Shown here in pieces: positions 1-64,000 of a stretch of 64,000 nucleotides of DNA. Every line of letters starts with the position of its first letter. Positions within the stretch are counted from its first letter, which is position 1. The position numbers were made by a program, and so were the translations under genes. Where the stretch lies: sequence record OR805293.1. One strand, given 5' to 3'. The notes under the pieces are model-generated. The model searched no databases and was not told where the DNA came from. It saw nothing but the letters and a program-made list of their open reading frames with translations.

Positions 1-25
1 TAAAAGAAAGAAATAATTTAGTTTC

Positions 26-85
26 TTTTTCATTATCTTTTTCATTATCTTTTTCATTTTCATTATCTTTTTCATTTTCTTTATC
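26..85. repeat. Ten tandem hexamers WTTWTC (GAWAAW on the minus strand)
   Basis: tttttc attatc tttttc attatc tttttc attttc attatc tttttc attttc tttatc: strict 6-bp periodicity. Confidence 0.9.
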
Positions 86-103
86 TTTTATCATTGCAAA
101 TAC

Positions 104-213
104 AAATAATAATTATTCTTATTTGCATTTAGTGATGTAAATAATTCTTATTTGTAATTGCGATTAATTCTTATTTGCTACAATAGATAGAATAAGAATA
201 ATTCACATTTGCA
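104..213. promoter_or_regulatory. Cluster of four Fur-box-like 10-1-10 palindromes
   Basis: 21-mers at 104 (AAATAATAAT-T-ATTCTTATTT), 133, 156 and 190 (GAATAAGAAT-A-ATTCACATTT), mostly followed by GCA or GTA. Confidence 0.65.
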
Positions 214-499
214 ATGCCGCTAAAAGCGCTGTAAGCGCTGTATGTTGCGTAGTAATGCTAAGCAATGCATTAGTACAGCTACGCGCACAAACGCTGTTAT
301 ATGCGCTTGTAGCGCGTTTTAGGGCCCATGCGCATGCGTACACCTGTAGCTTTACATAGCAAAATGCAGAAAAGACGTCGTCTATTGACGTGCCTGTCTT
401 AATAGAAATATACAATTGTACAATACCTGTGAAATCCTACACACTACAGACATGCAAACAAGCAATGTGCTTGCAAGCATAAAAGTTTTTAAAAAGTAG

Positions 500-528
500 T
501 AGACATTGTGTAGCATCCCTAGTAAGCT
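500..528 (+). promoter_or_regulatory. sigma70-type early promoter
   Basis: TAGACA-17-TAAGCT, upstream of GGAG RBS (551) and ATG 563. Confidence 0.7.
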
Positions 529-562
529 ACACACACATAAACAACACAACGGAGTACAAGCT

Positions 563-1018
563 ATGTCTAATGTAAGCATCCCTGCAGTAACGGTAGAGAA
601 CATCGGCACCCTGCGCATTGTGCGCACCGCTAACAAGGAGGTCGGAAGTGTGCTCGACCTAAAAGTTAACGGGGTAGTAGTAGGGCAAGCTTTCCCGCTC
701 TACAGCACAAAAACCCAGCGTAGCTGGAACGCAAGCATGCACGCTACCGTTAACGGTGTAGAGGTGCAGTTTGCACAGGAAGGCGTGTTCAGTGCAATCC
801 GCATTGCACGGGCGTTCGAGGATGCAGTAAAGCATGCCGTTAGCAACGGCGAGCAAGGGCAACCCCTCCCCGCGCCGGCGGCGCAGTCCGATGCCCCGGC
901 AACGGCAGAAGCGCAAGCAGAAGCCCCGGCGGCGCAGACCGAGGATGCGCCGGAGACCCTGGCAGCCGAAGCTAAGCCCGCCCGCAAAGGCGGCAGCAAA
1001 GGCGGCAGCAAAAAGTAA
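563..1018 (+). CDS. Early hypothetical protein with Ala/Lys/Pro-rich tail; paralog of 7145..7582
   Basis: RBS GGAGT 551-555 favours ATG 563 over 506; shares NGVxVG, TKTQRxW and GVFSAIRIARAxE with 7145..7582; GC-rich codons. Confidence 0.9.
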   Translation: MSNVSIPAVTVENIGTLRIVRTANKEVGSVLDLKVNGVVVGQAFPLYSTKTQRSWNASMHATVNGVEVQFAQEGVFSAIRIARAFEDAVKHAVSNGEQGQPLPAPAAQSDAPATAEAQAEAPAAQTEDAPETLAAEAKPARKGGSKGGSKK

Positions 1019-1031
1019 GCGCTGCTAACAC

Positions 1032-1060
1032 AGGAAAGGGGCAACTGCCCCTTTCCTTTT
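1032..1060 (+). terminator. Rho-independent terminator, cassette type
   Basis: aggaaaggggc-aact-gcccctttcct followed by ttt. Confidence 0.9.
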
Positions 1061-1146
1061 ATGTCCTAGTTGTAAATGCAAATTAATCTTATTTGCATTT
1101 GCACAAGTCATTCTCCTGTTGCATTACTGCTTTAAGATGTTAGTAT
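1037..1146 (+). repeat. 110-bp intergenic cassette, copy 1 (terminator, Fur-like box at 1074-1094, promoter TTGCAT-16-TAGTAT)
   Basis: Direct repeat of 1621..1730 with 4 mismatches. Confidence 0.95.
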
Positions 1147-1172
1147 ATATGTAGCTATACGGAGTAATTGCT

Positions 1173-1324
1173 ATGAAGCGCAAGTACCTAAAGGCACAGT
1201 TCGAGCATGTTAGTGCCAAGCTCGCCTGCAGCGTATGTTCGAAGAACTCGGTTGCAAGCCCGATGCTTGCTCTGCTAGCATGTACGAGGATAAGACGCAC
1301 ATCACATTAGCCTGGAGCAAGTAA
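1173..1324 (+). pseudogene. Small early gene, possibly frameshifted
   Basis: GGAG RBS and ATG 1173; frame 0 stops at 1310 (45 aa); the -1 frame (ARLQRMFEELG...AWSK) runs to TAA 1324, directly abutting ATG 1325. Confidence 0.4.
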
Positions 1325-1615
1325 ATGGATATGTCGATTGTGAACAAGCGCTTCGAGAAAGAACTAGCGCTGTTTAATGTCGAAGTTCTCGGTAAGCGCA
1401 CAGTGAATCATATAACGAAACCGAACATCGAAGTTTCGTTCAAACTAAAGGGTCATACTACTGAAGAAGAGATGACCACTGTTACTCAGCTCGCACGTCC
1501 CATTATGGAGTATGTAAGCGGACGTAGGGTGGTCTGGGCACACACCAGTCTTTGGCGTGCAATGAAAGACGACCTCGAAGTAGCAGTGCTGACAATGAAG
1601 TTATCCAAACAATAA
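1325..1615 (+). CDS. Hypothetical early protein (96 aa)
   Basis: ORF with GGAG at 1314; followed by cassette terminator. Confidence 0.85.
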   Translation: MDMSIVNKRFEKELALFNVEVLGKRTVNHITKPNIEVSFKLKGHTTEEEMTTVTQLARPIMEYVSGRRVVWAHTSLWRAMKDDLEVAVLTMKLSKQ

Positions 1616-1620
1616 GAGAT

Positions 1621-1730
1621 AGGGGCAACTGCCCCTTTCCTTTTATGTCCTAGTTGTAAACGCAAATTAATCTTATTTGCATTTGCACAAGTCAATCTCC
1701 TGTTGCATTACTGCGGTAAGATGTTAGTAT
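1621..1730 (+). repeat. 110-bp intergenic cassette, copy 2 (terminator, Fur-like box at 1658-1678, promoter)
   Basis: Direct repeat of 1037..1146. Confidence 0.95.
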
Positions 1731-1770
1731 GTGTTTAGCAGTAACACATAACTAGCAGGAGCAATAGACA

Positions 1771-2019
1771 ATGGCTAAAGTATTGCATGTTGACAGCATC
1801 GGCAACATCGCCGAAATGTTTACATCTGTAGACCTCGATAGCGCCTTGTTGTACGCAATCAAGCGCTGTGCAATGATGGGCAAGGTTAATGTTGTTGGTC
1901 CCAACGCTCCTGTGTTTGCTATCCACTACGACGCACTGACAGCGTACGACGTGCAGTGGCGCCTCATTCCTCCGGGCTGCGGCGTTACCGTGTACGTCAT
2001 TGCCGAAGACAGCAATTAA
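1771..2019 (+). CDS. Hypothetical early protein (82 aa)
   Basis: RBS AGCAGGAG 1754-1761; directly downstream of cassette promoter. Confidence 0.85.
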   Translation: MAKVLHVDSIGNIAEMFTSVDLDSALLYAIKRCAMMGKVNVVGPNAPVFAIHYDALTAYDVQWRLIPPGCGVTVYVIAEDSN

Positions 2020-2030
2020 GGAGAGACACC

Positions 2031-2333
2031 ATGAATCTCGTTCATTTGTGGATCGACGGGCGTGCTGTGACTGCCCGCAAGGTTGTCAGTAAACACACTG
2101 TCCGCAATCCGAACAGTCCGATCGATATCGAGACTATCGACGTTGTTCGACTGCGTCTGCCCCGCGGTGTGCGTGCTAGCAGTTGGGCACTCCGCAAGGC
2201 AGTGTACCAGCTCATGGAGCAAAGCTGTAGCTGCTCGAGAGACTGTTGTGGACACTGGTTCGGCGGTGCACGCAAGATCTACATTAACGGCAGAGACATC
2301 AGTGTCGTTGCCGGGTACCAGCGCAATTACTAA
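2031..2333 (+). CDS. Hypothetical protein with CSCSxDCCGHWF Cys motif (100 aa)
   Basis: RBS AAGGAG favours ATG 2031 over 1956; ends at terminator. Confidence 0.85.
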   Translation: MNLVHLWIDGRAVTARKVVSKHTVRNPNSPIDIETIDVVRLRLPRGVRASSWALRKAVYQLMEQSCSCSRDCCGHWFGGARKIYINGRDISVVAGYQRNY

Positions 2334-2401
2334 AGGAAAAGGGGCAACTGCCCCTTTCCTTTTATCCATTAATGTGTAAACGCGAATAATTCTTATTTGC
2401 A
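2332..2401 (+). terminator. Cassette terminator followed by Fur-like box (2378-2398)
   Basis: ggggcaactgcccctttccttttat, same core as 1037 and 1621; AAACGCGAAT-A-ATTCTTATTT-GCA. Confidence 0.85.
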
Positions 2402-2482
2402 CAGGTCATTGAGATGCGAATGCAAACAAGAGGCATTCTTGATACGGTCGGGTGATAAGAATTGTTCACAAAAAGAAAAAGC

Positions 2483-2510
2483 TTGCGTTATGCTACACAG
2501 GTGCTAGTAT
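2483..2510 (+). promoter_or_regulatory. sigma70-type early promoter
   Basis: TTGCGT-16-TAGTAT with TGn extended -10. Confidence 0.65.
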
Positions 2511-2552
2511 GTGTATTGCAGTATCTATAAACATTAATAGCAGGATAAGAAA

Positions 2553-2873
2553 ATGGTTGACTTTAAAGGTTTTAACTGGGACGCACTAGTCCCGGAGGGC
2601 AACGTTTCCACAGTTTCCATTAAAAATCACTACGAGGAACTCCTACAAAGTTTTGTTGACAACGGCATAGACTATGTGTTAGTCCGGCTGTCCCAGGAAC
2701 TGCCGCACTACGAGGATTCAGACTATCCCTGCTACAAATTAGTTGACAAGTATGCAGGATGGATAGTAGGCTGGGACTACTACGGATTTGTTGTGGAACG
2801 CATGGACACGCACCTTTTCTTTGACAACTGCACTGCAAAGGGTGTAATGGACTTCCTGGAAGCCAACGGCTAG
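2553..2873 (+). CDS. Small acidic early protein (106 aa)
   Basis: Own promoter, RBS (GCAGGA) and terminator; about 18 D/E versus 7 K/R. Confidence 0.85.
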   Translation: MVDFKGFNWDALVPEGNVSTVSIKNHYEELLQSFVDNGIDYVLVRLSQELPHYEDSDYPCYKLVDKYAGWIVGWDYYGFVVERMDTHLFFDNCTAKGVMDFLEANG

Positions 2874-2875
2874 CA

Positions 2876-2908
2876 CAAAAAGGAAGGGGCGCAAGCCCTT
2901 TTCTTTTG
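2876..2908 (+). terminator. Rho-independent terminator
   Basis: caaaaaggaaggggc-gcaa-gcccttttcttttg. Confidence 0.8.
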
Positions 2909-2921
2909 TCTGCAATTTCTG

Positions 2922-3168
2922 TGCAAATAAGAACTATTACAGTTGTGGTAAAAGCACAATGCAAATAAGACGCATTCTTGATTAGGCCTGATAATAAGTT
3001 CTTATTAACAACAAAGAAACTGAATAAGAATAATTCTGAAAAAATAACCCTGCAGCGTAACACAAAGAACATGCAATTTGCAAGCCCTTTTTAATACACA
3101 TTTGTTAAGATTAGTTCTTATTTGTAATGATATTATTCCTGCCACGCAAATAAGAATTAATCTTAGAA
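2922..3168. promoter_or_regulatory. Non-coding cluster of five Fur-box-like sites
   Basis: 21-mers at 2925, 2963, 3022, 3103 and 3148. Confidence 0.6.
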
Positions 3169-3203
3169 CAAATATTCACTTGATTTTTCTCCCAATATAG
3201 TGT

Positions 3204-3620
3204 ATGTCTATATTAGATAAGATTAAGTCTTGTTTGCTTGTTACATTTTACATGTTGCAATGCCAAGGCAATGACAATATTATATGTACAGCAACACAAA
3301 ACAGGAGTTATAACGTGTCAGCAGAATTGAAGCGGTTGTTGGAGATTTTTCCAACCTTTAAATCATTCATTTATGCTAAAGGGGCATATGGCATTGATGT
3401 TTGGAAGGCTACGGGTAGTGTTACTTTGGAACAGGTATCCAATGCTGTTAATGCAGGTAATGCTGAATGGCAATGTAAGGGTGATCCAACTTGCAGCCTG
3501 GAACAAAACAGCATGTATATTTTCATTACTATTCAGGAACCAGACTACACAGGAATGGTTGATATTGATGTTTGTGTAAAGATTACTAACGGTAATGAAG
3601 TAAGTTATCAAATAGCATAA
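3204..3620 (+). CDS. Hypothetical protein (138 aa; start uncertain)
   Basis: ORF ending at a cassette terminator. Confidence 0.75.
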   Translation: MSILDKIKSCLLVTFYMLQCQGNDNIICTATQNRSYNVSAELKRLLEIFPTFKSFIYAKGAYGIDVWKATGSVTLEQVSNAVNAGNAEWQCKGDPTCSLEQNSMYIFITIQEPDYTGMVDIDVCVKITNGNEVSYQIA

Positions 3621-3621
3621 T

Positions 3622-3655
3622 AAAGGAAAGGGGATTAATTCCCCTTTCCTTTTAT
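3622..3655 (+). terminator. Cassette-type terminator
   Basis: aaaggaaagggattaattcccctttcctttt. Confidence 0.8.
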
Positions 3656-3670
3656 GTATAATATACTTAT

Positions 3671-3720
3671 AAATAAGAATTAATTTTATTTAATTAAAAT
3701 TAGAATAATTCTTATTTGCA
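3671..3720. promoter_or_regulatory. Two tandem Fur-box-like sites
   Basis: AAATAAGAAT-T-AATTTTATTT (3671) and AAATTAGAAT-A-ATTCTTATTT-GCA (3697). Confidence 0.65.
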
Positions 3721-3838
3721 CGATCCCGCGCTTATAACACAAGTATGTTACAAAAGCAAGAATAAAATTAACTTGACACCTATATGTAGAATATAGCACA
3801 ATGTGTTTATAAATTATATTACTACAGGAGTGTTAACC

Positions 3839-4210
3839 ATGTTCAAATGCAAATTGTTTGTAATAGATCCTATTTATAACAACCTTTGCTACACTCAACA
3901 AATATGGCTCGAAAGTGACGTAAATGTGTGTAGTCAAATAAAGCGTATTATTTCTAACGCAGAATTGGCATGCGCAAATAGGATAGTAAATAATCCTCAT
4001 AGTCCACTATGCGTTAAATCGGCAGCATTAAAAATGGTTATGGACGGGCGCATTGACATCGAACTCAAAGATGTCAATAGTTACGTTGATCAATATAAAG
4101 ACATTCTCCCTAGCACAAATATTTTGGGTGTTTTTAAACCGACGTTTTTATCTAACTGGAAAGAAGAGTGTGAACTTTATTTCCTTACTTGGGTTGAAAA
4201 AGACAATTAA
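3839..4210 (+). CDS. Hypothetical protein (123 aa)
   Basis: RBS CAGGAG favours ATG 3839. Confidence 0.8.
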   Translation: MFKCKLFVIDPIYNNLCYTQQIWLESDVNVCSQIKRIISNAELACANRIVNNPHSPLCVKSAALKMVMDGRIDIELKDVNSYVDQYKDILPSTNILGVFKPTFLSNWKEECELYFLTWVEKDN

Positions 4211-4221
4211 TATAATATAAT

Positions 4222-4509
4222 ATGGAAGATGATTTAAAAAATATTGTTTCGAAGACTATCTTATCTAATAAAATTAAGATAGTCTCTTTACGTACTGTAG
4301 TAAAAACTCAGTATAAAAGAGTAGACTTCCATTATAAGATAGAATGTGAAAATAGTTCTACAAAACGTAATTTGGTGCTTGCCCGTATATGCAAACCATT
4401 AGAACACACATTAGGTTCAAAACTTGTTTATGTAGATGTTGTGCCTATCAAGTTTAAGAAAGATGAAATGCCATCTACTATTCTATCGGTAAGTGTAATG
4501 ACTAGTTGA
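4222..4509 (+). CDS. Hypothetical basic protein (95 aa)
   Basis: ORF directly after 3839..4210. Confidence 0.7.
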   Translation: MEDDLKNIVSKTILSNKIKIVSLRTVVKTQYKRVDFHYKIECENSSTKRNLVLARICKPLEHTLGSKLVYVDVVPIKFKKDEMPSTILSVSVMTS

Positions 4510-4531
4510 TATTTGGATTTGATTTTTGGAA

Positions 4532-4630
4532 ATATAATAGTAATTCTTATTTGCAATTATAATAAATTCTTGTTTACTTTTAAAATAAAAGCAAATTCTA
4601 GTTGCATAGCTAGCGGCACTGTGCTAGTAT
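4532..4630 (+). promoter_or_regulatory. Two Fur-like boxes (4532, 4555) upstream of a sigma70 promoter
   Basis: ATATAATAGT-A-ATTCTTATTT-GCA; TTGCAT(4602)-17-TAGTAT(4625) with TGn. Confidence 0.7.
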
Positions 4631-4659
4631 ATTAAAAAATAAAGACAGGAGTGTTATAC

Positions 4660-4842
4660 ATGCAAACCAAAGCAACTGAGTTGGCAGTAGGTGATGTTGT
4701 TTTCTACAACGGCATGAAAATGACTATCCAGAAAATTTCTAAAGGTCGGTGTGCAATAGATATTACACTAGTAAATACTTTGGCTAAACTCACATCTTAT
4801 GTGACAGTCGACTACGACGAAGAATTTGAAGAAGTATTATAA
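4660..4842 (+). CDS. Small protein, possible SH3/KOW-like beta-barrel (60 aa)
   Basis: RBS CAGGAG favours ATG 4660; ATELAVGDVV pattern. Confidence 0.8.
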   Translation: MQTKATELAVGDVVFYNGMKMTIQKISKGRCAIDITLVNTLAKLTSYVTVDYDEEFEEVL

Positions 4843-4860
4843 TGCAGAAATTATAGTCAT

Positions 4861-4887
4861 AAGAAAAGGGGCATTGCCCCTTTTCTT
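4861..4887. terminator. Bidirectional terminator
   Basis: aagaaaaggggc-att-gccccttttctt between convergent genes. Confidence 0.9.
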
Positions 4888-5125
4888 ATAGTCCCAACAA
4901 ATGCTTGCCACTTTTGACTTGCATCATACGTACTTTCTTTTTGCGCATTTGCGTTCTTACGTTCAGGCTGTTGGGACCTTTGAAGCTATACAGTATTTCA
5001 GTAGTCCCGTCTTCATAGTTGCGTACCACATTTGCAACAATTTGACTACCTTCCTGGAACGCTTCGATAAACACGCAGTAATTGAAATTTTCCTTGTTAG
5101 CGTTATGTGCGCGTAGTTGCATCAT
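4886..5125 (-). CDS. Hypothetical early protein (79 aa)
   Basis: Minus-strand RBS GCAGGAG; promoter TTGCAT-16-TATACT at 5191-5164. Confidence 0.85.
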   Translation of the reverse strand: MMQLRAHNANKENFNYCVFIEAFQEGSQIVANVVRNYEDGTTEILYSFKGPNSLNVRTQMRKKKVRMMQVKSGKHLLGL

Positions 5126-5269
5126 TTTCTGTTACTCCTGCGTTGTTTTGCTTTGTTATGTGTAGTATACGCTATGTGTGTACTAATGCAAGAATTTTCT
5201 TCCATTTTCTTTCAAATAAAATGTTATTAGCATCTATTTTGTTATAACATTTTCTACTACTTCATGTTT

Positions 5270-5296
5270 TGCAAATAAGAATTATTCGCATTTGCA
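5270..5296. promoter_or_regulatory. Best Fur-box-like palindrome (13-1-13), between divergent promoters
   Basis: TGCAAATAAGAAT-T-ATTCGCATTTGCA; 2 mismatches between arms. Confidence 0.7.
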
Positions 5297-5479
5297 TTCC
5301 TACCTATCTGCCTAAAATTTAGGCAGCCTGGGTGATTGTCTCCCCCGCCCCCATTACTGGTCTCTGTATAAAGATAATAGCATATTTGTATCTGCATGCA
5401 AGTATTTTTTGTAGAATTTTCCTCTTGACATTCCTTGCTATAGGCTACATTATGCACACACAAAGCAGGAGATACCATT

Positions 5480-5860
5480 ATGGCACTCATAGCATTAGTA
5501 GCAACTGCATATGACAAAGAAGGCGATAAGTTCGACTATGTTCGATATCTTAAAGCTCATATCAATTTTGTTTCTGCTCAAGATCAACTGAAAGAATGGA
5601 TCAAAAACAAAATTGATGCAAGTATAGCAGAAGTTAAAATCGGATTACGTGCAGAAATCGAAGTATTGGCCTATTTGGGAAACTATATAAGCCATAGTCA
5701 ACGGATTATTAGTCCCGCCGGGATCATCATGTACATTGTCCTTGATGAGAAGTATGTTAATGAACTTCACGGTCAAATTTCTAATGCAATCGATTGTGAA
5801 GAAAAGAAACATGTAATAAAGAAAGAAGAAAACGTCACTTATATTGATTTTAAAAAATAA
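5480..5860 (+). CDS. Hypothetical protein (126 aa)
   Basis: RBS AGCAGGAG; TTGACA at 5425. Confidence 0.85.
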   Translation: MALIALVATAYDKEGDKFDYVRYLKAHINFVSAQDQLKEWIKNKIDASIAEVKIGLRAEIEVLAYLGNYISHSQRIISPAGIIMYIVLDEKYVNELHGQISNAIDCEEKKHVIKKEENVTYIDFKK

Positions 5861-5861
5861 C

Positions 5862-5890
5862 TTGCATTAGCTGTAATGTATATGTATTAT
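5862..5890 (+). promoter_or_regulatory. sigma70 promoter with no RBS-bearing ORF downstream
   Basis: TTGCAT-17-TATTAT. Confidence 0.7.
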
Positions 5891-5896
5891 GTACTC

Positions 5897-6053
5897 AAGT
5901 TTGCAGCAAGACATATTAATTTGTTTTGCTGTTAGTTGTAACTCCTGCTACCAAGTATGTGTTGAGCTAATGCTCCTGACTTGGTTCTTGGTACACTGGT
6001 TTGGGTGTACCGTTCTTGAGCTGCAAAGGGCTTGCCCGGAGCAGCTTTTTTTT
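5897..6053 (+). ncRNA. Candidate small RNA (~155 nt)
   Basis: Own promoter; hairpins gcaagaca/tgttttgc, ccaagt/acttgg, ggtacac/gtgtacc; terminator agctgc-aaa-ggg(cttg)ccc-gga-gcagct-T7; no RBS-ORF. Confidence 0.55.
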
Positions 6054-6133
6054 GACCAATATTATTCATTTGACAAAAAATAATAATTAAAAATATAATA
6101 GCTTAGTGTATAACTTCCTATATTAGGCTAATT

Positions 6134-6505
6134 ATGAAATTTGTTATTGCTGCTATTGCATTGTCTTTGTCCACACTAGTTTCTGCAGAATCTATTTCTG
6201 AAGTTAAGATAACTAAAGAAACATGCCTTACACTTCTGGAATTATCTAAGATTCATGTTGATATAGTAGTAAATGAACATATGAATGCAATACAAATTGC
6301 ATCTCATATGGATATTGTATCTAATTTATATAAGAATGATAATAGTAAATGGCTTGCGTTCTTGCAGGCTCAAGCAAATATTTCAAAATTAATTGATAAC
6401 GTATATGAGTTTTCATCTACCGAAGAAAGAAAGATTATTCCTCTAGCCATATTTAACGGTTGTATGGAAAGAGTTGGTAATACTTTTGAAATATATAAGA
6501 AATAA
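6134..6505 (+). CDS. Putative exported (periplasmic) protein (123 aa)
   Basis: Sec-type signal MKFVIAAIALSLSTLVSA; two Cys; promoter TTGACA-18-TATAAT at 6070-6099. Confidence 0.85.
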   Translation: MKFVIAAIALSLSTLVSAESISEVKITKETCLTLLELSKIHVDIVVNEHMNAIQIASHMDIVSNLYKNDNSKWLAFLQAQANISKLIDNVYEFSSTEERKIIPLAIFNGCMERVGNTFEIYKK

Positions 6506-6506
6506 T

Positions 6507-6812
6507 ATGTATGTATATGTAGTCCACGGAATAGTCAATACAGGCGTTGAGACTAATATTTGTGATATAGAACGTTACGTTACAGTTAACGACTTCCATG
6601 CTGTAGCAAAGTTTCTTAATTTTAAAGGATATATAGCAGCAAACACAGAATTATATATACGATTAATTGTTTCTGGATTGAATATTAAAAAGAACATATT
6701 AGAAATGAATTTATCCAAAAAAGAATATGTAGTATCAGGCTTTAAAGTTACATCAACTGATATAAATGAAGAATATTACCTGTGTAGAAGGATATTTAAG
6801 TTACATGAATGA
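6507..6812 (+). CDS. Hypothetical protein (101 aa)
   Basis: ATG 1 nt after the upstream stop. Confidence 0.75.
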   Translation: MYVYVVHGIVNTGVETNICDIERYVTVNDFHAVAKFLNFKGYIAANTELYIRLIVSGLNIKKNILEMNLSKKEYVVSGFKVTSTDINEEYYLCRRIFKLHE

Positions 6813-6930
6813 ATTTATATTAAAATCCCTTTTATTAACTTCAGTTGTCAGTGCTGGCATACTACTGTTATTCAGTATTATTTCATTGTTAATGTTTGGC
6901 TTAGCACCGATAGTTCCATTCCTTATTTAA
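6805..6930 (+). CDS. Small hydrophobic membrane peptide (41 aa)
   Basis: MNEFILKSLLLTSVVSAGILLLFSIISLLMFGLAPIVPFLI; 8-nt overlap with upstream gene; below the ORF-track cutoff. Confidence 0.65.
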   Translation: MNEFILKSLLLTSVVSAGILLLFSIISLLMFGLAPIVPFLI

Positions 6931-6951
6931 TTTTAATTATTTGCAAGCAAA

Positions 6952-6975
6952 TGCAAATGCGAATAATTCTTATTA
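6952..6975. promoter_or_regulatory. Fur-box-like site
   Basis: TGC-AAATGCGAAT-A-ATTCTTATTA. Confidence 0.6.
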
Positions 6976-7144
6976 TCCAGCAGGCCACCGTACCTAATCT
7001 TCGTTAGATAAAATCTATTAGAATCTACAAAGTCCATTAAAACGTTCAATTGTACATGGTGGCCAGATCTGCATATACTACACACATGAAGCAAGCAAAC
7101 AGCGCTTCATAAACAAACCCAAATACAGCTAGGAGTTCCAAATC

Positions 7145-7582
7145 ATGTCCAAAGCAACCGTTACCGTCGAGCAATCCGCAATCAAACTGGTTCGCCGCAA
7201 CCTGGAAGGGCACCGGCAAGCCCTGCTGCTGAACGGCGTCGAAGTAGGCAGCAGCGAAGCGTTCTACAAGACCAAAACCCAGCGCACCTGGTCGGCGAAG
7301 ATCGACGCCAACATCAACGGCAAGGACATCGTCCTCGAACAGAAAGGCGTGTTCAGCGCGATCCGGATCGCCCGGGCAATGGAACAAGCAATCCTGTTCA
7401 TCCTGACCGACGGCAAAGAAGGCGCCGAGATGCCGGCCAGCACGCTGAGCAAGGAAGAGCAAACCCACAACCTGGTCAAGGCAGTAGTCCAGGTCGCCGA
7501 CCACGCAGTTCAGTCCGGCGACGCTGCCCCGGCGAAGAAAGGCAGTTCGAAGAAGCGCAAAGAAGCCCAGCCGGAAGCATAA
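7145..7582 (+). CDS. Early hypothetical protein; paralog of 563..1018
   Basis: Promoter TTGTAC-18-TATACT at 7050-7079; RBS AGGAG; strongly G/C-ending codons; shared motifs with 563..1018. Confidence 0.9.
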   Translation: MSKATVTVEQSAIKLVRRNLEGHRQALLLNGVEVGSSEAFYKTKTQRTWSAKIDANINGKDIVLEQKGVFSAIRIARAMEQAILFILTDGKEGAEMPASTLSKEEQTHNLVKAVVQVADHAVQSGDAAPAKKGSSKKRKEAQPEA

Positions 7583-7595
7583 TCCGGACTACACC

Positions 7596-7621
7596 GAGAA
7601 AGCACCGAAAGGTGCTTTCTC
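7596..7621 (+). terminator. Terminator hairpin
   Basis: gagaaagcacc-gaaa-ggtgctttctc. Confidence 0.85.
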
Positions 7622-7630
7622 TATGACTGT

Positions 7631-7710
7631 TAATAGCAAATATTCTTATTTGCATCTAATCTGATATAATAATAACTCTTATTTACAAATCATACTGAAT
7701 ACTGTATTTT
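7631..7710 (+). promoter_or_regulatory. Two Fur-like boxes; the second overlaps the -35 of a sigma70 promoter
   Basis: 21-mers at 7631 and 7664; TTTACA(7682)-17-TATTTT(7705). Confidence 0.55.
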
Positions 7711-7738
7711 ACACATTAAACATTGTAGGTAATATAAA

Positions 7739-8227
7739 TTGAATATATTTGTGACTGACACAAATCCTTATGTATGTGCCAAACATCATTGTGATATTCA
7801 TCTAAGAAAGATGATAGTAGAAACAGCACAATTGTTAAGCACTACTCATTATATAATAAACGGATATACTCCTGCATATAAACCTACTCATAAAAATCAC
7901 CCATGTGCCGTTTGGATTAGAGAAAGTTCAAATAACTATAAATGGACTTATGAACTTCTTACAAGTCTTATAAATGAATTCGAATATAGATTTGACAAAC
8001 AACATGCAACTAAAATGCACCTTTCGTCATTAAAAACTATACCAAAACTCCCTAATATAGAAAGAACAGAGTTTGTCTTAGTTATGCCAGACGAATTTAA
8101 AACAGGTAATGTAACACATTCATATCAGTTATATTTAAATAACAAATTTAAAGAATGGGCATCGAGATCTAACAGACCCATTTATGCTACATATACAAAG
8201 ACACCTAAACCATATTTTATTAGTTGA
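7739..8227 (+). CDS. Pyrimidine-dimer DNA glycosylase / endonuclease V (DenV)-related protein
   Basis: NIF...HCDxHxxKMIVETAQLLST...YKPTHxNHPCxxWxRESxxNYxW pattern; TTG start. Confidence 0.8.
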   Translation: MNIFVTDTNPYVCAKHHCDIHLRKMIVETAQLLSTTHYIINGYTPAYKPTHKNHPCAVWIRESSNNYKWTYELLTSLINEFEYRFDKQHATKMHLSSLKTIPKLPNIERTEFVLVMPDEFKTGNVTHSYQLYLNNKFKEWASRSNRPIYATYTKTPKPYFIS

Positions 8228-8299
8228 AAAATAATAAAAATGATTGACACGTACATAAGATCATATTATGCTGTATAAAACAGCAAGGAGTAGATATAC

Positions 8300-8533
8300 A
8301 TGTACCGCAAACTGAATACAAATCCACGCCCAATGCCAAAAACAAAGGCAATTCCAACTAAATTTGTCATTCAGTACACTGCACGGAATAAAGCAACAGA
8401 AAGTTTGTTCAAAAAAAGAACTATTACATTACATGCGTTTGGACGTCTCGATGCACAAACACTCCTATCAAAACATATCCGAAAAAATAATTTGGAATTA
8501 GGTGTAATTATTGATTTCGGTGAAACAGTTTAG
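8300..8533 (+). CDS. Small basic early protein (77 aa)
   Basis: Promoter TTGACA-17-TATGCT at 8244-8272; RBS AAGGAG. Confidence 0.85.
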   Translation: MYRKLNTNPRPMPKTKAIPTKFVIQYTARNKATESLFKKRTITLHAFGRLDAQTLLSKHIRKNNLELGVIIDFGETV

Positions 8534-8542
8534 TTAGTGACT

Positions 8543-8658
8543 AAAGAAAGGGGCATTGCCCCTTTCTTTTTATTAAGTCAATTGCAAATGCAAATACAAA
8601 TTATTCTTATTTGCACAGATCAGACCTTGTTGTATTCTCCATTACGTGGTGCTACACT
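8543..8658 (+). promoter_or_regulatory. Cassette: terminator (8543-8572), Fur-like box (8592-8612), promoter
   Basis: aaagaaaggggc-att-gcccctttcttt; TGC-AAATACAAAT-T-ATTCTTATTT-GCA; TTGTAT-17-TACACT. Confidence 0.8.
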
Positions 8659-8697
8659 GTAAACAGTTGCACAAAACCATAAGCAGGAGTGTTAAAA

Positions 8698-8994
8698 ATG
8701 AACCAAGTGAATAACTCCGAAGAGATGGCGTACATCCGCAATCTGCTTCAGTCTGAAGATGCAGTAAAATACTTTGCTCGCAAAGTCAACGACCTCATCG
8801 GCAAAGAGGCATTCGAGCGGCTCCTTAACGGCTTGTCCTACGAGGAGAATGTTGCACTGAACCTGATGATCGAAAACAATCTCGCCAGCTTGCACAGCGA
8901 CGGGTTTGTCGGTATCAAGTTCGATCTCAAACTAGAAGACGTGCGTGCAGACGTCGACTTCACCGACGAAGGCTTCGAGCTGGAGGAAGAGTGA
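8698..8994 (+). CDS. Small, highly acidic early protein (98 aa)
   Basis: RBS AGCAGGAG favours ATG 8698; about 22 D/E versus 9 K/R; ends DVDFTDEGFELEEE. Confidence 0.9.
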   Translation: MNQVNNSEEMAYIRNLLQSEDAVKYFARKVNDLIGKEAFERLLNGLSYEENVALNLMIENNLASLHSDGFVGIKFDLKLEDVRADVDFTDEGFELEEE

Positions 8995-9130
8995 TGGCTT
9001 ACTACAATGAATTCTGAATACTGAAAAGTGCCTAAGAAGTAATTCCAGTTGTATCTAAAACACTATGTGTTATTATACATATAGTGTTTTTATTTCTTAT
9101 AATTATATTCAATAATAATGGTAAACATAT

Positions 9131-9454
9131 ATGATTGAAGTAATTAAATGCATTATATGTAATGAATCACCCCGTCCGGGCGCATTTGCAGCATTTATTA
9201 CTCAAATGCGTCAAGTAGTAAAACCTCATGCAACTATAACTAGTTGGAATATTCTGCCCGGCATTAATGATGATCCAACTAGTTATATTCATGCATTCAG
9301 TATAAAATCAAAAACAGCATACGATATTAATCAAGCAATTACCTTATTACTAATGTCATTATATAATGCTAGTGAATATAAGACTAGCTACATACCTACT
9401 TCGTTTAAAGACTATGAATCTACAATAAAACATTTATCTAAGATCAAACAATAA
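9131..9454 (+). CDS. Hypothetical protein (107 aa)
   Basis: ORF after promoter TTGTAT-16-TATTAT at 9049-9076. Confidence 0.75.
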   Translation: MIEVIKCIICNESPRPGAFAAFITQMRQVVKPHATITSWNILPGINDDPTSYIHAFSIKSKTAYDINQAITLLLMSLYNASEYKTSYIPTSFKDYESTIKHLSKIKQ

Positions 9455-9518
9455 CCAGTTGCATATTTACAAATATACATGTATGCTAATATGTATACAC
9501 AATCATGAGTACATTATC

Positions 9519-9674
9519 ATGACAAAAGAAATTGCTTTTACTGAAGGATTAAAAGCAGGCACTCAAATAAAAGAAGGCAAAGCTATCCTAACTGACTTCT
9601 TTCGATATTTCAATTCCTTACCAACTAATATGAGAACTTCTTTTATCATCGGTATCAAAACCGGTAGAAACTAA
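9519..9674 (+). CDS. Hypothetical protein (51 aa)
   Basis: Promoter TTGCAT-17-TATGCT at 9459-9487; GAG RBS; ATG 9519. Confidence 0.7.
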   Translation: MTKEIAFTEGLKAGTQIKEGKAILTDFFRYFNSLPTNMRTSFIIGIKTGRN

Positions 9675-9761
9675 TAAGCATATTAATTTTCATATTTTGG
9701 TAGACAAAGGTACTCACTGGATGCATACTGTACACATACAGAACATACGGAGTACAAAGGG

Positions 9762-10031
9762 ATGGACGCGCGCAGCCTGCTTAGCCTTATCGAAGACCTC
9801 CCTATAGCTGTCTTCGGCAGCACAATGGATATTGTTCATCGAGTCAATTTTGAAGCTCTGGACAATGCCGCCCACACCGACGGGGTAAAAGTCCACGAAG
9901 ACGGAACCAACCGTTATACAGACGCTTTTGTCGATTGTTGGCTCCGCAGCGTCGAAACAGTTTTGGCCTGTTGCGATTTTGTGACCGAGGATGCCGCTAA
10001 GTGGTATATCGAGCACGGTGTCAAGTTTTGA
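9762..10031 (+). CDS. Small acidic early protein (89 aa)
   Basis: Promoter TAGACA-17-CATACT at 9701-9729; leader ...acggagtaca like that of gene 563. Confidence 0.85.
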   Translation: MDARSLLSLIEDLPIAVFGSTMDIVHRVNFEALDNAAHTDGVKVHEDGTNRYTDAFVDCWLRSVETVLACCDFVTEDAAKWYIEHGVKF

Positions 10032-10129
10032 CATCCTCTGCCTCGCCTGCAGATAAAAAGGTTGACGTAGACTAGCAATGGACACATAATAATTACAACG
10101 CAACGCAACTAGCCCTGGAGGGCAAAACT

Positions 10130-10279
10130 ATGTGCAACATCCAATGCATGAACAGCAAAGCCGGCGAGTCCTACGCATGGATTTGGAGCGATAGCGATAG
10201 CGATATCTGCTACGAAGTTATCTTCAGGCATGGCCAGGTCCTCACCCAGGTTTGGCTCGGCTATGATATCGTAGCCTAA
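10130..10279 (+). CDS. Hypothetical protein (49 aa)
   Basis: Promoter TTGACG-17-CATAAT at 10062-10090; RBS GGAGGG; MCNIQCMNSKAGESYAWIW... Confidence 0.7.
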   Translation: MCNIQCMNSKAGESYAWIWSDSDSDICYEVIFRHGQVLTQVWLGYDIVA

Positions 10280-10328
10280 CACCAACCGAAGCCCCGTCCC
10301 AGGCGGGGCTTCACCGAAGGAAAAGATC

Positions 10329-10538
10329 ATGATCGAACAACTGAAAGACATGCTCGTAGCGCAACGCATGCGCATGAACCAACTCGAAAAACTGCGCTAC
10401 ACCGGACGCGTCGCTAGCGAGTTGCATGCCCACGCCAGGGAATTGTGTGAAGCCTTGGAACTGGCAATTGCAAATGCCCAGTGCCTGGAAATGCGCAAGT
10501 TCGAAGAAGCCGCCCTGCACGCCCTGTTCGCACAATAA
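10329..10538 (+). CDS. Hypothetical helical protein (69 aa)
   Basis: RBS AAGGA; GC-rich codons. Confidence 0.8.
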   Translation: MIEQLKDMLVAQRMRMNQLEKLRYTGRVASELHAHARELCEALELAIANAQCLEMRKFEEAALHALFAQ

Positions 10539-10571
10539 CCCACCACGCACAACCCGACAAGGAAACCAACC

Positions 10572-11063
10572 ATGAGCACTACCATCCCCGATTCGATTCA
10601 TCCGAGTGACCTTCCCGAAATCGGCCAGCCCCTGGCTGATGGAACCTTCTTTGCCCGCCAATGGCTCAATGGCAAGGAATACGCCTACGTCGATCTCGGC
10701 AAAAGCTCCGAGTTCACTGAAGAATGGGGCGAGTATGGGCAGGATGTGAACGGCGCCGACGGCTACCGAGACGGAGCTTCGAACACGGTCGCCATGGCTG
10801 AAGCTGGCAGCCCGATTGCCAAGCAAGCCATGGCGACCGGAGAAGGCGTATTCATTCCCTCTGTTCTGGAACTGGCTCTTCTGTTCTCAGCAAATCAAGC
10901 AGGCGAGCTGTCTGGTTTCGCAGATCGCTGGTACTGGTCGAGTTCGCAGTACTCCGCCTGCGGCGCCTTCCGCATGCACTTCGGCGACGGCGAGGCTAGT
11001 GTCGCCATCAAGAGCAGCGCCTGGTTGGTCCGCCCCGTTCGCAAGATTCTCATCCTTCAGTAA
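10572..11063 (+). CDS. DUF1566 / Lcl C-terminal (C-type lectin-fold) protein
   Basis: PxIGQP...G.FF N-terminus, PSxxELxLL and WYWSSSQYS...AF.M.F.DG....K.....VRPVR pattern typical of this family in Pseudomonas temperate phages. Confidence 0.8.
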   Translation: MSTTIPDSIHPSDLPEIGQPLADGTFFARQWLNGKEYAYVDLGKSSEFTEEWGEYGQDVNGADGYRDGASNTVAMAEAGSPIAKQAMATGEGVFIPSVLELALLFSANQAGELSGFADRWYWSSSQYSACGAFRMHFGDGEASVAIKSSAWLVRPVRKILILQ

Positions 11064-11140
11064 TATAGCCCCGGAGATAACACGATGAACATGCACCTCT
11101 CCAAGCATTGTCTGCGCCAACGCGGGACCAAGGAACAATC

Positions 11141-11389
11141 ATGAGCATTGCAAGCTACCTCTTGTTGTCCACCATTGTCTTCAACAACAACACCTACGCT
11201 CGTTCGACGACAGTGGACACCATTGTGGTTCGTGACCTTAGCAAGGAAGACTGCGAGGCGCTCAAGCGTGAGCGCGAAGCAGTTGTGAAGAACATCCGGG
11301 CAAGGAACTTCGGTAGCTCTGGCGATACGAGTAGTATCACTGTGGGCTTTTCCAAACATAGCTGCACAAAGATGGAGGGTACGAAATAA
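11141..11389 (+). CDS. Hypothetical protein, hydrophobic N-terminus (82 aa)
   Basis: RBS AAGGA favours ATG 11141; overlaps a 19-aa mini-ORF at 11085..11144. Confidence 0.75.
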   Translation: MSIASYLLLSTIVFNNNTYARSTTVDTIVVRDLSKEDCEALKREREAVVKNIRARNFGSSGDTSSITVGFSKHSCTKMEGTK

Positions 11390-11529
11390 CTCAACTGGCC
11401 ACGGCGAGCAAACATTGCCTGGCAGGTGCTAGCTGAACGACTGGCGGAACAATAAATAAAGGTTGACGTGCGTCTAGCGGCGGATGCATAATAGCTACAA
11501 GACAACACAGCAAGCCCCGGAGGGCCGCC

Positions 11530-11730
11530 ATGAGCCAGATCGTAGATGTCAAGCAAATTGCAATTGATGCAAACCGTCGCCCCGCCTACAATGCGGTCAT
11601 GGTGCGCTGGTTGATTCAGGAAGCTGAATTGCACCGTAGCTGCGGACGCACTGCTACCCTGTTCTGCATCGTTCGCAACCGCCCTGACGGCACACAGCGC
11701 CAGCTTGTGCAGCTTGTGGCTAGCGAGTAA
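11530..11730 (+). CDS. Hypothetical protein (66 aa)
   Basis: Promoter TTGACG-18-CATAAT at 11463-11492; RBS GGAGGG. Confidence 0.8.
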   Translation: MSQIVDVKQIAIDANRRPAYNAVMVRWLIQEAELHRSCGRTATLFCIVRNRPDGTQRQLVQLVASE

Positions 11731-11760
11731 CCTCAATCACCCTACGCCCAGGAGGCCGTC

Positions 11761-11925
11761 ATGAATGCTGCACTGGCCAGACTTCAAAACGAACGTTGCA
11801 TGTTACTTCGCCGGATGCTTTGCAGCAAATGGCACGGATTCTGTTTTGCAGGTCACCCCTGGGCAGAACAAGCCCGCAATCTGCACGACGAATCCAAGTG
11901 CATCCGAGAACATTACAGTAAGTAA
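11761..11925 (+). CDS. Hypothetical protein (54 aa)
   Basis: RBS AGGAGG; MNAALARLQNERCMLLRR...; below the ORF-track cutoff. Confidence 0.75.
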   Translation: MNAALARLQNERCMLLRRMLCSKWHGFCFAGHPWAEQARNLHDESKCIREHYSK

Positions 11926-11959
11926 TCCAATCCCACTGGATCTTACTGAGGATAAGATA

Positions 11960-12064
11960 ATGACCTACGCAGAACTAATAAAGAAACTACATAACATAGA
12001 AGCTGGTCATTATCTTTCCAATAATGAAGTTAAGTTTCAAAACACAGGCAAGCAGGAGAACTAA
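11960..12064 (+). CDS. Hypothetical peptide (34 aa)
   Basis: RBS GAGGA; 3' part of track ORF 11765..12064. Confidence 0.55.
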   Translation: MTYAELIKKLHNIEAGHYLSNNEVKFQNTGKQEN

Positions 12065-12065
12065 A

Positions 12066-12362
12066 ATGAATTGCGAACATTTTTTCCTCAGTGCAGTAAA
12101 AGAACTTCTGTCCCTGTACCACATTAAGAGTACTATTCAACCGTCTTCTGATAACCTCGAAGAATTGGTAGTAGTTATTACCGATACTGTTTTTGGTACT
12201 ATCAGATACGTTGGCAATAACACCGGATCAGTTATGTGTTATACGATGGGCGGTAATTACCCGTTCTATGATACTGAGTGTTATTCCAACCGAACTATGA
12301 TAGATTGTGTTATGTTGATATCAGTTTGGTATTCAATGTTCCCGACATTTGATAATAAGTAA
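12066..12362 (+). CDS. Hypothetical protein (98 aa)
   Basis: RBS AGCAGGAG favours ATG 12066. Confidence 0.8.
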   Translation: MNCEHFFLSAVKELLSLYHIKSTIQPSSDNLEELVVVITDTVFGTIRYVGNNTGSVMCYTMGGNYPFYDTECYSNRTMIDCVMLISVWYSMFPTFDNK

Positions 12363-12618
12363 TATAATGGTTGCTCTATATAGTGTATGATGTTAGTTGT
12401 ATACCATATAGAACAATTCTATTAACTGGGAGGGATTAATAAAAATATTTTCTTGACAATAGCAGGTATAGGATAATTCTATTATACTGAAAATTGTTAT
12501 AGAAAAATATAGTTGACAAATTTTGAAAGTGATGAATTCCAACACCGGGTGGCTGTAAGCTGAGACGGTTGACATTCGGTGGCTGGTGGATTGTTACGCG
12601 GGTAGATTTTGAAATTCA

Positions 12619-12822
12619 CCGTCTATAGGTTCGTTCATAACACTTTCACTTACAAGTCACTTTCATTTATAAGTCATTTCCGTCTATAGGTTCACTCATA
12701 ACACATATAAGTTACTTCCATTCGCTCATAAGTCACTTTCGTTTATAAGCCACTTTCTCACTTTCATTTATAGGTCACCTTCAGTACTGTTACTACACAC
12801 ATTCACACCTATAAGTCATTTC
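12619..12822 (+). repeat. Degenerate C/T-rich tandem (iteron-like) repeat array
   Basis: 25-bp repeat at 12619-12643 and 12680-12704 (23/25 identical); aagtcactttc(a/g)tttat at 12654 and 12730; about 7 variants of aagtca(c)tttc. Confidence 0.85.
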
Positions 12823-12954
12823 ACTGTATTATACTGTACTATACCGTATCATATATACTTCATACAATTTTCTTCTTTATCATGCTGCTAGTAAACAATC
12901 TATGTTATTATGTGTAGAAATGTTGTATAGTGTATTATAGTAAGTATAGTATGA

Positions 12955-13188
12955 TTGCTATACATTATTCCTAATCTCATATTGTTGTTTAACTTTCCAA
13001 ATCTGTCTCGGCTGTTCTACTTTATGTCTCATAGTTACGTATTTTCTTTATCTAGGCGTATACGTAATAAACAAAGTAACTTTATAAAAAATTACTATAA
13101 CTCATTAAAATGGGTATACGGTGAAAGAAACATTTATAGATATATTACACGATACTCATTATGTAGAGCACTATATAGAGGCTATTAA
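12955..13188 (+). CDS. AT-rich mini-ORF (start uncertain)
   Basis: First of a tightly packed run; no SD. Confidence 0.45.
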   Translation: MLYIIPNLILLFNFPNLSRLFYFMSHSYVFSLSRRIRNKQSNFIKNYYNSLKWVYGERNIYRYITRYSLCRALYRGY

Positions 13189-13194
13189 ATAAAA

Positions 13195-13404
13195 ATGAGT
13201 GGTATAATAAAAACATCTGTGTATTATAATAATATTAATATATCTTCTTATGTTGCAATTATTAAACTAGCTACAACATATAGGTTAAAAGAATTTTCAT
13301 ACATTGGAAATTTAAATATATCTTTAATACGCAATAAAACGTATGTTACATTGAGTGTAAGTAAATATGGTATAAAAATTAATGTTAATATTAGAAATAT
13401 CTAG
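13195..13404 (+). CDS. AT-rich mini-ORF (69 aa)
   Basis: Part of an overlapping run. Confidence 0.55.
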   Translation: MSGIIKTSVYYNNINISSYVAIIKLATTYRLKEFSYIGNLNISLIRNKTYVTLSVSKYGIKINVNIRNI

Positions 13405-13549
13405 GTTAGCGAGGGTTATACGATATGATACATTCCTTAATGCTAAATATACACTTTTTAATAGTATACCGAATTTAAGCATGTATAAAATAGGCATTGA
13501 TGTTGATGATAATGTTATATCTATAATAGTTTACCAAACATATGAATAA
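13382..13549 (+). CDS. AT-rich mini-ORF (55 aa)
   Basis: Fills the gap in the run; 8-nt overlap (ATGAATAA) with the next ORF. Confidence 0.55.
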   Translation: MLILEISRLARVIRYDTFLNAKYTLFNSIPNLSMYKIGIDVDDNVISIIVYQTYE

Positions 13550-13757
13550 AATATTTTTAATTTCTAACAATATTACTTTAATGAAGTATAACATACTTTA
13601 CTATTATTATTCTGCTATTGCAGTTAATACACATAAATTCTGGAAGGATAGAAGCTACGATATTGAAATAACATTTACAGGAGGCAATGCAATTATTCTG
13701 GAGTTGTTATTTCTAAATTGTAGAATAAAGGTTAGGAAACAATATGACTACGAATGA
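13542..13757 (+). CDS. AT-rich mini-ORF (71 aa)
   Basis: Overlaps both neighbours. Confidence 0.55.
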   Translation: MNKIFLISNNITLMKYNILYYYYSAIAVNTHKFWKDRSYDIEITFTGGNAIILELLFLNCRIKVRKQYDYE

Positions 13758-13938
13758 GATTATACACTGCTCGCGTATTGTAGGGATGAACAGAATACGA
13801 AAATACATTGTTGTATTTTATAGATGTGAGTTTAAAAGTTTATATATGCAGCTTAATAACGAGCTTGGCCATTGTGGAAGTTTAGGTTTAAAGTATAGAG
13901 ACTTTGATTCAGATATACTTTTTCGTATAATTCGATAA
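13744..13938 (+). CDS. AT-rich mini-ORF (64 aa)
   Basis: Overlaps the upstream ORF. Confidence 0.55.
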   Translation: MTTNEIIHCSRIVGMNRIRKYIVVFYRCEFKSLYMQLNNELGHCGSLGLKYRDFDSDILFRIIR

Positions 13939-13940
13939 TT

Positions 13941-14126
13941 ATGAATATATTTAAAATTAGTGTTTTATCATATGAAACAATGCAATTAGATACATTGCTT
14001 CGATATATTACAATACCCCAACATGTACCTATAAAGACTGTTTCTATAGTATATTTAAATGATTCAAAATTTGAAGTATACATTATCTTTGATAATATGA
14101 ATTATATAATACTCACACATGAATAG
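13941..14126 (+). CDS. AT-rich mini-ORF (61 aa)
   Basis: 2-nt gap upstream, 8-nt overlap downstream. Confidence 0.55.
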   Translation: MNIFKISVLSYETMQLDTLLRYITIPQHVPIKTVSIVYLNDSKFEVYIIFDNMNYIILTHE

Positions 14127-14346
14127 TATTTTATTAAGATCTAGAATTCTATCATACGAAAATATAAATTCTTTTTTTAATATACTCTCGGCTATCAGTA
14201 GTAAGCGTAATCATACCTGGTCTGCTGTACGCAGCGTATGGTGCGAGTGTTTTAGAGATAATAATTACACACGGGTAAATTTCTCTGTTGAAACCTTTGC
14301 AGATAATACATTTACTTTAGCCAAATATAGAAGTAACAAAGCATAA
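14119..14346 (+). CDS. AT-rich mini-ORF (75 aa)
   Basis: Last of the first run. Confidence 0.55.
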   Translation: MNSILLRSRILSYENINSFFNILSAISSKRNHTWSAVRSVWCECFRDNNYTRVNFSVETFADNTFTLAKYRSNKA

Positions 14347-14396
14347 CTCTATATTAAACATATATCAATATACACCAGGGTGAAGAATGAATAAAC

Positions 14397-14534
14397 ATGT
14401 AGGAATGGGTTATATGTGAAGTGGATGTGTGATTGTGTTGTGGTGAAGTGATGGGATGGATTGATAGGGGTGAAGTGTTGGGAGTGAAGTGTTGGGAGTG
14501 AAGTGTTGGGAGTGATAGGGGTAAAATGGATTAT
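14397..14534 (+). repeat. Cytosine-free G/T-rich tract with 14-bp tandem repeat
   Basis: 138 nt with no C; gtgaagtgttggga x3 at 14470-14511, flanked by tgataggggt twice. Confidence 0.9.
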
Positions 14535-14666
14535 CTACTAGCACAATTGATTTAAAAAAATGCGTGCTAGCTCCACCATTCTAAAAAAAATAAAATCTTG
14601 CTATGCGAATGTATGCAGTTTTGCTATAATATTATTATATTTAATCTAATATAACGGAATTTTAAA

Positions 14667-15041
14667 ATGATATTTGTTTTTGGTAGTAATGAAGCGGGTC
14701 GACATGGCGCTGGCGCAGCAAAATTTGCACTACAGCGTAAAGGTGCAATCTACGGTATCGGTGTAGGTCATCATGGACAAAGTTATGCAATTCCTACTAA
14801 AGATCATAACATAATTACACTACCGTATGCTGATATAGAAAAATATGTTGAGCAGTTTTTAGAATATGCGAAAAATAATCCACAATTGCAATTTCAGGTA
14901 ACCCGAATTGGTTGTGGTCTAGCAGGTTTCACTGATAACGAAATAGCTCCGCTGTTTGTTACTGCATCAGATAATTGCTATTTCGATAGCGCCTGGTCGC
15001 CTTATCTTCCTAGCAATTTTAAATTTTGGGGAAGTTTATGA
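14667..15041 (+). CDS. Macro-domain-like phage protein (A1S_2505-type family)
   Basis: IFVFGSNxAGxHGAGAA...GQSYAIPT...VTxIGCGLAG motifs. Confidence 0.8.
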   Translation: MIFVFGSNEAGRHGAGAAKFALQRKGAIYGIGVGHHGQSYAIPTKDHNIITLPYADIEKYVEQFLEYAKNNPQLQFQVTRIGCGLAGFTDNEIAPLFVTASDNCYFDSAWSPYLPSNFKFWGSL

Positions 15042-15253
15042 ATATAATAGAGAAAATACAAGACTATAATAGTGTTTTTGATAGAATAACAGTCTCGTAT
15101 TTATTGCAATTAATAACAGGGAGTGAAAAGTTAACTAACTTTGACTTTATCAATATAAAGATAGTAACATATAAAACTAGTGTAACTAGTAAACCTAGTG
15201 CAACATTAGAATATAGAACATGCAGTTTTCCTATAAAAATAGGATTAGTATAG
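15038..15253 (+). CDS. AT-rich mini-ORF (71 aa)
   Basis: ATGA overlap with 14667..15041. Confidence 0.6.
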   Translation: MNIIEKIQDYNSVFDRITVSYLLQLITGSEKLTNFDFINIKIVTYKTSVTSKPSATLEYRTCSFPIKIGLV

Positions 15254-15468
15254 TGAATAAACAAGCAGAATATATTCACGCATACATTAAGGTATTAAGC
15301 GTCTGTTCTATTAATAAAATTATTAATAAGCGTGTGAACCATTTTAGTATATACATAACAGAAGTTATTCATGATTTTGATGGAAAATATTTAATTGTGA
15401 GAGCTAAATTTTATATTGTAGGTATTTACGGTTGTTATAGCAAGCCGGTTATATACAGATGCATATAG
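15253..15468 (+). CDS. AT-rich mini-ORF (71 aa, GTG start)
   Basis: TAGTG overlap with the upstream stop. Confidence 0.55.
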   Translation: MNKQAEYIHAYIKVLSVCSINKIINKRVNHFSIYITEVIHDFDGKYLIVRAKFYIVGIYGCYSKPVIYRCI

Positions 15469-15653
15469 ATATATTAGATTATTCGGCACGTTTCGGTAGA
15501 AGGTCTAAAGCCGTATATATGTTAATTTACCTTGCGTTTTTAACGGTTAATACTAAACATATAAAAATAAAAATAGATAAATCGTCTAGAGTTTTCTTTT
15601 CTATGATAGAAAACAACAATTTAAGATATAGTATAGGTATAGTATGTCAATAA
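15459..15653 (+). CDS. AT-rich mini-ORF (64 aa)
   Basis: 10-nt overlaps on both sides. Confidence 0.55.
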   Translation: MHIDILDYSARFGRRSKAVYMLIYLAFLTVNTKHIKIKIDKSSRVFFSMIENNNLRYSIGIVCQ

Positions 15654-15901
15654 AGGATATACTAATTTTATCTAATTTCTTTAATAAAGGAAAGTCGATT
15701 GCATCTATTTGTCCTATGCTAACAGTAAATTCAAATCTTGCTCCTTTAGAAATGCCGTTCAAAAACATAAAACTTCTAAATGTAAATATACATTTTTCCA
15801 AAGCTACCTCAAACCACATAAAATATGAGTTTACTTTTGTAACAGACAGTGCCGTACTTAACTACTTAAATGGATATGCAGTGTATATAAGACATGATTA
15901 A
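15644..15901 (+). CDS. AT-rich mini-ORF (85 aa)
   Basis: Overlapping run. Confidence 0.55.
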   Translation: MSIKDILILSNFFNKGKSIASICPMLTVNSNLAPLEMPFKNIKLLNVNIHFSKATSNHIKYEFTFVTDSAVLNYLNGYAVYIRHD

Positions 15902-16115
15902 ATTTTTTGACAGTGTTACCAATATCCTATTTTTATCCCATTATATTATTGTAAATGATAAACTTATATCTGCATTTGTAAAATTTTACAATACGGATAA
16001 AAATAAAGATGTTAAACCGCATTTTATTATAGTTACAGACTATTATAATAGAATATCGAAAAATATATTTTTCGTAGTAGACGATGCGTATTATGTAACT
16101 AGGTATAACGAATGA
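15894..16115 (+). CDS. AT-rich mini-ORF (73 aa)
   Basis: 8-nt and 4-nt overlaps. Confidence 0.55.
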   Translation: MIKFFDSVTNILFLSHYIIVNDKLISAFVKFYNTDKNKDVKPHFIIVTDYYNRISKNIFFVVDDAYYVTRYNE

Positions 16116-16351
16116 ATTATCATACCAAACTTTTTACATCAGTTAATACATTTTCTATATCACATGCCATGCACTGCAATATATGTAATGCACATTTAGC
16201 TAACATAACGTTTTTATTTTATATTAAAGATGCATATTGTGTCGATTTGCATCACGTTAAGTTAACAACAAAAAAATTGTTTAATAAAGATGAAATTTAT
16301 ATGTTTACTAATATAAATTCTTTAAAAATATGTGAAATACGTTGTGTATAA
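16112..16351 (+). CDS. AT-rich mini-ORF (79 aa, His/Cys-rich)
   Basis: ATGA overlap. Confidence 0.55.
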   Translation: MNYHTKLFTSVNTFSISHAMHCNICNAHLANITFLFYIKDAYCVDLHHVKLTTKKLFNKDEIYMFTNINSLKICEIRCV

Positions 16352-16496
16352 CTTTAACTTTTTATATTATAATAAAAAGATTATAGTTTTATAGCATGAT
16401 TGAGAATCATCTAAATTTATGTTTATTGTATATACGAATGCCTAATAATCTTACTTATTAACGTACTATTCGACATTATAGGATTTTATAATTGAT

Positions 16497-16682
16497 ATGT
16501 ATATAATAGACCTGCAATATTTTTATTCCTACAAATCTATAATAAAATCTATAATATATATTAACCCACATTCCATTAATGTACGTTTTTCATTAATAAA
16601 ATACCACTACGCATGGCTAGTATATACTAGTCACGGTCATACATTATTCAACAAATTAATAACAGATAATGTTGCTAAGTAA
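16497..16682 (+). CDS. AT-rich mini-ORF (61 aa)
   Basis: ORF track only. Confidence 0.45.
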   Translation: MYIIDLQYFYSYKSIIKSIIYINPHSINVRFSLIKYHYAWLVYTSHGHTLFNKLITDNVAK

Positions 16683-16783
16683 TAGTTTCATATTTGCTTA
16701 TAAACACAATGTTTACATAATTGTATTACATAGTGTATTATTAAGTATTGTTGCAAGGATCGCAACAACGGAGATAACAAGGA

Positions 16784-16960
16784 ATGTTAACAATTTCATC
16801 AGTAGAATTAGCATATGTAAATACTACATGCCTTTTTAGGGCATCTATGTTGCTAAGGGAAATGCCAGGTAGTAATATAAGAGTTTATCTAGGTAAAAAA
16901 GTACAAACGATGGTAATGTTGTCACGTACATTACCTGTTAAAATTGGATATATTCCGTAG
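16784..16960 (+). CDS. Hypothetical protein (58 aa)
   Basis: Promoter TTTACA-18-TATTAT at 16712-16741, leader hairpin ttgttgc/gcaacaa, GGAG RBS. Confidence 0.65.
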   Translation: MLTISSVELAYVNTTCLFRASMLLREMPGSNIRVYLGKKVQTMVMLSRTLPVKIGYIP

Positions 16961-16972
16961 AAGGGTTAAGAA

Positions 16973-17950
16973 ATGACTATAGTATATGCACATGAAATAA
17001 AAAATGATGTTTTTGTAGTTAGAACTAGTGCATATCTGTTTAACAATAATACAGTAATCCCTAGGCAAAATAACGGAAAACCTATTATTTCTGTCGATTT
17101 TGCTATACATGACGGAATAAAAGAATATGCAGTAAAAAGTAATGGTTTGATAGAATTTTATGCATCTAAAGACGACATAGAAACTAAACAGTACACAATA
17201 ATAACATATATTCATTATGTTTCTCATTATATTCATTCTGTAGATAATACCATATTGTCTGTTCAAGATTATGACACATTTAAACTATGTAATGAAATAG
17301 ATAAAGGATATTTAAATCTTTATTCCGAGTGCTATGCTAAGACAAAATACAAAGAAGATACAATCCAAATTGTCATACAAAATAAGCTCGAAAGTATTGA
17401 AGATGAAATGCTAAGAAAGCATGCAATGCCTGTATTTTTGCCAGATCCGCACAACGTAAGTTCTGGAAAATCAGTGTATTCTATAAATTTAGAAAATGTA
17501 ATTATAGATTACATTGAAACTAATGTTAATTCTGTAGTTAAAAATAAACTTGAACAAAAAATAAAAAATCCTTCTGATCCGTATTTTTATAAATCAAAAA
17601 TTCTTAGAAACCAATATTATATAGAAAAAACAAACATTTCTATTGCACTAAGTATAGGACAGTCACTACACAGTACACTCTATACTAGTAATACGTTCGT
17701 CGGGTCTATAGAAAGTATTAACATATCGTTAAAACATGCTATGAAACAATTAAAAATGATGTGCGATCTTTATATATCGTTAAATGATACATCAAATACC
17801 GATATGACCTTTTTAGTTAGCCATCTTGACTCACTAGCTAGAATAGTACGACAGATAGATTTTAAAATAAAAGATAAAGACAAAAGAACCTTATTAACTG
17901 ATTCGATTGATAAAATAAAAGAAAGTATAATAAAAAGAAAAGAAGATTAA
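16973..17950 (+). CDS. Hypothetical protein (325 aa)
   Basis: Long ORF; no recognised motif. Confidence 0.85.
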   Translation: MTIVYAHEIKNDVFVVRTSAYLFNNNTVIPRQNNGKPIISVDFAIHDGIKEYAVKSNGLIEFYASKDDIETKQYTIITYIHYVSHYIHSVDNTILSVQDYDTFKLCNEIDKGYLNLYSECYAKTKYKEDTIQIVIQNKLESIEDEMLRKHAMPVFLPDPHNVSSGKSVYSINLENVIIDYIETNVNSVVKNKLEQKIKNPSDPYFYKSKILRNQYYIEKTNISIALSIGQSLHSTLYTSNTFVGSIESINISLKHAMKQLKMMCDLYISLNDTSNTDMTFLVSHLDSLARIVRQIDFKIKDKDKRTLLTDSIDKIKESIIKRKED

Positions 17951-17963
17951 ATCTTCTTTTCTT

Positions 17964-19184
17964 TTATATTATTAAAATTGTTTTTGTATAAGTATACGTA
18001 TTATTGTCGTATGTAGTTACTCGCCACGTTATGTCTTGCGTCTGTCCCACTGTGCCGGAATTTGACGAAAAAGTCCATGTTCTGTTAACTACAACAGGAT
18101 CATTTGGTCTTACATAATTAACAGAGCCCTTTGAATTTGTTCTAGTTGTGTTAGATCCTACAGGCAGAGGGTATGCAACTCCGTCAAACACTATTTCTTC
18201 AGATACGATTGCTTGATAGCCGAATGTAAATATTGCAGATCCGGTTATGCTAGCACCCTGCTGTACTTGGTTAGGACCAGAAATGTTCATAGTAGGAACT
18301 ATTGCTGCACTATTTGTTAAATTATATAACAGTGCATAAGTAGGCGATATAACAGGATATATTGCACTAGAAATATGTTCTATTACTGTAAATTGCAAAT
18401 TTCCTTGAACTATAGTTTGTGTGTCAAATTCCGTAAATATTACATAAAATGATATAACAGATGGACTGTTTAACTTTGCTTGAACAGACATCTGGACGTT
18501 GTCTATTTTAAGTATAAAAACTGTTTGATATGTATTATTTAATTCATAGAACGTTTTAGTACATGGTTTGCTGTTAGTTGGTACGCTTGGTGCAGATATT
18601 CCGAAAAATACAACAGAATTTATATTTTCTAAAAGCTCCTTCATCTTTGTAGAAATAGTAGTGCTCGGCGAGGTCAACTGAGGCGTTATTCTTATTGCGC
18701 CACCTGTATTGAAAAATTGTCTTGCATGATTATTATCATTAAATGTGACAGTAAACTCAGAATATACAGATTGATCCCACGGAGCACTCGTTGGTCTACT
18801 AGATGTTAGTTTAGTAGTATAAGTCGGATTTGCTAATTTACCTCTATTAGTTTCTAATAAAGATAATGCATCGCCTAACGGTAATAGTGTACCGGGCGGT
18901 TGCATTACATCATAGTTATATGCAGCAATTGTGTTATTTGAAGATACAATTGCTGGCCAGGCAGCGCCTAGTAACGATGTGCCTTGATGTAATGCAATAG
19001 TTTGCATAGTAGAAAACAGTGTATTCCAGTTAGATGCACTGATTATATTTCCTATAGCAACTTGTTGTACAGGAACAGTCTGACCGTATCCGTAACTACC
19101 CGTTCCTGTACCTAAAATATTTTGTATTTTAGAAGAAAATAGATTATAATCAGCAGCCTGTATTACCTGATTTCTTGCGTACAT
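17964..19184 (-). CDS. Virion structural protein (baseplate/fibre-associated)
   Basis: Last gene of the late operon; I.A.DYN...I..ILGTG.G.YGYGQ N-terminus as in GAP32-like structural proteins. Confidence 0.7.
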   Translation of the reverse strand: MYARNQVIQAADYNLFSSKIQNILGTGTGSYGYGQTVPVQQVAIGNIISASNWNTLFSTMQTIALHQGTSLLGAAWPAIVSSNNTIAAYNYDVMQPPGTLLPLGDALSLLETNRGKLANPTYTTKLTSSRPTSAPWDQSVYSEFTVTFNDNNHARQFFNTGGAIRITPQLTSPSTTISTKMKELLENINSVVFFGISAPSVPTNSKPCTKTFYELNNTYQTVFILKIDNVQMSVQAKLNSPSVISFYVIFTEFDTQTIVQGNLQFTVIEHISSAIYPVISPTYALLYNLTNSAAIVPTMNISGPNQVQQGASITGSAIFTFGYQAIVSEEIVFDGVAYPLPVGSNTTRTNSKGSVNYVRPNDPVVVNRTWTFSSNSGTVGQTQDITWRVTTYDNNTYTYTKTILII

Positions 19185-20620
19185 TATTTAGAGCCTATTG
19201 CACATAAAACCAATTCTACATCCGATGTTGATTTAGAACTAATAGCACGTCCTATAATACTATATACACCCATAGGACCTAACTGTTGCAATTCTGACAT
19301 TGTTATTCTGCGAGCAACGCCAGGAACATCACTAGCAACTAATCTATCGCCCTTAGATATGGGTCCTATTACTTTCACGGGTACTCTTCCTGCTAATGCG
19401 ACAAACGGATGCGTGTCATCTGTCCCTGCGTCGGCATTCATCATTATGCCTGCACTTGTACTTATTACACCGAATACTTCTGTATCTGCATCGAGTGTTG
19501 TCATTGTTATTTCTTTAGAACCACCCAATTTAACTACAGTTCCTGTATCTAATTCTCCATCAGCTTCATATCTTTCTGCAAGATCTGCATATTTACTTGA
19601 TGTAGACGTGCCTATTAAATTAGTTCCATAAATATTTTGGAAAGGACTGGTTTGACTTCCTATAGAAGAAGTAGTTGTTCTAGCATTTATTTTAGATGTT
19701 GTTATTTCGTTTATGTATGATAGGCCAAATGCATTATTAACATCACCGATTGTGGTAGTATCAGGTACACCAGGAATTATCTTATCTCTTGCATATAATT
19801 CCATACCGTATATTTTAGAATATCTATTTGTATCTGAACCTAAAGTAAACGCATTAGTTGTGCTAGGTATTAAGTTAGTAATAACACCATAACCTGGCTG
19901 CCCAGATCCGACCGATAAACTATTAGCATACATCCCGCTTGCATATATACCTGCAATTCTACTCGAAGCACTACCTAGAGTATCAGTTGTGTTTTTCATC
20001 CCAACTGCTGTATCACTAAGAGGTATAAAACCTAAAGTAATATTACCGTTTGATCTAGAAAATACAATTTCTTGTGTTGCAAGAAATCTTCTTGCATATA
20101 TATCTGCAAATGTTAAACTTGCCGAACCTATAGAATACTGAGAATTTGTACTGGGTAGTACATTACCGCCTATAGTAGTAGAACCTAATTGAGTTGTTCC
20201 TGCAACTAAATTAGTTGTATTAACTGTACTGAAATAACCGACTCTGAATCTATTTGCGGCTGCGCCTAAATCTACTGTATTTGTTGCAGGAATTATTGTA
20301 GAATCTACTGTACTTATTAATGATTTCCACGATGCATGATTTGGGTTTGCACTAGTGTTGTCTGTAGAATTGACAGGATCGTTTCCTATCCACACTTTCA
20401 TTACATTAGTTCTAGTATCAAACCAAAGTTGCCCTTTTATTGCACCCCGAGGAGATGTATTATTTGCAAAGTTTTCTAATGTTCTTATTGTAGACTGTGC
20501 TAAAGATTGTCCATATGCAGGTGTTATTCTACCAACTAAGCTAGTAGAATATACGTTAGATATAGTACCGTCAGGTATTGCTATTATATTTCCGTTTGAC
20601 TTTGTAATTGTATATGACAT
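19184..20620 (-). CDS. Tail fibre-like protein with C-terminal intramolecular chaperone (peptidase G2-like) domain
   Basis: ADLAERYEAD...GTVVKLGG...VALAGRVPVKV...KGDRLV...IGRA; N-terminus paralogous to 20623..22368. Confidence 0.75.
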   Translation of the reverse strand: MSYTITKSNGNIIAIPDGTISNVYSTSLVGRITPAYGQSLAQSTIRTLENFANNTSPRGAIKGQLWFDTRTNVMKVWIGNDPVNSTDNTSANPNHASWKSLISTVDSTIIPATNTVDLGAAANRFRVGYFSTVNTTNLVAGTTQLGSTTIGGNVLPSTNSQYSIGSASLTFADIYARRFLATQEIVFSRSNGNITLGFIPLSDTAVGMKNTTDTLGSASSRIAGIYASGMYANSLSVGSGQPGYGVITNLIPSTTNAFTLGSDTNRYSKIYGMELYARDKIIPGVPDTTTIGDVNNAFGLSYINEITTSKINARTTTSSIGSQTSPFQNIYGTNLIGTSTSSKYADLAERYEADGELDTGTVVKLGGSKEITMTTLDADTEVFGVISTSAGIMMNADAGTDDTHPFVALAGRVPVKVIGPISKGDRLVASDVPGVARRITMSELQQLGPMGVYSIIGRAISSKSTSDVELVLCAIGSK

Positions 20621-20622
20621 TA

Positions 20623-22368
20623 TTAACCTACCCTAATCCATACGTATGCACATTGCCACGGAGATTGGTTATTATGTTTTCCGTCGCCGCCGACAGAAGA
20701 AGTTAGAGGAGCTGTGGTAACGCTCTGGAATCCGTAACCGTCTTCGACCCTAGCAGATTGACCGCCGACTGAACCGAATCTACCCGATTGCGAAACGTTA
20801 TTTCCGAAACCTTGTATATGCTGATGCGCTGGCATCTCTGCTACAGTAAGTTTATGGAAATAAGTTCCTCCTGTTGATCCGGCAGCATATCCACCCGAAT
20901 CTCCATTTGCATCAGTAGTAGATCCGTTCCCGACTATAGATCTGCCCTGTGCATACGGATTCCAGACCCCGAATCCTAAATAAGTTGCTGGGTTTGCCGA
21001 ATTAGTTGCGTTAATGTATACAGAACCTATAGGATATACTAATTCTCTAGTAGCTGCAATGGCAGTTAAAATTTTCTGATCTACTTGGTCTTGGGTATAA
21101 ACGGTAGGAAGATTGCCAGTATGCCATATTCTTTGACCGTTTATATATAGTGCGCCGTCGTTTACGCCATCTGTATGCAGTCGAACATCGTAATCAGTAG
21201 AAGAGTTCGTGGCATGGTGAAAATCTAAATACCTAGCTATTTCTGTAACACCAGATGTACTAACAACAGGAATCTTGTTAGCCATATTTCCAGGAACACC
21301 AGGTGCTATAACATCGTGTGACGCTGCTGTGCCTAATCCAACTACAGTTGTGTTCATTGTAACGTTTGTAGTACCGTCTAATACTACTGAACCTAAAACA
21401 TTTCCAGTTAGTGTTAATGTTCTGCCAAACGTCCATTTATCTGCAGAAGCTGCTCTGGTTGCATTAGTCGCACTTGATGCATTACCTACGAAATTTACAG
21501 AATACATGTTTCTATAGCGCCGAGTAGTAGAACCTAAGTCATACGTATTATCTATTACAGGCATCAAATGAGAATTTAAACCTTGATTTGTGCCAGTTCC
21601 TAGTGTTAATAACGTCGTATTTACATCTTGGCCGAAGAATCTTGTTACTCTATATGAAGTACCACCTATAATCCATGTGCCCCTACAGAATAAATCGTTA
21701 TTAGGTCCGTTTTCTAATGCTATAACAGAAGAACCATTAGTAAAAGTTATACCACCAGAATTAATCCATGCTTTCTTTGTATATAAATTATCCCATTGTT
21801 TTGCAGACGAACCCAAACTAGATGATGTTATAAACTGACAAGGATTCGGCATAGTCGATTGGGTTTCGGGTAATATGTCGCCTTGAACTGAAGTATTTCC
21901 TACAACTGTAAGAGCAGTTCTGTTAGAACTAGATGTACATTTTCTTAAAGTTGCTTCTGTTCCGAAAAAGCCTACTGCATAGATATTTTTAAATCTAAGG
22001 GTAGGAGACCCTATATTAATTGTATTATCAACCTTTGGCAATAGATCTTGTATTAATGCTCCGCCAATAGGAGTCCACATTTCGTTAGATCTATCTGCAC
22101 TAGTGTTATCGTTGGGAGATAGAGGGTCTGCTCCTTTCCATACTTTAAGTATTTCCTGCTGGGTATCATACCACAGTTGGCCCTTAATGGCTCCACGAGG
22201 CGGAATTGTATTGGCAAAATTTTCTAAATGCCTAATTGTACTCTGTGCTATTTCTCCGCCATACGGTGATATGTCTTTGCCTAGTAATGGCAAAGTATAA
22301 TTCTCTAATATCGTTTGGTCTGCAACAGTAATAGGGGTGCCGTTACTTTTGGAAATATTATATGACAT
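20623..22368 (-). CDS. Baseplate wedge / tail-pin protein (gp10-like C-terminus)
   Basis: YPIGSVYINA...NPATYLGFGVW...GG...HKLTxAEMPAHQH...HNN.SPW..AYVWIR. Confidence 0.75.
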   Translation of the reverse strand: MSYNISKSNGTPITVADQTILENYTLPLLGKDISPYGGEIAQSTIRHLENFANTIPPRGAIKGQLWYDTQQEILKVWKGADPLSPNDNTSADRSNEMWTPIGGALIQDLLPKVDNTINIGSPTLRFKNIYAVGFFGTEATLRKCTSSSNRTALTVVGNTSVQGDILPETQSTMPNPCQFITSSSLGSSAKQWDNLYTKKAWINSGGITFTNGSSVIALENGPNNDLFCRGTWIIGGTSYRVTRFFGQDVNTTLLTLGTGTNQGLNSHLMPVIDNTYDLGSTTRRYRNMYSVNFVGNASSATNATRAASADKWTFGRTLTLTGNVLGSVVLDGTTNVTMNTTVVGLGTAASHDVIAPGVPGNMANKIPVVSTSGVTEIARYLDFHHATNSSTDYDVRLHTDGVNDGALYINGQRIWHTGNLPTVYTQDQVDQKILTAIAATRELVYPIGSVYINATNSANPATYLGFGVWNPYAQGRSIVGNGSTTDANGDSGGYAAGSTGGTYFHKLTVAEMPAHQHIQGFGNNVSQSGRFGSVGGQSARVEDGYGFQSVTTAPLTSSVGGDGKHNNQSPWQCAYVWIRVG

Positions 22369-22371
22369 AAA

Positions 22372-22977
22372 TTACCCCATTTGCACTCTAACAGTATATT
22401 GTATTTGTAATGCTCTATTAGATGATTTTTGTATAGGATGGAATATTACATGAGTAATCATTATTGCTTCACTTTGATCTAAATTTCCGGCTATACTGGG
22501 CGGACCTACATATAACGCAATTTCATCGAATACAGAACTATCTTTATTATCTTCTGCAAAACTGGGAGCTCTGTCTATAATTTGTTGTTGTAGTCCTGCT
22601 TCATCATATGCAAGAGTAGTGGTTACTTTTAAATCTGAAAAGTTTGTACTTCCTAAAATAACTTCTATTTTATTTTGAAGTGTATTATCTATTTCTTTTT
22701 TAAATGTTTCGTTATATAACGAATCGTCGGGATTGCGTATAATAGAAACATTGGGTTCCCTATAAATTATTTCACCCTCAGCAGTCACTCGAGTACCGCC
22801 ATTGCCGAAAGCCATATATCTTACGTGCCCGTTATCTTGTCCAGCCAATGCAGATACTATAGCAGCAGCCAAATTACCGAAATGAATTGCATTCTTTTTG
22901 CTAAGAAGTATTTCACCCGTGTCTTTATCTACAATAGTAAGATGCCCAATAGCACGGATAGTTCCACTATCTTGCAT
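22372..22977 (-). CDS. Baseplate protein (gp8-position)
   Basis: Conserved jumbo-phage pattern KKNAIHFGN...MAFGNGG...FDEIALY...THVIFHPIQKSSNR..QI.YTVR. Confidence 0.65.
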   Translation of the reverse strand: MQDSGTIRAIGHLTIVDKDTGEILLSKKNAIHFGNLAAAIVSALAGQDNGHVRYMAFGNGGTRVTAEGEIIYREPNVSIIRNPDDSLYNETFKKEIDNTLQNKIEVILGSTNFSDLKVTTTLAYDEAGLQQQIIDRAPSFAEDNKDSSVFDEIALYVGPPSIAGNLDQSEAIMITHVIFHPIQKSSNRALQIQYTVRVQMG

Positions 22978-22978
22978 A

Positions 22979-23104
22979 TTAACCCCTTTTATTTAATAAT
23001 TCTTTATTTGTTTTCAGATCTACAATTTTAACGTGATCGAGGGCGTGACCGAGCACGTCCTCGTCTGGTTTTTTATTGTTACTGTTATCTTTCTTATCAT
23101 CCAT
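22979..23104 (-). CDS. 41-aa late protein, probably leaderless; resembles the N-terminus of 22372..22977
   Basis: MDDKKDNSNNKKPDEDVLGHALDHVKIVDLKTNKELLNKRG; ATG 5 nt after late promoter GATAAATA (23117-23110). Confidence 0.75.
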   Translation of the reverse strand: MDDKKDNSNNKKPDEDVLGHALDHVKIVDLKTNKELLNKRG

Positions 23105-23128
23105 ATCGATATTTATCTGTGTTTTAAA

Positions 23129-26100
23129 CTACGGAGTTAATCCACTTCCGGGTCTGTTTTGTAAAAATATAGCCCAGGGAGTTGTACTTAGAGCAAGTCC
23201 ACCGTTATTATTTTCCCATATGTACTTACCTGTATCTTCTTGTTCTTGTTTATACGAACCGTCAAATACCCTAGTATATAGCGGCACAGTTGTATCTCCG
23301 TTTGTTCCGGTATATACAGATGTCCCTAATGATCCCCTAGTCAATCCATGTAATTTATTACCGCGTTTATATAAGAATTCTATACGTTCTGTTCCTATCC
23401 AAACTACACCGGGTTTACTACTAGACGGATCTACTATTGCAGATGCATCTACTAACTCTATAGATTTATCTGTAAGTTTTAATGGTTTAGCTAATCTAGT
23501 GCTATAATAATCAGAAATCCTAACATAGTGTGTTTCGCCCATTTCATCTAGGTGTACCCTAAAACTTAGTGGTTTGGCAGGATATTTGATTACAACATTA
23601 TCACCTTGCATTGTAACTGGATTTATGAAATTGTGTTGTTCATTGAATACAGCTACCCACGAATTATTAACAATATCGGTTACTTTTTGAATGTTTGTTT
23701 CAGTCCAATCGATTCGTATAATATCGCCTGCGTTAAGAGTACCCTTGTATACTACTAATAACTTAGCATTATCACCTGTTATATTTGTGAATTCTATAGT
23801 GTAGTCTTTGTCTTTAGTTTTACTAATTCCATTTATATAAACTGTTTCTCCTACAAAATTAAGTATACTAGTATCTACAGTGAAAAGTTTTGTATTTGTA
23901 TACAACATTTCTTTACTCTTACGAGTATATAAATTATTAGACACACTGATCATTCTTTTGTTAGCAGCAACAAACATGTCTATTGTCTGCAACTTATATT
24001 CAGAAGTAGTAACAGAAGTTATGTTATATTTGTTCATTACATATGAAACATAATCATCTAACTTCATTATAGAATAAGATTGATATTTAACTGTAATTAC
24101 AGTTCCTGCACTCGGTGCAATTTCAAAGTTAATAACAAGTTCAGGAGTAATTCCACTATTATCTACAACTACTGTATAGCCATACATTGCAACTCCGCTC
24201 GAATAAACACCCTGGACTCTGTTGGGGAGAATATTCATACCTGTATGTATCATAGTATCTACACCATTTGCAGTAATATCTACGAACTTGTATGTAAGTT
24301 GTCCCGATGCCTGTGCGACTACTTCGTCAGGATTAGCAATAGTTGGCATATCTATAGGTAGTAGATACACACTATCTGCATTTTCTGGAGAATCTATGCT
24401 TGGATCCCAAGCAAATGTATCCCATGTGTTTATATCTTTATTTTGTTTTGTATTTCTTAAATCTACAGTTATGTATCCTTGAGTATTATCCCTTACTACT
24501 GAATTAGTATCAAACCTATAATCGTTAGCTACAGTAGTTTGTGAAGTATAATTATCTTTATAGACTACTGATATAATATCACCTGTACTGAAACTAGTAG
24601 GATATGCAATGACTACGGTATTAATGCCGTTGTTATCTATATTAAACTTCAATTTGTCTTCAGTATTAGGATCTCCGTTTATAACTAACCCTATTATGTC
24701 CTGTAACACTATTTTTTCAGTTAATACTATTTTAACAAACGGATTCGAAGTATCTGTATTAGTAACAACATACTGAACTTCTGTAGTTTTCGCATTAGAA
24801 TCTACAATAATAACCATATTCTCTGTAGGAGATACTAATGCTTGTTCTTCCGGGATTCCTTCTCTTACGTTAGTATCTTCAAAATATGCACCATCTATTA
24901 TAGGCTTACTAGTGTCACTGTTAAATGTATTAGTAACAGGATTAAAAGTAAACACTATTTCGTCACCTTCTACTGCGCCAGGAACTTCTATAGATGTAAA
25001 ATTAGAACCTTTTGTAGCAGTGTATTGTGTAGAAGATCCATTTAGTGTTACGCCAGTTATATCTACTACATATCGTATGACAAATGTTGTTTTTCCTTCC
25101 GATATAACTGTTGCACTTGTTTCAGTATAATTAGGAGTAATAACATACGTAGCAGTAGAGGCATCCCATGCATATTCGTCCCATTTTGTACTATCCCACG
25201 GTCTGCTAAATATGTACTCAAAATCTTTAGCATCTATTACCTTACCTTCATAGTCACACCCATATTCGTCACCGAAACGTTCGTTGAATTGGAATAAAAC
25301 ATCTCTCTCGCCAGCTGAACTTTCGTATAGACGTTCAGTAAACGAACTGTATGGATATGAACCGTTTATGGGTGCGGCACTTAAAATATCCCGTTGCAGG
25401 TCAGTTTGATATAAGATATATCTTCCAGCAGCGCCAGAATATTGTAAGTATTCAGTCCATAATTGACGATTACCTTCTTGTATTGTGCCCGGTATACCCC
25501 AACGTAATTGACCCCACTTAGGTATACCCCAGCCGCCTGCGATTTTACCAGCTGGATCTATTGCTAAATCAAATATAGGTTTAAGCACTTTACCGGGTTG
25601 TCTAGCATTATATTCTAACCTCATTTCCTCTAACGGAGTTTGGGTGAATTCTGTACCAGAATATAATTTTATTTTAGATCCTATTTTAATAAGAGTATTT
25701 GATTTAAATGTTACTTGTAGATAACCATTCTCGTTTATTTCTACATCATATTGCTCTTTAGTAATGGTTTTTCCATCTACCTTAATTTTCCAAACAGATT
25801 TTATATCAGTGTAATTTACTATTATTACATCACCTGCATCAGGAGTAGAAGGAAGTATTATAAATGTTGCATTTAATATTGTAGTGAATGTGTAACCTTC
25901 TATTTCTTGCCCATTTATTGTTACAGATGTTATTCTAGAAATATCTTTATTAGCACCTAATTGATATTGAGAAATTCCATCTAATGCTATAAATTCATCA
26001 TTAGGAGTATTTGCTATAAGAACTACTTGGCCACCGGTACCGATAAATGTTTGGTCGCCCAAGTCTATATAATTCGGTTTAGTTATGTAACCACATTGTA

Positions 26101-29100
26101 CTCGATCGTATAACGAATTTATATCAAATAATCTAGGTACTTCTATCGGACGGAATGGTGCTTGTTCTCCCTCGTGGTCGTCTGGCCAATCGTATAATGA
26201 ATCATAGTCATATGCTGTTCCGTTTGCGATATCCATAGGAACATTATATTTTACCCCTAAGTCTCTTATTTTTGTAGTATACGGTTTAATTTCTTTTATA
26301 TAAGAAATAAAACTCTGTATAGGATCAGTTGTAACCGATTCTTGCTGAGTTAAACTTTCTCCTTCTTGATTAACTTTTATATAAGTAGTCTTGAATACCC
26401 AATCTAAGTTTTGTTGCTCAGATAAAATATAATTTATTAACGCAAAGAACACTAAGTTCCTCATTACTAAGTTTGCGTCTTTAAACACATTGTTATAAAG
26501 AGCAAATATTAGTTCTCGCAGTGCATTATCATTTGTATACGATCTAGATACTGTATAGATTGCAGGCAACAACTGAATAGCACTGTTCTGACGTCCGATT
26601 AGCGTAAAATTTTGATTACTGTATTGATAAAGTGTAAATTCTTCAGGTCTTACTAATTTAACTATATCGCCGTCTTTTAGTTTTCCTACAAGTCCTGTTA
26701 ATTCACCTACAGTAGACACCTGTTTTACAGGTGTTGTATTAAATTGATTAAATCCGTCAGCATACCAGTTTACATATCTCCAAAGAACAGAAGACGCTAA
26801 TCCGTCAGCCCATGCAGGATTAAAATCTTTTATAGATATAGTAGACAGAAGACTGTTTGCATTTTGAACAAATACTTTTCTTGCTGCCATTCTATTATCT
26901 ATCATAGATTGTCTAGGTCTTACTTTTATACCTAATTTACTAAATTCAGACAACGTAGGATCAGGAACTATATCTCCGTTTATGTTATATCCAACTAAAC
27001 TATCTACTAATCTATTCCATAGATATGTAGGGATAACCGAAACTTCGTCGCCTTCCCTTAGTAGTTTCCATTCTGTATGTTTCTCGTTTATATTTTTAGT
27101 GTATCTATAATTAACCTGGAATACTGGTGTTTTTCCATTAATAGTTTTTGATACATTAGAAAATACAAACGAATTATTTCCTATAAACGAGAACCATTTA
27201 TAACCCTGCGATTTAGGATTAGTTATAAGATTTTCTACACTAGTAGAAGTCATATTTCTACTTTTTATATTATTAGGTATTTCTTGTTTACCTTTTACCC
27301 AATAATAATATATAGGTGTTGCTTGGCCAGCAGAATTAGTGTCATACCTGACAACATAATCTGTTAACGATTTTGGTGTGCCAGTGCCGTTGTATAAATC
27401 AGGCGTAAACGGACTCGAAACCCATTCGTAAACATTTATTACTGAACCTGGGAATAGTTTACCCCAATTATCCCTTCTATATTCTAGAATTTGTTCTTTG
27501 GTTTCAGATCCATCTAGTTTTCCGGGTTGTTCATATTGTAAATACCTGCAAGTAGATGTATCCCACCATAATCTTCCCACTTCAGAATCTGTAAATGCTA
27601 ATTCGTCGTCTATATTTGCAGAATTAGCCGAAACAGAATATGTAGTAGGATCTATTTCTGATTTATAGTGAATGTTTCTATCAGCAGTTCCCGGTATTAA
27701 TCCTTTAACTGGATCGTAAACTGGTAGAAAATCTATAGTTTGTTTAGTGTCTTTATCATAGAAGTATGCATTTTCAAATAATTTACTATCTACTAAATTT
27801 TGTCTAGAACGAATATTTGTTATAGTAGATCCAGAAACAACAGCAACAGCCCAGTCATTATCTGAATTTATACTATCGATCCATACTTTACCTGATGTTA
27901 CGTTAACAGTTGCATTATTTTTAAATCTCACATTTTTAAAGAATAAAGGATTCTGTATAGGTACATTAGTTACTTGTTTACCTTCTTTATCAAATATTGC
28001 ATCTATAACACCGTCCGAATCTACAGTATACGAATATACCATATTGTTTATAACACAATACGGATATAGCGCATTAGTAGCAGGTGTTAGTCCAGAGTAT
28101 ATAACAAATACACCCCAGTCGATACCTACTGACGAGGCATTACCTACCCAAATGTAACTAGTTAGACTCGGTTTAGAAACATCTTTTCTTTCCCACAATG
28201 TAAATATATTTTTAGGATATAGTATTTGATGAGTAACATCTTTAGTGTTTACATACCCAGCTGTAGGTATATTTCCGTCTAGCTGTTTTGTAGTAGGAAC
28301 TAATCTATCATTATACTTAATCTCATTACCTACAATTACTGGCATTCTGCCATTAGGTTTAGATAGCCAACGCTCGTTGTCATCGCTATCTATAGTAATA
28401 ATCATATCATATGGACTATCTTCGTCTATTTTATTTTTTATAATAGAAATTAACTTATCTATAGTTATGACAGTCTGGTTATAAATTATTGCTATTTTGG
28501 GAGGTTTTATATAACCGTATCCCGGTTCAGTTATAGTAACAGAATCAATTCTTCCATTTTTTAATACAACCTGTCCTGTTGCTCTAATTTCCTCTACAAT
28601 ACTATTATTGGGGCTATTTAATTGATTGCCTTGCAAATACGCATCTACATTAGGATCTAAGCCAGCATTAGCTTCTTCAGGTGTAGCAAATACTATTATA
28701 GGTGTAGTAGTATAAATCATTTCCGAACTTAATACTCTAACTTCAGAAACTTTACCTGTTCCATATGATACAGGATATGATAATTCTACTATTTGCGGAT
28801 CACTTTTTACTAAATCGCCGTCGATTAATACTTCTAATTGTGCATTACTATTAGTAGCACCAAAATCTGCTAACTTAAATGCAAATTCCTCGTAAATCTG
28901 AATATTTTCATTACTTTTAATAAATTCAGATCGTAAGAGTTTATCTACAGACTGCTTTGTACCTTTCTGAGAAATCATGCCTTTATAGAATAGATATTGC
29001 TGATCGCCTGTAATACGTAGATTGTTTAAATACTCTCTATCTTGGAATCCTATTAAATGTCTAGCAGTTTGTTCTATTATGGGATTATCTAATGTATTTT

Positions 29101-32100
29101 CAGTATCGTAATAATGCCATATCGAATCAGTTAAATTTTCAAAGTTTTGTAATAGATTATCATCTTGTATTAAATAACCATCCGCCTCAAATTTACCGTA
29201 CCAATCGTTTGTGCGAATGCCGCGTAACTGAAGTCTTTTTTGTCTAGAGTATAGTAACGGATCGTATATAGTATCATTAAATATAGTTTTGTTATCAAAT
29301 AGTATAGCGTGTTCTGTATCGCTTGTAGAAACACGGAATAAATATATTCCAATTTGATCGCTTTCGTGAGATACAGAGATAGTTCTTCTGTCTCTATCTA
29401 TAATAGTATCATTGGGTGATATAGCATATCCATTTTGATCTAATATACTATAAACACCATTTGATATTCTTTCTACCTTCTCAGGATAACCTTCGTTTAC
29501 TTCTAATGTAATTTTAGAAGCACCTGGGGCAACGAATAAAGTGTTATTTGGTGCCCATTGAGTAGTTGCCCAGAATAAGAATCCCTTGGCAGAAGTAACC
29601 CAGTTTAATACTTCTCCTGTAGTTTGGTCTATTTCGTTAAATTTCCATCCGTTTAATTCTAAATACTGACCATATCCTATTAGGAAATCAAATACATCCT
29701 GAGGAGTATCTAATTCACTTCCGTATTCTATTTCGTAGAATTCGCTATAATCACCTTCATTAATATAGTTTACTGTCATACCGCCAGTTGCAGGAAGTGA
29801 TTTTAGACGCATCCAGTTATCTTGATTAAATTTTCCCTGTGCTGCAATAACAACGCATTGATAGTAGACTCCGTTGTACCGAACTACATCTCCGTAATTG
29901 TACTGAACATTAGTGTCATAAATTGTGAAATTAGAAGTTGTTCCGCCTACATTTATCGTAGTTCCAGATACTAACGTACTTCTAGGAACAACTTTAAATA
30001 CAGGATTTAATACATCATATCCTCTTACTTCAAATTTTCCATATTCGTTCACACGTATTGCAACACCGCTGAATACGTATTCAGTTATAGGTTTGCCGGT
30101 GTATACTCTTACATGTATATTTTCGTTAGGTAACAACATGCTAGAATTAGTAGAGCCGCCAGATATACTATCAGCATATACGTTCAATGTATCTACATTG
30201 GTATATCCTGCAAGTCTATGTGCTAAACAAACATCTAACGAACGTATCTTACTACCGAAATTGTATGTAATATCTTGTTTACCCATGAAGGACAATCTAT
30301 CAAATACATATTGTTGATATCCAGAGTTTAACACTATATTTCCATTTACTACTTCGCCGTGGGCATATGTGTTACTATTAGCAATTCTGGTATATGTAGA
30401 ACTTGATATATACTGCTTCGCGTTTATGGGTGCTCTTGTATCGTCAAGTGGATTCCAGTATCTTTCTCCGAAATCTGCAGGTTTCATTAAATATAACAAT
30501 TCTAACTGAACAAATGGCCATTCTGAATTAGTATACCATGCTTCTTCTACAGGACTATTGTCCCCGAATATCCATTCGTCTTGAAGTGTTTCTATTTCTT
30601 GATTAGAAAGCTGCGGAACTATACCTAACTCCTCTGGTGTTTTTAAATCACCAGAAGTATCTGACGGTATTAGATTTGGAACTAATCCAGTTCTTTTATA
30701 CTTTTCGTGGGTGCCTGCTCTATTGCCACGGCGAATTATACCGTTTTCAATATCAGTCCACATATCAGTATTTTGTGAAGTATAATCTCCATTATATTCT
30801 TCATCCCACCAGGTCGGCTTTTCTACAAACCCTAACATTTCCCACGGTGTTTTATTAGGTGTTAGTGTGTTATAGTAGTATTTGTATAATCCGCGCCAGG
30901 ATCCGATAGAATCGTTACTAACCGGACGATAATTCCAGGTTTTCCAGTTTAACGAATTAAATCCAGAATATAATTTATAATTAAGACTATTCTTTAAACA
31001 CCATTTTAAGAAATAAGGTTTTACTATTTCATTATATTGTTGCAGAGTATACCCGTTTTCATAAAATTTTGTCGGTTTTACATCGTCTAATTTAAGTAAT
31101 AAATTGTAATCTAGTCTAAATTTGTCGGCAATATTGTTATATATTCTTGTTTCGAATTCTAATAATAGATCATCCCTAATATCGCCGTAGGTGGGTATTT
31201 TAGAACCATCATGACCTAAAATTACTTCTGTAGGAGTAACATAACTATTATCTACAATTATTTTAGGTTGATATACAGGATAACATCCTATTTTAGAAGG
31301 TGTTGCAGGTATTTTTGCAGAAAGTATGTTATTGTATATACGAACAATATACGACGTATTCGAAGGTGTGCTAGACAGTTTAACAACTAAATTATTATTA
31401 GAATACGATAGTGTATAGTCTTTATCTATTGTTAATGTATTGTAATCAACAGAAGTGCCAGTTCTTCTAAATACAAGAACAGAAGAATCCATTTTACCTA
31501 ATATGTTATTAGTCGGTACTAATAATGTATTTCCTACTGATGCGCTAGAGAAATTGTATTCATCGTATACATCACCCCATGCAGCCATATATGATTGCGT
31601 GAAGGCACCATTGTATTCGAACGTACTAGTAACGCGATTTATCACATACGTAAACAATGCATCTATGTTTACTGGGTTTGTATTTTGATTTAAAGGCGCT
31701 GCTATTAATTCTTTTGCATATTTTATGAACTTATCTTTATATCTAGTATACTCGTCGCGTGCAAATCTTATAGCAGAATTTATATTTAATTCTTCGCTAG
31801 AAGATACAAGCATTGTTTTTAACAATGGACTTCTATTTTGTAGAATAAATGTACCTAAAGATTTGTCTTCAGCAGTATCTCTGTAATTATTATTAGAACT
31901 ATAAGGATCTCCTTTAAATCCTATTTGATTAGTCATTATACTAACAAAATGGTTTGTTAACTCATTCGACGAGTATTCATTTACTTCTAAGTTGTTAGGG
32001 TTATTCTCTAATTGTTGTGGAATTTGATAATACCCTAGTGCGTTATCTGGCAAAGCTTCTTTAGAATAGGTGTATGTTTGAATAACATCAGTTGCAGAGA

Positions 32101-34702
32101 GTGATCTCAATATTTTTATAGTTTTAGTAGGTTTCCCGTCGTTATCTAGGACTATAGTAAATTCCACATTCTGTGCAAGGGTAGATTTATTGTATTCTAC
32201 TCTTATGTCAAATATACCCGGTTCCAATTCTTCGGGTGTTACGCTTAGTTCGTATTCTTTTTGCGAAGAATCCGATACTACAAATCTATCTATTACTCTT
32301 TGTTTAGAATTTCCGTCAAATGGCACCCAGGTATGCTCATATGTGGGATTAGAGCCAGATATTGTATAATTCCATTGTTTAAAATAATAATAACCTTTTA
32401 TTGGTTCGAATTCATTTCCGTTAAAGTATTGGAATACATCCATGTGAAGATCGTGTCTAAACACAATATCGGATATTTGACCTAAGTTTTTTACTTCAAT
32501 AGGAAATCCTAGTATTTCATCGTCGTATGCACTTTCTTCATTTATTTTATACGAAAAAATCTTAGATCCAGCAAATGTAGATTGCGGGAAACTATCCAAC
32601 GAAATTGCATTGTTATTAGAGTCTAAATCGGTATAATATAAATTAAATAAAGGAGCTTGGTTAGCATTTGTTTTTCTATTATAAGTCCTTTCCCATTGTA
32701 CTCCAGTATAATAGAACATGTCTCCTGCAAATGTATCTCCTTCAGTTACTAATACTACATCTCCTTTAGCAACTTTTGTGTATTTGTTAGGAACAGGGAT
32801 TATACTGTTTACTACAGTATTGTCTGGCTGTTCTACTTTAACTATTTTCCATATATAGTCTGTTGCATTTAGTGTAAGAGTTTCGTTATCTCTTACTATT
32901 AATTTAACAATACTATCGTCGGGCACTATATTTTTAAATTCTACTAATAGTGCATTATCTTGTTCTATTGTAAAACTAACAAAATCATCTGCAGGATTAT
33001 ATAAGTAGTCATACGATACTGGATCATTGTTTGCATCTCTTGTATATGCATCTATTTGAATACCTATTATATGATTACCTATATTTTGTTGAGTAAAATT
33101 AAAAGTAAAATCATTATTAAATAAAAATGTTCTTCTGGCGCCTGGTCCTTCTATTGCTTCGGCAGCAGGCTTCTTATACATGTTTACTTTATTGTTTACA
33201 TTTATTTCTACTTGGTCACCAGGCAATAACCCATCTATGTTATCATTTATGATTACATCAAATGCTAAATTAGTAGGTAAGGTAGTTCCTGTAATGGTTA
33301 CAATGCTATTATTCTTACCAACAGGTGTATTTAATGTTTCTACATTAAATGTAAACGAAGTTCTCGGCTGTCTTATAGATGTTCCTCTGTTAACTACATC
33401 TATAGTCTTAATAGTTCCTACGCTAGATGGTGTATAAAATTTATATTCAACGCCATTTGTTATGTTTTCAAAACTAACATTGTTTATATCATACGAAATG
33501 GGATTCCATTGCAATCCTTTTGTGTCTGCAATGAAATTCATTTGGTTTAATTCATCTTCGTACGAATACCATTCGGGATTGTAAAACATTTTGTTACCAC
33601 GTTTTACAATTACAAATATATCATCTGTATCAGTAAATGGTTTTCGTAATATTATATTGTATGGCGCTGCATCTGCAATAAATGTATCTACAATTGGATA
33701 AGTTATTGTGCTATTAGATAAGAAAATTAACTTATCTTGATCTTCTAATAGTTTTCCATCAATAGTGTATGATGCAGAATTTGATATACTAGAAATATTA
33801 TCAGACTCGGCTACTAGATTAACTTCACCTAAGTAATTATTTCCAGATTTAAATAACTCTATATCTCTATCAAACTCTATAATAGGTCTTCTTGCCTTAA
33901 CTGCGTTGTTATACGTAGATGTATTGGTTGCAGAGGCAGAAGTTGCCATTACAGATTTATGATACCATTTGTTAGTGCGGGACCATGCGTTGCCATCTCT
34001 GCAGCCGCGTTCTATAGTGATATAATCTACAGAGCCAACAGTATCTACTAAGTGAGATTCATCTTTTACTAAAATAATACCTTTTCCGACACCTTCTACA
34101 GTTAATGGTCTATTAAATGAAGACGAGTTAGTATATTGTATTCTGAGTCCGTTAGAAAGCTGAATGGTATTACCGTTTTCTAATGTTATACTGGCGTTCT
34201 TTTTTCCTATTATATTGTTTATTATCCATTCGTCTGCGTTTATACCACTTTCGTTTTCTACTGTTAACATAATAACAGGCAGCCGATCTTCTATCCAATA
34301 ATAATTTTGGAAATTTATAAATTTATCTAAATCTATCGGCGGACCGAAAGAATAATATCCACCAGAAAATAAAGTGTCATTATTCTTTGTATTGGCACCA
34401 TAATAATTTAACCTGTTTAACAAGTCTTGGTAAAACATTATATTTGTTTGATCTAACGTGGTAGAATCAACACTATACGAGGTTGCTTCTAACTGATACC
34501 AAGTCCGTTCTTTAGTAGGTTCTGCTAAGTAATAATCATTTATAGGATCATGTCTACCGGGAACTCTTCTACCTATGTAAGCAGTTATATCCTCTACATT
34601 CTTTTTAGAAAATAGTTGCTCAAATGTAGCTAAAAAGAATCTTTTTTGGGTATCTGTTCTAAATATACCAGGTAACTTGTTAAACGTTTTTAATGTTGCC
34701 AT
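23129..34702 (-). CDS. Giant baseplate wedge protein (gp7-like, 3857 aa)
   Basis: Directly after gp6; LP.IFRT..QK.F..ATFEQLF N-terminus; GYGY beta-sandwich motif; YIKEIKPYxTKIR pattern of T4-like jumbo wedge proteins. Confidence 0.8.
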   Translation of the reverse strand: MATLKTFNKLPGIFRTDTQKRFFLATFEQLFSKKNVEDITAYIGRRVPGRHDPINDYYLAEPTKERTWYQLEATSYSVDSTTLDQTNIMFYQDLLNRLNYYGANTKNNDTLFSGGYYSFGPPIDLDKFINFQNYYWIEDRLPVIMLTVENESGINADEWIINNIIGKKNASITLENGNTIQLSNGLRIQYTNSSSFNRPLTVEGVGKGIILVKDESHLVDTVGSVDYITIERGCRDGNAWSRTNKWYHKSVMATSASATNTSTYNNAVKARRPIIEFDRDIELFKSGNNYLGEVNLVAESDNISSISNSASYTIDGKLLEDQDKLIFLSNSTITYPIVDTFIADAAPYNIILRKPFTDTDDIFVIVKRGNKMFYNPEWYSYEDELNQMNFIADTKGLQWNPISYDINNVSFENITNGVEYKFYTPSSVGTIKTIDVVNRGTSIRQPRTSFTFNVETLNTPVGKNNSIVTITGTTLPTNLAFDVIINDNIDGLLPGDQVEINVNNKVNMYKKPAAEAIEGPGARRTFLFNNDFTFNFTQQNIGNHIIGIQIDAYTRDANNDPVSYDYLYNPADDFVSFTIEQDNALLVEFKNIVPDDSIVKLIVRDNETLTLNATDYIWKIVKVEQPDNTVVNSIIPVPNKYTKVAKGDVVLVTEGDTFAGDMFYYTGVQWERTYNRKTNANQAPLFNLYYTDLDSNNNAISLDSFPQSTFAGSKIFSYKINEESAYDDEILGFPIEVKNLGQISDIVFRHDLHMDVFQYFNGNEFEPIKGYYYFKQWNYTISGSNPTYEHTWVPFDGNSKQRVIDRFVVSDSSQKEYELSVTPEELEPGIFDIRVEYNKSTLAQNVEFTIVLDNDGKPTKTIKILRSLSATDVIQTYTYSKEALPDNALGYYQIPQQLENNPNNLEVNEYSSNELTNHFVSIMTNQIGFKGDPYSSNNNYRDTAEDKSLGTFILQNRSPLLKTMLVSSSEELNINSAIRFARDEYTRYKDKFIKYAKELIAAPLNQNTNPVNIDALFTYVINRVTSTFEYNGAFTQSYMAAWGDVYDEYNFSSASVGNTLLVPTNNILGKMDSSVLVFRRTGTSVDYNTLTIDKDYTLSYSNNNLVVKLSSTPSNTSYIVRIYNNILSAKIPATPSKIGCYPVYQPKIIVDNSYVTPTEVILGHDGSKIPTYGDIRDDLLLEFETRIYNNIADKFRLDYNLLLKLDDVKPTKFYENGYTLQQYNEIVKPYFLKWCLKNSLNYKLYSGFNSLNWKTWNYRPVSNDSIGSWRGLYKYYYNTLTPNKTPWEMLGFVEKPTWWDEEYNGDYTSQNTDMWTDIENGIIRRGNRAGTHEKYKRTGLVPNLIPSDTSGDLKTPEELGIVPQLSNQEIETLQDEWIFGDNSPVEEAWYTNSEWPFVQLELLYLMKPADFGERYWNPLDDTRAPINAKQYISSSTYTRIANSNTYAHGEVVNGNIVLNSGYQQYVFDRLSFMGKQDITYNFGSKIRSLDVCLAHRLAGYTNVDTLNVYADSISGGSTNSSMLLPNENIHVRVYTGKPITEYVFSGVAIRVNEYGKFEVRGYDVLNPVFKVVPRSTLVSGTTINVGGTTSNFTIYDTNVQYNYGDVVRYNGVYYQCVVIAAQGKFNQDNWMRLKSLPATGGMTVNYINEGDYSEFYEIEYGSELDTPQDVFDFLIGYGQYLELNGWKFNEIDQTTGEVLNWVTSAKGFLFWATTQWAPNNTLFVAPGASKITLEVNEGYPEKVERISNGVYSILDQNGYAISPNDTIIDRDRRTISVSHESDQIGIYLFRVSTSDTEHAILFDNKTIFNDTIYDPLLYSRQKRLQLRGIRTNDWYGKFEADGYLIQDDNLLQNFENLTDSIWHYYDTENTLDNPIIEQTARHLIGFQDREYLNNLRITGDQQYLFYKGMISQKGTKQSVDKLLRSEFIKSNENIQIYEEFAFKLADFGATNSNAQLEVLIDGDLVKSDPQIVELSYPVSYGTGKVSEVRVLSSEMIYTTTPIIVFATPEEANAGLDPNVDAYLQGNQLNSPNNSIVEEIRATGQVVLKNGRIDSVTITEPGYGYIKPPKIAIIYNQTVITIDKLISIIKNKIDEDSPYDMIITIDSDDNERWLSKPNGRMPVIVGNEIKYNDRLVPTTKQLDGNIPTAGYVNTKDVTHQILYPKNIFTLWERKDVSKPSLTSYIWVGNASSVGIDWGVFVIYSGLTPATNALYPYCVINNMVYSYTVDSDGVIDAIFDKEGKQVTNVPIQNPLFFKNVRFKNNATVNVTSGKVWIDSINSDNDWAVAVVSGSTITNIRSRQNLVDSKLFENAYFYDKDTKQTIDFLPVYDPVKGLIPGTADRNIHYKSEIDPTTYSVSANSANIDDELAFTDSEVGRLWWDTSTCRYLQYEQPGKLDGSETKEQILEYRRDNWGKLFPGSVINVYEWVSSPFTPDLYNGTGTPKSLTDYVVRYDTNSAGQATPIYYYWVKGKQEIPNNIKSRNMTSTSVENLITNPKSQGYKWFSFIGNNSFVFSNVSKTINGKTPVFQVNYRYTKNINEKHTEWKLLREGDEVSVIPTYLWNRLVDSLVGYNINGDIVPDPTLSEFSKLGIKVRPRQSMIDNRMAARKVFVQNANSLLSTISIKDFNPAWADGLASSVLWRYVNWYADGFNQFNTTPVKQVSTVGELTGLVGKLKDGDIVKLVRPEEFTLYQYSNQNFTLIGRQNSAIQLLPAIYTVSRSYTNDNALRELIFALYNNVFKDANLVMRNLVFFALINYILSEQQNLDWVFKTTYIKVNQEGESLTQQESVTTDPIQSFISYIKEIKPYTTKIRDLGVKYNVPMDIANGTAYDYDSLYDWPDDHEGEQAPFRPIEVPRLFDINSLYDRVQCGYITKPNYIDLGDQTFIGTGGQVVLIANTPNDEFIALDGISQYQLGANKDISRITSVTINGQEIEGYTFTTILNATFIILPSTPDAGDVIIVNYTDIKSVWKIKVDGKTITKEQYDVEINENGYLQVTFKSNTLIKIGSKIKLYSGTEFTQTPLEEMRLEYNARQPGKVLKPIFDLAIDPAGKIAGGWGIPKWGQLRWGIPGTIQEGNRQLWTEYLQYSGAAGRYILYQTDLQRDILSAAPINGSYPYSSFTERLYESSAGERDVLFQFNERFGDEYGCDYEGKVIDAKDFEYIFSRPWDSTKWDEYAWDASTATYVITPNYTETSATVISEGKTTFVIRYVVDITGVTLNGSSTQYTATKGSNFTSIEVPGAVEGDEIVFTFNPVTNTFNSDTSKPIIDGAYFEDTNVREGIPEEQALVSPTENMVIIVDSNAKTTEVQYVVTNTDTSNPFVKIVLTEKIVLQDIIGLVINGDPNTEDKLKFNIDNNGINTVVIAYPTSFSTGDIISVVYKDNYTSQTTVANDYRFDTNSVVRDNTQGYITVDLRNTKQNKDINTWDTFAWDPSIDSPENADSVYLLPIDMPTIANPDEVVAQASGQLTYKFVDITANGVDTMIHTGMNILPNRVQGVYSSGVAMYGYTVVVDNSGITPELVINFEIAPSAGTVITVKYQSYSIMKLDDYVSYVMNKYNITSVTTSEYKLQTIDMFVAANKRMISVSNNLYTRKSKEMLYTNTKLFTVDTSILNFVGETVYINGISKTKDKDYTIEFTNITGDNAKLLVVYKGTLNAGDIIRIDWTETNIQKVTDIVNNSWVAVFNEQHNFINPVTMQGDNVVIKYPAKPLSFRVHLDEMGETHYVRISDYYSTRLAKPLKLTDKSIELVDASAIVDPSSSKPGVVWIGTERIEFLYKRGNKLHGLTRGSLGTSVYTGTNGDTTVPLYTRVFDGSYKQEQEDTGKYIWENNNGGLALSTTPWAIFLQNRPGSGLTP

Positions 34703-34708
34703 TTTTAG

Positions 34709-37700
34709 TTAAATTCTCATATTCATTTCTGTTAAGTTATTTACTATCTCTACATTAGCTACAGTTGCAGTAGATATAAACAATTCATCTGATTCTGCTC
34801 TAATTTGGAATAAATTACCAAATTTAGAAGTTTGTTCTATAGGTACTATAACAACCGAACCTATAACTCCCGCTAGGGTTTGGTGAATGTATGCTGCTAA
34901 TTCTGTATAATAGAATGATTCACCGAAATCCCAGTTGTTTATGTTAAAATATTCGTCTATTGCAGAAACAACTTTAGATTTTATTTCGTTATCAGTTAAA
35001 GTAGTGGAACCTACTTTAACTACTTTAAATGTACATTTGTATTCTTCTCTTGCTTGCTGACCAAATAATACTTTAAATCTAGCAGGCTGGAATACAATTT
35101 GGTCTGACAGCATTTTGTATGTACTAAGATCACCAAATTGTATTCTTAGTTCTTCAGTAGTAGGCGATTCAGGGAAACGTTCGATAGGTAAATTTTGATT
35201 TTTCCATTTAAGGATGTCGTCATAATACGATTGTGTTAAAGTTACCATATCTACAATATTACTTATACTAGGATCTATTCTGTTATCCGAAGGAGCATAA
35301 TGTTTCCATTTATAATGCAACGGATAAAACTGAGAATCCTCATTCTGTGTATAACCCCTTCCGTTACTAACACTATGGTCATCATCAAACACATATGATA
35401 ATACAGCATAACTTGCAGTTAATGTCATAAACTGTGCTAATGAAGACGAATTGGCCTTCGCTGCGGTTATACCTGTTATTTCGTTAATAGTTTGATTATT
35501 TCCATTGTTAATGCGTATTGTTTCAAAAATACGACTACCAGGAGAATCTAAATTCTGTGTTACAATATTTATTCCGTCATTTTCTATGCGTTCTATAAAA
35601 ATAGTTGTCCCATTAACACTATTGTTACTATTATAATTATCAGAATATATTGCTTCTAATACTTTAGTCCTTAGCAATGATTTAAAAGATGATTCTGCTG
35701 CACTTGCAATTAAAACTAAGTCCCTTGCAACAACATCATTATAATTAAAATCTAAACTATTAGGATTCTGTTGGCGAAGATCTAGCCAAGATGCTTGCCA
35801 TAATCTATTATATTCATACCCGTCGTAATCTGTAGTTTTTTCGTGAAAAACTAAATCCGTAGGTGAAACAAATTGTTCGAAAATAAAAGTATTATCTGGT
35901 ATACCGTCTCTATCTCTATCTGCAGGAACTACTACTATTTTTCTGGGATCACTATAGCCGTCAGATTCTATAAATGTTTGGAAAGAATTCCAGACAATAG
36001 AATTACCCAATTGACCTTGATTAGAATAAAATATTCGTATAATATCGTTAACTTGTTGCCCTACGTATTCTGCATCTAAAACGCCAGCAGATGCAGCTCC
36101 GGTTGGCAATGCACCCGGTAATAATATGCCGTTTTGCCAATACTGAATTTCTTTAGGTAAAGTATCTCTGTATTTTAAAATTATTTTGTTGTCGGGATAT
36201 GTTAAACTAACTATACCATTAACCAAACGCCATTGACCGTTTCCGATAAACTGCCAATTTTCTACTATAGTAGGACCTGTGTTAATGCCTAGTATTTCTA
36301 TTTCATCTCTTTGTGCAGAACCGGTGTTTATATCAAATTCGGTTTCGTCAGTATCGTAGTAAAATTCTACGGTACCATTTGTTTCAAATATAAACTTTGT
36401 TCCTCTTGATAAAAATGTGTAATTATCTGTTTCAGTAGAGTACGTCAAAACAAGCATCCAGTCTTTTCTAACTGCAGGTTGAGATAAAGATAAATCGAAT
36501 TCAAAATTATCTAAATTTGTAGTGGGTACGCCCAATACAATAAACCACGAACCTTCTGGATCTACATCTATATCGTACTTTAATCCAAATTCATTTCTTC
36601 TAAATAGTTGATTTGCTATATCTGTAGTTTCTTCTGTATCAAACGTTGTTTTATATCTAGGATATACACTATCTACATACCAATTGGCTGGAATTTCTAT
36701 ATCAAATACAAATAAACTTGCGTTTAATCTAGTTGCAATAAACTCATTATCTGTAGTTGCATCCCCTTGTGACACCGGGTTAGTAATACTTTTAACGGTT
36801 ACTTCTTTATATTCTGTACCGTTTGTAAATTTAATTTTAGATCCGACAGAAAGGAATCTAAATTCCCCTTCTGGTCTATTATTATAATTCGTAGGATATA
36901 TATAGTTTGTAGATCCTTTAACTAAGTATCCTGTATTAGTTGCATCAGACGACGGATACGTTACCCACCTTGCTTGAGTAGAAGTGTATCTAAATATATT
37001 AGGAACTCCAGGGCGAACAATGGAGGTATTTATGGGGTTAGGAGTTGGGTTTTGTCTATATCTTATATACTCACTTAGGTAATTATTCCAATAAAAGTTG
37101 ATTAAATCTTGATTTCTGATAAATGTCTGTAAATTATTTCTAACTACTATATTTTCGCTAACTAATTTATCACCCATTGCTACTGTAGTAGAAGGCACAG
37201 TACTCTGATTGTATATAGAACCATCTTCGCCGAAAATATTTAAATTTTGATGAAATCCAGTTGGATCGTTAATATCTATGTATCTAGAATGTCCAGAATG
37301 AGTTCTATTGATAGCATGAACTTTTGCAATAGAACTACCCTGCGTTAACGGGAAAACATTATAGTCCTCGTTGTTTACCATTCTATCTTGGGTATAGTAT
37401 ACTTGAGGTGCTCTAGTTTTTATCTCATCGTTTGTTTCTGTAGGCGAAGAATTAGATATAGTTTGTTCTAAACTAAAAATTAATCGAAGATCATATTGTT
37501 GAGAATCCGCACCTATATACGGTATTACTAATTCCATCCCGGATGCTTCTTCCGGACGTAAAGTAAAAGTAGTGTTAGATGAAACTCTATACCATACTCT
37601 AAATGTACCTGTAGGAATAGTACCGAAATTTCCATCAGAGAATTTAACAGAAATTTGATCATTAACTCTAGAAACTACTTCAAATATATTTCTTATACCT

Positions 37701-38668
37701 AAGTTAATACTATTATAAATTATATTTGTTCCGCCAGAAACGTTAGGTACCTTAGTCCATTTTTCTTCAACAGTTCCGATTTCGTTAATCTCTTGGACCC
37801 ACACATCAGTTTCATTTATATTTCTATCATTTATATCTATAATTCTATTTTGAACAGGGAAATCGAATGCAAAATCTTTAAATGCAAGAGTACCTTGTTT
37901 AAATTGCAAAAAGAAACCTGTGTTTGCAGAATCTAGCCCCTGGCCATCGTTCCTGTATATAACATGAAACGCATCGTCTGGATCGGGTTGTCTTTCCGTA
38001 AATGTTTCGTCAAAATCTGAGTTAACTACTTCAAACGGTAGGGCGACATTATTAACAACTATCGGTATAGGAAATGCAACGTTTACCCTTTTTACGTTGT
38101 TTAATTGATATAAGCTAGTAGGTATATTACCTACTGTTCCACTTTTAAATGGTCTACCGAATGGATTAGTAGAAGCAAATGCCGCATTTAATATAGTTAT
38201 AAACTTGTCATAACTATCTATATCATTAGGATCATTCCAAAATACAGTTCTATTATTTAAACTCCTTTCTTGAGAATCTGTAACTGGTTCCGACGTTTGC
38301 ACACCTATTAATTTAAATAACCCTTTAGCAGGTATATTTCGTTTAGGTTGATAGTTTATCATTCTAGCTAAACGTATAATGCTATCCCTACGCTCAGCAG
38401 TATCCATAAAGTTTTCTCTAGAATTTAAATCCATTCTGAATGCAAGGCTAGTTCCTAGATATGCAAGCAATTCAATAATAGCAATAAATTCAGAGCTTTC
38501 TATGTAATCATTAAAATCTTCAGGATAATGAATTTGAACATAATTAACTAACGCAGTCTTTAAGGAATCAAAATCATATGCTTTGAAATCGACGTCCTTG
38601 AAACTTTTATATATTTTTCTATAATCTTCCGCTGCGAACAGATTAGATTGTCTTACGTCTTGTGACAT
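34709..38668 (-). CDS. gp6: Baseplate wedge subunit gp6
   Basis: DF..YDFDSLK.AL..Y...YPEDFNDY.ESSEF..IIELLAY...E.F..TAERR.S; V.FSDG.FG.IP; ETNDEIK.RAP..Y.TQDRMVN.EDY. Confidence 0.9.
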   Translation of the reverse strand: MSQDVRQSNLFAAEDYRKIYKSFKDVDFKAYDFDSLKTALVNYVQIHYPEDFNDYIESSEFIAIIELLAYLGTSLAFRMDLNSRENFMDTAERRDSIIRLARMINYQPKRNIPAKGLFKLIGVQTSEPVTDSQERSLNNRTVFWNDPNDIDSYDKFITILNAAFASTNPFGRPFKSGTVGNIPTSLYQLNNVKRVNVAFPIPIVVNNVALPFEVVNSDFDETFTERQPDPDDAFHVIYRNDGQGLDSANTGFFLQFKQGTLAFKDFAFDFPVQNRIIDINDRNINETDVWVQEINEIGTVEEKWTKVPNVSGGTNIIYNSINLGIRNIFEVVSRVNDQISVKFSDGNFGTIPTGTFRVWYRVSSNTTFTLRPEEASGMELVIPYIGADSQQYDLRLIFSLEQTISNSSPTETNDEIKTRAPQVYYTQDRMVNNEDYNVFPLTQGSSIAKVHAINRTHSGHSRYIDINDPTGFHQNLNIFGEDGSIYNQSTVPSTTVAMGDKLVSENIVVRNNLQTFIRNQDLINFYWNNYLSEYIRYRQNPTPNPINTSIVRPGVPNIFRYTSTQARWVTYPSSDATNTGYLVKGSTNYIYPTNYNNRPEGEFRFLSVGSKIKFTNGTEYKEVTVKSITNPVSQGDATTDNEFIATRLNASLFVFDIEIPANWYVDSVYPRYKTTFDTEETTDIANQLFRRNEFGLKYDIDVDPEGSWFIVLGVPTTNLDNFEFDLSLSQPAVRKDWMLVLTYSTETDNYTFLSRGTKFIFETNGTVEFYYDTDETEFDINTGSAQRDEIEILGINTGPTIVENWQFIGNGQWRLVNGIVSLTYPDNKIILKYRDTLPKEIQYWQNGILLPGALPTGAASAGVLDAEYVGQQVNDIIRIFYSNQGQLGNSIVWNSFQTFIESDGYSDPRKIVVVPADRDRDGIPDNTFIFEQFVSPTDLVFHEKTTDYDGYEYNRLWQASWLDLRQQNPNSLDFNYNDVVARDLVLIASAAESSFKSLLRTKVLEAIYSDNYNSNNSVNGTTIFIERIENDGINIVTQNLDSPGSRIFETIRINNGNNQTINEITGITAAKANSSSLAQFMTLTASYAVLSYVFDDDHSVSNGRGYTQNEDSQFYPLHYKWKHYAPSDNRIDPSISNIVDMVTLTQSYYDDILKWKNQNLPIERFPESPTTEELRIQFGDLSTYKMLSDQIVFQPARFKVLFGQQAREEYKCTFKVVKVGSTTLTDNEIKSKVVSAIDEYFNINNWDFGESFYYTELAAYIHQTLAGVIGSVVIVPIEQTSKFGNLFQIRAESDELFISTATVANVEIVNNLTEMNMRI

Positions 38669-38682
38669 GAATTAATTCCTAC

Positions 38683-39075
38683 TTATAATCTATCTATGTT
38701 AGAACTATTTTCTTGAGTAAAAATAGCAATAAGCCTTTCTGGGGTTTGGTATGGCAAAAATGTAAGTAATACCTCTATTCTTATTCCGTTGTGAAGTTGT
38801 ATTACTTTTATATCGTCATCGCTATTTAATTGAACTCTCGGGTCAGAACCAATTACGTCCTTGACATCATCTACAACTATTCCTACTGTATATTCGTCTA
38901 GGGGATCCATTACATAGTCGTGTATGATACTTCCGAATTCGGGTAACATAACTCGTTCGCCCTTTCTTGTATAGAAATGATTCATTAAATCTACTTTAAC
39001 TAAATCTATGTCATTTACTTGATACGGTGGCCTAACTTTACCTACCGTAGAAAATCCAATAAACACTTTTGCCAC
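38683..39075 (-). CDS. gp25: Baseplate wedge subunit gp25
   Basis: D.DLVK.DL.NHF.TRKGERVM.PEFGS....V..DPRV; own late promoter GATAAATA at 39106-39099. Confidence 0.92.
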   Translation of the reverse strand: MAKVFIGFSTVGKVRPPYQVNDIDLVKVDLMNHFYTRKGERVMLPEFGSIIHDYVMDPLDEYTVGIVVDDVKDVIGSDPRVQLNSDDDIKVIQLHNGIRIEVLLTFLPYQTPERLIAIFTQENSSNIDRL

Positions 39076-39211
39076 TTTATTATTCCTGTTTATTTCAATA
39101 TTTATCTGGATATTTTTCTACATACTTAACTTGACGGATAACAGTAAAATTAGTATACTGTATGCATGTTAAGTAATTCCGCTTAACAGTAACTAAGCAA
39201 AGAAAAAGAAA

Positions 39212-39454
39212 ATGGCAAAAGAAAAAGTAACTTTCCCTATCTATAAATTCAACCGCATTGCAGAAATGGCTGACAAATATAATTCTAAAACTAAGACACA
39301 ACGGTTTCAAGTTATGTCTAAGTTTAAAGGAACTCAGCTCATAGAAGTTGGACTGTACGATACTAAAGATAAGAAATATGTACTAGTAGATACACGCCAT
39401 TATACAATGGATGATTGTATAAAAGAAATGGAATCTATGATTTCAGGAAAGTAA
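39212..39454 (+). CDS. Hypothetical basic protein (80 aa), antisense insertion in the baseplate operon
   Basis: sigma70 promoter TTGACG-17-TATACT at 39131-39159. Confidence 0.8.
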   Translation: MAKEKVTFPIYKFNRIAEMADKYNSKTKTQRFQVMSKFKGTQLIEVGLYDTKDKKYVLVDTRHYTMDDCIKEMESMISGK

Positions 39455-39498
39455 CTTAAACAGAAGGGAGGGGGTTAAGTAACTAACCCCCTATTTTT

Positions 39499-39783
39499 AT
39501 GCCCGGAAAATTAAAGTATCATAATAGCTATGACTTTATATACGGCGTCTATGTTATCGCAAAAGATTCCCACAAAGGACAATATGTATGCATAGCTTTA
39601 TCCGAAGACTTAGACGAAGAATATATATTTAATGAAATCAATTTTTATAGTGTACGCTATATAAAAGATAATTTCTACGATGTATATTGCAAATTCGATT
39701 TATTTACTTTTGCTAGAATGTTGGCAACACATTTAGAATTATTGTACGACAGAAGATACAATTATTTTAATGACGATTTATAA
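39499..39783 (+). CDS. Hypothetical protein (94 aa)
   Basis: ORF ending at a bidirectional terminator. Confidence 0.7.
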   Translation: MPGKLKYHNSYDFIYGVYVIAKDSHKGQYVCIALSEDLDEEYIFNEINFYSVRYIKDNFYDVYCKFDLFTFARMLATHLELLYDRRYNYFNDDL

Positions 39784-39802
39784 AGGAGCATTATGCTCCT
39801 TT
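39782..39802. terminator. Bidirectional terminator
   Basis: aaaggagca-tta-tgctccttt; identical to 63768..63788. Confidence 0.8.
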
Positions 39803-41224
39803 ATTTTTGTGCTCAGGGCACGGTTCGAATGTATTAAATCTAGATACTATAGTAGTTACTCCTGGCTGAGACATTCTATTATATCTATTTGCATCACTAA
39901 ACTCAGGCAATATATTAGTTTTGCCATTAGTAGTAGGTGTACTTGCTTCAGTAGGAGAATCAGGCGCCGGCGGCTGCGGACCGTTCATATGTATATTAGC
40001 ACCTAACTCGATAATATCCCCACCTGCACTTAACCCATATGTTCCGTTAGTAGCAGTTGCTATCTGTCCTGCAGCTTGTAAATTATAATTAGAACCTGCT
40101 TTTAAAGATATATCAACTCCGGCAGTGTTATGCAAACTGCCTCCTAATTGATTTAGTAATGTATCTTTTTGTGATTGAATATTTAAATTATTATTAGCTT
40201 GTATAAATATATCTCCGCCTTGACCTGTTAGTTCCGGGGCTATGCCTCCGGTAGAAACAGTAGTATAGTCTTTAGATGCTTTAATGTTTATATTTCTTCC
40301 TGCCTCTATATTAATATCTCTATCTGCTCGTATATTGAAATCTTCCATAAAACGTAAAGATCCGGATTTTGCACCAAATACATCTACGTTACCTGAGTTA
40401 TCTAATTCTATCCAAGCAGTGCCCAATTTATTAATTATATAAATTATTCCATTAGTTTCATCTAATCTTATTTGAGCACCAGATCTAGTTCTTAATGTGA
40501 TATGTTCGGATGTGGGTGCATCATCCATAACGAACTGATGACCGCCATGCCTTCTTGCATTTGCACCGTCTATTACTGGTCCTGGGGTAAGAATACCGAA
40601 TACCTGACTAGGTGCTTCCCTGCGTGCAGATGATGAAGATACACCCCGTATATTATCGTTAATAAGCCCTTGCGTTTTTAATCCTTGGGCAAGACTAGCA
40701 ACAGGTTTATTAATAGTTTGTGCATTTACTTTTTCTAGTGTGTTTTTATTATATTCGCCTACAGGTAGAGATTTGCCTGCTGTCTCATAATTATTAACAC
40801 TGCCGGCAACTGCAGGAATCATATGATTCATCTGTTGTTGCCATATGCATCCAAACCAAAATCCCTTTGCAGGGTCGCCATTAGCAAACATTACAGCTAC
40901 TTGATTTTCAAGATCCGGCGGAACTGCCCACATACCGTAAGATGTTTGTGTTTCGTGGAATGCAGATACATCTTGTGAGCCGCCGATTGTCATAGGATTA
41001 GTTGCGCCAGCAAATGGCGAACAGTATCCAACTAACAACCAACCAGATTCATCGCTCGGATCAGTACCGAATTCCGGGACCCAAACCCTAAGTCTTCCCA
41101 TTCTGTTGCTATCGACATTATCTTTGACAAACCCAATATACATTCCGTAATATTTTTGTGCTCTGCCGGTTGGTGTTTTGCTAGCAGACGGATTTACACC
41201 TACTGTTCTAGAATATGTACTCAT
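39791..41224 (-). CDS. gp5: Baseplate central spike gp5 (OB-fold and beta-helix; no lysozyme domain evident)
   Basis: G.VKDN.D..RMGRLRVW.PEF; SYGMW..PPD..NQV.V.F.NGD; GGHQFVMDD; IHMNG. Confidence 0.88.
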   Translation of the reverse strand: MSTYSRTVGVNPSASKTPTGRAQKYYGMYIGFVKDNVDSNRMGRLRVWVPEFGTDPSDESGWLLVGYCSPFAGATNPMTIGGSQDVSAFHETQTSYGMWAVPPDLENQVAVMFANGDPAKGFWFGCIWQQQMNHMIPAVAGSVNNYETAGKSLPVGEYNKNTLEKVNAQTINKPVASLAQGLKTQGLINDNIRGVSSSSARREAPSQVFGILTPGPVIDGANARRHGGHQFVMDDAPTSEHITLRTRSGAQIRLDETNGIIYIINKLGTAWIELDNSGNVDVFGAKSGSLRFMEDFNIRADRDINIEAGRNINIKASKDYTTVSTGGIAPELTGQGGDIFIQANNNLNIQSQKDTLLNQLGGSLHNTAGVDISLKAGSNYNLQAAGQIATATNGTYGLSAGGDIIELGANIHMNGPQPPAPDSPTEASTPTTNGKTNILPEFSDANRYNRMSQPGVTTIVSRFNTFEPCPEHKNKGA

Positions 41225-43248
41225 TATTGATTAAACCTTTGGATGTCTATGTCTGTTATATCAGTTAATTTATCTCTTACTGCTTGCAATTCTTGACGGA
41301 ATATGCCTTTGGAAAAAACATGCTTCACTACTATAACTTGATATATGCCATTTATAATAGTATTTTGTTTCATGGAAGATGTTACTGTTCCTTCTATATA
41401 ATTTAAATTAGGAGTCTGACTAGTAAACAAAAAGAATACTTGAGACGAAGTAGGATTAACATAAGATGTATTTGTACTGTTTATCCTATCCTCTACTGTA
41501 CTTATTTTATTAGTTGTAGGCGGACCTAGCCAATAAGGATCTCCTTTTATAGATAAATCTATTTTAAGCAATTCGGCGTTATCATCATACATTATTTGAG
41601 AAAATAATGAAGATAAAAAAGATTTACCTGCATGATAGTTATCTTCTACACCTATATCATCATTTGAAGTATCTGGAGTTTCTATAGTTGTAATAGGAAG
41701 TTTACTTAATGAATCTGCAGTAGCATCTTCTATAAATTGTATGGCATTTTGCCTTACTTCAGTTTCTTGATCTGTGTCGGGATCTGCATTTGTATTTTCT
41801 CTAATCCTTGCCTGCCTTCCTTTTGACACCAGAGACGATTGTTCTGTATTTGTATCTACAGTAGATACATTTCTAGGATCCTGGCGATCTGTACCAGGAG
41901 TAACAGTTGAATTAAATTTGCTTTTCACAGATGCACTAGTTGACATCTTCTGTTTTAATAATAACTGATCAGGTGACATTCTTCTACCTGGATCAACAGA
42001 TGTATAGGTATCTACTGTTCCTGTTTGCCTAGGTAGCGTAGCATACCACATGAAATTAAATTTCAAATTAAAATCTAATATTTGATCATTTAATCCAGTA
42101 AATAGATAATTATAATGCTTTCTTAGAACACTTCTACCTAAATATTCATTAAATCTGTTTTCTGAAGACTCGGGTGTAACTCTAGATTCATCCTTCGATG
42201 CAACTATTGTCATTGTATCGTACGGTACGATAACATACCTAAAATTCCTAGCATAATCCCCTCTTCCTGGGTCATATTCTAGCGTGTCTACTTGAGACAA
42301 AACCCTATATAATTTTTTAACCATAGACCTATTTGGATCTGGATTAAATTGGGGGTGAGCCGGAACATCCGAACCTGCAATTTCCTTTTCAATAACTTCT
42401 GTAGAATTTATTATAGTTTCAATTATATACTGAATACTAGTATTATCATAAAATTGAACAGTAGTTACTGAGTTATCATCCACTACATAGTCAGATAATC
42501 TGTCAATTGTTTGGTCGGAATTAGATATTTTTAACGGAGCATTTATTAATCTCTCATCCGAAATTATTATTTCGTACTTATCTGGCTTCAATTGTTTATT
42601 AGATGCTCGCTGTGGCTGTCTATCATTGAGTGATTGTTTTAATTTTTCTAACATTTCGCCTACAGTTTTGCCAGAAAGAGATATACCTTGTTGCATATCG
42701 CCGTATTGGTTTGTATATCCTAGTTCACTGTATACTGCTCCTACAAAATCATAAGTTGTACCCGATCCTGTAACAACCATATCCATTTTAGTTATAGTAA
42801 TAGGAAATACCCATTTTGCCTTCATAACAGACGGCAACGAAGAAGTTGTTGTTCTACCTTTAAAAGTCAATTCCATAAAATATGGTGCTTTTAAGTAATT
42901 ATCTATACCTAAACTAACAGCAGATGCATATAACTGATCTAACATACTACTGCCATGAGGTTCTTGAATTTTAAAAGATAATGTTGTAGACTCACCCGTG
43001 CCAGTTTCTACTGTCATTCCGGGAACAGTTGTTAATATGAAGTCATCTATACCTAATCCAGTAACACCCGATTCTGCAATTGTTATTTGCCTGGACCTGT
43101 CTAATACATTATTGTTTACTATATCTTCTATAGAGCACATATATAGTCGCAAATGATAAGTAGTGCTAGTTATAGAATCTAATGGATTAGGTAAAAACGG
43201 ATACATATTTGTATCCGTATTAGTAGGAGTAGGTTTGTTTAATGACAT
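41224..43248 (-). CDS. Baseplate hub protein (gp27-like)
   Basis: Between gp53 and gp5; IDLSIKGDPYWLG and GIYQV..V.H.F..G.F.Q.L motifs. Confidence 0.7.
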   Translation of the reverse strand: MSLNKPTPTNTDTNMYPFLPNPLDSITSTTYHLRLYMCSIEDIVNNNVLDRSRQITIAESGVTGLGIDDFILTTVPGMTVETGTGESTTLSFKIQEPHGSSMLDQLYASAVSLGIDNYLKAPYFMELTFKGRTTTSSLPSVMKAKWVFPITITKMDMVVTGSGTTYDFVGAVYSELGYTNQYGDMQQGISLSGKTVGEMLEKLKQSLNDRQPQRASNKQLKPDKYEIIISDERLINAPLKISNSDQTIDRLSDYVVDDNSVTTVQFYDNTSIQYIIETIINSTEVIEKEIAGSDVPAHPQFNPDPNRSMVKKLYRVLSQVDTLEYDPGRGDYARNFRYVIVPYDTMTIVASKDESRVTPESSENRFNEYLGRSVLRKHYNYLFTGLNDQILDFNLKFNFMWYATLPRQTGTVDTYTSVDPGRRMSPDQLLLKQKMSTSASVKSKFNSTVTPGTDRQDPRNVSTVDTNTEQSSLVSKGRQARIRENTNADPDTDQETEVRQNAIQFIEDATADSLSKLPITTIETPDTSNDDIGVEDNYHAGKSFLSSLFSQIMYDDNAELLKIDLSIKGDPYWLGPPTTNKISTVEDRINSTNTSYVNPTSSQVFFLFTSQTPNLNYIEGTVTSSMKQNTIINGIYQVIVVKHVFSKGIFRQELQAVRDKLTDITDIDIQRFNQ

Positions 43249-43547
43249 TAAATTATACCTTCTAACGATTCTATAGTGGGTGCATATATAGATTTTCCTG
43301 CAGTAAAATCGTATATAGGATCGATTAATTCATCCATATTTCTTACCGCAAATACCCACCAAAGTTCTTCTGTTCCGTATAAATCATACGAAAGCAAATC
43401 AGGTCTTTGATCATATTTAGGTGCAATAACAATTAATTCATCAGTTATATTAGGTAATATTTTCCTAGGAACCCATAAATCTAAATAAAAATCTTTTATA
43501 GGTGTATCATAATATCGGCTTTTCGTAGAAGAAATGTTATTTGCCAT
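43248..43547 (-). CDS. gp53: Baseplate wedge gp53-like (LysM-type) protein
   Basis: YDQRPDLLSYDLYGTEELWWVFAVRN...DPIYDF..GK.I..P. Confidence 0.8.
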   Translation of the reverse strand: MANNISSTKSRYYDTPIKDFYLDLWVPRKILPNITDELIVIAPKYDQRPDLLSYDLYGTEELWWVFAVRNMDELIDPIYDFTAGKSIYAPTIESLEGII

Positions 43548-44182
43548 TATATAAATCCTTTATTATTCTTCAGTAACTCACCTGTCCTAAATTTACTTAG
43601 ATCAAATGTCTGCCTAACCTCTTGTGGATTATATTGAGGTTCTAACGTTATCGTCATAGTTAATTGAGTAGGAACATCTGTATTTTCACTTATATTGTTA
43701 AATCTTACAGGGACATAATCTACTTTGTTGTCTAAAATAATACTGAAATTTTTAACAACTACTGGCACATTTTTGAACATGTATGTTCCTAAGTAATTAA
43801 ATGATAAAATAGGCGGTGGCGTGCCTGCTCTTACTAAATCTGTTTGTCCGAAGTAATTTTTTGTTACTGTTCGCATAAAATGCATTGCTGCTAATGTATA
43901 TCTTGCCTCTACATCTGTTTGTGATGTAAATATTGCCTCTACTGATATGGGCTGAGGTGCAGATTTAACATATGCAAGGTATTTGTAGTTAGTATGAGTA
44001 AAATGAAAGGATTCATCGTATTCTGCATCTGCTGCTAATGTAACTATCGGTCTGAACGGAAATATCAAACCGCCTGTCTTTTTTAGAGGTGCAAGAATGT
44101 TAACAAGCTGGTCATTACTTTCTCCAAATAAATCATTTGCAGCTAACGCATTCTTTGGTTTTAAAATTGCTCTACTATCCAC
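43547..44182 (-). CDS. Tail tube-like / baseplate-tube junction protein (gp48/gp54-like)
   Basis: GLIFP..P.V...A.Y....HTNY...Y..S....I.V.A.FT.Q...A.MHF.RTVTK.YFG...GTPPP.L...VPVVV; late promoter at 44210-44203. Confidence 0.75.
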   Translation of the reverse strand: MDSRAILKPKNALAANDLFGESNDQLVNILAPLKKTGGLIFPFRPIVTLAADAEYDESFHFTHTNYKYLAYVKSAPQPISVEAIFTSQTDVEARYTLAAMHFMRTVTKNYFGQTDLVRAGTPPPILSFNYLGTYMFKNVPVVVKNFSIILDNKVDYVPVRFNNISENTDVPTQLTMTITLEPQYNPQEVRQTFDLSKFRTGELLKNNKGFI

Positions 44183-44284
44183 GATATATAATCTCTTTTA
44201 TATATTTATCAGTAGGTTTATATGCTAATATTTGACTTTGAAAATATTTTGTTGTAAAATAATAATAAAAAGCATGGATGCACA

Positions 44285-45127
44285 ATGAATACAAAAATTG
44301 TAGTTAATTATATTAATAATAAAGAAATGTTAAAGGAAATACATCGTAGTAAAAATTCATTCTGCGAATATATTTCCCCAAAGTATAAAGATTACGATAT
44401 TATCTTTACTTCAAAAGAAGACTGTCTGAAACAAGAAAATATAAACGCAGCAATACTTAAACGAGCAGAGCGTTTAACTCAAGTACAGATAGATGAATAT
44501 GCATTAAGAACAAATACTAGTTCTAAAAAAGCAAAAGCATCTATAACCCAAGTAGATCCTGCAACAATAAATAAACATGATGTTGTTTTTCGTGTTATCA
44601 CATACGAACATATTCCAGAAGATCATGATAGGAAAAAGACAAAAAAATCAATTAAAGACTATCATGTTAAGTTAAATTTTACTCCTTTTAAGCATTTTAT
44701 TATAGACGAAAATAATAACTTAGTAGAAGTAGGCAGAAGTCACAGCAAAAAAGGAGAGTTTTGCTTAACTGGAGGATCTATATCAGATAGATTAGCAAAA
44801 ATGTTTATGTTGTTAATTGACAAATTCGGTCAAAAAAGCAACTGGCGTGGATATTCATATCTAGATGAAATGAAGGGACAAGCTTTACTTCAGTTAGCGT
44901 CTATGGGGTTGCAATTCGACGAACATTTAAGCGATAATCCCTTTGCATATTACACTTCGTCTATAAACAATTCTTTTACTAGGGTATTCAACATAGAAAA
45001 ACGTAATCAAATAATCAGGGACGATTTATTACAAAATATGGGACAAAATCCTAGCCTTACTAGACAATTAGAACACGATGAGCAAATTCGGTTGCTCAGA
45101 GAATTAAATGATTCTAAAGATGATTAA
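44285..45127 (+). CDS. gp55: Late-transcription sigma factor gp55
   Basis: NYINNKE.L.EI; NWRGYSY.DEM; FD....NPFAYYT..I.NSF.R....EK; promoter TTGACT-17-TAAAAT at 44232-44260. Confidence 0.92.
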   Translation: MNTKIVVNYINNKEMLKEIHRSKNSFCEYISPKYKDYDIIFTSKEDCLKQENINAAILKRAERLTQVQIDEYALRTNTSSKKAKASITQVDPATINKHDVVFRVITYEHIPEDHDRKKTKKSIKDYHVKLNFTPFKHFIIDENNNLVEVGRSHSKKGEFCLTGGSISDRLAKMFMLLIDKFGQKSNWRGYSYLDEMKGQALLQLASMGLQFDEHLSDNPFAYYTSSINNSFTRVFNIEKRNQIIRDDLLQNMGQNPSLTRQLEHDEQIRLLRELNDSKDD

Positions 45128-45138
45128 AAGGATTTAAA

Positions 45139-46152
45139 GTGGGTAATTTATTTAAGAAAGTTGCATGTTTTAGTGATATTCACTTCGGATTGCATCATAA
45201 CTCTAAAATTCACAATCAAGACTGTGAAGATTTCATTAAGTGGTTTTGTAAAACTGCTAAAGAAAAAAATGCAGAAACATGTATATTTTTAGGCGATTGG
45301 CATCATACAAGAAACACCATTAATGTATCTACACTAAACTACACTATGTCTAGTTTAGAACTACTAAACGATACGTTCGAAAAAGTATATTTTATCACTG
45401 GCAATCATGACCTTATGTATAGAGAAAAAAGAGAAGTACATTCTATTCCGATGGGTCACAAATATCCTAATATAGTTATGATAGAAGATCCGTTCGAACA
45501 AGGTGATGTATCTATTCTACCGTGGTTAGTAGGAGATGAATGGAAAGACGTTCCTAAAATAAAAGCAAAATATTTGTTTGGGCATTTAGAAATTCCAGGA
45601 TTTAAACTAAATGCAATGGTAGAAATGCCCGATGTAGGAGAAATAAAATCCGAACATTTTGTTAATCAAACATATGTATTTTCTGGACATTTTCATAAGA
45701 GACAAGTAAATGGAAAAATTAATTATATCGGCAATCCATTTGGTCACAACTATTCTGATGTATGGGATTTTGATAGGGGTGCAATGTTTTTAGAATGGGG
45801 AGGGGAACCTGAATATGTTAATTACGAAGACGGACCTAGATTCATATCCACTACATTGAAACAAATACTAGAAAATCCAGATTATTATCTTAAGCCAAAA
45901 ACTCACGTAAAAGCAACTATAGATGTAGATATAACATACGAAGAAGCCAATTTCTTACGTGAAACATTCTTGTCTTCATATAAAGTTAGAGAATTTAAAT
46001 TATTACAGTCTAAATATAGCGAACACGAAATAGAAAGTGATACTGAAACTGAATTCGAAACTGTAGATGAAATTGTTATTTCCGAACTAACTAATATTCA
46101 AAGTGATAACTTTGATAAAAACATACTTATAAGCATTTACACAAACCTATAA
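45139..46152 (+). CDS. gp47: Recombination endonuclease subunit gp47 (Mre11/SbcD-like)
   Basis: FSDIHFG, FLGDWHH, ITGNHD, FGHLE, FSGHFHKR, YIGNPF metallophosphoesterase motifs. Confidence 0.95.
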   Translation: MGNLFKKVACFSDIHFGLHHNSKIHNQDCEDFIKWFCKTAKEKNAETCIFLGDWHHTRNTINVSTLNYTMSSLELLNDTFEKVYFITGNHDLMYREKREVHSIPMGHKYPNIVMIEDPFEQGDVSILPWLVGDEWKDVPKIKAKYLFGHLEIPGFKLNAMVEMPDVGEIKSEHFVNQTYVFSGHFHKRQVNGKINYIGNPFGHNYSDVWDFDRGAMFLEWGGEPEYVNYEDGPRFISTTLKQILENPDYYLKPKTHVKATIDVDITYEEANFLRETFLSSYKVREFKLLQSKYSEHEIESDTETEFETVDEIVISELTNIQSDNFDKNILISIYTNL

Positions 46153-47906
46153 TGTTAAAATTTAAATCTATATCAATGCGAAATTTTATGTCTGTCGGTA
46201 ATAATACACAGACTATATTGCTAGACGAAAACGATCTAACATTAGTTTTAGGAGAAAATTTAGATCTCGGTGGCAATGACAGTAAAAACGGAACCGGTAA
46301 GACTGCAAAATTAAATGCACTTTCATACGCACTCTTTGGTACAGCATTAACTAATATAAGAAAAGAAAATCTAATTAATAAAACAAATGAAAAAAATATG
46401 TATGTTAAATTAGAATTTTCGTTGAATAATAAAGAGTACAAAATAGAAAGGGGAAGAAAACCCAATATATTTAAAGTTATAATCAACAACAAAGAATTAG
46501 AAACAGACGAAACTGACGAAGCGCAAGGCGACAGCAGACAAACACAACTTGCATTAGAAAAGGAATTAGGTTTTAGTCATAATATGTTTAAAAACATAAT
46601 TGCACTAAACACTTATTCCACTCCTTTTCTCTCTATGAAAACTACCGAACAAAGAGAATTAATAGAACAACTGCTAGGCATAACTAAACTAAGTGAAAAA
46701 GCAGATATTCTAAAAAATTTAGTTAAAGATACTAAAGATAGAATTAAAGAAGAAGAATTTAGAATTAAAGCAATCCAAGAAGCAAATAAAAGCATAGAAC
46801 AAAACATTGCTTCTATGGAACTTAGAAGCAAAGCCTGGGATAAAAGACATTTAGATACTTTACAAGAATACAGAGAATCGCTAGAGCATCTAAATAAAAT
46901 AGATATAGATACTGAAATAGAAATGCATAAAATTTTAAAAGAGATTTCTATTAAAGAAAGAGAAAAAAATGATATTTTAAAAGAATATAATATTGTAGAA
47001 CGAGAAATACAATCATTATCTACAACAGTATCTCACCTTTCGTCACAATTACTAAAAACTACAGAACACAACGAATGTCCTACATGCGGGCAAGAATTAA
47101 ATGATAGTCATACTTCATTAACTGAATCTTTAAAATTAAAGTTAGAATCTGCAACTAATTCACTTAAAGAAAAAGAAAATGAAAAAGAATTAATTTTAAA
47201 TACATTGAATTCTATTTTTATACCGGAAAAACCATCTACGTTTTATTCGTCTTTAGATGATGTTTATAATCATAAAACTATGATTAATACACTAGAGCAT
47301 TCTATAGAAAAAGAAGAAATGCTAACTAACCCTCACGTAGAAAATGTTTCTATTTTACGGGATAGTATAAAACAAGTCGATTTCGAAACTATTAATACGT
47401 TAGTTTCGCTGCGAGATCATCAAGAATTTTTATTAAAACTGCTAACCTCAAAAGATAGTTTTATAAGAAAAAAGATTATAGATCAAAATTTATCGTATCT
47501 AAATACAAGACTTGCACACTACTTAATAAAAATAGGATTGCCACACGAAGTAAAATTTATGTCTGACCTAGAAGTTCAGATTACAGAACACGGCAGAGAA
47601 TTAGATTTTGATAATTTAAGTAGAGGTGAACGCACCCGTTTAATTCTTTCACTAAGTTGGGCATTTAGAGATGTATTTGAAAGTCTTAACTATAAAATAA
47701 ATCTGCTGTATATAGACGAATTAATAGACAATGGATTAGATACTAGAGGTGTAGAATCTGCTCTAAGCATTCTAAAACAAATGTCAAGGGATTCTAGCAG
47801 AAAAGTATTTTTAGTGTCACACAGAGAAGAATTAATTGGACGAGTTGATGTTCAACTAAAAGCAGTAAAAGAAGGTGGATTTACTTCTTATACAATCGAA
47901 GGATAA
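46152..47906 (+). CDS. gp46: Recombination endonuclease subunit gp46 (Rad50/SbcC-like ATPase)
   Basis: GxNGTGKT Walker A, CPTCGQ zinc hook, LSRGE signature, IDELID Walker B. Confidence 0.95.
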   Translation: MLKFKSISMRNFMSVGNNTQTILLDENDLTLVLGENLDLGGNDSKNGTGKTAKLNALSYALFGTALTNIRKENLINKTNEKNMYVKLEFSLNNKEYKIERGRKPNIFKVIINNKELETDETDEAQGDSRQTQLALEKELGFSHNMFKNIIALNTYSTPFLSMKTTEQRELIEQLLGITKLSEKADILKNLVKDTKDRIKEEEFRIKAIQEANKSIEQNIASMELRSKAWDKRHLDTLQEYRESLEHLNKIDIDTEIEMHKILKEISIKEREKNDILKEYNIVEREIQSLSTTVSHLSSQLLKTTEHNECPTCGQELNDSHTSLTESLKLKLESATNSLKEKENEKELILNTLNSIFIPEKPSTFYSSLDDVYNHKTMINTLEHSIEKEEMLTNPHVENVSILRDSIKQVDFETINTLVSLRDHQEFLLKLLTSKDSFIRKKIIDQNLSYLNTRLAHYLIKIGLPHEVKFMSDLEVQITEHGRELDFDNLSRGERTRLILSLSWAFRDVFESLNYKINLLYIDELIDNGLDTRGVESALSILKQMSRDSSRKVFLVSHREELIGRVDVQLKAVKEGGFTSYTIEG

Positions 47907-47935
47907 TAAAAAAGAGGCTTAAGCCTCTTTTTTAT
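47906..47935. terminator. Bidirectional terminator (perfect palindrome)
   Basis: ataaaaaagaggcttaagcctcttttttat. Confidence 0.9.
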
Positions 47936-48668
47936 TAGTTTCTATTTTTGCTTTATCTAGTTGCTGTTTACTAATATATTTCACATTAATTGTTATATTT
48001 TTGTTATCTTTTGCTTTAGTTAACCTATGAGCACCGTCTATTACATATAGTTTACCGTTGTCTTTATACACTATTATAGGGATGCTCACATCGGCAGCTT
48101 TTACTCTCGACGGCGCTAATTTGGTATATCGTAATATCCATGTTAAGTCTTTTATTTTAACACTTTCTACAGGAGCATGCTCTGTACTTCTAAAAATATC
48201 ATCTAATCTATATTCATTACCATTATGCGTTAATGTACTATGTTTACCTTCTGTATAAGATTCAGAAATAGTATTAATGTTGTTGCCTATGTTAGATATT
48301 CTTGTTAAACTAGATTCAGTATCAGAAGCTATTATGTCTCTACTATCTCCTGATCCTTTAAAATCGTAAACAATTATTCTTACTACATTAGGGAATATAG
48401 AAGATTTATTTACTTTAAGTCTTTTTATACGGTTACCCTGGTTGTCGTATAATGTTTCGTCAATTATATTAATATTAAAAGATTTTGCTAAATCCTTTGC
48501 AGTAATACCTACCTCTGCGGGTGATTCTCTAGAATATCTAGCCCTATTATCTATTACTAACTCAGTATTGTTAAAAAATGGATATTTATTCAATACATTG
48601 TTTAGTATTTTTTTAAATTTTGTATCTATAGGCTTAAACGGTAAAATCTCGCCTTCTATAAATCTCAT
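47919..48668 (-). CDS. Protein with C-terminal ParB/Srx-like domain
   Basis: PIIV.....KLYVIDGAHRL.KA motif. Confidence 0.75.
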   Translation of the reverse strand: MRFIEGEILPFKPIDTKFKKILNNVLNKYPFFNNTELVIDNRARYSRESPAEVGITAKDLAKSFNINIIDETLYDNQGNRIKRLKVNKSSIFPNVVRIIVYDFKGSGDSRDIIASDTESSLTRISNIGNNINTISESYTEGKHSTLTHNGNEYRLDDIFRSTEHAPVESVKIKDLTWILRYTKLAPSRVKAADVSIPIIVYKDNGKLYVIDGAHRLTKAKDNKNITINVKYISKQQLDKAKIETNKKEA

Positions 48669-48670
48669 TA

Positions 48671-49168
48671 TTATTTACTCAGCTGTTTTACTTTCTCTTT
48701 ATTCTCTTCTGTCCAGAAATTATTCCAGCTACAGAATACCCAACCCTTGTAATCTATACTATTATTTACTTTAATCCCGGTTTTTTCTTCAAATACTACC
48801 CATTTGCCTTGCCGCGTTATTTTTATAAAAATAATATTAAAATCACCTTCGCTAGCAGTATCACGTACCTGTGATATCCATGTATCTAATTGTTTGCACT
48901 CCCCCTCGAACAACGAAGTAAATGAAAATTTTGCATACGATTTACATTCAGAATTAAAATGTTCCCATGTATCTGGAGGGAAAATATCACCTTTATAGGA
49001 TTTGATTTGATTATTGCCTAGTGATGTTTTTCTGACAGAATTTTGTCCTCCTATAAAGGCACCTGAATGTGCTGTTCTAGTAAAGGGTTCGTTGTAAAAT
49101 GAGGTAAGATCTTTTGCTACATCTCGTTCCCAGCTACTACCTTTAATTTTACTTTTCGATCCAGACAT
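48671..49168 (-). CDS. Holliday junction resolvase-like PD-(D/E)xK nuclease
   Basis: SK.KGSSWER.VAK.L...SGA...GDI...ECK.Y. Confidence 0.8.
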   Translation of the reverse strand: MSGSKSKIKGSSWERDVAKDLTSFYNEPFTRTAHSGAFIGGQNSVRKTSLGNNQIKSYKGDIFPPDTWEHFNSECKSYAKFSFTSLFEGECKQLDTWISQVRDTASEGDFNIIFIKITRQGKWVVFEEKTGIKVNNSIDYKGWVFCSWNNFWTEENKEKVKQLSK

Positions 49169-49299
49169 GTTTTGTTAACCTTTTATATACCTGTTAAATT
49201 TTACATTATTTAGTTAATTTTATACCCATATAATACTGTCGAGATAAATATGTGTGTAGATAACTTATAGCATTATTTTTAACGATTTTAGTACAATGG

Positions 49300-49328
49300 T
49301 TGACAGTATTAATATCGTATGCTATAAT
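49300..49328 (+). promoter_or_regulatory. Perfect-consensus sigma70 promoter with extended -10, facing a non-coding region
   Basis: TTGACA-17-TATAAT with TGc before the -10; late-type GATAAATA also at 49243-49250. Confidence 0.9.
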
Positions 49329-49334
49329 CCGCAA

Positions 49335-50302
49335 CATAATAAAACTAAAGGGCGTATGTAACAAAACAGACGTTCTCCTAAGTGTTTTAAAGTTTTTGCT
49401 TAGGAAGACCCAGTTGTATGTTTAAAGGGTGAACGGTAACGGGCATTCTTGTTTAAGACTAGTTCTTATGAAGACATTGGCAACTAACATAGCAGCTTTG
49501 TTCCATCATTGGATATTGGTAGTAGAAACTATCCCCATCGTGCCTTTACTGTAGTACCGTTAGAGACGGAGATAACGCAGGAAAAAAGGTTATTTAAATT
49601 ATGATTTTGGGTGCTGCAGAACACTTTCGTAAACAAAAGGAATATAGTTTACGTATACACAACGGGAACGGGAAAAAGCTTTTTAAGCAAAAACGAGTCC
49701 CTGGTAATTGGTGTTTAACGGGAGTGACGTCCCAAATGTTATTCATTGATTAACACTGTAAGAAGGTTGTAAGGGTTATTGTGTTCGAAGTGGTTTACAC
49801 AACTGTTCTTCCTACATTTATGTACAGAAGTGTAAACGAAAGGATGTTGCTCTGGTAGAAAAAGATCAACGTACTTTATGACACTATCCTTGTGACATAT
49901 GTACTTGTACCAACAACAGCCGCAGGTTACGGATATGGTATTACAAACTGTACTGCGGTTCCGGGAGTTGAAAGTGGATGTTAGCTTAGGTGGCTGTTTG
50001 CTTAATTATAATGTTTAATTTAGGCAATATAAGCGTCGGGTGAGGCTTTCGTAGGTTGCGTGTTTATGCTACGGTGTAAATGGGCTAGACTACTGGCGCA
50101 TACATGAGTATTGTAGGATTGGCGCTTTAATAAAGAAATTTGTTAAAGTTTGAGTTTAGCTCCCCGCTCATTAGCAATAAACGTTGCTAGTCGATAGTAT
50201 ACCCACGCCTAAATAATGCCGTCATTGTTTAGTTTTTTTTAAAAAATATAATTGTCAATTATATGTCGTACGCATCTACCCCGAAAAGGGGTAGATGTTT
50301 AT
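49335..50302 (+). ncRNA. Candidate large (~960 nt) structured non-coding RNA
   Basis: No ORF of 60 aa or more on either strand; GC above flanks with G>C; many hairpins, some with G-U pairs and a GAAA loop; ends at a 10-bp stem terminator at 50273-50297. Confidence 0.55.
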
Positions 50303-50530
50303 GACTTTCGTTTACACTCATGTCATAATCAGTACACGCCATTTTAGGCCATTCTACATCAATACACTGCTTCTAGCAGTGTATTGGACATACAAAATAA
50401 TCTTAAATTATATCAAATTTGTTTAATTACTTTAATTTTGTTACTTTAGTAACTTGTATTTTGTTTATATGAGTTGTAGTTTACGAAAACGAATATAAAC
50501 AAAATACATATGTGAACTGTAGTTCACATA
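50246..50530. repeat. Cluster of perfect inverted repeats (candidate origin or cruciform region)
   Basis: 9-1-9 at 50246-50264; 10-5-10 at 50273-50297; 11-5-11 at 50360-50386; 15-22-15 at 50456-50507; 10-2-10 at 50509-50530. Confidence 0.85.
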
Positions 50531-50682
50531 CTTACTAACGTTGTATATTACGGTAATTCTATAAAATATCTCTATATAATTATAAACGTTTTATGGCATA
50601 CTACGACTGAACGAAATTGAAAATTAACTAGAGATTTAATTAGATAAATAATATTGTAAAAATTGTATAGAGGTATACATCA

Positions 50683-51135
50683 ATGAACGATTACACACAT
50701 TACACAGAGGAAGATTTCATATTTTTAGCATATGATTTAAATACTCAGCTTATAAATGATGGATATCCTGACGCTGCTGTAAAATTTATTACTAATCAGT
50801 TTATTTTAGAGCATAGACATCCTGACGAAATAAAACGTTGTATAGGATGTAATTCTAAAATGTACGAAGATGTTATTGCTACTAAGAGAAATTTATCTGG
50901 TAAATCGCATTGCAGACATTGCGAATCGAAACTTAGTATGTATAAGGAAGTTGTTAAGGAAGTAGCAAATACAACACAAATACTTCGCATACCAGAAAAA
51001 CATTTAAATTCAGTTAAACGATTAATTAGAATATATAATGAGCAAAACAAAACTAGTGCATATCAGAGTATATTAGTTAAAACAAAGAAACTTAACACAG
51101 GAGTTTCTAAAAAGTCAAAAAGAAAGGGACGTTAA
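50683..51135 (+). CDS. Zinc-ribbon protein with basic C-terminus (150 aa)
   Basis: CxxC(18)CxxC (CIGC...CRHC); late promoter GATAAATA at 50643-50650. Confidence 0.8.
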   Translation: MNDYTHYTEEDFIFLAYDLNTQLINDGYPDAAVKFITNQFILEHRHPDEIKRCIGCNSKMYEDVIATKRNLSGKSHCRHCESKLSMYKEVVKEVANTTQILRIPEKHLNSVKRLIRIYNEQNKTSAYQSILVKTKKLNTGVSKKSKRKGR

Positions 51136-51149
51136 TTGTCCCTTTCTTT
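51119..51149. terminator. Bidirectional terminator
   Basis: aaagaaagggac-gttaatt-gtccctttcttt. Confidence 0.85.
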
Positions 51150-51386
51150 TTATAGGAAGCTTCTACCTGTTTCTGCTTCGATTTTTTGTTTAATAAATTC
51201 TCCTAACCGTACCCGCTCTTGATATGATAAAGACCAAGCAGTGTGCCAGTCAAATCCATTAATTTTATCACATATTTGGACTATTTCGCCTTCTAATCCC
51301 AGTGATTCTTGTTCATATTCTTGTATAACGTTCCTAATATCATCTGGGGTTCCCGATACTAGGATTCTCTGAAAAAACTTACTGGG
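51150..51386 (-). CDS. gp51-like baseplate/tail assembly chaperone segment without a start codon (-1 frame extension of gp26)
   Basis: Open frame ...QRILVSGTPDDIRNVIQEYEQESLGLEGEIVQICDKINGFDWHTAWSLSYQERVRLGEFIKQKIEAETGRSFL; no ATG, GTG or TTG in frame. Confidence 0.75.
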   Translation of the reverse strand, partial: PSKFFQRILVSGTPDDIRNVIQEYEQESLGLEGEIVQICDKINGFDWHTAWSLSYQERVRLGEFIKQKIEAETGRSFL

Positions 51387-52213
51387 TTAAAATCTACAGG
51401 TACTACAAAACTTTTATTACAGTTGTCGCATACTGCATCAAAGTCGCCATTAACTCCTACTTGATTTATTTCTTTTAAAAGACTATCTATTTTATTAACA
51501 TCTGCTCTATCTATATTTGCTATAAATTCTTTTATATCAGCCAGTGTCTGAGGAGTATTATTAACTATATCTATACCGTTAGTTTCATCTACAATACGAA
51601 CTATTGTTTTTGCAATTAATTCGAAATTTAATGATGACAGTTCATTTATTGTGTTAGAAAATGCAGAAAGTTTTTCTTCATCTGAATACATATCGCTTTG
51701 CATTATTCTAATAAATTTTGCTTGTTCTAATGCAGTTTTTGCAACTGTCATATTATCTGAAAAATCATATGGTCTAATAAATATAGATAGACCGTTATCG
51801 AGGTTCACGACGTATTGATCTTCTAAATAAGTGGACGTATTAATAACATTTAATAAGTCTATTCCATATAAATTTTTATGATTACAATGCGGGCACGTAG
51901 AAGAAATATCTATTGTGTTACCGTATGATGCTGCTTTTATAGCAACACATATCATATGAATGTCATTAATTAAGAGTTTATTTACATCTTTAATTCCCGG
52001 TACACAACTCTTAATTACTTCTTTTAAGCCTTCACCGTTCACTAATGCATCAGGATTTTTTATTAATACTTCATCTTTTCCTGTCATAGCATATACCCCT
52101 AGTTCTCCGGAATCGGTGTATTCTACAACATTTGATGGATAAAATGAATTTCCGCTGGGCAAACGAATATAAGATTTGAATGTTCTGTAATATTGATGTA
52201 ATTTGTTGCTCAT
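51359..52213 (-). CDS. gp26: Baseplate hub assembly chaperone gp26
   Basis: YIRLPS.N.FYP...GELGVYAMT.KDE...KNPDAL.NG...IKSC.P.I...D...I..AS.G...CPHC; C-terminal CxxC...DFNPVSFF. Confidence 0.88.
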   Translation of the reverse strand: MSNKLHQYYRTFKSYIRLPSGNSFYPSNVVEYTDSGELGVYAMTGKDEVLIKNPDALVNGEGLKEVIKSCVPGIKDVNKLLINDIHMICVAIKAASYGNTIDISSTCPHCNHKNLYGIDLLNVINTSTYLEDQYVVNLDNGLSIFIRPYDFSDNMTVAKTALEQAKFIRIMQSDMYSDEEKLSAFSNTINELSSLNFELIAKTIVRIVDETNGIDIVNNTPQTLADIKEFIANIDRADVNKIDSLLKEINQVGVNGDFDAVCDNCNKSFVVPVDFNPVSFFRES

Positions 52214-52232
52214 AATGTGTATATGCTCTTTT

Positions 52233-52260
52233 GATAAATATGCTATATACCGTATTTATC
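52233..52260. promoter_or_regulatory. Face-to-face pair of T4-type late promoters
   Basis: GATAAATA (+, 52233-52240) and its reverse complement (52253-52260), serving the tape measure gene and gp26. Confidence 0.75.
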
Positions 52261-52282
52261 ATAGCATTTTATAGAGGTTCTT

Positions 52283-54679
52283 GTGGCAGAAGATATTAGA
52301 ATTGTTGGCGTTGATCCTAGTGTCCCTGGCTGGGCTCGAGAAGAAACTCTTAATAAAATAGTATCTGAGTTAAAAAAACTCAATGGATCTAATACAAGAG
52401 AAAACGACGAACTAAAAGATGCAGTAGATGAACTAGTTAGGGTAACCCGTAGATCTAACGAAGATACATCTAGAACAGATAATAACACTGAAATAAAAGA
52501 AGCATTAAATAGATTATCTTCTTCGTTAAAACAACAGAAAAAATCTGATAATTCTTTATCTGCAAAGCAAGGGGGAAACAAACCTCCCGTATTGCCGCCT
52601 GACAATAAGAAATCTAAATTAGATACAGATACTATAGGCGCATTTATTACTGCCGTCGGTACTGCTTCAAAGGCAGTAGCAAAATTTACTTTAAGTATGG
52701 CATCTTTTGCAGTTGGCGGAAGTATATATGCTGCATTAAAGCAAGCTGCATCGTCGCAACTTACTTTATCTAGAGATTTATATAAATCAGGTTGGAACTT
52801 CGGAACGGTATTAGACGATGCATCTGGTATTATTAAATCTACCAACTTAGACGGTATTTCGTATGCCATAAAAGGTTTAGGTATAAATTCATCTGCACTA
52901 TCTGAAGTATTAAAAGGCAATGAATTAGCAATACAAAAATACGGAATAAAATCGTTTGTAGATTTGTCTTCTAGCTTAAAAAGACAAGGCAATAGCTTAG
53001 GTATGTCTTTAAAAGAAACAGCAGATTATGTAGGAGAATATTTAGAATCTCAACGTTTAATGGGTACATTTGATAAAATGCGCCAAGTAAACATGACTGC
53101 CCTTGCATCTAAAGCACTTAAAGATACCCAAGCATTTGCTACTGCGTTAAGAATGTCTACAGAAGACCTACAGGCAAAAATGAATGAAAGTTTAAAAGAT
53201 GTAGACTTTCGTGTAGCAATAGAATCAGTTAACGCAAATTCTAAAGAAGCCGCTGCCCAAATTTATGCTGCTTTGCCAGAACAATTGCAAACTATGTTTA
53301 AGGTAGCTCTTAAAGATACTCCGTCTTTTATGGCATCTAAAGAATACGCTGATTTGATAAAATCCGGGCAAGGAGAATTAGCTAGACAAATAATTGCAGT
53401 ATCATCTGGACTGAAATCTGGTAATATAACTAACGGTCAGGCAGATGATGCAATGAAACGACTTATAAAATCTACTAGTTTTGCAGAAAGTACAATGCGT
53501 AGACTTGCTATGCTAGATGCTCGTGGACTAATAGATAGTAATGTTGCTGCTGCTGCGTATGGATTAAAAGACCTTAGAGATAAAATGGATGGTCATTATG
53601 AAGGAATCCAAAATACAGAAGCTACAAATTTAGCAAAAGTCGAAGATGTAAGAAATAGAGCATTAGCTGTATTAGATACGTTTGTATCATCTATAATGAG
53701 AGCAGGATTCGAATCTGATGAATTTGCTAAATTATTAGATAATGCAAATGAAATGTTAAAAACAATTCATAATACAGCAGAAGACTTAGGTAAACAACTA
53801 GGTCCGGAATTATTTAAATTTGTTAACAATGCTATGGAATATCTAAATGGTTTATTTAGTAAAGATGTAGCAGGAAATATAAATGTAAATTATTCTAAAA
53901 TAATAGGAGATATTTTAACAAGTTCCGGTGCTGCTATAGTAGTTGGCGTTCTTGCTATTATGACTACATTTAAAGGTGTTGTTATTTCTTCGTTATCGTC
54001 GTGGCTTAAAGGTGCATCAGGACCTATGTCATCATTGGGCGGCACAGTAAAAACTATAGCAGGAAGATTAGGGGCATTTGCAGCACTAGCAGTATCGTTT
54101 ACGAATGGAATAGGTAGATTAAGTCAATCAATTTCGGAAGGCGGCGATGCAATAGAATCTGCATTGAATTTTTTATCGGGCGCAGGCGAAGGTATAATAG
54201 ATCCCGTGTTTAAATCCCTTACATGGGCAGCTAACAAATTAGGTATAGTATCTGATGAAGCAGCAGATGGATTTAGTAAATACATCAGTGATACTAATTT
54301 GCAACAGTTCTTGGGTCTACAAGATATACCTATAAAAGTAGAAACTACTAATAAACCTGCATATACACCACCTGGACCTACTGCTACTAAAACATCTGCA
54401 TACGGTAAAATAGAAACTCCGAAAGCTCCTGCTATAATCCCTACAGCTCAGCCAGATGTAGCAGACGCAGCAAAACAAAGTCCTACTCCTGTAGATCCTA
54501 CTAGCAATATAAAGCCTATAGAAAATACAGGAATGAGTTCTCAAGACATGCTAAATAGAAGTACAGATAAACTTATACGTTTACAAGAAGAACAAATACG
54601 ACAGTTACAAGAGCTTGTAGATATTCAGCGCAGAGCATTAGCTGCTACTAGAGAAACTGGATTTACAAGAACTAGGTAA
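52283..54679 (+). CDS. Probable tail tape measure / gp29-like hub protein
   Basis: 798-aa helical Ala/Gly/Leu/Lys-rich protein, divergent from gp26 and upstream of the portal. Confidence 0.65.
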   Translation: MAEDIRIVGVDPSVPGWAREETLNKIVSELKKLNGSNTRENDELKDAVDELVRVTRRSNEDTSRTDNNTEIKEALNRLSSSLKQQKKSDNSLSAKQGGNKPPVLPPDNKKSKLDTDTIGAFITAVGTASKAVAKFTLSMASFAVGGSIYAALKQAASSQLTLSRDLYKSGWNFGTVLDDASGIIKSTNLDGISYAIKGLGINSSALSEVLKGNELAIQKYGIKSFVDLSSSLKRQGNSLGMSLKETADYVGEYLESQRLMGTFDKMRQVNMTALASKALKDTQAFATALRMSTEDLQAKMNESLKDVDFRVAIESVNANSKEAAAQIYAALPEQLQTMFKVALKDTPSFMASKEYADLIKSGQGELARQIIAVSSGLKSGNITNGQADDAMKRLIKSTSFAESTMRRLAMLDARGLIDSNVAAAAYGLKDLRDKMDGHYEGIQNTEATNLAKVEDVRNRALAVLDTFVSSIMRAGFESDEFAKLLDNANEMLKTIHNTAEDLGKQLGPELFKFVNNAMEYLNGLFSKDVAGNINVNYSKIIGDILTSSGAAIVVGVLAIMTTFKGVVISSLSSWLKGASGPMSSLGGTVKTIAGRLGAFAALAVSFTNGIGRLSQSISEGGDAIESALNFLSGAGEGIIDPVFKSLTWAANKLGIVSDEAADGFSKYISDTNLQQFLGLQDIPIKVETTNKPAYTPPGPTATKTSAYGKIETPKAPAIIPTAQPDVADAAKQSPTPVDPTSNIKPIENTGMSSQDMLNRSTDKLIRLQEEQIRQLQELVDIQRRALAATRETGFTRTR

Positions 54680-54708
54680 TAAACACAATATATATTGAGA
54701 TAGAGTAC

Positions 54709-56424
54709 ATGTCTAGTTGGAAAAAACATTTTAAGCCTGCATCAAATTCAGCGCTGCCTATACAAACTAAAAATACATCTGGTTATGCTTCTGCTGTTTC
54801 AAAATATAACACATGGCTTCCTGAAGTTTATATGGGTCCGCCTAATAGATTGGAGCGGTACATTCAATATGAACAAATGGATCTAGATCACGAAGTAAAC
54901 ACTGCATTAGATACTATAGCAGAGTTTTCCACACAACCAGACGGTGTAACCGGGTTGCCATTAAATATAAAATTTACAGAAGAACCTACTGAAACAGAAT
55001 TAAAAATTTTAACAAAAAGCTTAAAAAGATGGATACATCTTAATAAGTTTGAAGATAGGCTTTTCGGTATTTTTAGATCTACAATAATGTATGGAGATCA
55101 ATTCTTTATAAGAGATCCGGAAACTTACGAATTATATTGGGTAGACCCGCACAAAGTAGAAAAAATAATTGTTAACGAAAGTAAAGGAAAAGAAATAGAG
55201 ACCTATTTCATTAAAGATGTCGATTTAAATACTGCAGAGTTAGTAGGATCTAATGTAACTAATAAAATACAAATAGGATACGGAAACACAGCATCTGCTT
55301 TCCCCCAAGCAACTATGGGAATAAATCCTGCAGGACCATACGCATCTGCAAATAATCCTAGTCAGAATGGCTCGTTAGCTAACAGCGAAGCTATGCCGAT
55401 AAATGCAAAGCATATAGTTCATTTTTCTATGACGGAAGGTATGAATTCTGCGTGGCCATTTGGTACTAGTGAATTAGAAACTATATTTAAAGTATATAAG
55501 CAAAAAGAAATGCTTGAAGATGCAATGCTTATATATAGAATTCATCGCGCACCAGAAAGACGTGTGTTCATTATTGACACAGGTAACTTACCTCCTAACA
55601 AAGCTCAGCAAGTGTTAGAGCGCGTTAAATATGAAGTACAACAAAAAAGGATTCCTAATAAAACTGGCGGCGGAAGTAATATTCTAGACTCGTCATATAA
55701 CCCTCTTTCTACTCTTGAAGATTATTATTTTGCTCAGTCAGCAGACGGCAGAGGATCGAAAGTAGATGTTTTACCGGGAGGTTCTAATCTAGGCGAAATA
55801 GATGATATGCGTTATTTTAATAATAAAATGATGCGTGCGTTAGGAGTTCCTAGTTCGTATCTGCCTACAGGACCTGATGATGGTACAGCAGGGTATAATG
55901 ACGGAAGAGTAGGAACTGCATATATACAAGAATTTAGATTTAGTGAAAGATGCAAAAGACATCAACGTCAAATAGTAAAAACATTAGATAAAGAATTTAA
56001 ACTATATCTTAAGTTTAGTGGTATTACTATAGACAATAGTATATTCAATATAACATTTGTAGAGCCACAAAATTTTGCTAAATATCGACAAATAGATATG
56101 GATTCTGCTCAAGTTGCAGTTTTCAATGGGATTGCTGATGTCCCCTACATAAGTAAGCGGTTTGCATTAAAACGTTATTTAGGTTGGGGAGAAGCTGAAA
56201 TTCTAGAAAACGAAAAGATGTATGCAGAAGAACAGAGTCTTAAAAACAAACGTGGTAAAAAAGCTGATGCTGGTATGAGGCAAGTGGGTATTTCGCCAGC
56301 AGCGCTAGCTGGTGTCGGGGAGTTTGATACTAGTGCAGTTAGTGATAGTTCTGACTTCGGTGATGACGATATAGTCGATGATATCGATTTAGATCAAACA
56401 GTAGAAGACTTTGGGAAAGAATAA
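54709..56424 (+). CDS. gp20: Portal protein gp20
   Basis: ED.M.IYRI.RAPERRVF.ID.GNLP..KA.Q; LEDY.FAQ..DGRGSKVD.LPGG.NLGEI.D..YF..K..RAL.VP.S. Confidence 0.96.
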   Translation: MSSWKKHFKPASNSALPIQTKNTSGYASAVSKYNTWLPEVYMGPPNRLERYIQYEQMDLDHEVNTALDTIAEFSTQPDGVTGLPLNIKFTEEPTETELKILTKSLKRWIHLNKFEDRLFGIFRSTIMYGDQFFIRDPETYELYWVDPHKVEKIIVNESKGKEIETYFIKDVDLNTAELVGSNVTNKIQIGYGNTASAFPQATMGINPAGPYASANNPSQNGSLANSEAMPINAKHIVHFSMTEGMNSAWPFGTSELETIFKVYKQKEMLEDAMLIYRIHRAPERRVFIIDTGNLPPNKAQQVLERVKYEVQQKRIPNKTGGGSNILDSSYNPLSTLEDYYFAQSADGRGSKVDVLPGGSNLGEIDDMRYFNNKMMRALGVPSSYLPTGPDDGTAGYNDGRVGTAYIQEFRFSERCKRHQRQIVKTLDKEFKLYLKFSGITIDNSIFNITFVEPQNFAKYRQIDMDSAQVAVFNGIADVPYISKRFALKRYLGWGEAEILENEKMYAEEQSLKNKRGKKADAGMRQVGISPAALAGVGEFDTSAVSDSSDFGDDDIVDDIDLDQTVEDFGKE

Positions 56425-56645
56425 TGAAAATAAACGATATTATAACAGAAGGTTATTATAATCCTGCAGACGATTCTAGTGCAATTGCACATAAGTCAGA
56501 CACACGTAGACCTAGACTAACATTTTCTCATTTAAATAAGCTTAGAAAAATGAGAGAATTGCGTAAAGTAGAAACAGAAGAACATTTAGTGTTAGTTAGA
56601 CAAATGTATAGCCAACCGATACAATCGGACGATGCATTTGGATAA
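56424..56645 (+). CDS. Conserved small head-cluster protein (73 aa)
   Basis: DTR.PRLT..HLNKLRK.RE.R pattern; between portal and core genes. Confidence 0.75.
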   Translation: MKINDIITEGYYNPADDSSAIAHKSDTRRPRLTFSHLNKLRKMRELRKVETEEHLVLVRQMYSQPIQSDDAFG

Positions 56646-56750
56646 AATTTCTAAAAATGTTAGTTTTTGGGGCATAAATGCCCCTTTTTTAATATTAAGT
56701 GTAAATACCGATATAAATAATATACAACGTTTTCCTAAAGGAGTAAAAAC

Positions 56751-57563
56751 ATGTCTCATCGTAAGGAACTAGAAAAAGTTCTAGATCTTCTACTAAATGA
56801 AAATGCAGAACAAGCTTCGGCTTTATTACATCAAATTGTTGTAGCTAAAGCTCGTGATATTTACGAACAAGAATCTGCAGATTTTGAAGAAGATTTTGTA
56901 AATGAAGAAGTAGGTGGCGACAGCCGCGAATCGTTTATTGACGACATTAAATCTGACGAAGAAGAAATTGATGCAGATGAAATGTTTGATGATCAGTCTA
57001 GCGAATTAAATTCTGAAGATGAAGAAGAAGCTGATGCTGATCAAGATATAGAAGATAAAGTAGAAGATCTAGAAGCTCAATTAGCTGCATTAAAAGCAGA
57101 ATTTGAAACTCTAGTAAGTCAAGAGGAAGATGAACCGTATCATCCTAATTTAGAACAAGATTTAGATGATGCTGCTGCTGATGCCTTAGAAAAATTTGAA
57201 AGTTTAGAAGAAGCAACTAAGTTTAGTGATTCTGTAAACGTAGATATGAAACAAGAAGGTAAATTAGCAGGAACAGGTAATAAAAGTAAAACTGGTTCTG
57301 TAGATAAAGAATCACCTTTTAGTAAACCTACTCAAAAGAAAAATTACGGAGTAGATCCTGTCAAATTTGCTAAATCTACTAATCAAGGCGCTGAAGCTTC
57401 AAAAAAAGCAGACGAATCGTGTGATTTGAATACAGAAGCTACTCCTGAAAAAGTTAGCGATCCTGCAATGAAACAAGAAGGTAAATTAGCAGGAACAGGT
57501 AATAAAAGTAAAACTGGTTCTGTAGATAAAGAATCACCCCTATCTAAAGCACCTAAGAAGTAA
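56751..57563 (+). CDS. Acidic prohead core protein (gp67/68-position)
   Basis: Very acidic; late promoter TATAAATA at 56712-56719; internal 71-bp duplication. Confidence 0.75.
   Translation: MSHRKELEKVLDLLLNENAEQASALLHQIVVAKARDIYEQESADFEEDFVNEEVGGDSRESFIDDIKSDEEEIDADEMFDDQSSELNSEDEEEADADQDIEDKVEDLEAQLAALKAEFETLVSQEEDEPYHPNLEQDLDDAAADALEKFESLEEATKFSDSVNVDMKQEGKLAGTGNKSKTGSVDKESPFSKPTQKKNYGVDPVKFAKSTNQGAEASKKADESCDLNTEATPEKVSDPAMKQEGKLAGTGNKSKTGSVDKESPLSKAPKK
57246..57538 (+). repeat. Exact 71-bp direct repeat within the core protein gene
   Basis: 57246-57316 equals 57468-57538, encoding MKQEGKLAGTGNKSKTGSVDKES(P). Confidence 0.9.
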
Positions 57564-57581
57564 TTTAGGATAAGTATAAGT

Positions 57582-58214
57582 ATGGCTAGACAGCTTTACG
57601 AATATATGTCCCAATCTAAGGGATCGATAATAATAGAACACGGCACCGGACCTGACGGTGCCCGTGATCTATTTATGCGCGGAATATTTATTCAAGGTGA
57701 TGTAAAAAATCATAATCAGCGCATCTATCCCCTACATGAAATATCTCATGCAGTTGAATCAGTAAAAGCAAAAATACAGGAAGGGTTTTCTGTTTTAGGA
57801 GAACTCGATCATCCAGAAGAATTAACTATTAATTTAGACAGAGTGTCTCATATAATCACAGAAATGTGGATGGAAGGCAACTGCGGCTACGGCAAATTAA
57901 AATTATTAGATACTCCTACTGGAATTATTGCTAAAAGCTTATTAACTGCCGGAGCCAAATTGGGCGTAAGTTCTCGCGGCTCAGGTAATGTAGGTTATGA
58001 CGGTGTAGTGAGCGACTTTGATATTGTAACAGTTGACATTGTTGCACAACCGAGCGCGCCTAATGCATATCCTAAACCTATATATGAAAGTTTATACAAC
58101 ATGAAAGGCGGCGAAATCATTATGGATTTAGCCCGTAACACACCACAGGATCCTAGTGCAGATAAATATCTCAGTAGGGAAATAATAAAACTTATATCCG
58201 AATTGAAAAAATAG
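57582..58214 (+). CDS. gp21: Prohead protease gp21
   Basis: GIFIQG..KNHNQRIYP; LGELDHP; VSH.IT; LGVSSRG.G; DIVAQPSAP.AY. Confidence 0.96.
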   Translation: MARQLYEYMSQSKGSIIIEHGTGPDGARDLFMRGIFIQGDVKNHNQRIYPLHEISHAVESVKAKIQEGFSVLGELDHPEELTINLDRVSHIITEMWMEGNCGYGKLKLLDTPTGIIAKSLLTAGAKLGVSSRGSGNVGYDGVVSDFDIVTVDIVAQPSAPNAYPKPIYESLYNMKGGEIIMDLARNTPQDPSADKYLSREIIKLISELKK

Positions 58215-58226
58215 TAGGAGATTTAA

Positions 58227-59333
58227 ATGACAGTGAAGTTCGAACATATCCTAAACGAACAAACTTCTTTAAGTGCAGAAGTAAAATCTGCTATTACAGA
58301 AGCATGGGAAGCTCGTATAGGACAAGTAAAAGAAGAACTCACTGCTGAGCTTCGTGAAGAATTTGCTCGTAAGTTTGCACACGACAAAGAACAACTTGTC
58401 GAAGCAATGGACAAATTCTTAGAAGAAAAAATCCGCAGTGAAATCGAAGAATTTGCTCAAGACAAACGAGAACTAGCTGCCGAACGAGTTCAAGCTAAAA
58501 TGCAAGTAAAAGAACATATCGAAATGCTCGATAAGTTCTTAATAGATGCAGTTTCTAAAGAAGTCAAAGAACTTCGTGAAGATCGCCGTGCAATTAAAGG
58601 CAATCTAGAGAAACTAGAAGAGTTTGCACTCACTAATCTTGCAACCGAAGTTAAAGAGCTTCGGGAAGAAAAGCAAGCATTAGTTCGTCAGAAAGTTAAA
58701 TTAATTAGTGAAGCAAAAAAACAACTAGCAGAAACTAAAAAGCAGTTCATAAAGAAAGCGTCGCAAATAGTAGACACAAACATTAATAGCGTATTGCAAG
58801 AAGAAATAAAGCAATATAAAGAAGATATTGATGCTGCTCGTCGAAATGACTTTGGACGTCGTTTATTTGAAGCTTTTGCTGCAGAGTACATGACTTCGCA
58901 TCTAAACGAAGGTAGTGAACTTAAGAAACTCAAAAATATTCTTATACAAAAAGAAGAAGCCCTTAATGAAGCTTTATCTCATGTAGAAGAACGTGAAGCA
59001 CTTGCAGAAAATCTACGCACTCGCATTTCTGTATTAGAAGAGCGTGTTAAACGTAGCTCTGTAATGTCTGAATTGTTAGCTCCGCTAAATAAAGAAAAGC
59101 GTAGTGTAATGCAAGATCTTTTAGAGTCTGTAAAAACAGAACATTTAAAAGTTGCATATAACAAATATTTGCCAGCAGTGCTAGATTGTAGTGCAGCACC
59201 GGCAAGTAAAAAAGAAGCTCTAACTGAGTCAGCAAGAGCTGTAAAAACTGGTAACAGGGCGTCTAGCGTTGCCCAGCAAGATGACTCATCTGTAGGCGTT
59301 GAAGAATTAAGACGCCTAGCAGGCATTAAGTAA
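58227..59333 (+). CDS. gp22: Prohead core scaffold protein gp22
   Basis: Coiled coil between protease and capsid genes; FGR.LFEAF..EY pattern. Confidence 0.85.
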   Translation: MTVKFEHILNEQTSLSAEVKSAITEAWEARIGQVKEELTAELREEFARKFAHDKEQLVEAMDKFLEEKIRSEIEEFAQDKRELAAERVQAKMQVKEHIEMLDKFLIDAVSKEVKELREDRRAIKGNLEKLEEFALTNLATEVKELREEKQALVRQKVKLISEAKKQLAETKKQFIKKASQIVDTNINSVLQEEIKQYKEDIDAARRNDFGRRLFEAFAAEYMTSHLNEGSELKKLKNILIQKEEALNEALSHVEEREALAENLRTRISVLEERVKRSSVMSELLAPLNKEKRSVMQDLLESVKTEHLKVAYNKYLPAVLDCSAAPASKKEALTESARAVKTGNRASSVAQQDDSSVGVEELRRLAGIK

Positions 59334-59352
59334 TTAGGAGAATAACTTAAAA

Positions 59353-60540
59353 ATGTCTAATCGTCTATTTGAAAGCAACTGGGCTGCTACTAAAAGCGCC
59401 CTCACTGAAGGTCTAAAAGGTCAACGTAAGTCGACCATGGACGCAGTAATGGAAAACACTAAGCGTTTCTTAGTTGAAAATGCTTCCGCCGGTGCTACCC
59501 AAGCCGGTAACATAGCTACTATCAACAAAGTGATGCTACCCCTAATCCGTCGTGTTATGCCTTCCGTTATTGCTAACGAAATTATGGGTGTACAGCCTAT
59601 GACTGGTCCCGTAGGTCAGATACATACCCTACGTGTTCGTTATGCTGATACTGCATCTGGTGTTCAAGCTGGTACTGAAGCACTAAGCCCGTTCGATATT
59701 GCAAAAGCATATTCCGGTAACGAAGCTTTAAACAACAGCACTAACCCAGTTCCAGGCGCTGCCAACACTTCTCGTATGGAAGGTTTTGCTGGTAATCGCA
59801 TGAACATTCAAATTCTAAAAGAAACCGTAGAAGCACGTACTCGTCGTCTAAGCGCTCGCTGGACCTTCGAATCTGCACAGGATGCTAACGCTCTTCACGG
59901 TATAGATATAGAAGCTGAAATCATGCAAGCTTTAGCTCAAGAAATTACCGTCGAAATCGACCAAGAAATGCTAAATCGTCTACGTATTTTAGCTGGTCCG
60001 GCTCCTGTAACTTATAACCAAGCTGCTGTATCTGGTACTGCTACTTATGTTGGTGATGAACATGCTGCATTAGCTGTAATGATCAACCAACAGGCTAACT
60101 TAGTTGCTGCTCGTACTCGTCGCGGCGCTGCTAACTGGGCTGTTATTTCGCCTAACGCACTAACTGTTCTACAGTCTGCAACTACTTCGACTTTTGCTCG
60201 TACTACTGAAGGTGTATTTGAAGCGCCTACTAACGTTAAATTCGCAGGTACCTTAAACGGAACTATGCGCATTTATGTAGATACTTATGCTGCTGAAGAT
60301 GAAAAAGTTTTAATCGGTTATAAAGGTTCGACCGAAACTGATGCTGCTGCATTCTTCTGCCCGTATATTCCGTTAATGAGCACTGGTCCGGTAATTGATC
60401 CTACTACTTTCGAGCCTGTAGTATCATTTATGTCTAGATACGGTTACTTAGAACTCACCAATACTGCTAACTCGCTAGGTAACGGTGCTGACTATCTAAG
60501 TTCGATTGCTATAGATGCATCCACTCTTAAATTCTTCTAA
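59353..60540 (+). CDS. gp23: Major capsid protein gp23
   Basis: LPLIRRVMP..IA.EI.GVQPMTGPVGQI..LR; A.TR.LSARWT.E.AQD....HGID.E.E; FCPYIPL; SRYG. Confidence 0.98.
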   Translation: MSNRLFESNWAATKSALTEGLKGQRKSTMDAVMENTKRFLVENASAGATQAGNIATINKVMLPLIRRVMPSVIANEIMGVQPMTGPVGQIHTLRVRYADTASGVQAGTEALSPFDIAKAYSGNEALNNSTNPVPGAANTSRMEGFAGNRMNIQILKETVEARTRRLSARWTFESAQDANALHGIDIEAEIMQALAQEITVEIDQEMLNRLRILAGPAPVTYNQAAVSGTATYVGDEHAALAVMINQQANLVAARTRRGAANWAVISPNALTVLQSATTSTFARTTEGVFEAPTNVKFAGTLNGTMRIYVDTYAAEDEKVLIGYKGSTETDAAAFFCPYIPLMSTGPVIDPTTFEPVVSFMSRYGYLELTNTANSLGNGADYLSSIAIDASTLKFF

Positions 60541-60576
60541 TAATAACAAGTATAACTTGTTATTCGAAGAATACCA

Positions 60577-60608
60577 AAAAAAGTGTAGTAGAAATACTAC
60601 ACTTTTTT
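60577..60608 (+). terminator. Terminator after gp23
   Basis: aaaaaagtgtagta-gaaa-tactacactttttt (14-bp stem). Confidence 0.92.
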
Positions 60609-60658
60609 ATTGACTAGAAAAAAATAATTTGTTAGTATTATAAAAAACTATTTTATAT

Positions 60659-62236
60659 ATGTCAGACTTAATAATACAAATAAAAGAATTGATAAAAAGT
60701 AAACCAAAACATTTCAGTGTTTTGATTAAAAAAGATTTAAAATTAGCAGAGTTTGTAGAGCAACACTGCACTAATCCCTCTAATACTGTGTATGCTGCTA
60801 AAGTGTATACTGCTATAACCGGCGAAAAAGAAGAATGCAAATACGGAAACACAAAAAAATTTAATTCAATAAATGATGGGTTTAGATTTTGTGGTACTGC
60901 ATCCTCGTGCAAGTGTTGTAAAGAAAGTGTATCTAATAACTTAGTGCAATCAAAAAAGATAGAAAATAAAGAAATATCAAAGAAAAAGCGTGAAAAAACT
61001 AATCTAAAAAAATACGGAGTATCAAATACTGGGCAATCTGCTATTGCTCTACAAAATCATGCAAAATTTTACGAAAATAAACAAAATGTAGACAAAGTAA
61101 CGTCTAAGATAAAGCACACTAAGTCAATAAAATACGGTAACAAAAATTTTAATGGTAATAAATGGTATTCTAAAATATCGGAAAAACTAAAAGAAAATAA
61201 CTTATCTTTTACTATACAAGAACATGAATATAAGGGTATGGCAGAAACATATTGCATAAAATGTGGAACCTGTAATACCACTTTTATGTCTAAGGTTAGA
61301 TATAGTAGTATACCGACTTGTGCAATATGTATGCCAGAATTGACAGTATGTAATTCAACACAAGAACAAGAATTATTTAATTTTATAAGACAACATTATT
61401 CTGGCGAAATAATAACTGGATCTAGAAAAATATTAGATTCTGGAAAAAGTTTAGATATATACCTTCCTGAAAAAAATCTTGCGATAGAATATAATGGTCT
61501 TTATTGGCATGTAATAGATAACGATCGTTTACCGCACATAACCAAAACGTATCATTATGACAAATATATAGGTTGTAAAGAAAAGGGAATATCGTTAATT
61601 ACTATATATGGACATTTGTATAACTCTAAAAAAACTATAATAGAAAGCAGATTACTTCATAAATTAGGCTATACACAAGAAACAGTATATGCTAGAAAAT
61701 GTATTATTAAAGATGTGCCTTCTGCAGAAGAAAAAGAATTTTTGAATAAAACGCATATACAAGGTTATGTTCCGTCATCTATAAAATACGGATTGTATTT
61801 TAATGATGTACTAGTTGCATTAATGAGTTTTATAAAGTCATCTAACAGAAACATTTCGGGAAATAACAGATACGACTACGAATTGCTTAGATATGCAACA
61901 TCTTGTTCTGTACTAGGCGGCGCATCTAAATTGTTTTCTCATTTTGTAAAGAATAATATTCCTAATTCTATAGTTTCATATTCACAAAATGAATGGAATA
62001 CAGGCAATGTTTACCGTATATTAGGATTCAAACAAGAACCTAAAATAAACATAGGTTATTGGTATGTAAGTCCGGATTTTTGTAAAGTATATCATAGGAC
62101 TAATTATACTAAAAAGAAATTAATAGAACACGGTTTTAATTCAAATAAGTCAGAACACCAGATAATGGAAGAGCGTGGATTTAGACGACTATATGATTGT
62201 GGTAATACCAAATGGGTGTGGGAAAACAAAATATAA
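60659..62236 (+). mobile_element. Free-standing Hef-like homing endonuclease gene
   Basis: Cys-rich N-terminus; LDIYLPE..LAIEYNGLYWH (Vsr/DUF559-like); RKC.IK.V...FLN..HIQG...YEL.RYA...GGASKLF...DCG..KW.W; own promoter TTGACT-17-TAGTAT at 60610-60638. Confidence 0.8.
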
Positions 62237-62287
62237 GTTTTTAAAATACAGAGCTGTGTTATACTTTAAAAATAAAAGGGGTTTTTA

Positions 62288-62752
62288 GTGTCAGACATAG
62301 TTGATATACGTTTTGAGTTTGTAGGATACGATTCAGACATAAAATACATAAATAATTGCGAAAATAGTGGATGTTATGATGAAGGTATATGTCGTTGCGG
62401 ACATTTTGAAGATACAGATCTAAATGGTATACCAGATAATCCCGAATATATTTTTCCAACTAAAATGTCTGTATGGAGACGAGTAGGATATAATGGAAAA
62501 TATGATGATTACAAACATAGTTACTATGAAATTACTGAATCCGATAGAAAATATTTTGCAAAAATAATGCATTTTATCGGTTATACACTAGATTCTTTTT
62601 ATTTTGATATCGAATCGGGGTACTATGGCGAAGAAGGCGGAGATCTAGTACACGATAAACAGGGCTTGTTAAAATCTGCCATGATTGACATTTTAAACAG
62701 ACCCGACGAAGAAGACAGATTGGTGTATTTATTATCTAAAACTTGGGAATAA
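62288..62752 (+). CDS. Hypothetical protein with C..C..GICRC and GYYGEE motifs; paralog of the next gene
   Basis: GTG start after RBS AAGGGG; motifs shared with 62754..63452. Confidence 0.8.
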   Translation: MSDIVDIRFEFVGYDSDIKYINNCENSGCYDEGICRCGHFEDTDLNGIPDNPEYIFPTKMSVWRRVGYNGKYDDYKHSYYEITESDRKYFAKIMHFIGYTLDSFYFDIESGYYGEEGGDLVHDKQGLLKSAMIDILNRPDEEDRLVYLLSKTWE

Positions 62753-62753
62753 T

Positions 62754-63452
62754 ATGGATACATTCATTACATTTTATGGCAGATACTATGCAACTTTAGA
62801 TTACGAACTGCAACATAATTGTAATAACGATTGTATAGAAAGCGGCATATGCAGATGTTCTGTAATAACATCCCCTGTAGTGGTATCTATCAATAACTAT
62901 AAAGTGTATGATATGGTCGAGGTGTTAGTAAATAAACCCGATTTAAACGGAACACCTAGATGTGTTAGATATATGTATAGTCAAATAGAGCAATATTGTG
63001 TAGAAAGAATCATAACAAAACATAAAATTTTAGACGGTTCACTATATTATGTAACTGTCGAACGTGGTTATTACGGTGATGAAATAGGTGACATAATCCA
63101 TGAAAATGAACAAAATGCAATGGATGATATATTAACAATGATTTCATTAAAAACCGATATAGAAAAACTACATTATGTTTTAATGTTAGAATACGGGTAT
63201 ATTGCTCCTATAATTTCTGAGTGTAAAAACTTGGCTATTAAAAAAGTATGTATAACCGATATAGTTCCTACTATTGCATATAAAAGTATGGAACCTCAGC
63301 ATACCTATCATTTAGATGTATATGATGATATGATAATGGGTGTGCTAAAGGGAAATAAATTGATAGATGGTAATCATAGATATTCATTTTATATGAATAA
63401 AATGAAAGATAAAAACAAAGATAACTTTGTATATTATATAGAATTATCTTAA
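62754..63452 (+). CDS. Paralog of 62288..62752 with an extra ParB/Srx-like C-terminal segment
   Basis: GICRC, GYYGDEIGD..H and LIDGNHR motifs. Confidence 0.8.
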   Translation: MDTFITFYGRYYATLDYELQHNCNNDCIESGICRCSVITSPVVVSINNYKVYDMVEVLVNKPDLNGTPRCVRYMYSQIEQYCVERIITKHKILDGSLYYVTVERGYYGDEIGDIIHENEQNAMDDILTMISLKTDIEKLHYVLMLEYGYIAPIISECKNLAIKKVCITDIVPTIAYKSMEPQHTYHLDVYDDMIMGVLKGNKLIDGNHRYSFYMNKMKDKNKDNFVYYIELS

Positions 63453-63460
63453 AGGTATAT

Positions 63461-63766
63461 ATGAAAACAATAGGCGTTGATTATGATGACACTATATCAC
63501 AAGATGATAACGGATGGTTATCTGTATTACTTGCACTTGAGCATATTGGATACAGGGTTGTTATTGTTACTTACCGTAATCCTACCTGCTATCCAGAAGA
63601 TCTTCAATTTTTAATAGATAAAGGATATAAGGTATACTTTACAAGTCAACATGCTAAAAGAACGTATATGGAAAATCTTGGCATAGATATAGATATTTGG
63701 ATAGACGATAGTCCCGAATCTATATTATATAATTATGATTCATATTTAGGTAAGTATATAAAATAA
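63461..63766 (+). CDS. HAD-superfamily phosphatase (PseT 3'-phosphatase / nucleotidase-like)
   Basis: IGVDYDDTI (DxDxT), IVTYR, K, IWIDDSP motifs. Confidence 0.85.
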   Translation: MKTIGVDYDDTISQDDNGWLSVLLALEHIGYRVVIVTYRNPTCYPEDLQFLIDKGYKVYFTSQHAKRTYMENLGIDIDIWIDDSPESILYNYDSYLGKYIK

Positions 63767-63767
63767 A

Positions 63768-63788
63768 AAAGGAGCATTATGCTCCTTT
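63768..63788 (+). terminator. Terminator
   Basis: aaaggagca-tta-tgctccttt followed by a T-run. Confidence 0.85.
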
Positions 63789-63826
63789 TTTATTGATAAA
63801 TATATGCATCTTAAGGAATAAGGTGT

Positions 63827-64000
63827 ATGTCGAGTAAAATTAAATTCACGGATCAATATATCCTATCTAGTGTTGGGCAAACTTCTAATAATATAGTATA
63901 TTTGCAAGTAAATGATGATCAGCAATTAGTTGTTACTCATCCTATGTATGCAACTGAATGGTCTACATTAGGTGGGCTTAGAGTAACAGGTGATCAGTCT
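63827..64000 (+). CDS. 5' part of a late (probably virion) protein, truncated by the window edge
   Basis: Late promoter GATAAATA at 63795-63802; RBS AAGG; MSSKIKFTDQY...GGLRVTGDQS. Confidence 0.7.
   Translation, partial: MSSKIKFTDQYILSSVGQTSNNIVYLQVNDDQQLVVTHPMYATEWSTLGGLRVTGDQS

Follow-up and report, generated by a model that had tools for sequence, protein, structure and literature searches.

Host metal-dependent regulators are known on phage promoters from stx1, which is under Fur, and the diphtheria tox gene, which is under DtxR; in both cases the regulator represses one toxin gene of a temperate phage from a box on the promoter. Host-takeover modules with many small early genes and strong host-type promoters and terminators occur in long terminal repeats, as in the terminal redundancy of SPO1 and the pre-early region of T5. 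We know of no palindromic operator of host-metalloregulator type shared within these modules. In E. coli ftnA, where tandem sites displace H-NS, and in Salmonella hilD and V. cholerae ompT, Fur-type sites 60 to several hundred bp upstream, sometimes in tandem, exert activation or anti-repression on AT-rich DNA prone to silencing (PMC3788343). In T4-type phages, repeated terminator/early-promoter units named PeSL (promoter-early stem-loop) lie between small variable early genes, and indel junctions of close relatives fall within these units; the abstracts name no 27-bp dyad operator (PMC2839356, PMC4122927).

The window analysed here, a stretch of 64,000 nucleotides of record OR805293.1, comes from Pseudomonas phage Deifobo, a PA5oct-like lytic jumbo phage with a genome of 288 kb. 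About 30 copies of a 27-bp palindrome stand upstream of its early promoters and are restricted to the early region. This dyad field lies within a 39-kb terminal repeat (39,080 bp in PA5oct), the seat of the early genes, which are transcribed by the host RNA polymerase. In the PA5oct repeat, gp34-gp105, on the Watson strand, are early genes with high, rifampicin-sensitive transcription (PMC7318152). The region resembles the SPO1 and T5 modules: it, too, is a long terminal repeat rich in small early genes that have strong host-type promoters and terminators. In contrast to stx1 and tox, the candidate system belongs to a lytic jumbo phage and concerns its early programme. The position of the sites, their tandem arrangement and the AT-rich target DNA recall ftnA, hilD and ompT; however, Fur binding has been proven there at individual host genes, while the phage has about 30 putative sites across its early region. 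Deifobo shares the repeated units and their indel junctions with the PeSL phages, but its dyad also occurs alone and in arrays.

Dyads were scanned as 27-mers in a 13-1-13 layout with the pattern TGCAAATAAGAATnATTCTTATTTGCA and a cut-off of at least 18/26. This gave 39 dyads in the Deifobo genome; 29 are inside one 28-kb stretch that opens about 19.2 kb upstream of the window's first letter, and the remainder is at chance level. The field is therefore larger than in the preliminary description, which reported about 20 Fur-box-like operators in 104-8615. All 21 sites listed there are present, its 21-mers beginning 3 nt inside our 27-mers; three are weak (17/26 at 2925 and 3103, less than 16/26 at 3022) and a site at 3212 had been missed. 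The reported 11 occurrences of the exact 11-mer TCTTATTTGCA were recovered, all at positions below 8615, where shuffles predict 0.07; the 17 matches in the whole genome all lie at 166,805-194,605. In PA5oct, the field extends from 8,669 to 35,460 of the repeat, with 30 sites. The sites had been called exclusively intergenic, which applies to 25 of 29 PA5oct dyads (30% expected, p = 6.5e-10); the other four overlap tiny, doubtful ORFs.

Table 1. Dyads and associated features at the start of the window (window coordinates).
Feature	Position	Strand	Remarks
12-bp tandem repeat rich in pyrimidines, TCTTTTTCATTA in about 6 copies	22..95	+	TRF; abuts first dyad array upstream
Tandem array of four dyads, 101-127, 130-156, 153-179, 187-213	101..213	+	350 nt upstream of paralog gene at 563
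GC-rich paralog-family gene, phage-specific	563..1018	+	N-terminal domain beta-rich, basic tail KGGSKGGSKK
Cassette: terminator 1032-1057, dyad 1071-1097, promoter TTGCAT-16-TGtTAGTAT 1119-1146	1030..1172	+	
Cassette copy 2: terminator 1621-1636, dyad 1655-1681, promoter same as copy 1	1617..1770	+	
Terminator 2338-2357, dyad 2375-2401, weak dyad 2421-2447	2338..2447	+	
Loose dyad cluster: 2922-2948 (-), 2960-2986 (-), 3019-3045 (core only), 3100-3126 (+), 3145-3171 (-), 3212-3238 (+)	2922..3238	.	
Adjacent dyad pair, 3668-3694 (-) and 3694-3720 (+)	3668..3720	.	
Overlapping dyad pair, 4529-4555 and 4552-4578, ahead of promoter TTGCAT-17-TAGTAT	4529..4578	+	
Near-perfect dyad, 24/26, halves TGCAAATAAGAAT / ATTCGCATTTGCA, divergent intergenic region	5270..5296	-	Fur-matrix 19.6 bits
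Dyad ahead of the window's second paralog gene	6952..6978	-	
Second paralog gene of the window, 145 aa	7145..7582	+	AF2 model: residues 1-88 confident, tail disordered
Dyad pair, 7628-7654 and 7661-7687, between terminator 7600 and DenV-like gene	7628..7687	+	
Final dyad of the field, 24/26, preceded by terminator 8548-8565	8589..8615	+	

Analysis of the motif showed that the partner half matches at 8.8 of 13 positions with a spacer of 1, against about 4 of 13 with all other spacers. The pattern, TGCAAAT-xxx-AAT n ATT-xxx-ATTTGCA, consists of two hexamers, a centre base and two hexamers; its information boundaries are sharp at +/-13, and conserved flanks are absent across all sites. Most dyads are asymmetric: one half, A-TCTTATTTGCA, hardly varies, and the other is weaker and comes in two flavours, AAATAAGAAT or AAAYGCRAAT.

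Gram-negative Fur boxes (the Xanthomonas consensus, the 25-bp palindrome of A. baumannii, the 7-1-7 and hexamer models) have in common with the phage dyad the single centre base, the AATnATT core, the ATTT outer arms and the hexamer F-F-x-R-R layout. The dyads match the Xanthomonas consensus AATGAgAATcATTctCATT (PMC1790865), which is essentially the one quoted in the preliminary description, at a mean of 13.7/18, and the field has 16 positions with at least 14/18, compared with 0.85 in shuffles. With a matrix built from 21 A. baumannii Fur boxes (PMC3055841), 14 of 29 dyads, about half, scored within the range of real boxes; 14 positions of the field fell in this range against 0.2 in shuffles. 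The best match to this matrix was the dyad at 101 (22.6 bits), most dyads were in the lower half of the range, and only one of the 29 attained the median score of the boxes used for training. Only two of 29 dyads pass the E. coli 19-mer rule (at least 14/19), and the genome has no enrichment by it. The canonical heptamer (TGATAAT/TGAGAAT), present in 43% of A. baumannii half-sites, was found in none of the 104 phage half-sites, which use TAAGAAT and YGCRAAT. The likeness to Fur boxes thus far exceeds AT-matched background with the Xanthomonas consensus and the A. baumannii matrix, both from species other than the host P. aeruginosa, but fails by the E. coli rule and the canonical heptamer.

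Exact 27-mers of the phage type were found in 12 bacterial genomes, and 10 of the 12 adjoin metal-uptake or fur-family genes, namely a TonB (heme) receptor with HemS, FeoA, an iron-type binding protein, PepSY_TM, ZnuA (four cases) and FUR genes (two cases). The 27-mer at the heme receptor of Zwartia shares 25 of 26 positions with the phage consensus. Judged by their sequence, the dyads belong to the Fur-operator class of iron/zinc (Fur-family) regulators.

The TGCA ends, in contrast, are more conserved in the phage than in Gram-negative Fur boxes, and conservation is strong at C +4 and GC +11/+12, positions of little concern to Fur. Arg57 of Fur reads a G of the Fur box (PMC4506495), where the dominant phage half TAAGAAT has an A. 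In PA5oct, G has been reported to be modified in GA/GG context; the G of AAGAAT, being in GA context, is probably modified in virion DNA. In half-sites with the G read by Arg57, the next base is C in 30 of 32 and A in none, so that this G would escape modification and a host protein could still read it.

Most dyads sit in terminator–dyad–promoter cassettes, which are homologous over their full extent, with terminator, dyad, ATTTGCAC, TTGCAT...TAGTAT and leader alike; dyads are also found outside the common cassette, in arrays and divergent contexts. As the preliminary description had noted, most sites stand upstream of the -35 and not on it, unlike Gram-negative Fur boxes: proximal dyads are centred 28-37 bp upstream, i.e. 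at about -63 to -73. The gap between dyad and -35 is variable (11-21 nt), with no helical phasing. Promoters with a proximal dyad have weak -35 hexamers (TTGCAT, TTGTGT, TTGAAT and similar), and the TTGACA promoters at 3773, 5425, 6070 and 8244 are without one. Tandem arrays stand 200-450 bp upstream of some genes. A repeat analogous to the pyrimidine-rich one of Table 1 (CTTATTCATTTC x3.8) precedes the upstream dyad array at L003 26742-26786, and the arrays of L125-L127 likewise follow CT-rich stretches.

The motif is kept in related phages, as the preliminary description had proposed to check. PA5oct has it, and in the divergent metagenomic relatives L119 and L125-L127, which are 0-80% alignable, the dyads are retained, all intergenic and with arrays; in L126 and L127 they persist though the surrounding DNA is unalignable. 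In L119, the first three elements of the cluster at 2922..3238 are unchanged (11 flanking intergenic positions differ, 0/11 in motif elements), and the cluster stands before a paralog gene. The strong 11-mers differ at 2.0% of their positions, compared with 5.1% in other intergenic DNA (p = 0.059); the weak half changes at the neutral rate (5.9%). Divergence of relatives sets in 11 bp downstream of the last dyad. L120, a relative further removed, encodes the paralog and lacks the motif. Our IMG/VR motif scan gave 108 contigs, and each of the 80 contigs listed had one match, so no other array was seen there.

The repeated cassettes are also crossover points for gain and loss of early genes. PA5oct lacks 1147-1617 by crossover between two cassette copies, the Callisto deletion 2402-3109 has its junction inside the strong half of the dyad at 2375-2401, and PAC2 carries a 460-bp cassette insertion at the 3668..3720 spot with dyad copies on its flanks. 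Such junctions, described for T4-type PeSLs in the abstracts (PMC2839356, PMC4122927), together with the homology of whole cassettes and the neutral rate of the weak half, would suit a dyad without dedicated binder, kept by duplication or gene conversion as a conserved piece of a mobile cassette and serving as a homology patch for early-gene shuffling or a generic upstream promoter element. We consider this improbable, because the boundaries are sharp, the spacer-1 symmetry is exact, the dyad occurs outside the common cassette and persists in unalignable DNA, and the match to bacterial operators would be left unexplained. The preliminary description had further proposed that the sites soak up host Fur during genome replication, derepressing iron uptake and other Fur-controlled genes; the Fur titration assay works on this principle. 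The sites are Fur-like by three comparisons (Xanthomonas consensus, A. baumannii matrix, bacterial 27-mers), and about 30 sites per repeat copy make about 60 per virion genome, so that the sites in some 100 replicated genomes would come close in number to the Fur content of an E. coli cell, a few thousand molecules. A decoy should have optimal boxes and needs no fixed position, yet canonical half-sites are absent, most sites are low-scoring, and within terminator–promoter cassettes they keep a set distance to the -35. The burst size of PA5oct, moreover, is just 30-40 (PMC7318152). The differential-expression highlights of the published PA5oct RNA-seq, in iron-replete LB, are NAD, psl, nap and Pf1 genes; they include no derepression of the iron regulon and do not name pyoverdine, pyochelin or heme-uptake genes, and the word 'iron' is absent from the paper. 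Titration is the least supported of the readings and very unlikely.

A dedicated phage factor, early-encoded or virion-delivered, that switches early transcription units on or off jointly and resembles Fur in its operators only incidentally is nearly as likely as host Fur, and we regard it as a serious if uncertain alternative. The departure from the Fur consensus is itself conserved, with its missing canonical heptamers and high information at +4 and +11/+12; a modified G would favour a co-evolved reader, and the IMG/VR matches listed held no second array. In Deifobo (twice), L119, L125, L126 and L127, 3-4 dyads form a tight array ahead of a paralog gene; the arrays always stand upstream of this single phage gene family, which resembles autoregulation by a phage factor. 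The GC-rich paralogs are the candidate by association: their N-terminal domain is beta-rich and their tail basic, the product of 7145..7582 is modelled over residues 1-88 as six strands plus helix, the paralog EST35_0038 was found in PA5oct virions by mass spectrometry, and the two half-site flavours and hetero-dyads could suit paralog heterodimers. However, it was the paralog that led to the relatives, its association with arrays is therefore partly due to ascertainment, and L120 separates the two. The paralogs have no Pfam family or fold match, and the 59 terminal-repeat ORFs searched gave no DNA-binding domain and no known fold. Identity in class with bacterial metal-regulon operators, flanks included, would be a coincidence, and these promoters must fire at time zero, before any early-encoded protein is present.

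Our tentative preference is for host Fur bound upstream as a co-activator or anti-silencer; we infer both the binder and the sign of its effect, and the interpretation in the preliminary description is partly supported. Fur is the most likely binder since it is abundant and present at DNA entry, and neither the 59 terminal-repeat ORFs nor the genome annotation contain a recognisable Fur-like or other DNA-binding gene. The sole transcription-related product annotated is a late sigma factor, and the sole 'DNA binding protein' label belongs to the DenV-like glycosylase gene. The missing canonical heptamer, the mostly low matrix scores, the failure by the E. coli rule, the conserved +4 and +11/+12 positions, the variable gap, the GA-context G and the arrays before one family speak against the Fur reading. 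Under the host-Fur model, the dyads would be operators of Fur-family type built into early terminator–operator–promoter cassettes and bound by the iron-loaded Fur of the host. As with the upstream boxes of ftnA, hilD or ompT, Fur at -63 to -73, or in arrays further out, would leave the polymerase unblocked, and might keep the MvaT/MvaU silencers off AT-rich DNA or aid the polymerase at promoters with a weak -35. Early expression would then hinge on the iron state of the host. Given the Fur-family class of the palindrome, the phage may tie its first genes to the metal sensor of its host.

Over its first 9 kb, the window matches Pseudomonas phage Deifobo 186,001–195,000 with 100% identity, and PA5oct and nine other PA5oct-like phage records, which are Wroclawvirus in the records whose taxonomy was read, with 96–97%. 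[quoted passage not shown]

All 21 Fur-box-like sites listed in the preliminary description of this early region are present, and its count of 11 copies of the exact 11-mer TCTTATTTGCA was confirmed, against 0.07 expected in the window. The whole Deifobo genome, searched in six pieces, has 17 copies, every one within a 28-kb field. A search with the full 27-mer consensus at a threshold of at least 18/26 gave 39 genome sites, of which 29 lie inside the field and the remainder are at chance level. This field accordingly begins about 19 kb upstream of the window. Each dyad is an inverted repeat of two 13-bp halves around one centre base with an AATnATT core, and all 29 have A at −3 and T at +3. 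The partner half matches at 8.8 of 13 positions when the spacer is exactly 1 and at about 4 of 13 at every other spacer, and the information content falls to background beyond ±13. The majority of the sites are asymmetric, with one near-invariant half (A-TCTTATTTGCA) and a weaker one, and the strong half faces the promoter in 22 of the 29. The motif had been described as occurring only in intergenic DNA. This is largely but not entirely so: in PA5oct, 25 of 29 sites fall between genes, where 30% would be expected to (p = 6.5e-10, for sites that are not independent, since many cassettes are duplicates).

The usual cassette has four parts, namely an intrinsic terminator, a spacer of 10–15 nt, the dyad and, 11–21 nt further on, a predicted promoter, typically TTGCAT-16/17-TGnTAGTAT. 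Proximal dyads are centred 28–37 bp upstream of the −35 hexamer (about −63 to −73, as the promoters are predicted). Where a predicted promoter has such a dyad, its −35 hexamer is weak; four TTGACA promoters, a small sample, are without a proximal dyad. Class-I activator phasing was rejected, since the distance from dyad to −35 varies over 11–21 nt among the predicted promoters with no helical periodicity, and so was the idea that the dyad or array conceals a promoter, as there is no conserved partner element within 17 nt on either side. Tight arrays of three to four dyads (spacing 23–29 bp in metagenomic relatives, 23–47 bp in Deifobo) follow pyrimidine-rich repeats and lie 276–467 nt upstream of GC-rich genes of a phage-specific paralog family. 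Two highly expressed non-coding RNAs of the PA5oct repeat precede dyads, and in a distant relative (L120) the paralog gene likewise has 1 kb of comparable non-coding DNA ahead of it.

Positions of the dyad fields and of the genes, RNAs and junctions near them
Feature	Genome or record	Position	Remark
Dyad field	Deifobo	166,805–194,605	
Dyad field	PA5oct terminal repeat	8,669–35,460	30 sites
Counterpart of window start	PA5oct	27,365–35,471	Within the 39,080-bp terminal repeat
Paralog family gene	Window	563–1018	
Paralog family gene	Window	7145–7582	
Paralog family gene	L003 (Deifobo piece upstream of window)	27303–28007	PA5oct 9167–9871
TTGACA promoters	Window	3773, 5425, 6070, 8244	
ncRNA001	PA5oct	8263–8498	Triple array begins 171 nt after
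ncRNA002	PA5oct	21951–22401	Single dyad 31 nt after
DNA absent from PA5oct	Window	1147–1617	Lies between two cassette copies
DNA absent from Callisto	Window	2402–3109	Crossover within TTCTTATTTG
Extra promoter and gene	Deifobo	window 8627–8993 (gene at window 8698–8994)	Missing in PA5oct, PAC2 and Callisto
Minus-strand ORF run Deiofobo_0365–0376	Window	200–2900	Deifobo 186,203–189,072
Repeats annotated 'CRISPR'	L003	17975–18340	Deifobo 157,975–158,340
'DNA binding protein'	Window	7739–8227	DenV-like pyrimidine-dimer DNA glycosylase
Early ORFs with Pfam matches	L118 (PA5oct terminal repeat)	15728–16195; 17508–18107; 23200–23406	
EST35_0052	PA5oct	15016–15573	Terminal-repeat ORF

These cassettes have a second role in the exchange of early genes. 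They resemble PeSL cassettes in that a composite of terminator and early sigma-70 promoter recurs between variable early genes, and the indel junctions of the close relatives PA5oct, Callisto and PAC2 lie within the cassettes or the dyad itself; PAC2 carries a 460-bp insertion with dyad copies on its flanks. The PeSL cassettes of T4-type phages are described as showing the same behaviour, with indel junctions in repeated cassettes (PMC2839356, PMC4122927). At the extra Deifobo promoter and gene, the break of the relatives around 8627 begins 11 bp past the last dyad.

By the rule for E. coli, a Fur box agrees with GATAATGATAATCATTATC at 14 or more of the 19 positions (cited in PMC6922518). The phage sites average 11.7/19 against 10.1 in AT-matched DNA, only two of the 29 reach 14, and genome-wide there are 33 positions against 41 in shuffles, so there is no enrichment. 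We rejected the verdict of 'not Fur-like' given by this 19-mer and the 7-1-7 consensus, because the experimentally supported Xanthomonas Fur consensus AATGAgAATcATTctCATT (PMC1790865) itself scores 10/19 there in the same register, and also because a scan of bacterial genomes revealed the class of the phage pattern. Against the Xanthomonas consensus, which is not that of the host, the phage sites average 13.7/18, with 15 of 29 at 14/18 or better; five Xanthomonas boxes in the available text of that report score 13–16/18. The field holds 16 positions at this level, while shuffles give 0.85. A matrix built from 21 Fur boxes of A. baumannii (PMC3055841), an Acinetobacter rather than a P. aeruginosa yardstick, gave the phage sites a median of 12.7 bits, and 14 of 29 equal or exceed the weakest real box; field positions at or above that training box number 14 against 0.2 in shuffles. 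The sites thus beat AT-matched background, a comparison proposed in the preliminary description, by the Xanthomonas and A. baumannii yardsticks.

In 185,579 bacterial genomes, the phage pattern TGCAAAYRMRAATNATTYKYRTTTGCA turned up as 12 single sites, 10 of which adjoin metal genes. The site in Zwartia, TGCAAATAAGAATCATTCTTGTTTGCA, shares 25 of 26 positions with the phage consensus and adjoins genes for a TonB-dependent receptor and HemS. Others adjoin a FeoA gene, an iron-type binding protein gene, a porin/FMN-binding/PepSY_TM operon in a Pseudomonadales genome, ZnuA genes (four sites) and FUR-family genes (two sites). These neighbours, together with the Xanthomonas and A. baumannii scores over background, place the dyads, as a class of sequence, among Fur-family operators. 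Perfect 27-bp palindromes of the type TGCAAACGCAAATAATTTGCGTTTGCA were seen in Clostridia-type and Brevinematales genomes (L129, L130, L131, L135, L136, L137 and L139), directly upstream of znuA-like and FUR-family regulator genes; this palindrome may be a lineage-specific Zur/Fur-family box. By eye, the motif fits none of the following known sites in both sequence and spacing, and they were rejected: the sigma-54 −24/−12 element, the T4 MotA box, IHF, Fis, Vfr/CRP, TyrR, PurR/LacI-type sites, the ARG box, the gamma-proteobacterial Zur box and the DnaA box.

The dyads nevertheless depart from canonical Fur boxes, which counts against Fur itself as the binder. TGATAAT and TGAGAAT make up 43% of the half-sites in A. 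baumannii, whereas none of the 104 half-sites of Deifobo and four relatives is of either form; these are instead TAAGAAT/TAAGATT (type A) or YGCRAAT (type B). Moreover, the A. baumannii boxes are variable at +4 and +11/+12, where the phage motif is strongly conserved. In Fur–DNA structures the sole hydrogen-bonded base contact is that of Arg57 to a conserved G, and the remaining recognition is by shape readout and thymine contacts (PMC4506495). At the position read by Arg57, the 104 half-sites have A in 67 and G in 32, the G being missing from type A. Where present, it always stands within TGC, CGC or TGT, and the next base is C in 30 of the 32 and never A. EcoRI, XbaI and other enzymes fail on PA5oct DNA (bioRxiv 10.1101/2025.03.31.646159), and the phage encodes genes for 7-deazaguanine synthesis, which together point to modification of G in a GA and/or GG context. 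The G of AAGAAT falls in this presumed context. The C that follows the Fur-read G hints that an unmodified G is wanted there, as would suit a host protein.

As for conservation, which the preliminary description had suggested checking in related phages, the dyads are present in PA5oct and in three metagenomic relatives (L125–L127) and absent from the more distant L120, which has the paralog. Comparison of three close relatives showed variation at 2.0% of positions in the strong 11-mers versus 5.1% in other intergenic DNA (p = 0.059), and at 5.9% in the weak half. The metagenomic relatives were retrieved by a profile search with the paralog family. L125 shows about 80% identity across a third of its length and L126 77% over 0.5 kb only, while L127 has no nucleotide similarity; in all three every dyad is intergenic and a four-site array precedes the paralog gene. 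In a further relative, L119, three motif elements are unchanged versus 11 differences elsewhere in the same intergenic region. An IMG/VR scan with AATWAWTCTTATTTGCA matched 108 contigs, and each of the 80 contigs listed held a single match, as expected by chance, so no other array-bearing phage was seen among them.

We tentatively favour, at less than an even chance and from sequence features, host Fur as the candidate binder, which would act at the dyads, from upstream, as co-activator or anti-silencer. At −63 to −73 the sites would lie too far up to occlude the promoter, as would the arrays farther upstream, and Fur bound there could activate or anti-repress the phage early promoters. With about 33% GC against 66% in the host, the phage DNA is a natural target of MvaT/MvaU, as AT-rich phage DNA in a GC-rich host is. 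The early promoters would also need to fire ahead of any phage protein synthesis. Activation or anti-repression from upstream Fur boxes is known at ftnA, where several such sites displace H-NS, and at hilD and ompT (PMC3788343). Our ranking of the explanations derives from these points. A dedicated phage factor binding the dyads comes a close second. For this role only the paralog family stands out among the phage's genes, by association. Its genes have about 60% GC inside a 33% GC phage, one member is a PA5oct virion protein, and the proteins start with a beta-rich domain of 85 aa and end in a basic tail (KKGxxKK), joined by an acidic/proline linker; the AF2 model is confident for the N-terminal domain and disordered for the tail. 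The paralogs have no Pfam family, Foldseek of the model against PDB and BFVD returned only their own family, and distant homologues occur only in metagenomic phage contigs. No DNA-binding Pfam domain was found in 59 terminal-repeat ORFs at E ≤ 0.05–0.1, and, apart from a late sigma factor, the annotation of the whole genome offers just the DenV-like 'DNA binding protein'. By Pfam and annotation, the phage has no recognisable sequence-specific DNA-binding protein of its own for such operators, though ORFans may escape these searches.

It is very unlikely that the cassettes work without any binder, and titration, by which the sites would soak up host Fur as earlier proposed, is the least probable of the explanations: a decoy would be expected to use optimal boxes and would have no need of a fixed place, and the available part of the PA5oct paper names no iron genes in its host-response highlights, the word 'iron' being absent there. 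Returning to host Fur, the fullest form of that reading would be a strictly lytic jumbo phage that puts its whole early programme under iron-loaded Fur, used as a ready-made sensor and anti-silencer, through about 30 operators per terminal repeat tuned to its own G-modified DNA. The Fur-read G would be kept only in an unmodifiable GC context and otherwise give way to a TAAGAAT half, infection would start efficiently only in iron-replete cells, and the cassettes would also drive early-gene exchange. We consider it rather unlikely that all of this holds together.

Several annotations of the early region also deserve comment. The minus-strand ORFs Deiofobo_0365–0376 overlap plus-strand genes with promoters, ribosome-binding sites and terminators, and the RNA-seq-curated PA5oct record has the plus strand annotated there; these minus-strand gene calls look spurious. 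The repeats annotated 'CRISPR' are a set of 39–68-bp tandem repeats at most a few hundred bp from the start of the terminal repeat, judging by the offset of the match between window and PA5oct, and are better explained as a feature of the genome end than as a CRISPR array. The DenV-like protein matches Pfam Pyr_excise at E = 6.7e-4, under the curated cut-off. The three early ORFs of the PA5oct repeat have weak to moderate matches, one each to a dual-specificity phosphatase (E = 9e-6), Ead/Ea22 (E = 2e-7, over the cut-off) and ribosome modulation factor (E = 2.5e-5, barely under it). Going by its number, EST35_0052 is possibly gp52, although gp and locus-tag numbers are offset elsewhere in PA5oct; gp52 was reported by a 2025 preprint as an END nuclease inhibitor (anti-END1). 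If the two are the same, at least one proven counter-defence gene lies inside the motif-bearing early region.

If a host metalloregulator binds the dyads, this would be, to our knowledge, the first lytic jumbo phage with its whole early region wired to the host iron sensor; the only phage genes we know to be under such control so far are single toxin genes of temperate phages. It would then offer a handle on the means by which AT-rich phage DNA avoids being silenced by MvaT/MvaU in a GC-rich host, on the co-evolution of DNA hypermodification and protein recognition, and on the hold that host physiology has over the onset of infection, a matter of relevance to phage-therapy work, in which the PA5oct/Paride group is used. 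A binder encoded by the phage would instead define a new early regulator together with its regulon. With either binder, the element, which is described neither in the available part of the PA5oct paper (PMC7318152) nor in the MIJ3 paper, can be tested by simple assays.

Follow-up and report, generated by a model that had tools for sequence, protein, structure and literature searches.

A candidate non-coding RNA of PA5oct-like Pseudomonas jumbo phages with an exposed complement to a Shine–Dalgarno variant of early genes

In a 64,000-nucleotide stretch of record OR805293.1 (the window; positions below refer to it unless stated otherwise), an element directly downstream of an early gene probably encodes a genuine non-coding RNA shared by PA5oct-like phages, be it an independent small RNA or one derived from a 3′ UTR. 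The predicted RNA is ~157 nt long (5897–6053, plus strand), close to the figure of about 155 nt given in an earlier note on this DNA, and a single-stranded linker in its computed fold is complementary to a Shine–Dalgarno (SD) variant concentrated in the surrounding early arm. More tentatively, we propose that the RNA may pair with the SD sequences of CAGGAG-led early genes of the same phage and thereby silence them, in trans and possibly also in cis. The start site and exact ends of the RNA, any dependence on Hfq, and all of the regulation discussed below are what we infer from the analyses that follow.

The transcription unit and its fold

Positions 5400–6600 are 100% identical to positions 191400–192600 of Pseudomonas phage Deifobo (OR805293.1), a PA5oct-like Pseudomonas jumbo phage of the genus Wroclawvirus. 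The same segment is 96.6–98.8% identical to ten further Wroclawvirus records (PA5oct, represented twice, MIJ3, PAC2, Paride, Cassandra, Ettore, Callisto, phi30-2, and phi30-3), and a search of the phage collection with it returned these 11 records (96.6–100% identity) and no further match. In PA5oct, the element occupies positions 32668–32866, within the 39-kb terminal repeat, which is rich in early genes (PMC7318152). The Deifobo record also bears a “CRISPR” repeat annotation at 158039–158336, close to where the terminal repeat probably begins. GC-rich islands are found at 500–1020, 7046–7600, and 10000–12000 of the window, where the GC content reaches 54% over 2 kb, compared to 30–35% for the phage, and possibly represent acquired genes; an ORF at 10572–11063 gave a sub-threshold match to Lcl_C (22.7 bits, with a cut-off of 34.9).

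The upstream early gene (5480–5860, plus strand, 126 aa) is preceded by the SD sequence GCAGGAG (5465–5471). Immediately after it, a promoter-like site can be read from the sequence at 5862–5890 (plus strand), with TTGCAT at 5862–5867, a 17-nt spacer, and TATTAT at 5885–5890, as had been claimed; the start of the RNA is predicted near 5897. A generic promoter scan did not list this site, because its −35 box matches three of the six consensus bases. However, TTGCAT or TTGCAA boxes located 16–17 nt from TAnTAT also precede the early genes at 1119, 1703, 3255, and 4602, so the promoter of the element is of the phage's own early type. In Callisto, the −35 box is TTGCGT. The next gene has a promoter of its own, a perfect TTGACA-18-TATAAT at 6070–6099, which also agrees with the earlier reading. 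No terminator was found by scanning between the stop codon of the upstream gene (5858–5860) and position 6018, and read-through mRNA of this gene must therefore carry the element as its 3′ UTR. The element and the upstream coding gene share one terminator, an arrangement characteristic of 3′ UTR-derived small RNAs.

Elsewhere in the window, two copies of one intergenic cassette (1028–1140 and 1620–1725) each contain a GC-rich terminator hairpin, followed by repeated operator-like GCAAAT...ATTTGC boxes that resemble Fur boxes and by a TTGCAT-16-TAGTAT promoter, with TCTCCTG abutting the −35 box.

The minimum free energy of the predicted RNA is −56.5 kcal/mol, and with pairing probabilities near 1 it folds into three hairpins followed by a terminator, in agreement with the several hairpins described before. 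Relative to dinucleotide shuffles, the fold z-score of segment 5895–6056 is −3.57, with one of 200 shuffles folding as well, and folding of the element is favoured on the plus strand over the minus strand by 11 kcal/mol, an advantage due to G-U pairs. Hairpin 1 (5903–5932, plus strand, like the other parts of the RNA) consists of 11 bp and an 8-nt loop and contributes −14.5 kcal/mol when folded alone. It is followed by an open linker of 17 nt (5933–5949), which is single-stranded in the fold and exposes CUCCUGCU, with CUCCUGC at 5942–5948; freeing 5942–5948 costs 0.8 kcal/mol. Hairpin 2 (5950–5985, −12.9 kcal/mol) contains a second CUCCUG (5973–5978), and since freeing these bases costs 5.6 kcal/mol, this copy is sequestered. 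Hairpin 3 (5990–6011; 8 bp, 6-nt loop, −11.1 kcal/mol) is invariant in all relatives. Both anti-SD motifs pointed out in the earlier note, ACTCCTGCTA at 5941–5950 and TGCTCCTG at 5971–5978, are thus in place, but only the first offers its CUCCUGC for pairing, while the second is buried in hairpin 2. The occurrence of two CUCCUG copies within ~30 nt is not significant alone: a rough estimate based on the 18 plus-strand copies gives ~0.5 such pairs expected per 100 kb, and two were seen.

The RNA ends in an intrinsic terminator (6018–6053), the stem of which (6018–6047, −15.0 kcal/mol) is followed by U8. The terminator is built from a 7-bp base, a 3 × 3 internal loop, and a GGG-CUUG-CCC tip, and it was missed by a simple scanner because of the internal loop. 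The CUUG tetraloop is as originally described, while the T run comprises eight residues (6046–6053) rather than seven; in phage Ettore, there are nine.

An alternative use of the same arms had been envisaged, in which the 5′ end of the RNA pairs with the 5′ arm of the terminator and so creates a terminator/antiterminator switch. The 8-nt complementarity between TTTGCAGC (5900–5907) and GCTGCAAA (6020–6027) is real, but a switch between the two structures finds no support: forcing the pairing yields −47.4 instead of −56.5 kcal/mol (9.1 kcal/mol worse), and hairpin 1, the first to form during transcription, sequesters 5903–5907. Moreover, the downstream gene is served by a separate consensus promoter past the terminator, leaving no gene for an attenuator to control. 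The antiterminator model was rejected on the folding energy, and we consider it extremely improbable.

Nearly the same region could be viewed as coding for a 64-aa protein (5889–6083) or for a shorter internal peptide, and the 64-aa frame is in fact annotated in 5 of the 11 matching records (Deifobo, PAC2, Paride, Cassandra, and Ettore). However, this frame has no SD sequence, the ATG from which it starts overlaps the −10 box, and the stop codon (6081–6083) lies beyond the terminator, 28 nt past the last terminator U. Among relatives, the annotated frame is 195, 171, or 168 nt long, since a change at 6057 creates a stop codon and the U run has acquired a 1-nt insertion. Of the substitutions within the frame, three are non-synonymous and one is synonymous; by comparison, third codon positions account for 13 of the 14 variable sites in the upstream gene. 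No PHROG family matched the frame, and PA5oct, the annotation of which was curated with RNA-seq, has no gene at the element. The small-protein reading, which we regard as very improbable, was rejected since an SD sequence is absent, the stop codon is outside the transcript, and the frame is not kept among relatives. This bears out the view that no RBS-led ORF lies inside the element, the sole ORF being the one just described, and on sequence grounds we read the element as non-coding.

The 10 aligned relatives are ~99% identical over the element. There are five variable sites in its 157 nt (3.2%), compared to 8.6–10% in adjoining intergenic DNA. Four of these sites are unpaired, and the remaining one, an A/G difference at 5913 in hairpin 1, exchanges an A-U pair for a G-U pair, so that none breaks a pair. 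An A/C difference at 6040 falls within the internal loop of the terminator, and the linker (5933–5949) is invariant in the 10 phages. While 100% of the pairs are kept across the relatives, a check of covariation, as advised in the earlier note, revealed no two-sided (compensatory) pair change among the 10 aligned phages, which represent five distinct sequences only; the near-identity of the relatives accounts for the lack of covariation both for the fold and for the seed–target pairs discussed below.

Searches beyond this group were negative. No match was obtained in IMG/VR with either flanking protein, in metagenomes with the upstream flanking protein, or in metagenomes with the hairpin 3 pattern, and an 18-nt seed pattern had a single match in IMG/VR, which was unrelated and at chance level. 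A second copy of the element was found neither in the whole Deifobo record (BLAST and covariance model) nor in PA5oct (BLAST). Rfam models applied at the gathering score had no hit anywhere in the window, a lenient Rfam scan produced chance-level matches only (E about 1–3, 10–16 bits), and a tRNA/tmRNA scan detected none at the element.

RNA-seq contig depth over the element

Four RNA-seq runs from 2020 (referred to as X1–X4) cover the element. At 5913, 6057, and 6062, the contigs have G, T, and A, respectively, which are the PA5oct alleles; they thus very probably originate from the PA5oct infection study. The figures given here are contig depths summed per bin, a coarse quantity that is flat along each contig and carries neither strand nor ends. 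In the upstream-gene bin, 5693–5853, depth was 223, 638, 485, and 319 in X1, X2, X3, and X4, respectively. In bin 5854–6014, the corresponding values were 2952, 638, 5978, and 21174, and in bin 6015–6175 they were 709, 638, 4150, and 2367. At 5854–6014, therefore, depth was 12–66 times that of the upstream-gene bin in three of the four runs, while X2 was flat. In X1, X3, and X4, short high-depth contigs were placed exactly over the predicted RNA. The ncRNA appears more abundant than the neighbouring mRNA. The long contigs break at 5944–5976, and in one X3 contig the sequence is unrelated as far as position 5952, so the abundant form could start inside the element; if so, that species would lack the exposed seed.

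As a whole, the idea of a discrete non-coding RNA unit has fared well: the element combines a phage-type promoter with robust hairpins and a terminator, lacks a translatable ORF, and is covered by high-depth contigs in this bin. Four ncRNAs, ncRNA001–004, have been described in the transcriptome of PA5oct (8263–8498, 21951–22401, 103065–103368, and 246116–246734 of that genome; PMC7318152). The element overlaps none of them, and the RNA is thus unreported in that paper.

A 15-bp hairpin with T runs on both sides (4858–4890) lies between the convergent genes 4651–4842 (plus strand) and 4886–5125 (minus strand) and looks like a bidirectional terminator. Contig depth in bin 4727–4887 was raised in all four runs (4482–7635).

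The depth profile could also be explained by a passive structured 3′ end, which would stabilise the upstream mRNA against 3′ exonucleases and persist as an abundant decay fragment, its anti-SD match being a coincidence. We consider this rather unlikely. The element is the 3′ UTR of gene 5480–5860 in any case, there being no intervening terminator; raised depth also marks the terminator region in bin 4727–4887; the two neighbouring CUCCUG copies are, as mentioned, not unusual by themselves; and the small RNAs of phage PAK_P3 provide a parallel, being processed 3′ UTRs (PMC10914365). On the other hand, a phage early-type promoter stands directly in front of the element, and ~120 nt of additional conserved structure exceeds the needs of a terminator. 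Furthermore, a seed of 7–9 nt is located in the sole long unpaired linker and matches the SD variant that dominates locally, with flank complementarity that goes beyond chance (see below).

The CAGGAG variant and predicted pairing with the linker

The anti-SD idea was originally derived from GCAGGAG leaders, and this sequence is indeed present before genes 1771, 5480, 8698, 12066, and 4886–5125 (minus strand), 7–9 nt 5′ of the start codons. Two more GCAGGAG-led genes lie just upstream of the window. As judged with a crude gene caller, CAGGAG is found upstream of 11 of the 42 genes in Deifobo 181–198.3 kb, while the flanks contain 3 CAGGAG-led genes out of 76 (in the 31 kb before) and 3 out of 50 (in the 52 kb after). 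The pattern CAGGAG-N6-10-ATG has 19 matches in the 288-kb record, 12–13 of which are in 173.1–198.1 kb; a reversed control had four matches genome-wide. The ncRNA gene lies inside this 25-kb cluster. The anti-SD sequence CCUCC of the 16S rRNA tail does not pair with the C that precedes AGGAG. In the linker, G5947 pairs with this C. The common C could, however, stem from the descent of duplicated CA-rich leader cassettes and not from selection for pairing.

The leaders of 3315, 4886–5125 (minus strand), 5480, and 8698 are CA-rich just 5′ of the SD sequence (ACACAA, AACAAC), and similar leader sequence is seen at 33400–33440 of the stretch L019 (position 16746 of which is Deifobo 166746). These leaders resemble the A-rich motifs bound by Hfq/Crc near Pseudomonas start codons and could link the genes to host Hfq.

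Pairing of the linker was evaluated by duplex folding against 167 start regions, with a threshold of −14 kcal/mol. Eleven start regions were predicted to pair at −14 to −20 kcal/mol, and all 11 are in the early arm. The best contiguous duplex is predicted at 3302–3314 (plus strand), upstream of gene 3315–3620: it has an energy of −20.3 kcal/mol and comprises 13 bp (one of them G-U), extending from the SD sequence through the base that precedes the GTG start codon. The GCAGGAG of gene 4886–5125 (5135–5141, minus strand) is predicted to pair at −20.4 kcal/mol, the leader of a gene located 4.7 kb upstream of the window at −18.9 kcal/mol, and the GCAGGAG of gene 5480–5860 (5465–5471, plus strand) at −18.4 kcal/mol. 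For the remaining plus-strand GCAGGAG sites, the predicted energies are −16.6 kcal/mol (gene 1771–2019, site 1755–1761), −16.7 kcal/mol (gene 8698–8994, site 8683–8689), and −16.6 kcal/mol (gene 12066–12362, site 12052–12058). At the same sites, the 16S rRNA tail reaches −7 to −8 kcal/mol only.

The contribution of chance was estimated by keeping the CUCCUG core fixed and either shuffling its flanks or replacing them with random genomic flanks. With shuffled flanks, 1.9% of the sequences reached the observed mean energy and 0.3% reached the observed count at −16 kcal/mol or lower; with random genomic flanks, the respective values were 5.5% and 2.1%. The results thus show that complementarity extends modestly beyond the CUCCUG core. 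The anti-SD proposal accordingly survives in part: the exposed CUCCUGC is complementary to an SD variant concentrated in the surrounding early arm, and the second motif is unavailable within hairpin 2. Pfam and PHROG scans of the predicted target proteins detected no recognisable function.

Any RNA that contains CUCCU is a match to SD sites, and targets in the host have to be considered as well. As a proxy, we used P. paraeruginosa, which is closely related to the host, was identified through a host-like end of an RNA-seq contig, and served for motif counts only. In its genome, the pattern GCAGGAG-N5-10-ATG occurs 162 times, compared to 50 for a control pattern, and the 7-nt seed matches about 100 start regions; the seed is thus not phage-specific. 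These counts would be consistent with a small RNA that is directed at the host, where it would pair with GCAGGAG-type start regions or titrate an RNA-binding protein such as Hfq. The usual Hfq-binding module consists of a terminator U tail and a U-rich stretch before it, which the U8 tail of the element and the preceding U-rich stretch fit, and high abundance would suit a sponge. A small RNA of phage lambda that acts on the host has been described in a preprint and provides a precedent (10.1101/2024.10.31.621285). We nevertheless find a host-directed function unlikely, since the density of GCAGGAG start sites is ~16 times higher in the phage early arm (7 per 17 kb) than in the P. paraeruginosa proxy (162 per 6.4 Mb), and the longest matches found, of 13 bp, involve phage leaders.

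The SD sequence of the upstream gene is itself among the predicted partners, and in the read-through mRNA it is part of the same molecule as the linker. In the computed fold of this mRNA (5460–6053), SD bases 5464–5471 are predicted to pair with 5942–5949 with a probability of 0.92–1.0, and both the SD core of gene 5480 and the linker segment 5942–5949 are invariant in 10 phages. Action in cis, which the earlier note did not consider, is therefore possible according to this model, besides action in trans. A second predicted helix, 5477–5483 with 5871–5877, covers the start codon with a probability of 0.85; it is broken in PA5oct, phi30-2, and Ettore, and is thus probably not meaningful.

In the extreme case, the element would act in cis only, as a 3′ UTR that folds back on the SD sequence of gene 5480–5860 and limits translation or triggers decay, with no separate small RNA involved. 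In addition to the predicted pairing and the invariance of its partners, such an arrangement has a precedent in Staphylococcus aureus icaR, whose long 3′ UTR contains an anti-SD sequence, the complement of the SD sequence in the same mRNA (PMC3868564). We consider a purely cis-acting element quite unlikely, as the jump in contig depth speaks for a species that greatly outnumbers the mRNA, the element is preceded by a promoter of its own, and ten other leaders are also predicted to pair with the linker at −14 kcal/mol or stronger. The breakage of the start-codon helix in three relatives also argues against it, and long-range pairs in minimum-energy folds are unreliable.

A proposed model of early-gene silencing and its relation to known systems

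In the mechanism that we tentatively propose, silencing by SD pairing would proceed as follows. An early ncRNA of ~155 nt would be made from its own TTGCAT-type promoter and would also be carried as the 3′ tail of the read-through mRNA of gene 5480–5860, both forms ending at one terminator. It would accumulate well above the adjoining mRNA. The linker between hairpins 1 and 2 would present the seed to the (A/G)CAGGAG sites of roughly a dozen early-arm genes, and since the predicted pairing covers the SD sequence and sometimes extends up to the start codon, it would block ribosome loading. The build-up of the ncRNA would then lead to falling translation of the early gene set, with most targets being reached in trans and the RNA's own upstream gene possibly in cis. 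A broader version, which we put forward with considerable reservation, is that (A/G)CAGGAG is a private SD variant that marks the early block, and that one abundant small RNA encoded within the block silences the class after the early phase, while autoregulating its upstream gene in cis.

The proposed RNA has several traits in common with Hfq-type trans-acting small RNAs, including prophage-encoded DicF: a putative promoter of its own precedes it, its short seed is exposed, hairpins stabilise it, a long U tail completes the intrinsic terminator, and more than one target is predicted, with pairing at the SD sequence and start codon. In silico, the U8 tail exceeds the six residues characteristic of this group, and the accessible seed is complementary to start regions; with respect to the promoter, there is the promoter-like site at 5862–5890, and contig depth rises in the bin that starts at 5854. 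The difference is that the seed here is the complement of the SD core itself, which makes its specificity lower than that of typical small RNA seeds, and that both the start site and the targets are predicted ones. Masking of the ribosome-binding region of a phage's own mRNA in trans is known for the c4 antisense RNA of phages P1 and P7. However, c4 RNA is processed out of a transcript that it shares with its only target, and it controls the immunity of a temperate phage, whereas the present phage is a virulent jumbo phage in which early genes would be silenced as an entire class. In this last respect, the closest functional analogy is RegB of phage T4, an endoribonuclease that cuts within the SD sequence, so that early mRNAs sharing a GGAG signature are inactivated as a class. 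There is no homology involved: the RegB effector is a protein that cuts the SD sequence, while the effector proposed here is an RNA that would pair with it. To our knowledge, targets have been established for very few of the small RNAs found in virulent phages.

As in icaR, a 3′ UTR anti-SD sequence is complementary to the SD sequence of the same mRNA in silico, with a probability of about 1; unlike icaR, the element has its own promoter, apparently exceeds the mRNA by far in abundance, and is complementary to numerous further leaders. Abundant ncRNAs have been observed in virulent Pseudomonas phages before. PA5oct ncRNA001–004 (PMC7318152) and PAK_P3 ncRNA1/2 (PMC10914365) were all detected by RNA-seq and have no assigned function; the abundant PAK_P3 RNAs are processed 3′ UTRs with no start site of their own. 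Two of the PA5oct ncRNAs are in the same terminal-repeat early arm as the element, with no sequence or model similarity to it within the genome.

A tandem repeat of TTCATTTCCTTA in 3–4 copies is present at Deifobo 166746–166790. The UUCCUUA of this repeat is complementary to AAGGA-type SD sequences, which are the more frequent kind towards the left of the arm, and from its sequence the locus may encode a second anti-SD RNA with a different seed.

PA5oct has been proposed as a model jumbo phage and is a therapy candidate. Its expression shifts from early to middle genes with the use of host RNA polymerase (PMC7318152). Even if the pairing model fails, the RNA merits annotation, and the 64-aa “hypothetical protein” of several relatives should be removed. 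With this element, the post-transcriptional shut-off of early genes in PA5oct-like phages becomes a concrete hypothesis and, if the hypothesis is true, class-wide silencing through (A/G)CAGGAG would be an RNA-based counterpart of T4 RegB.
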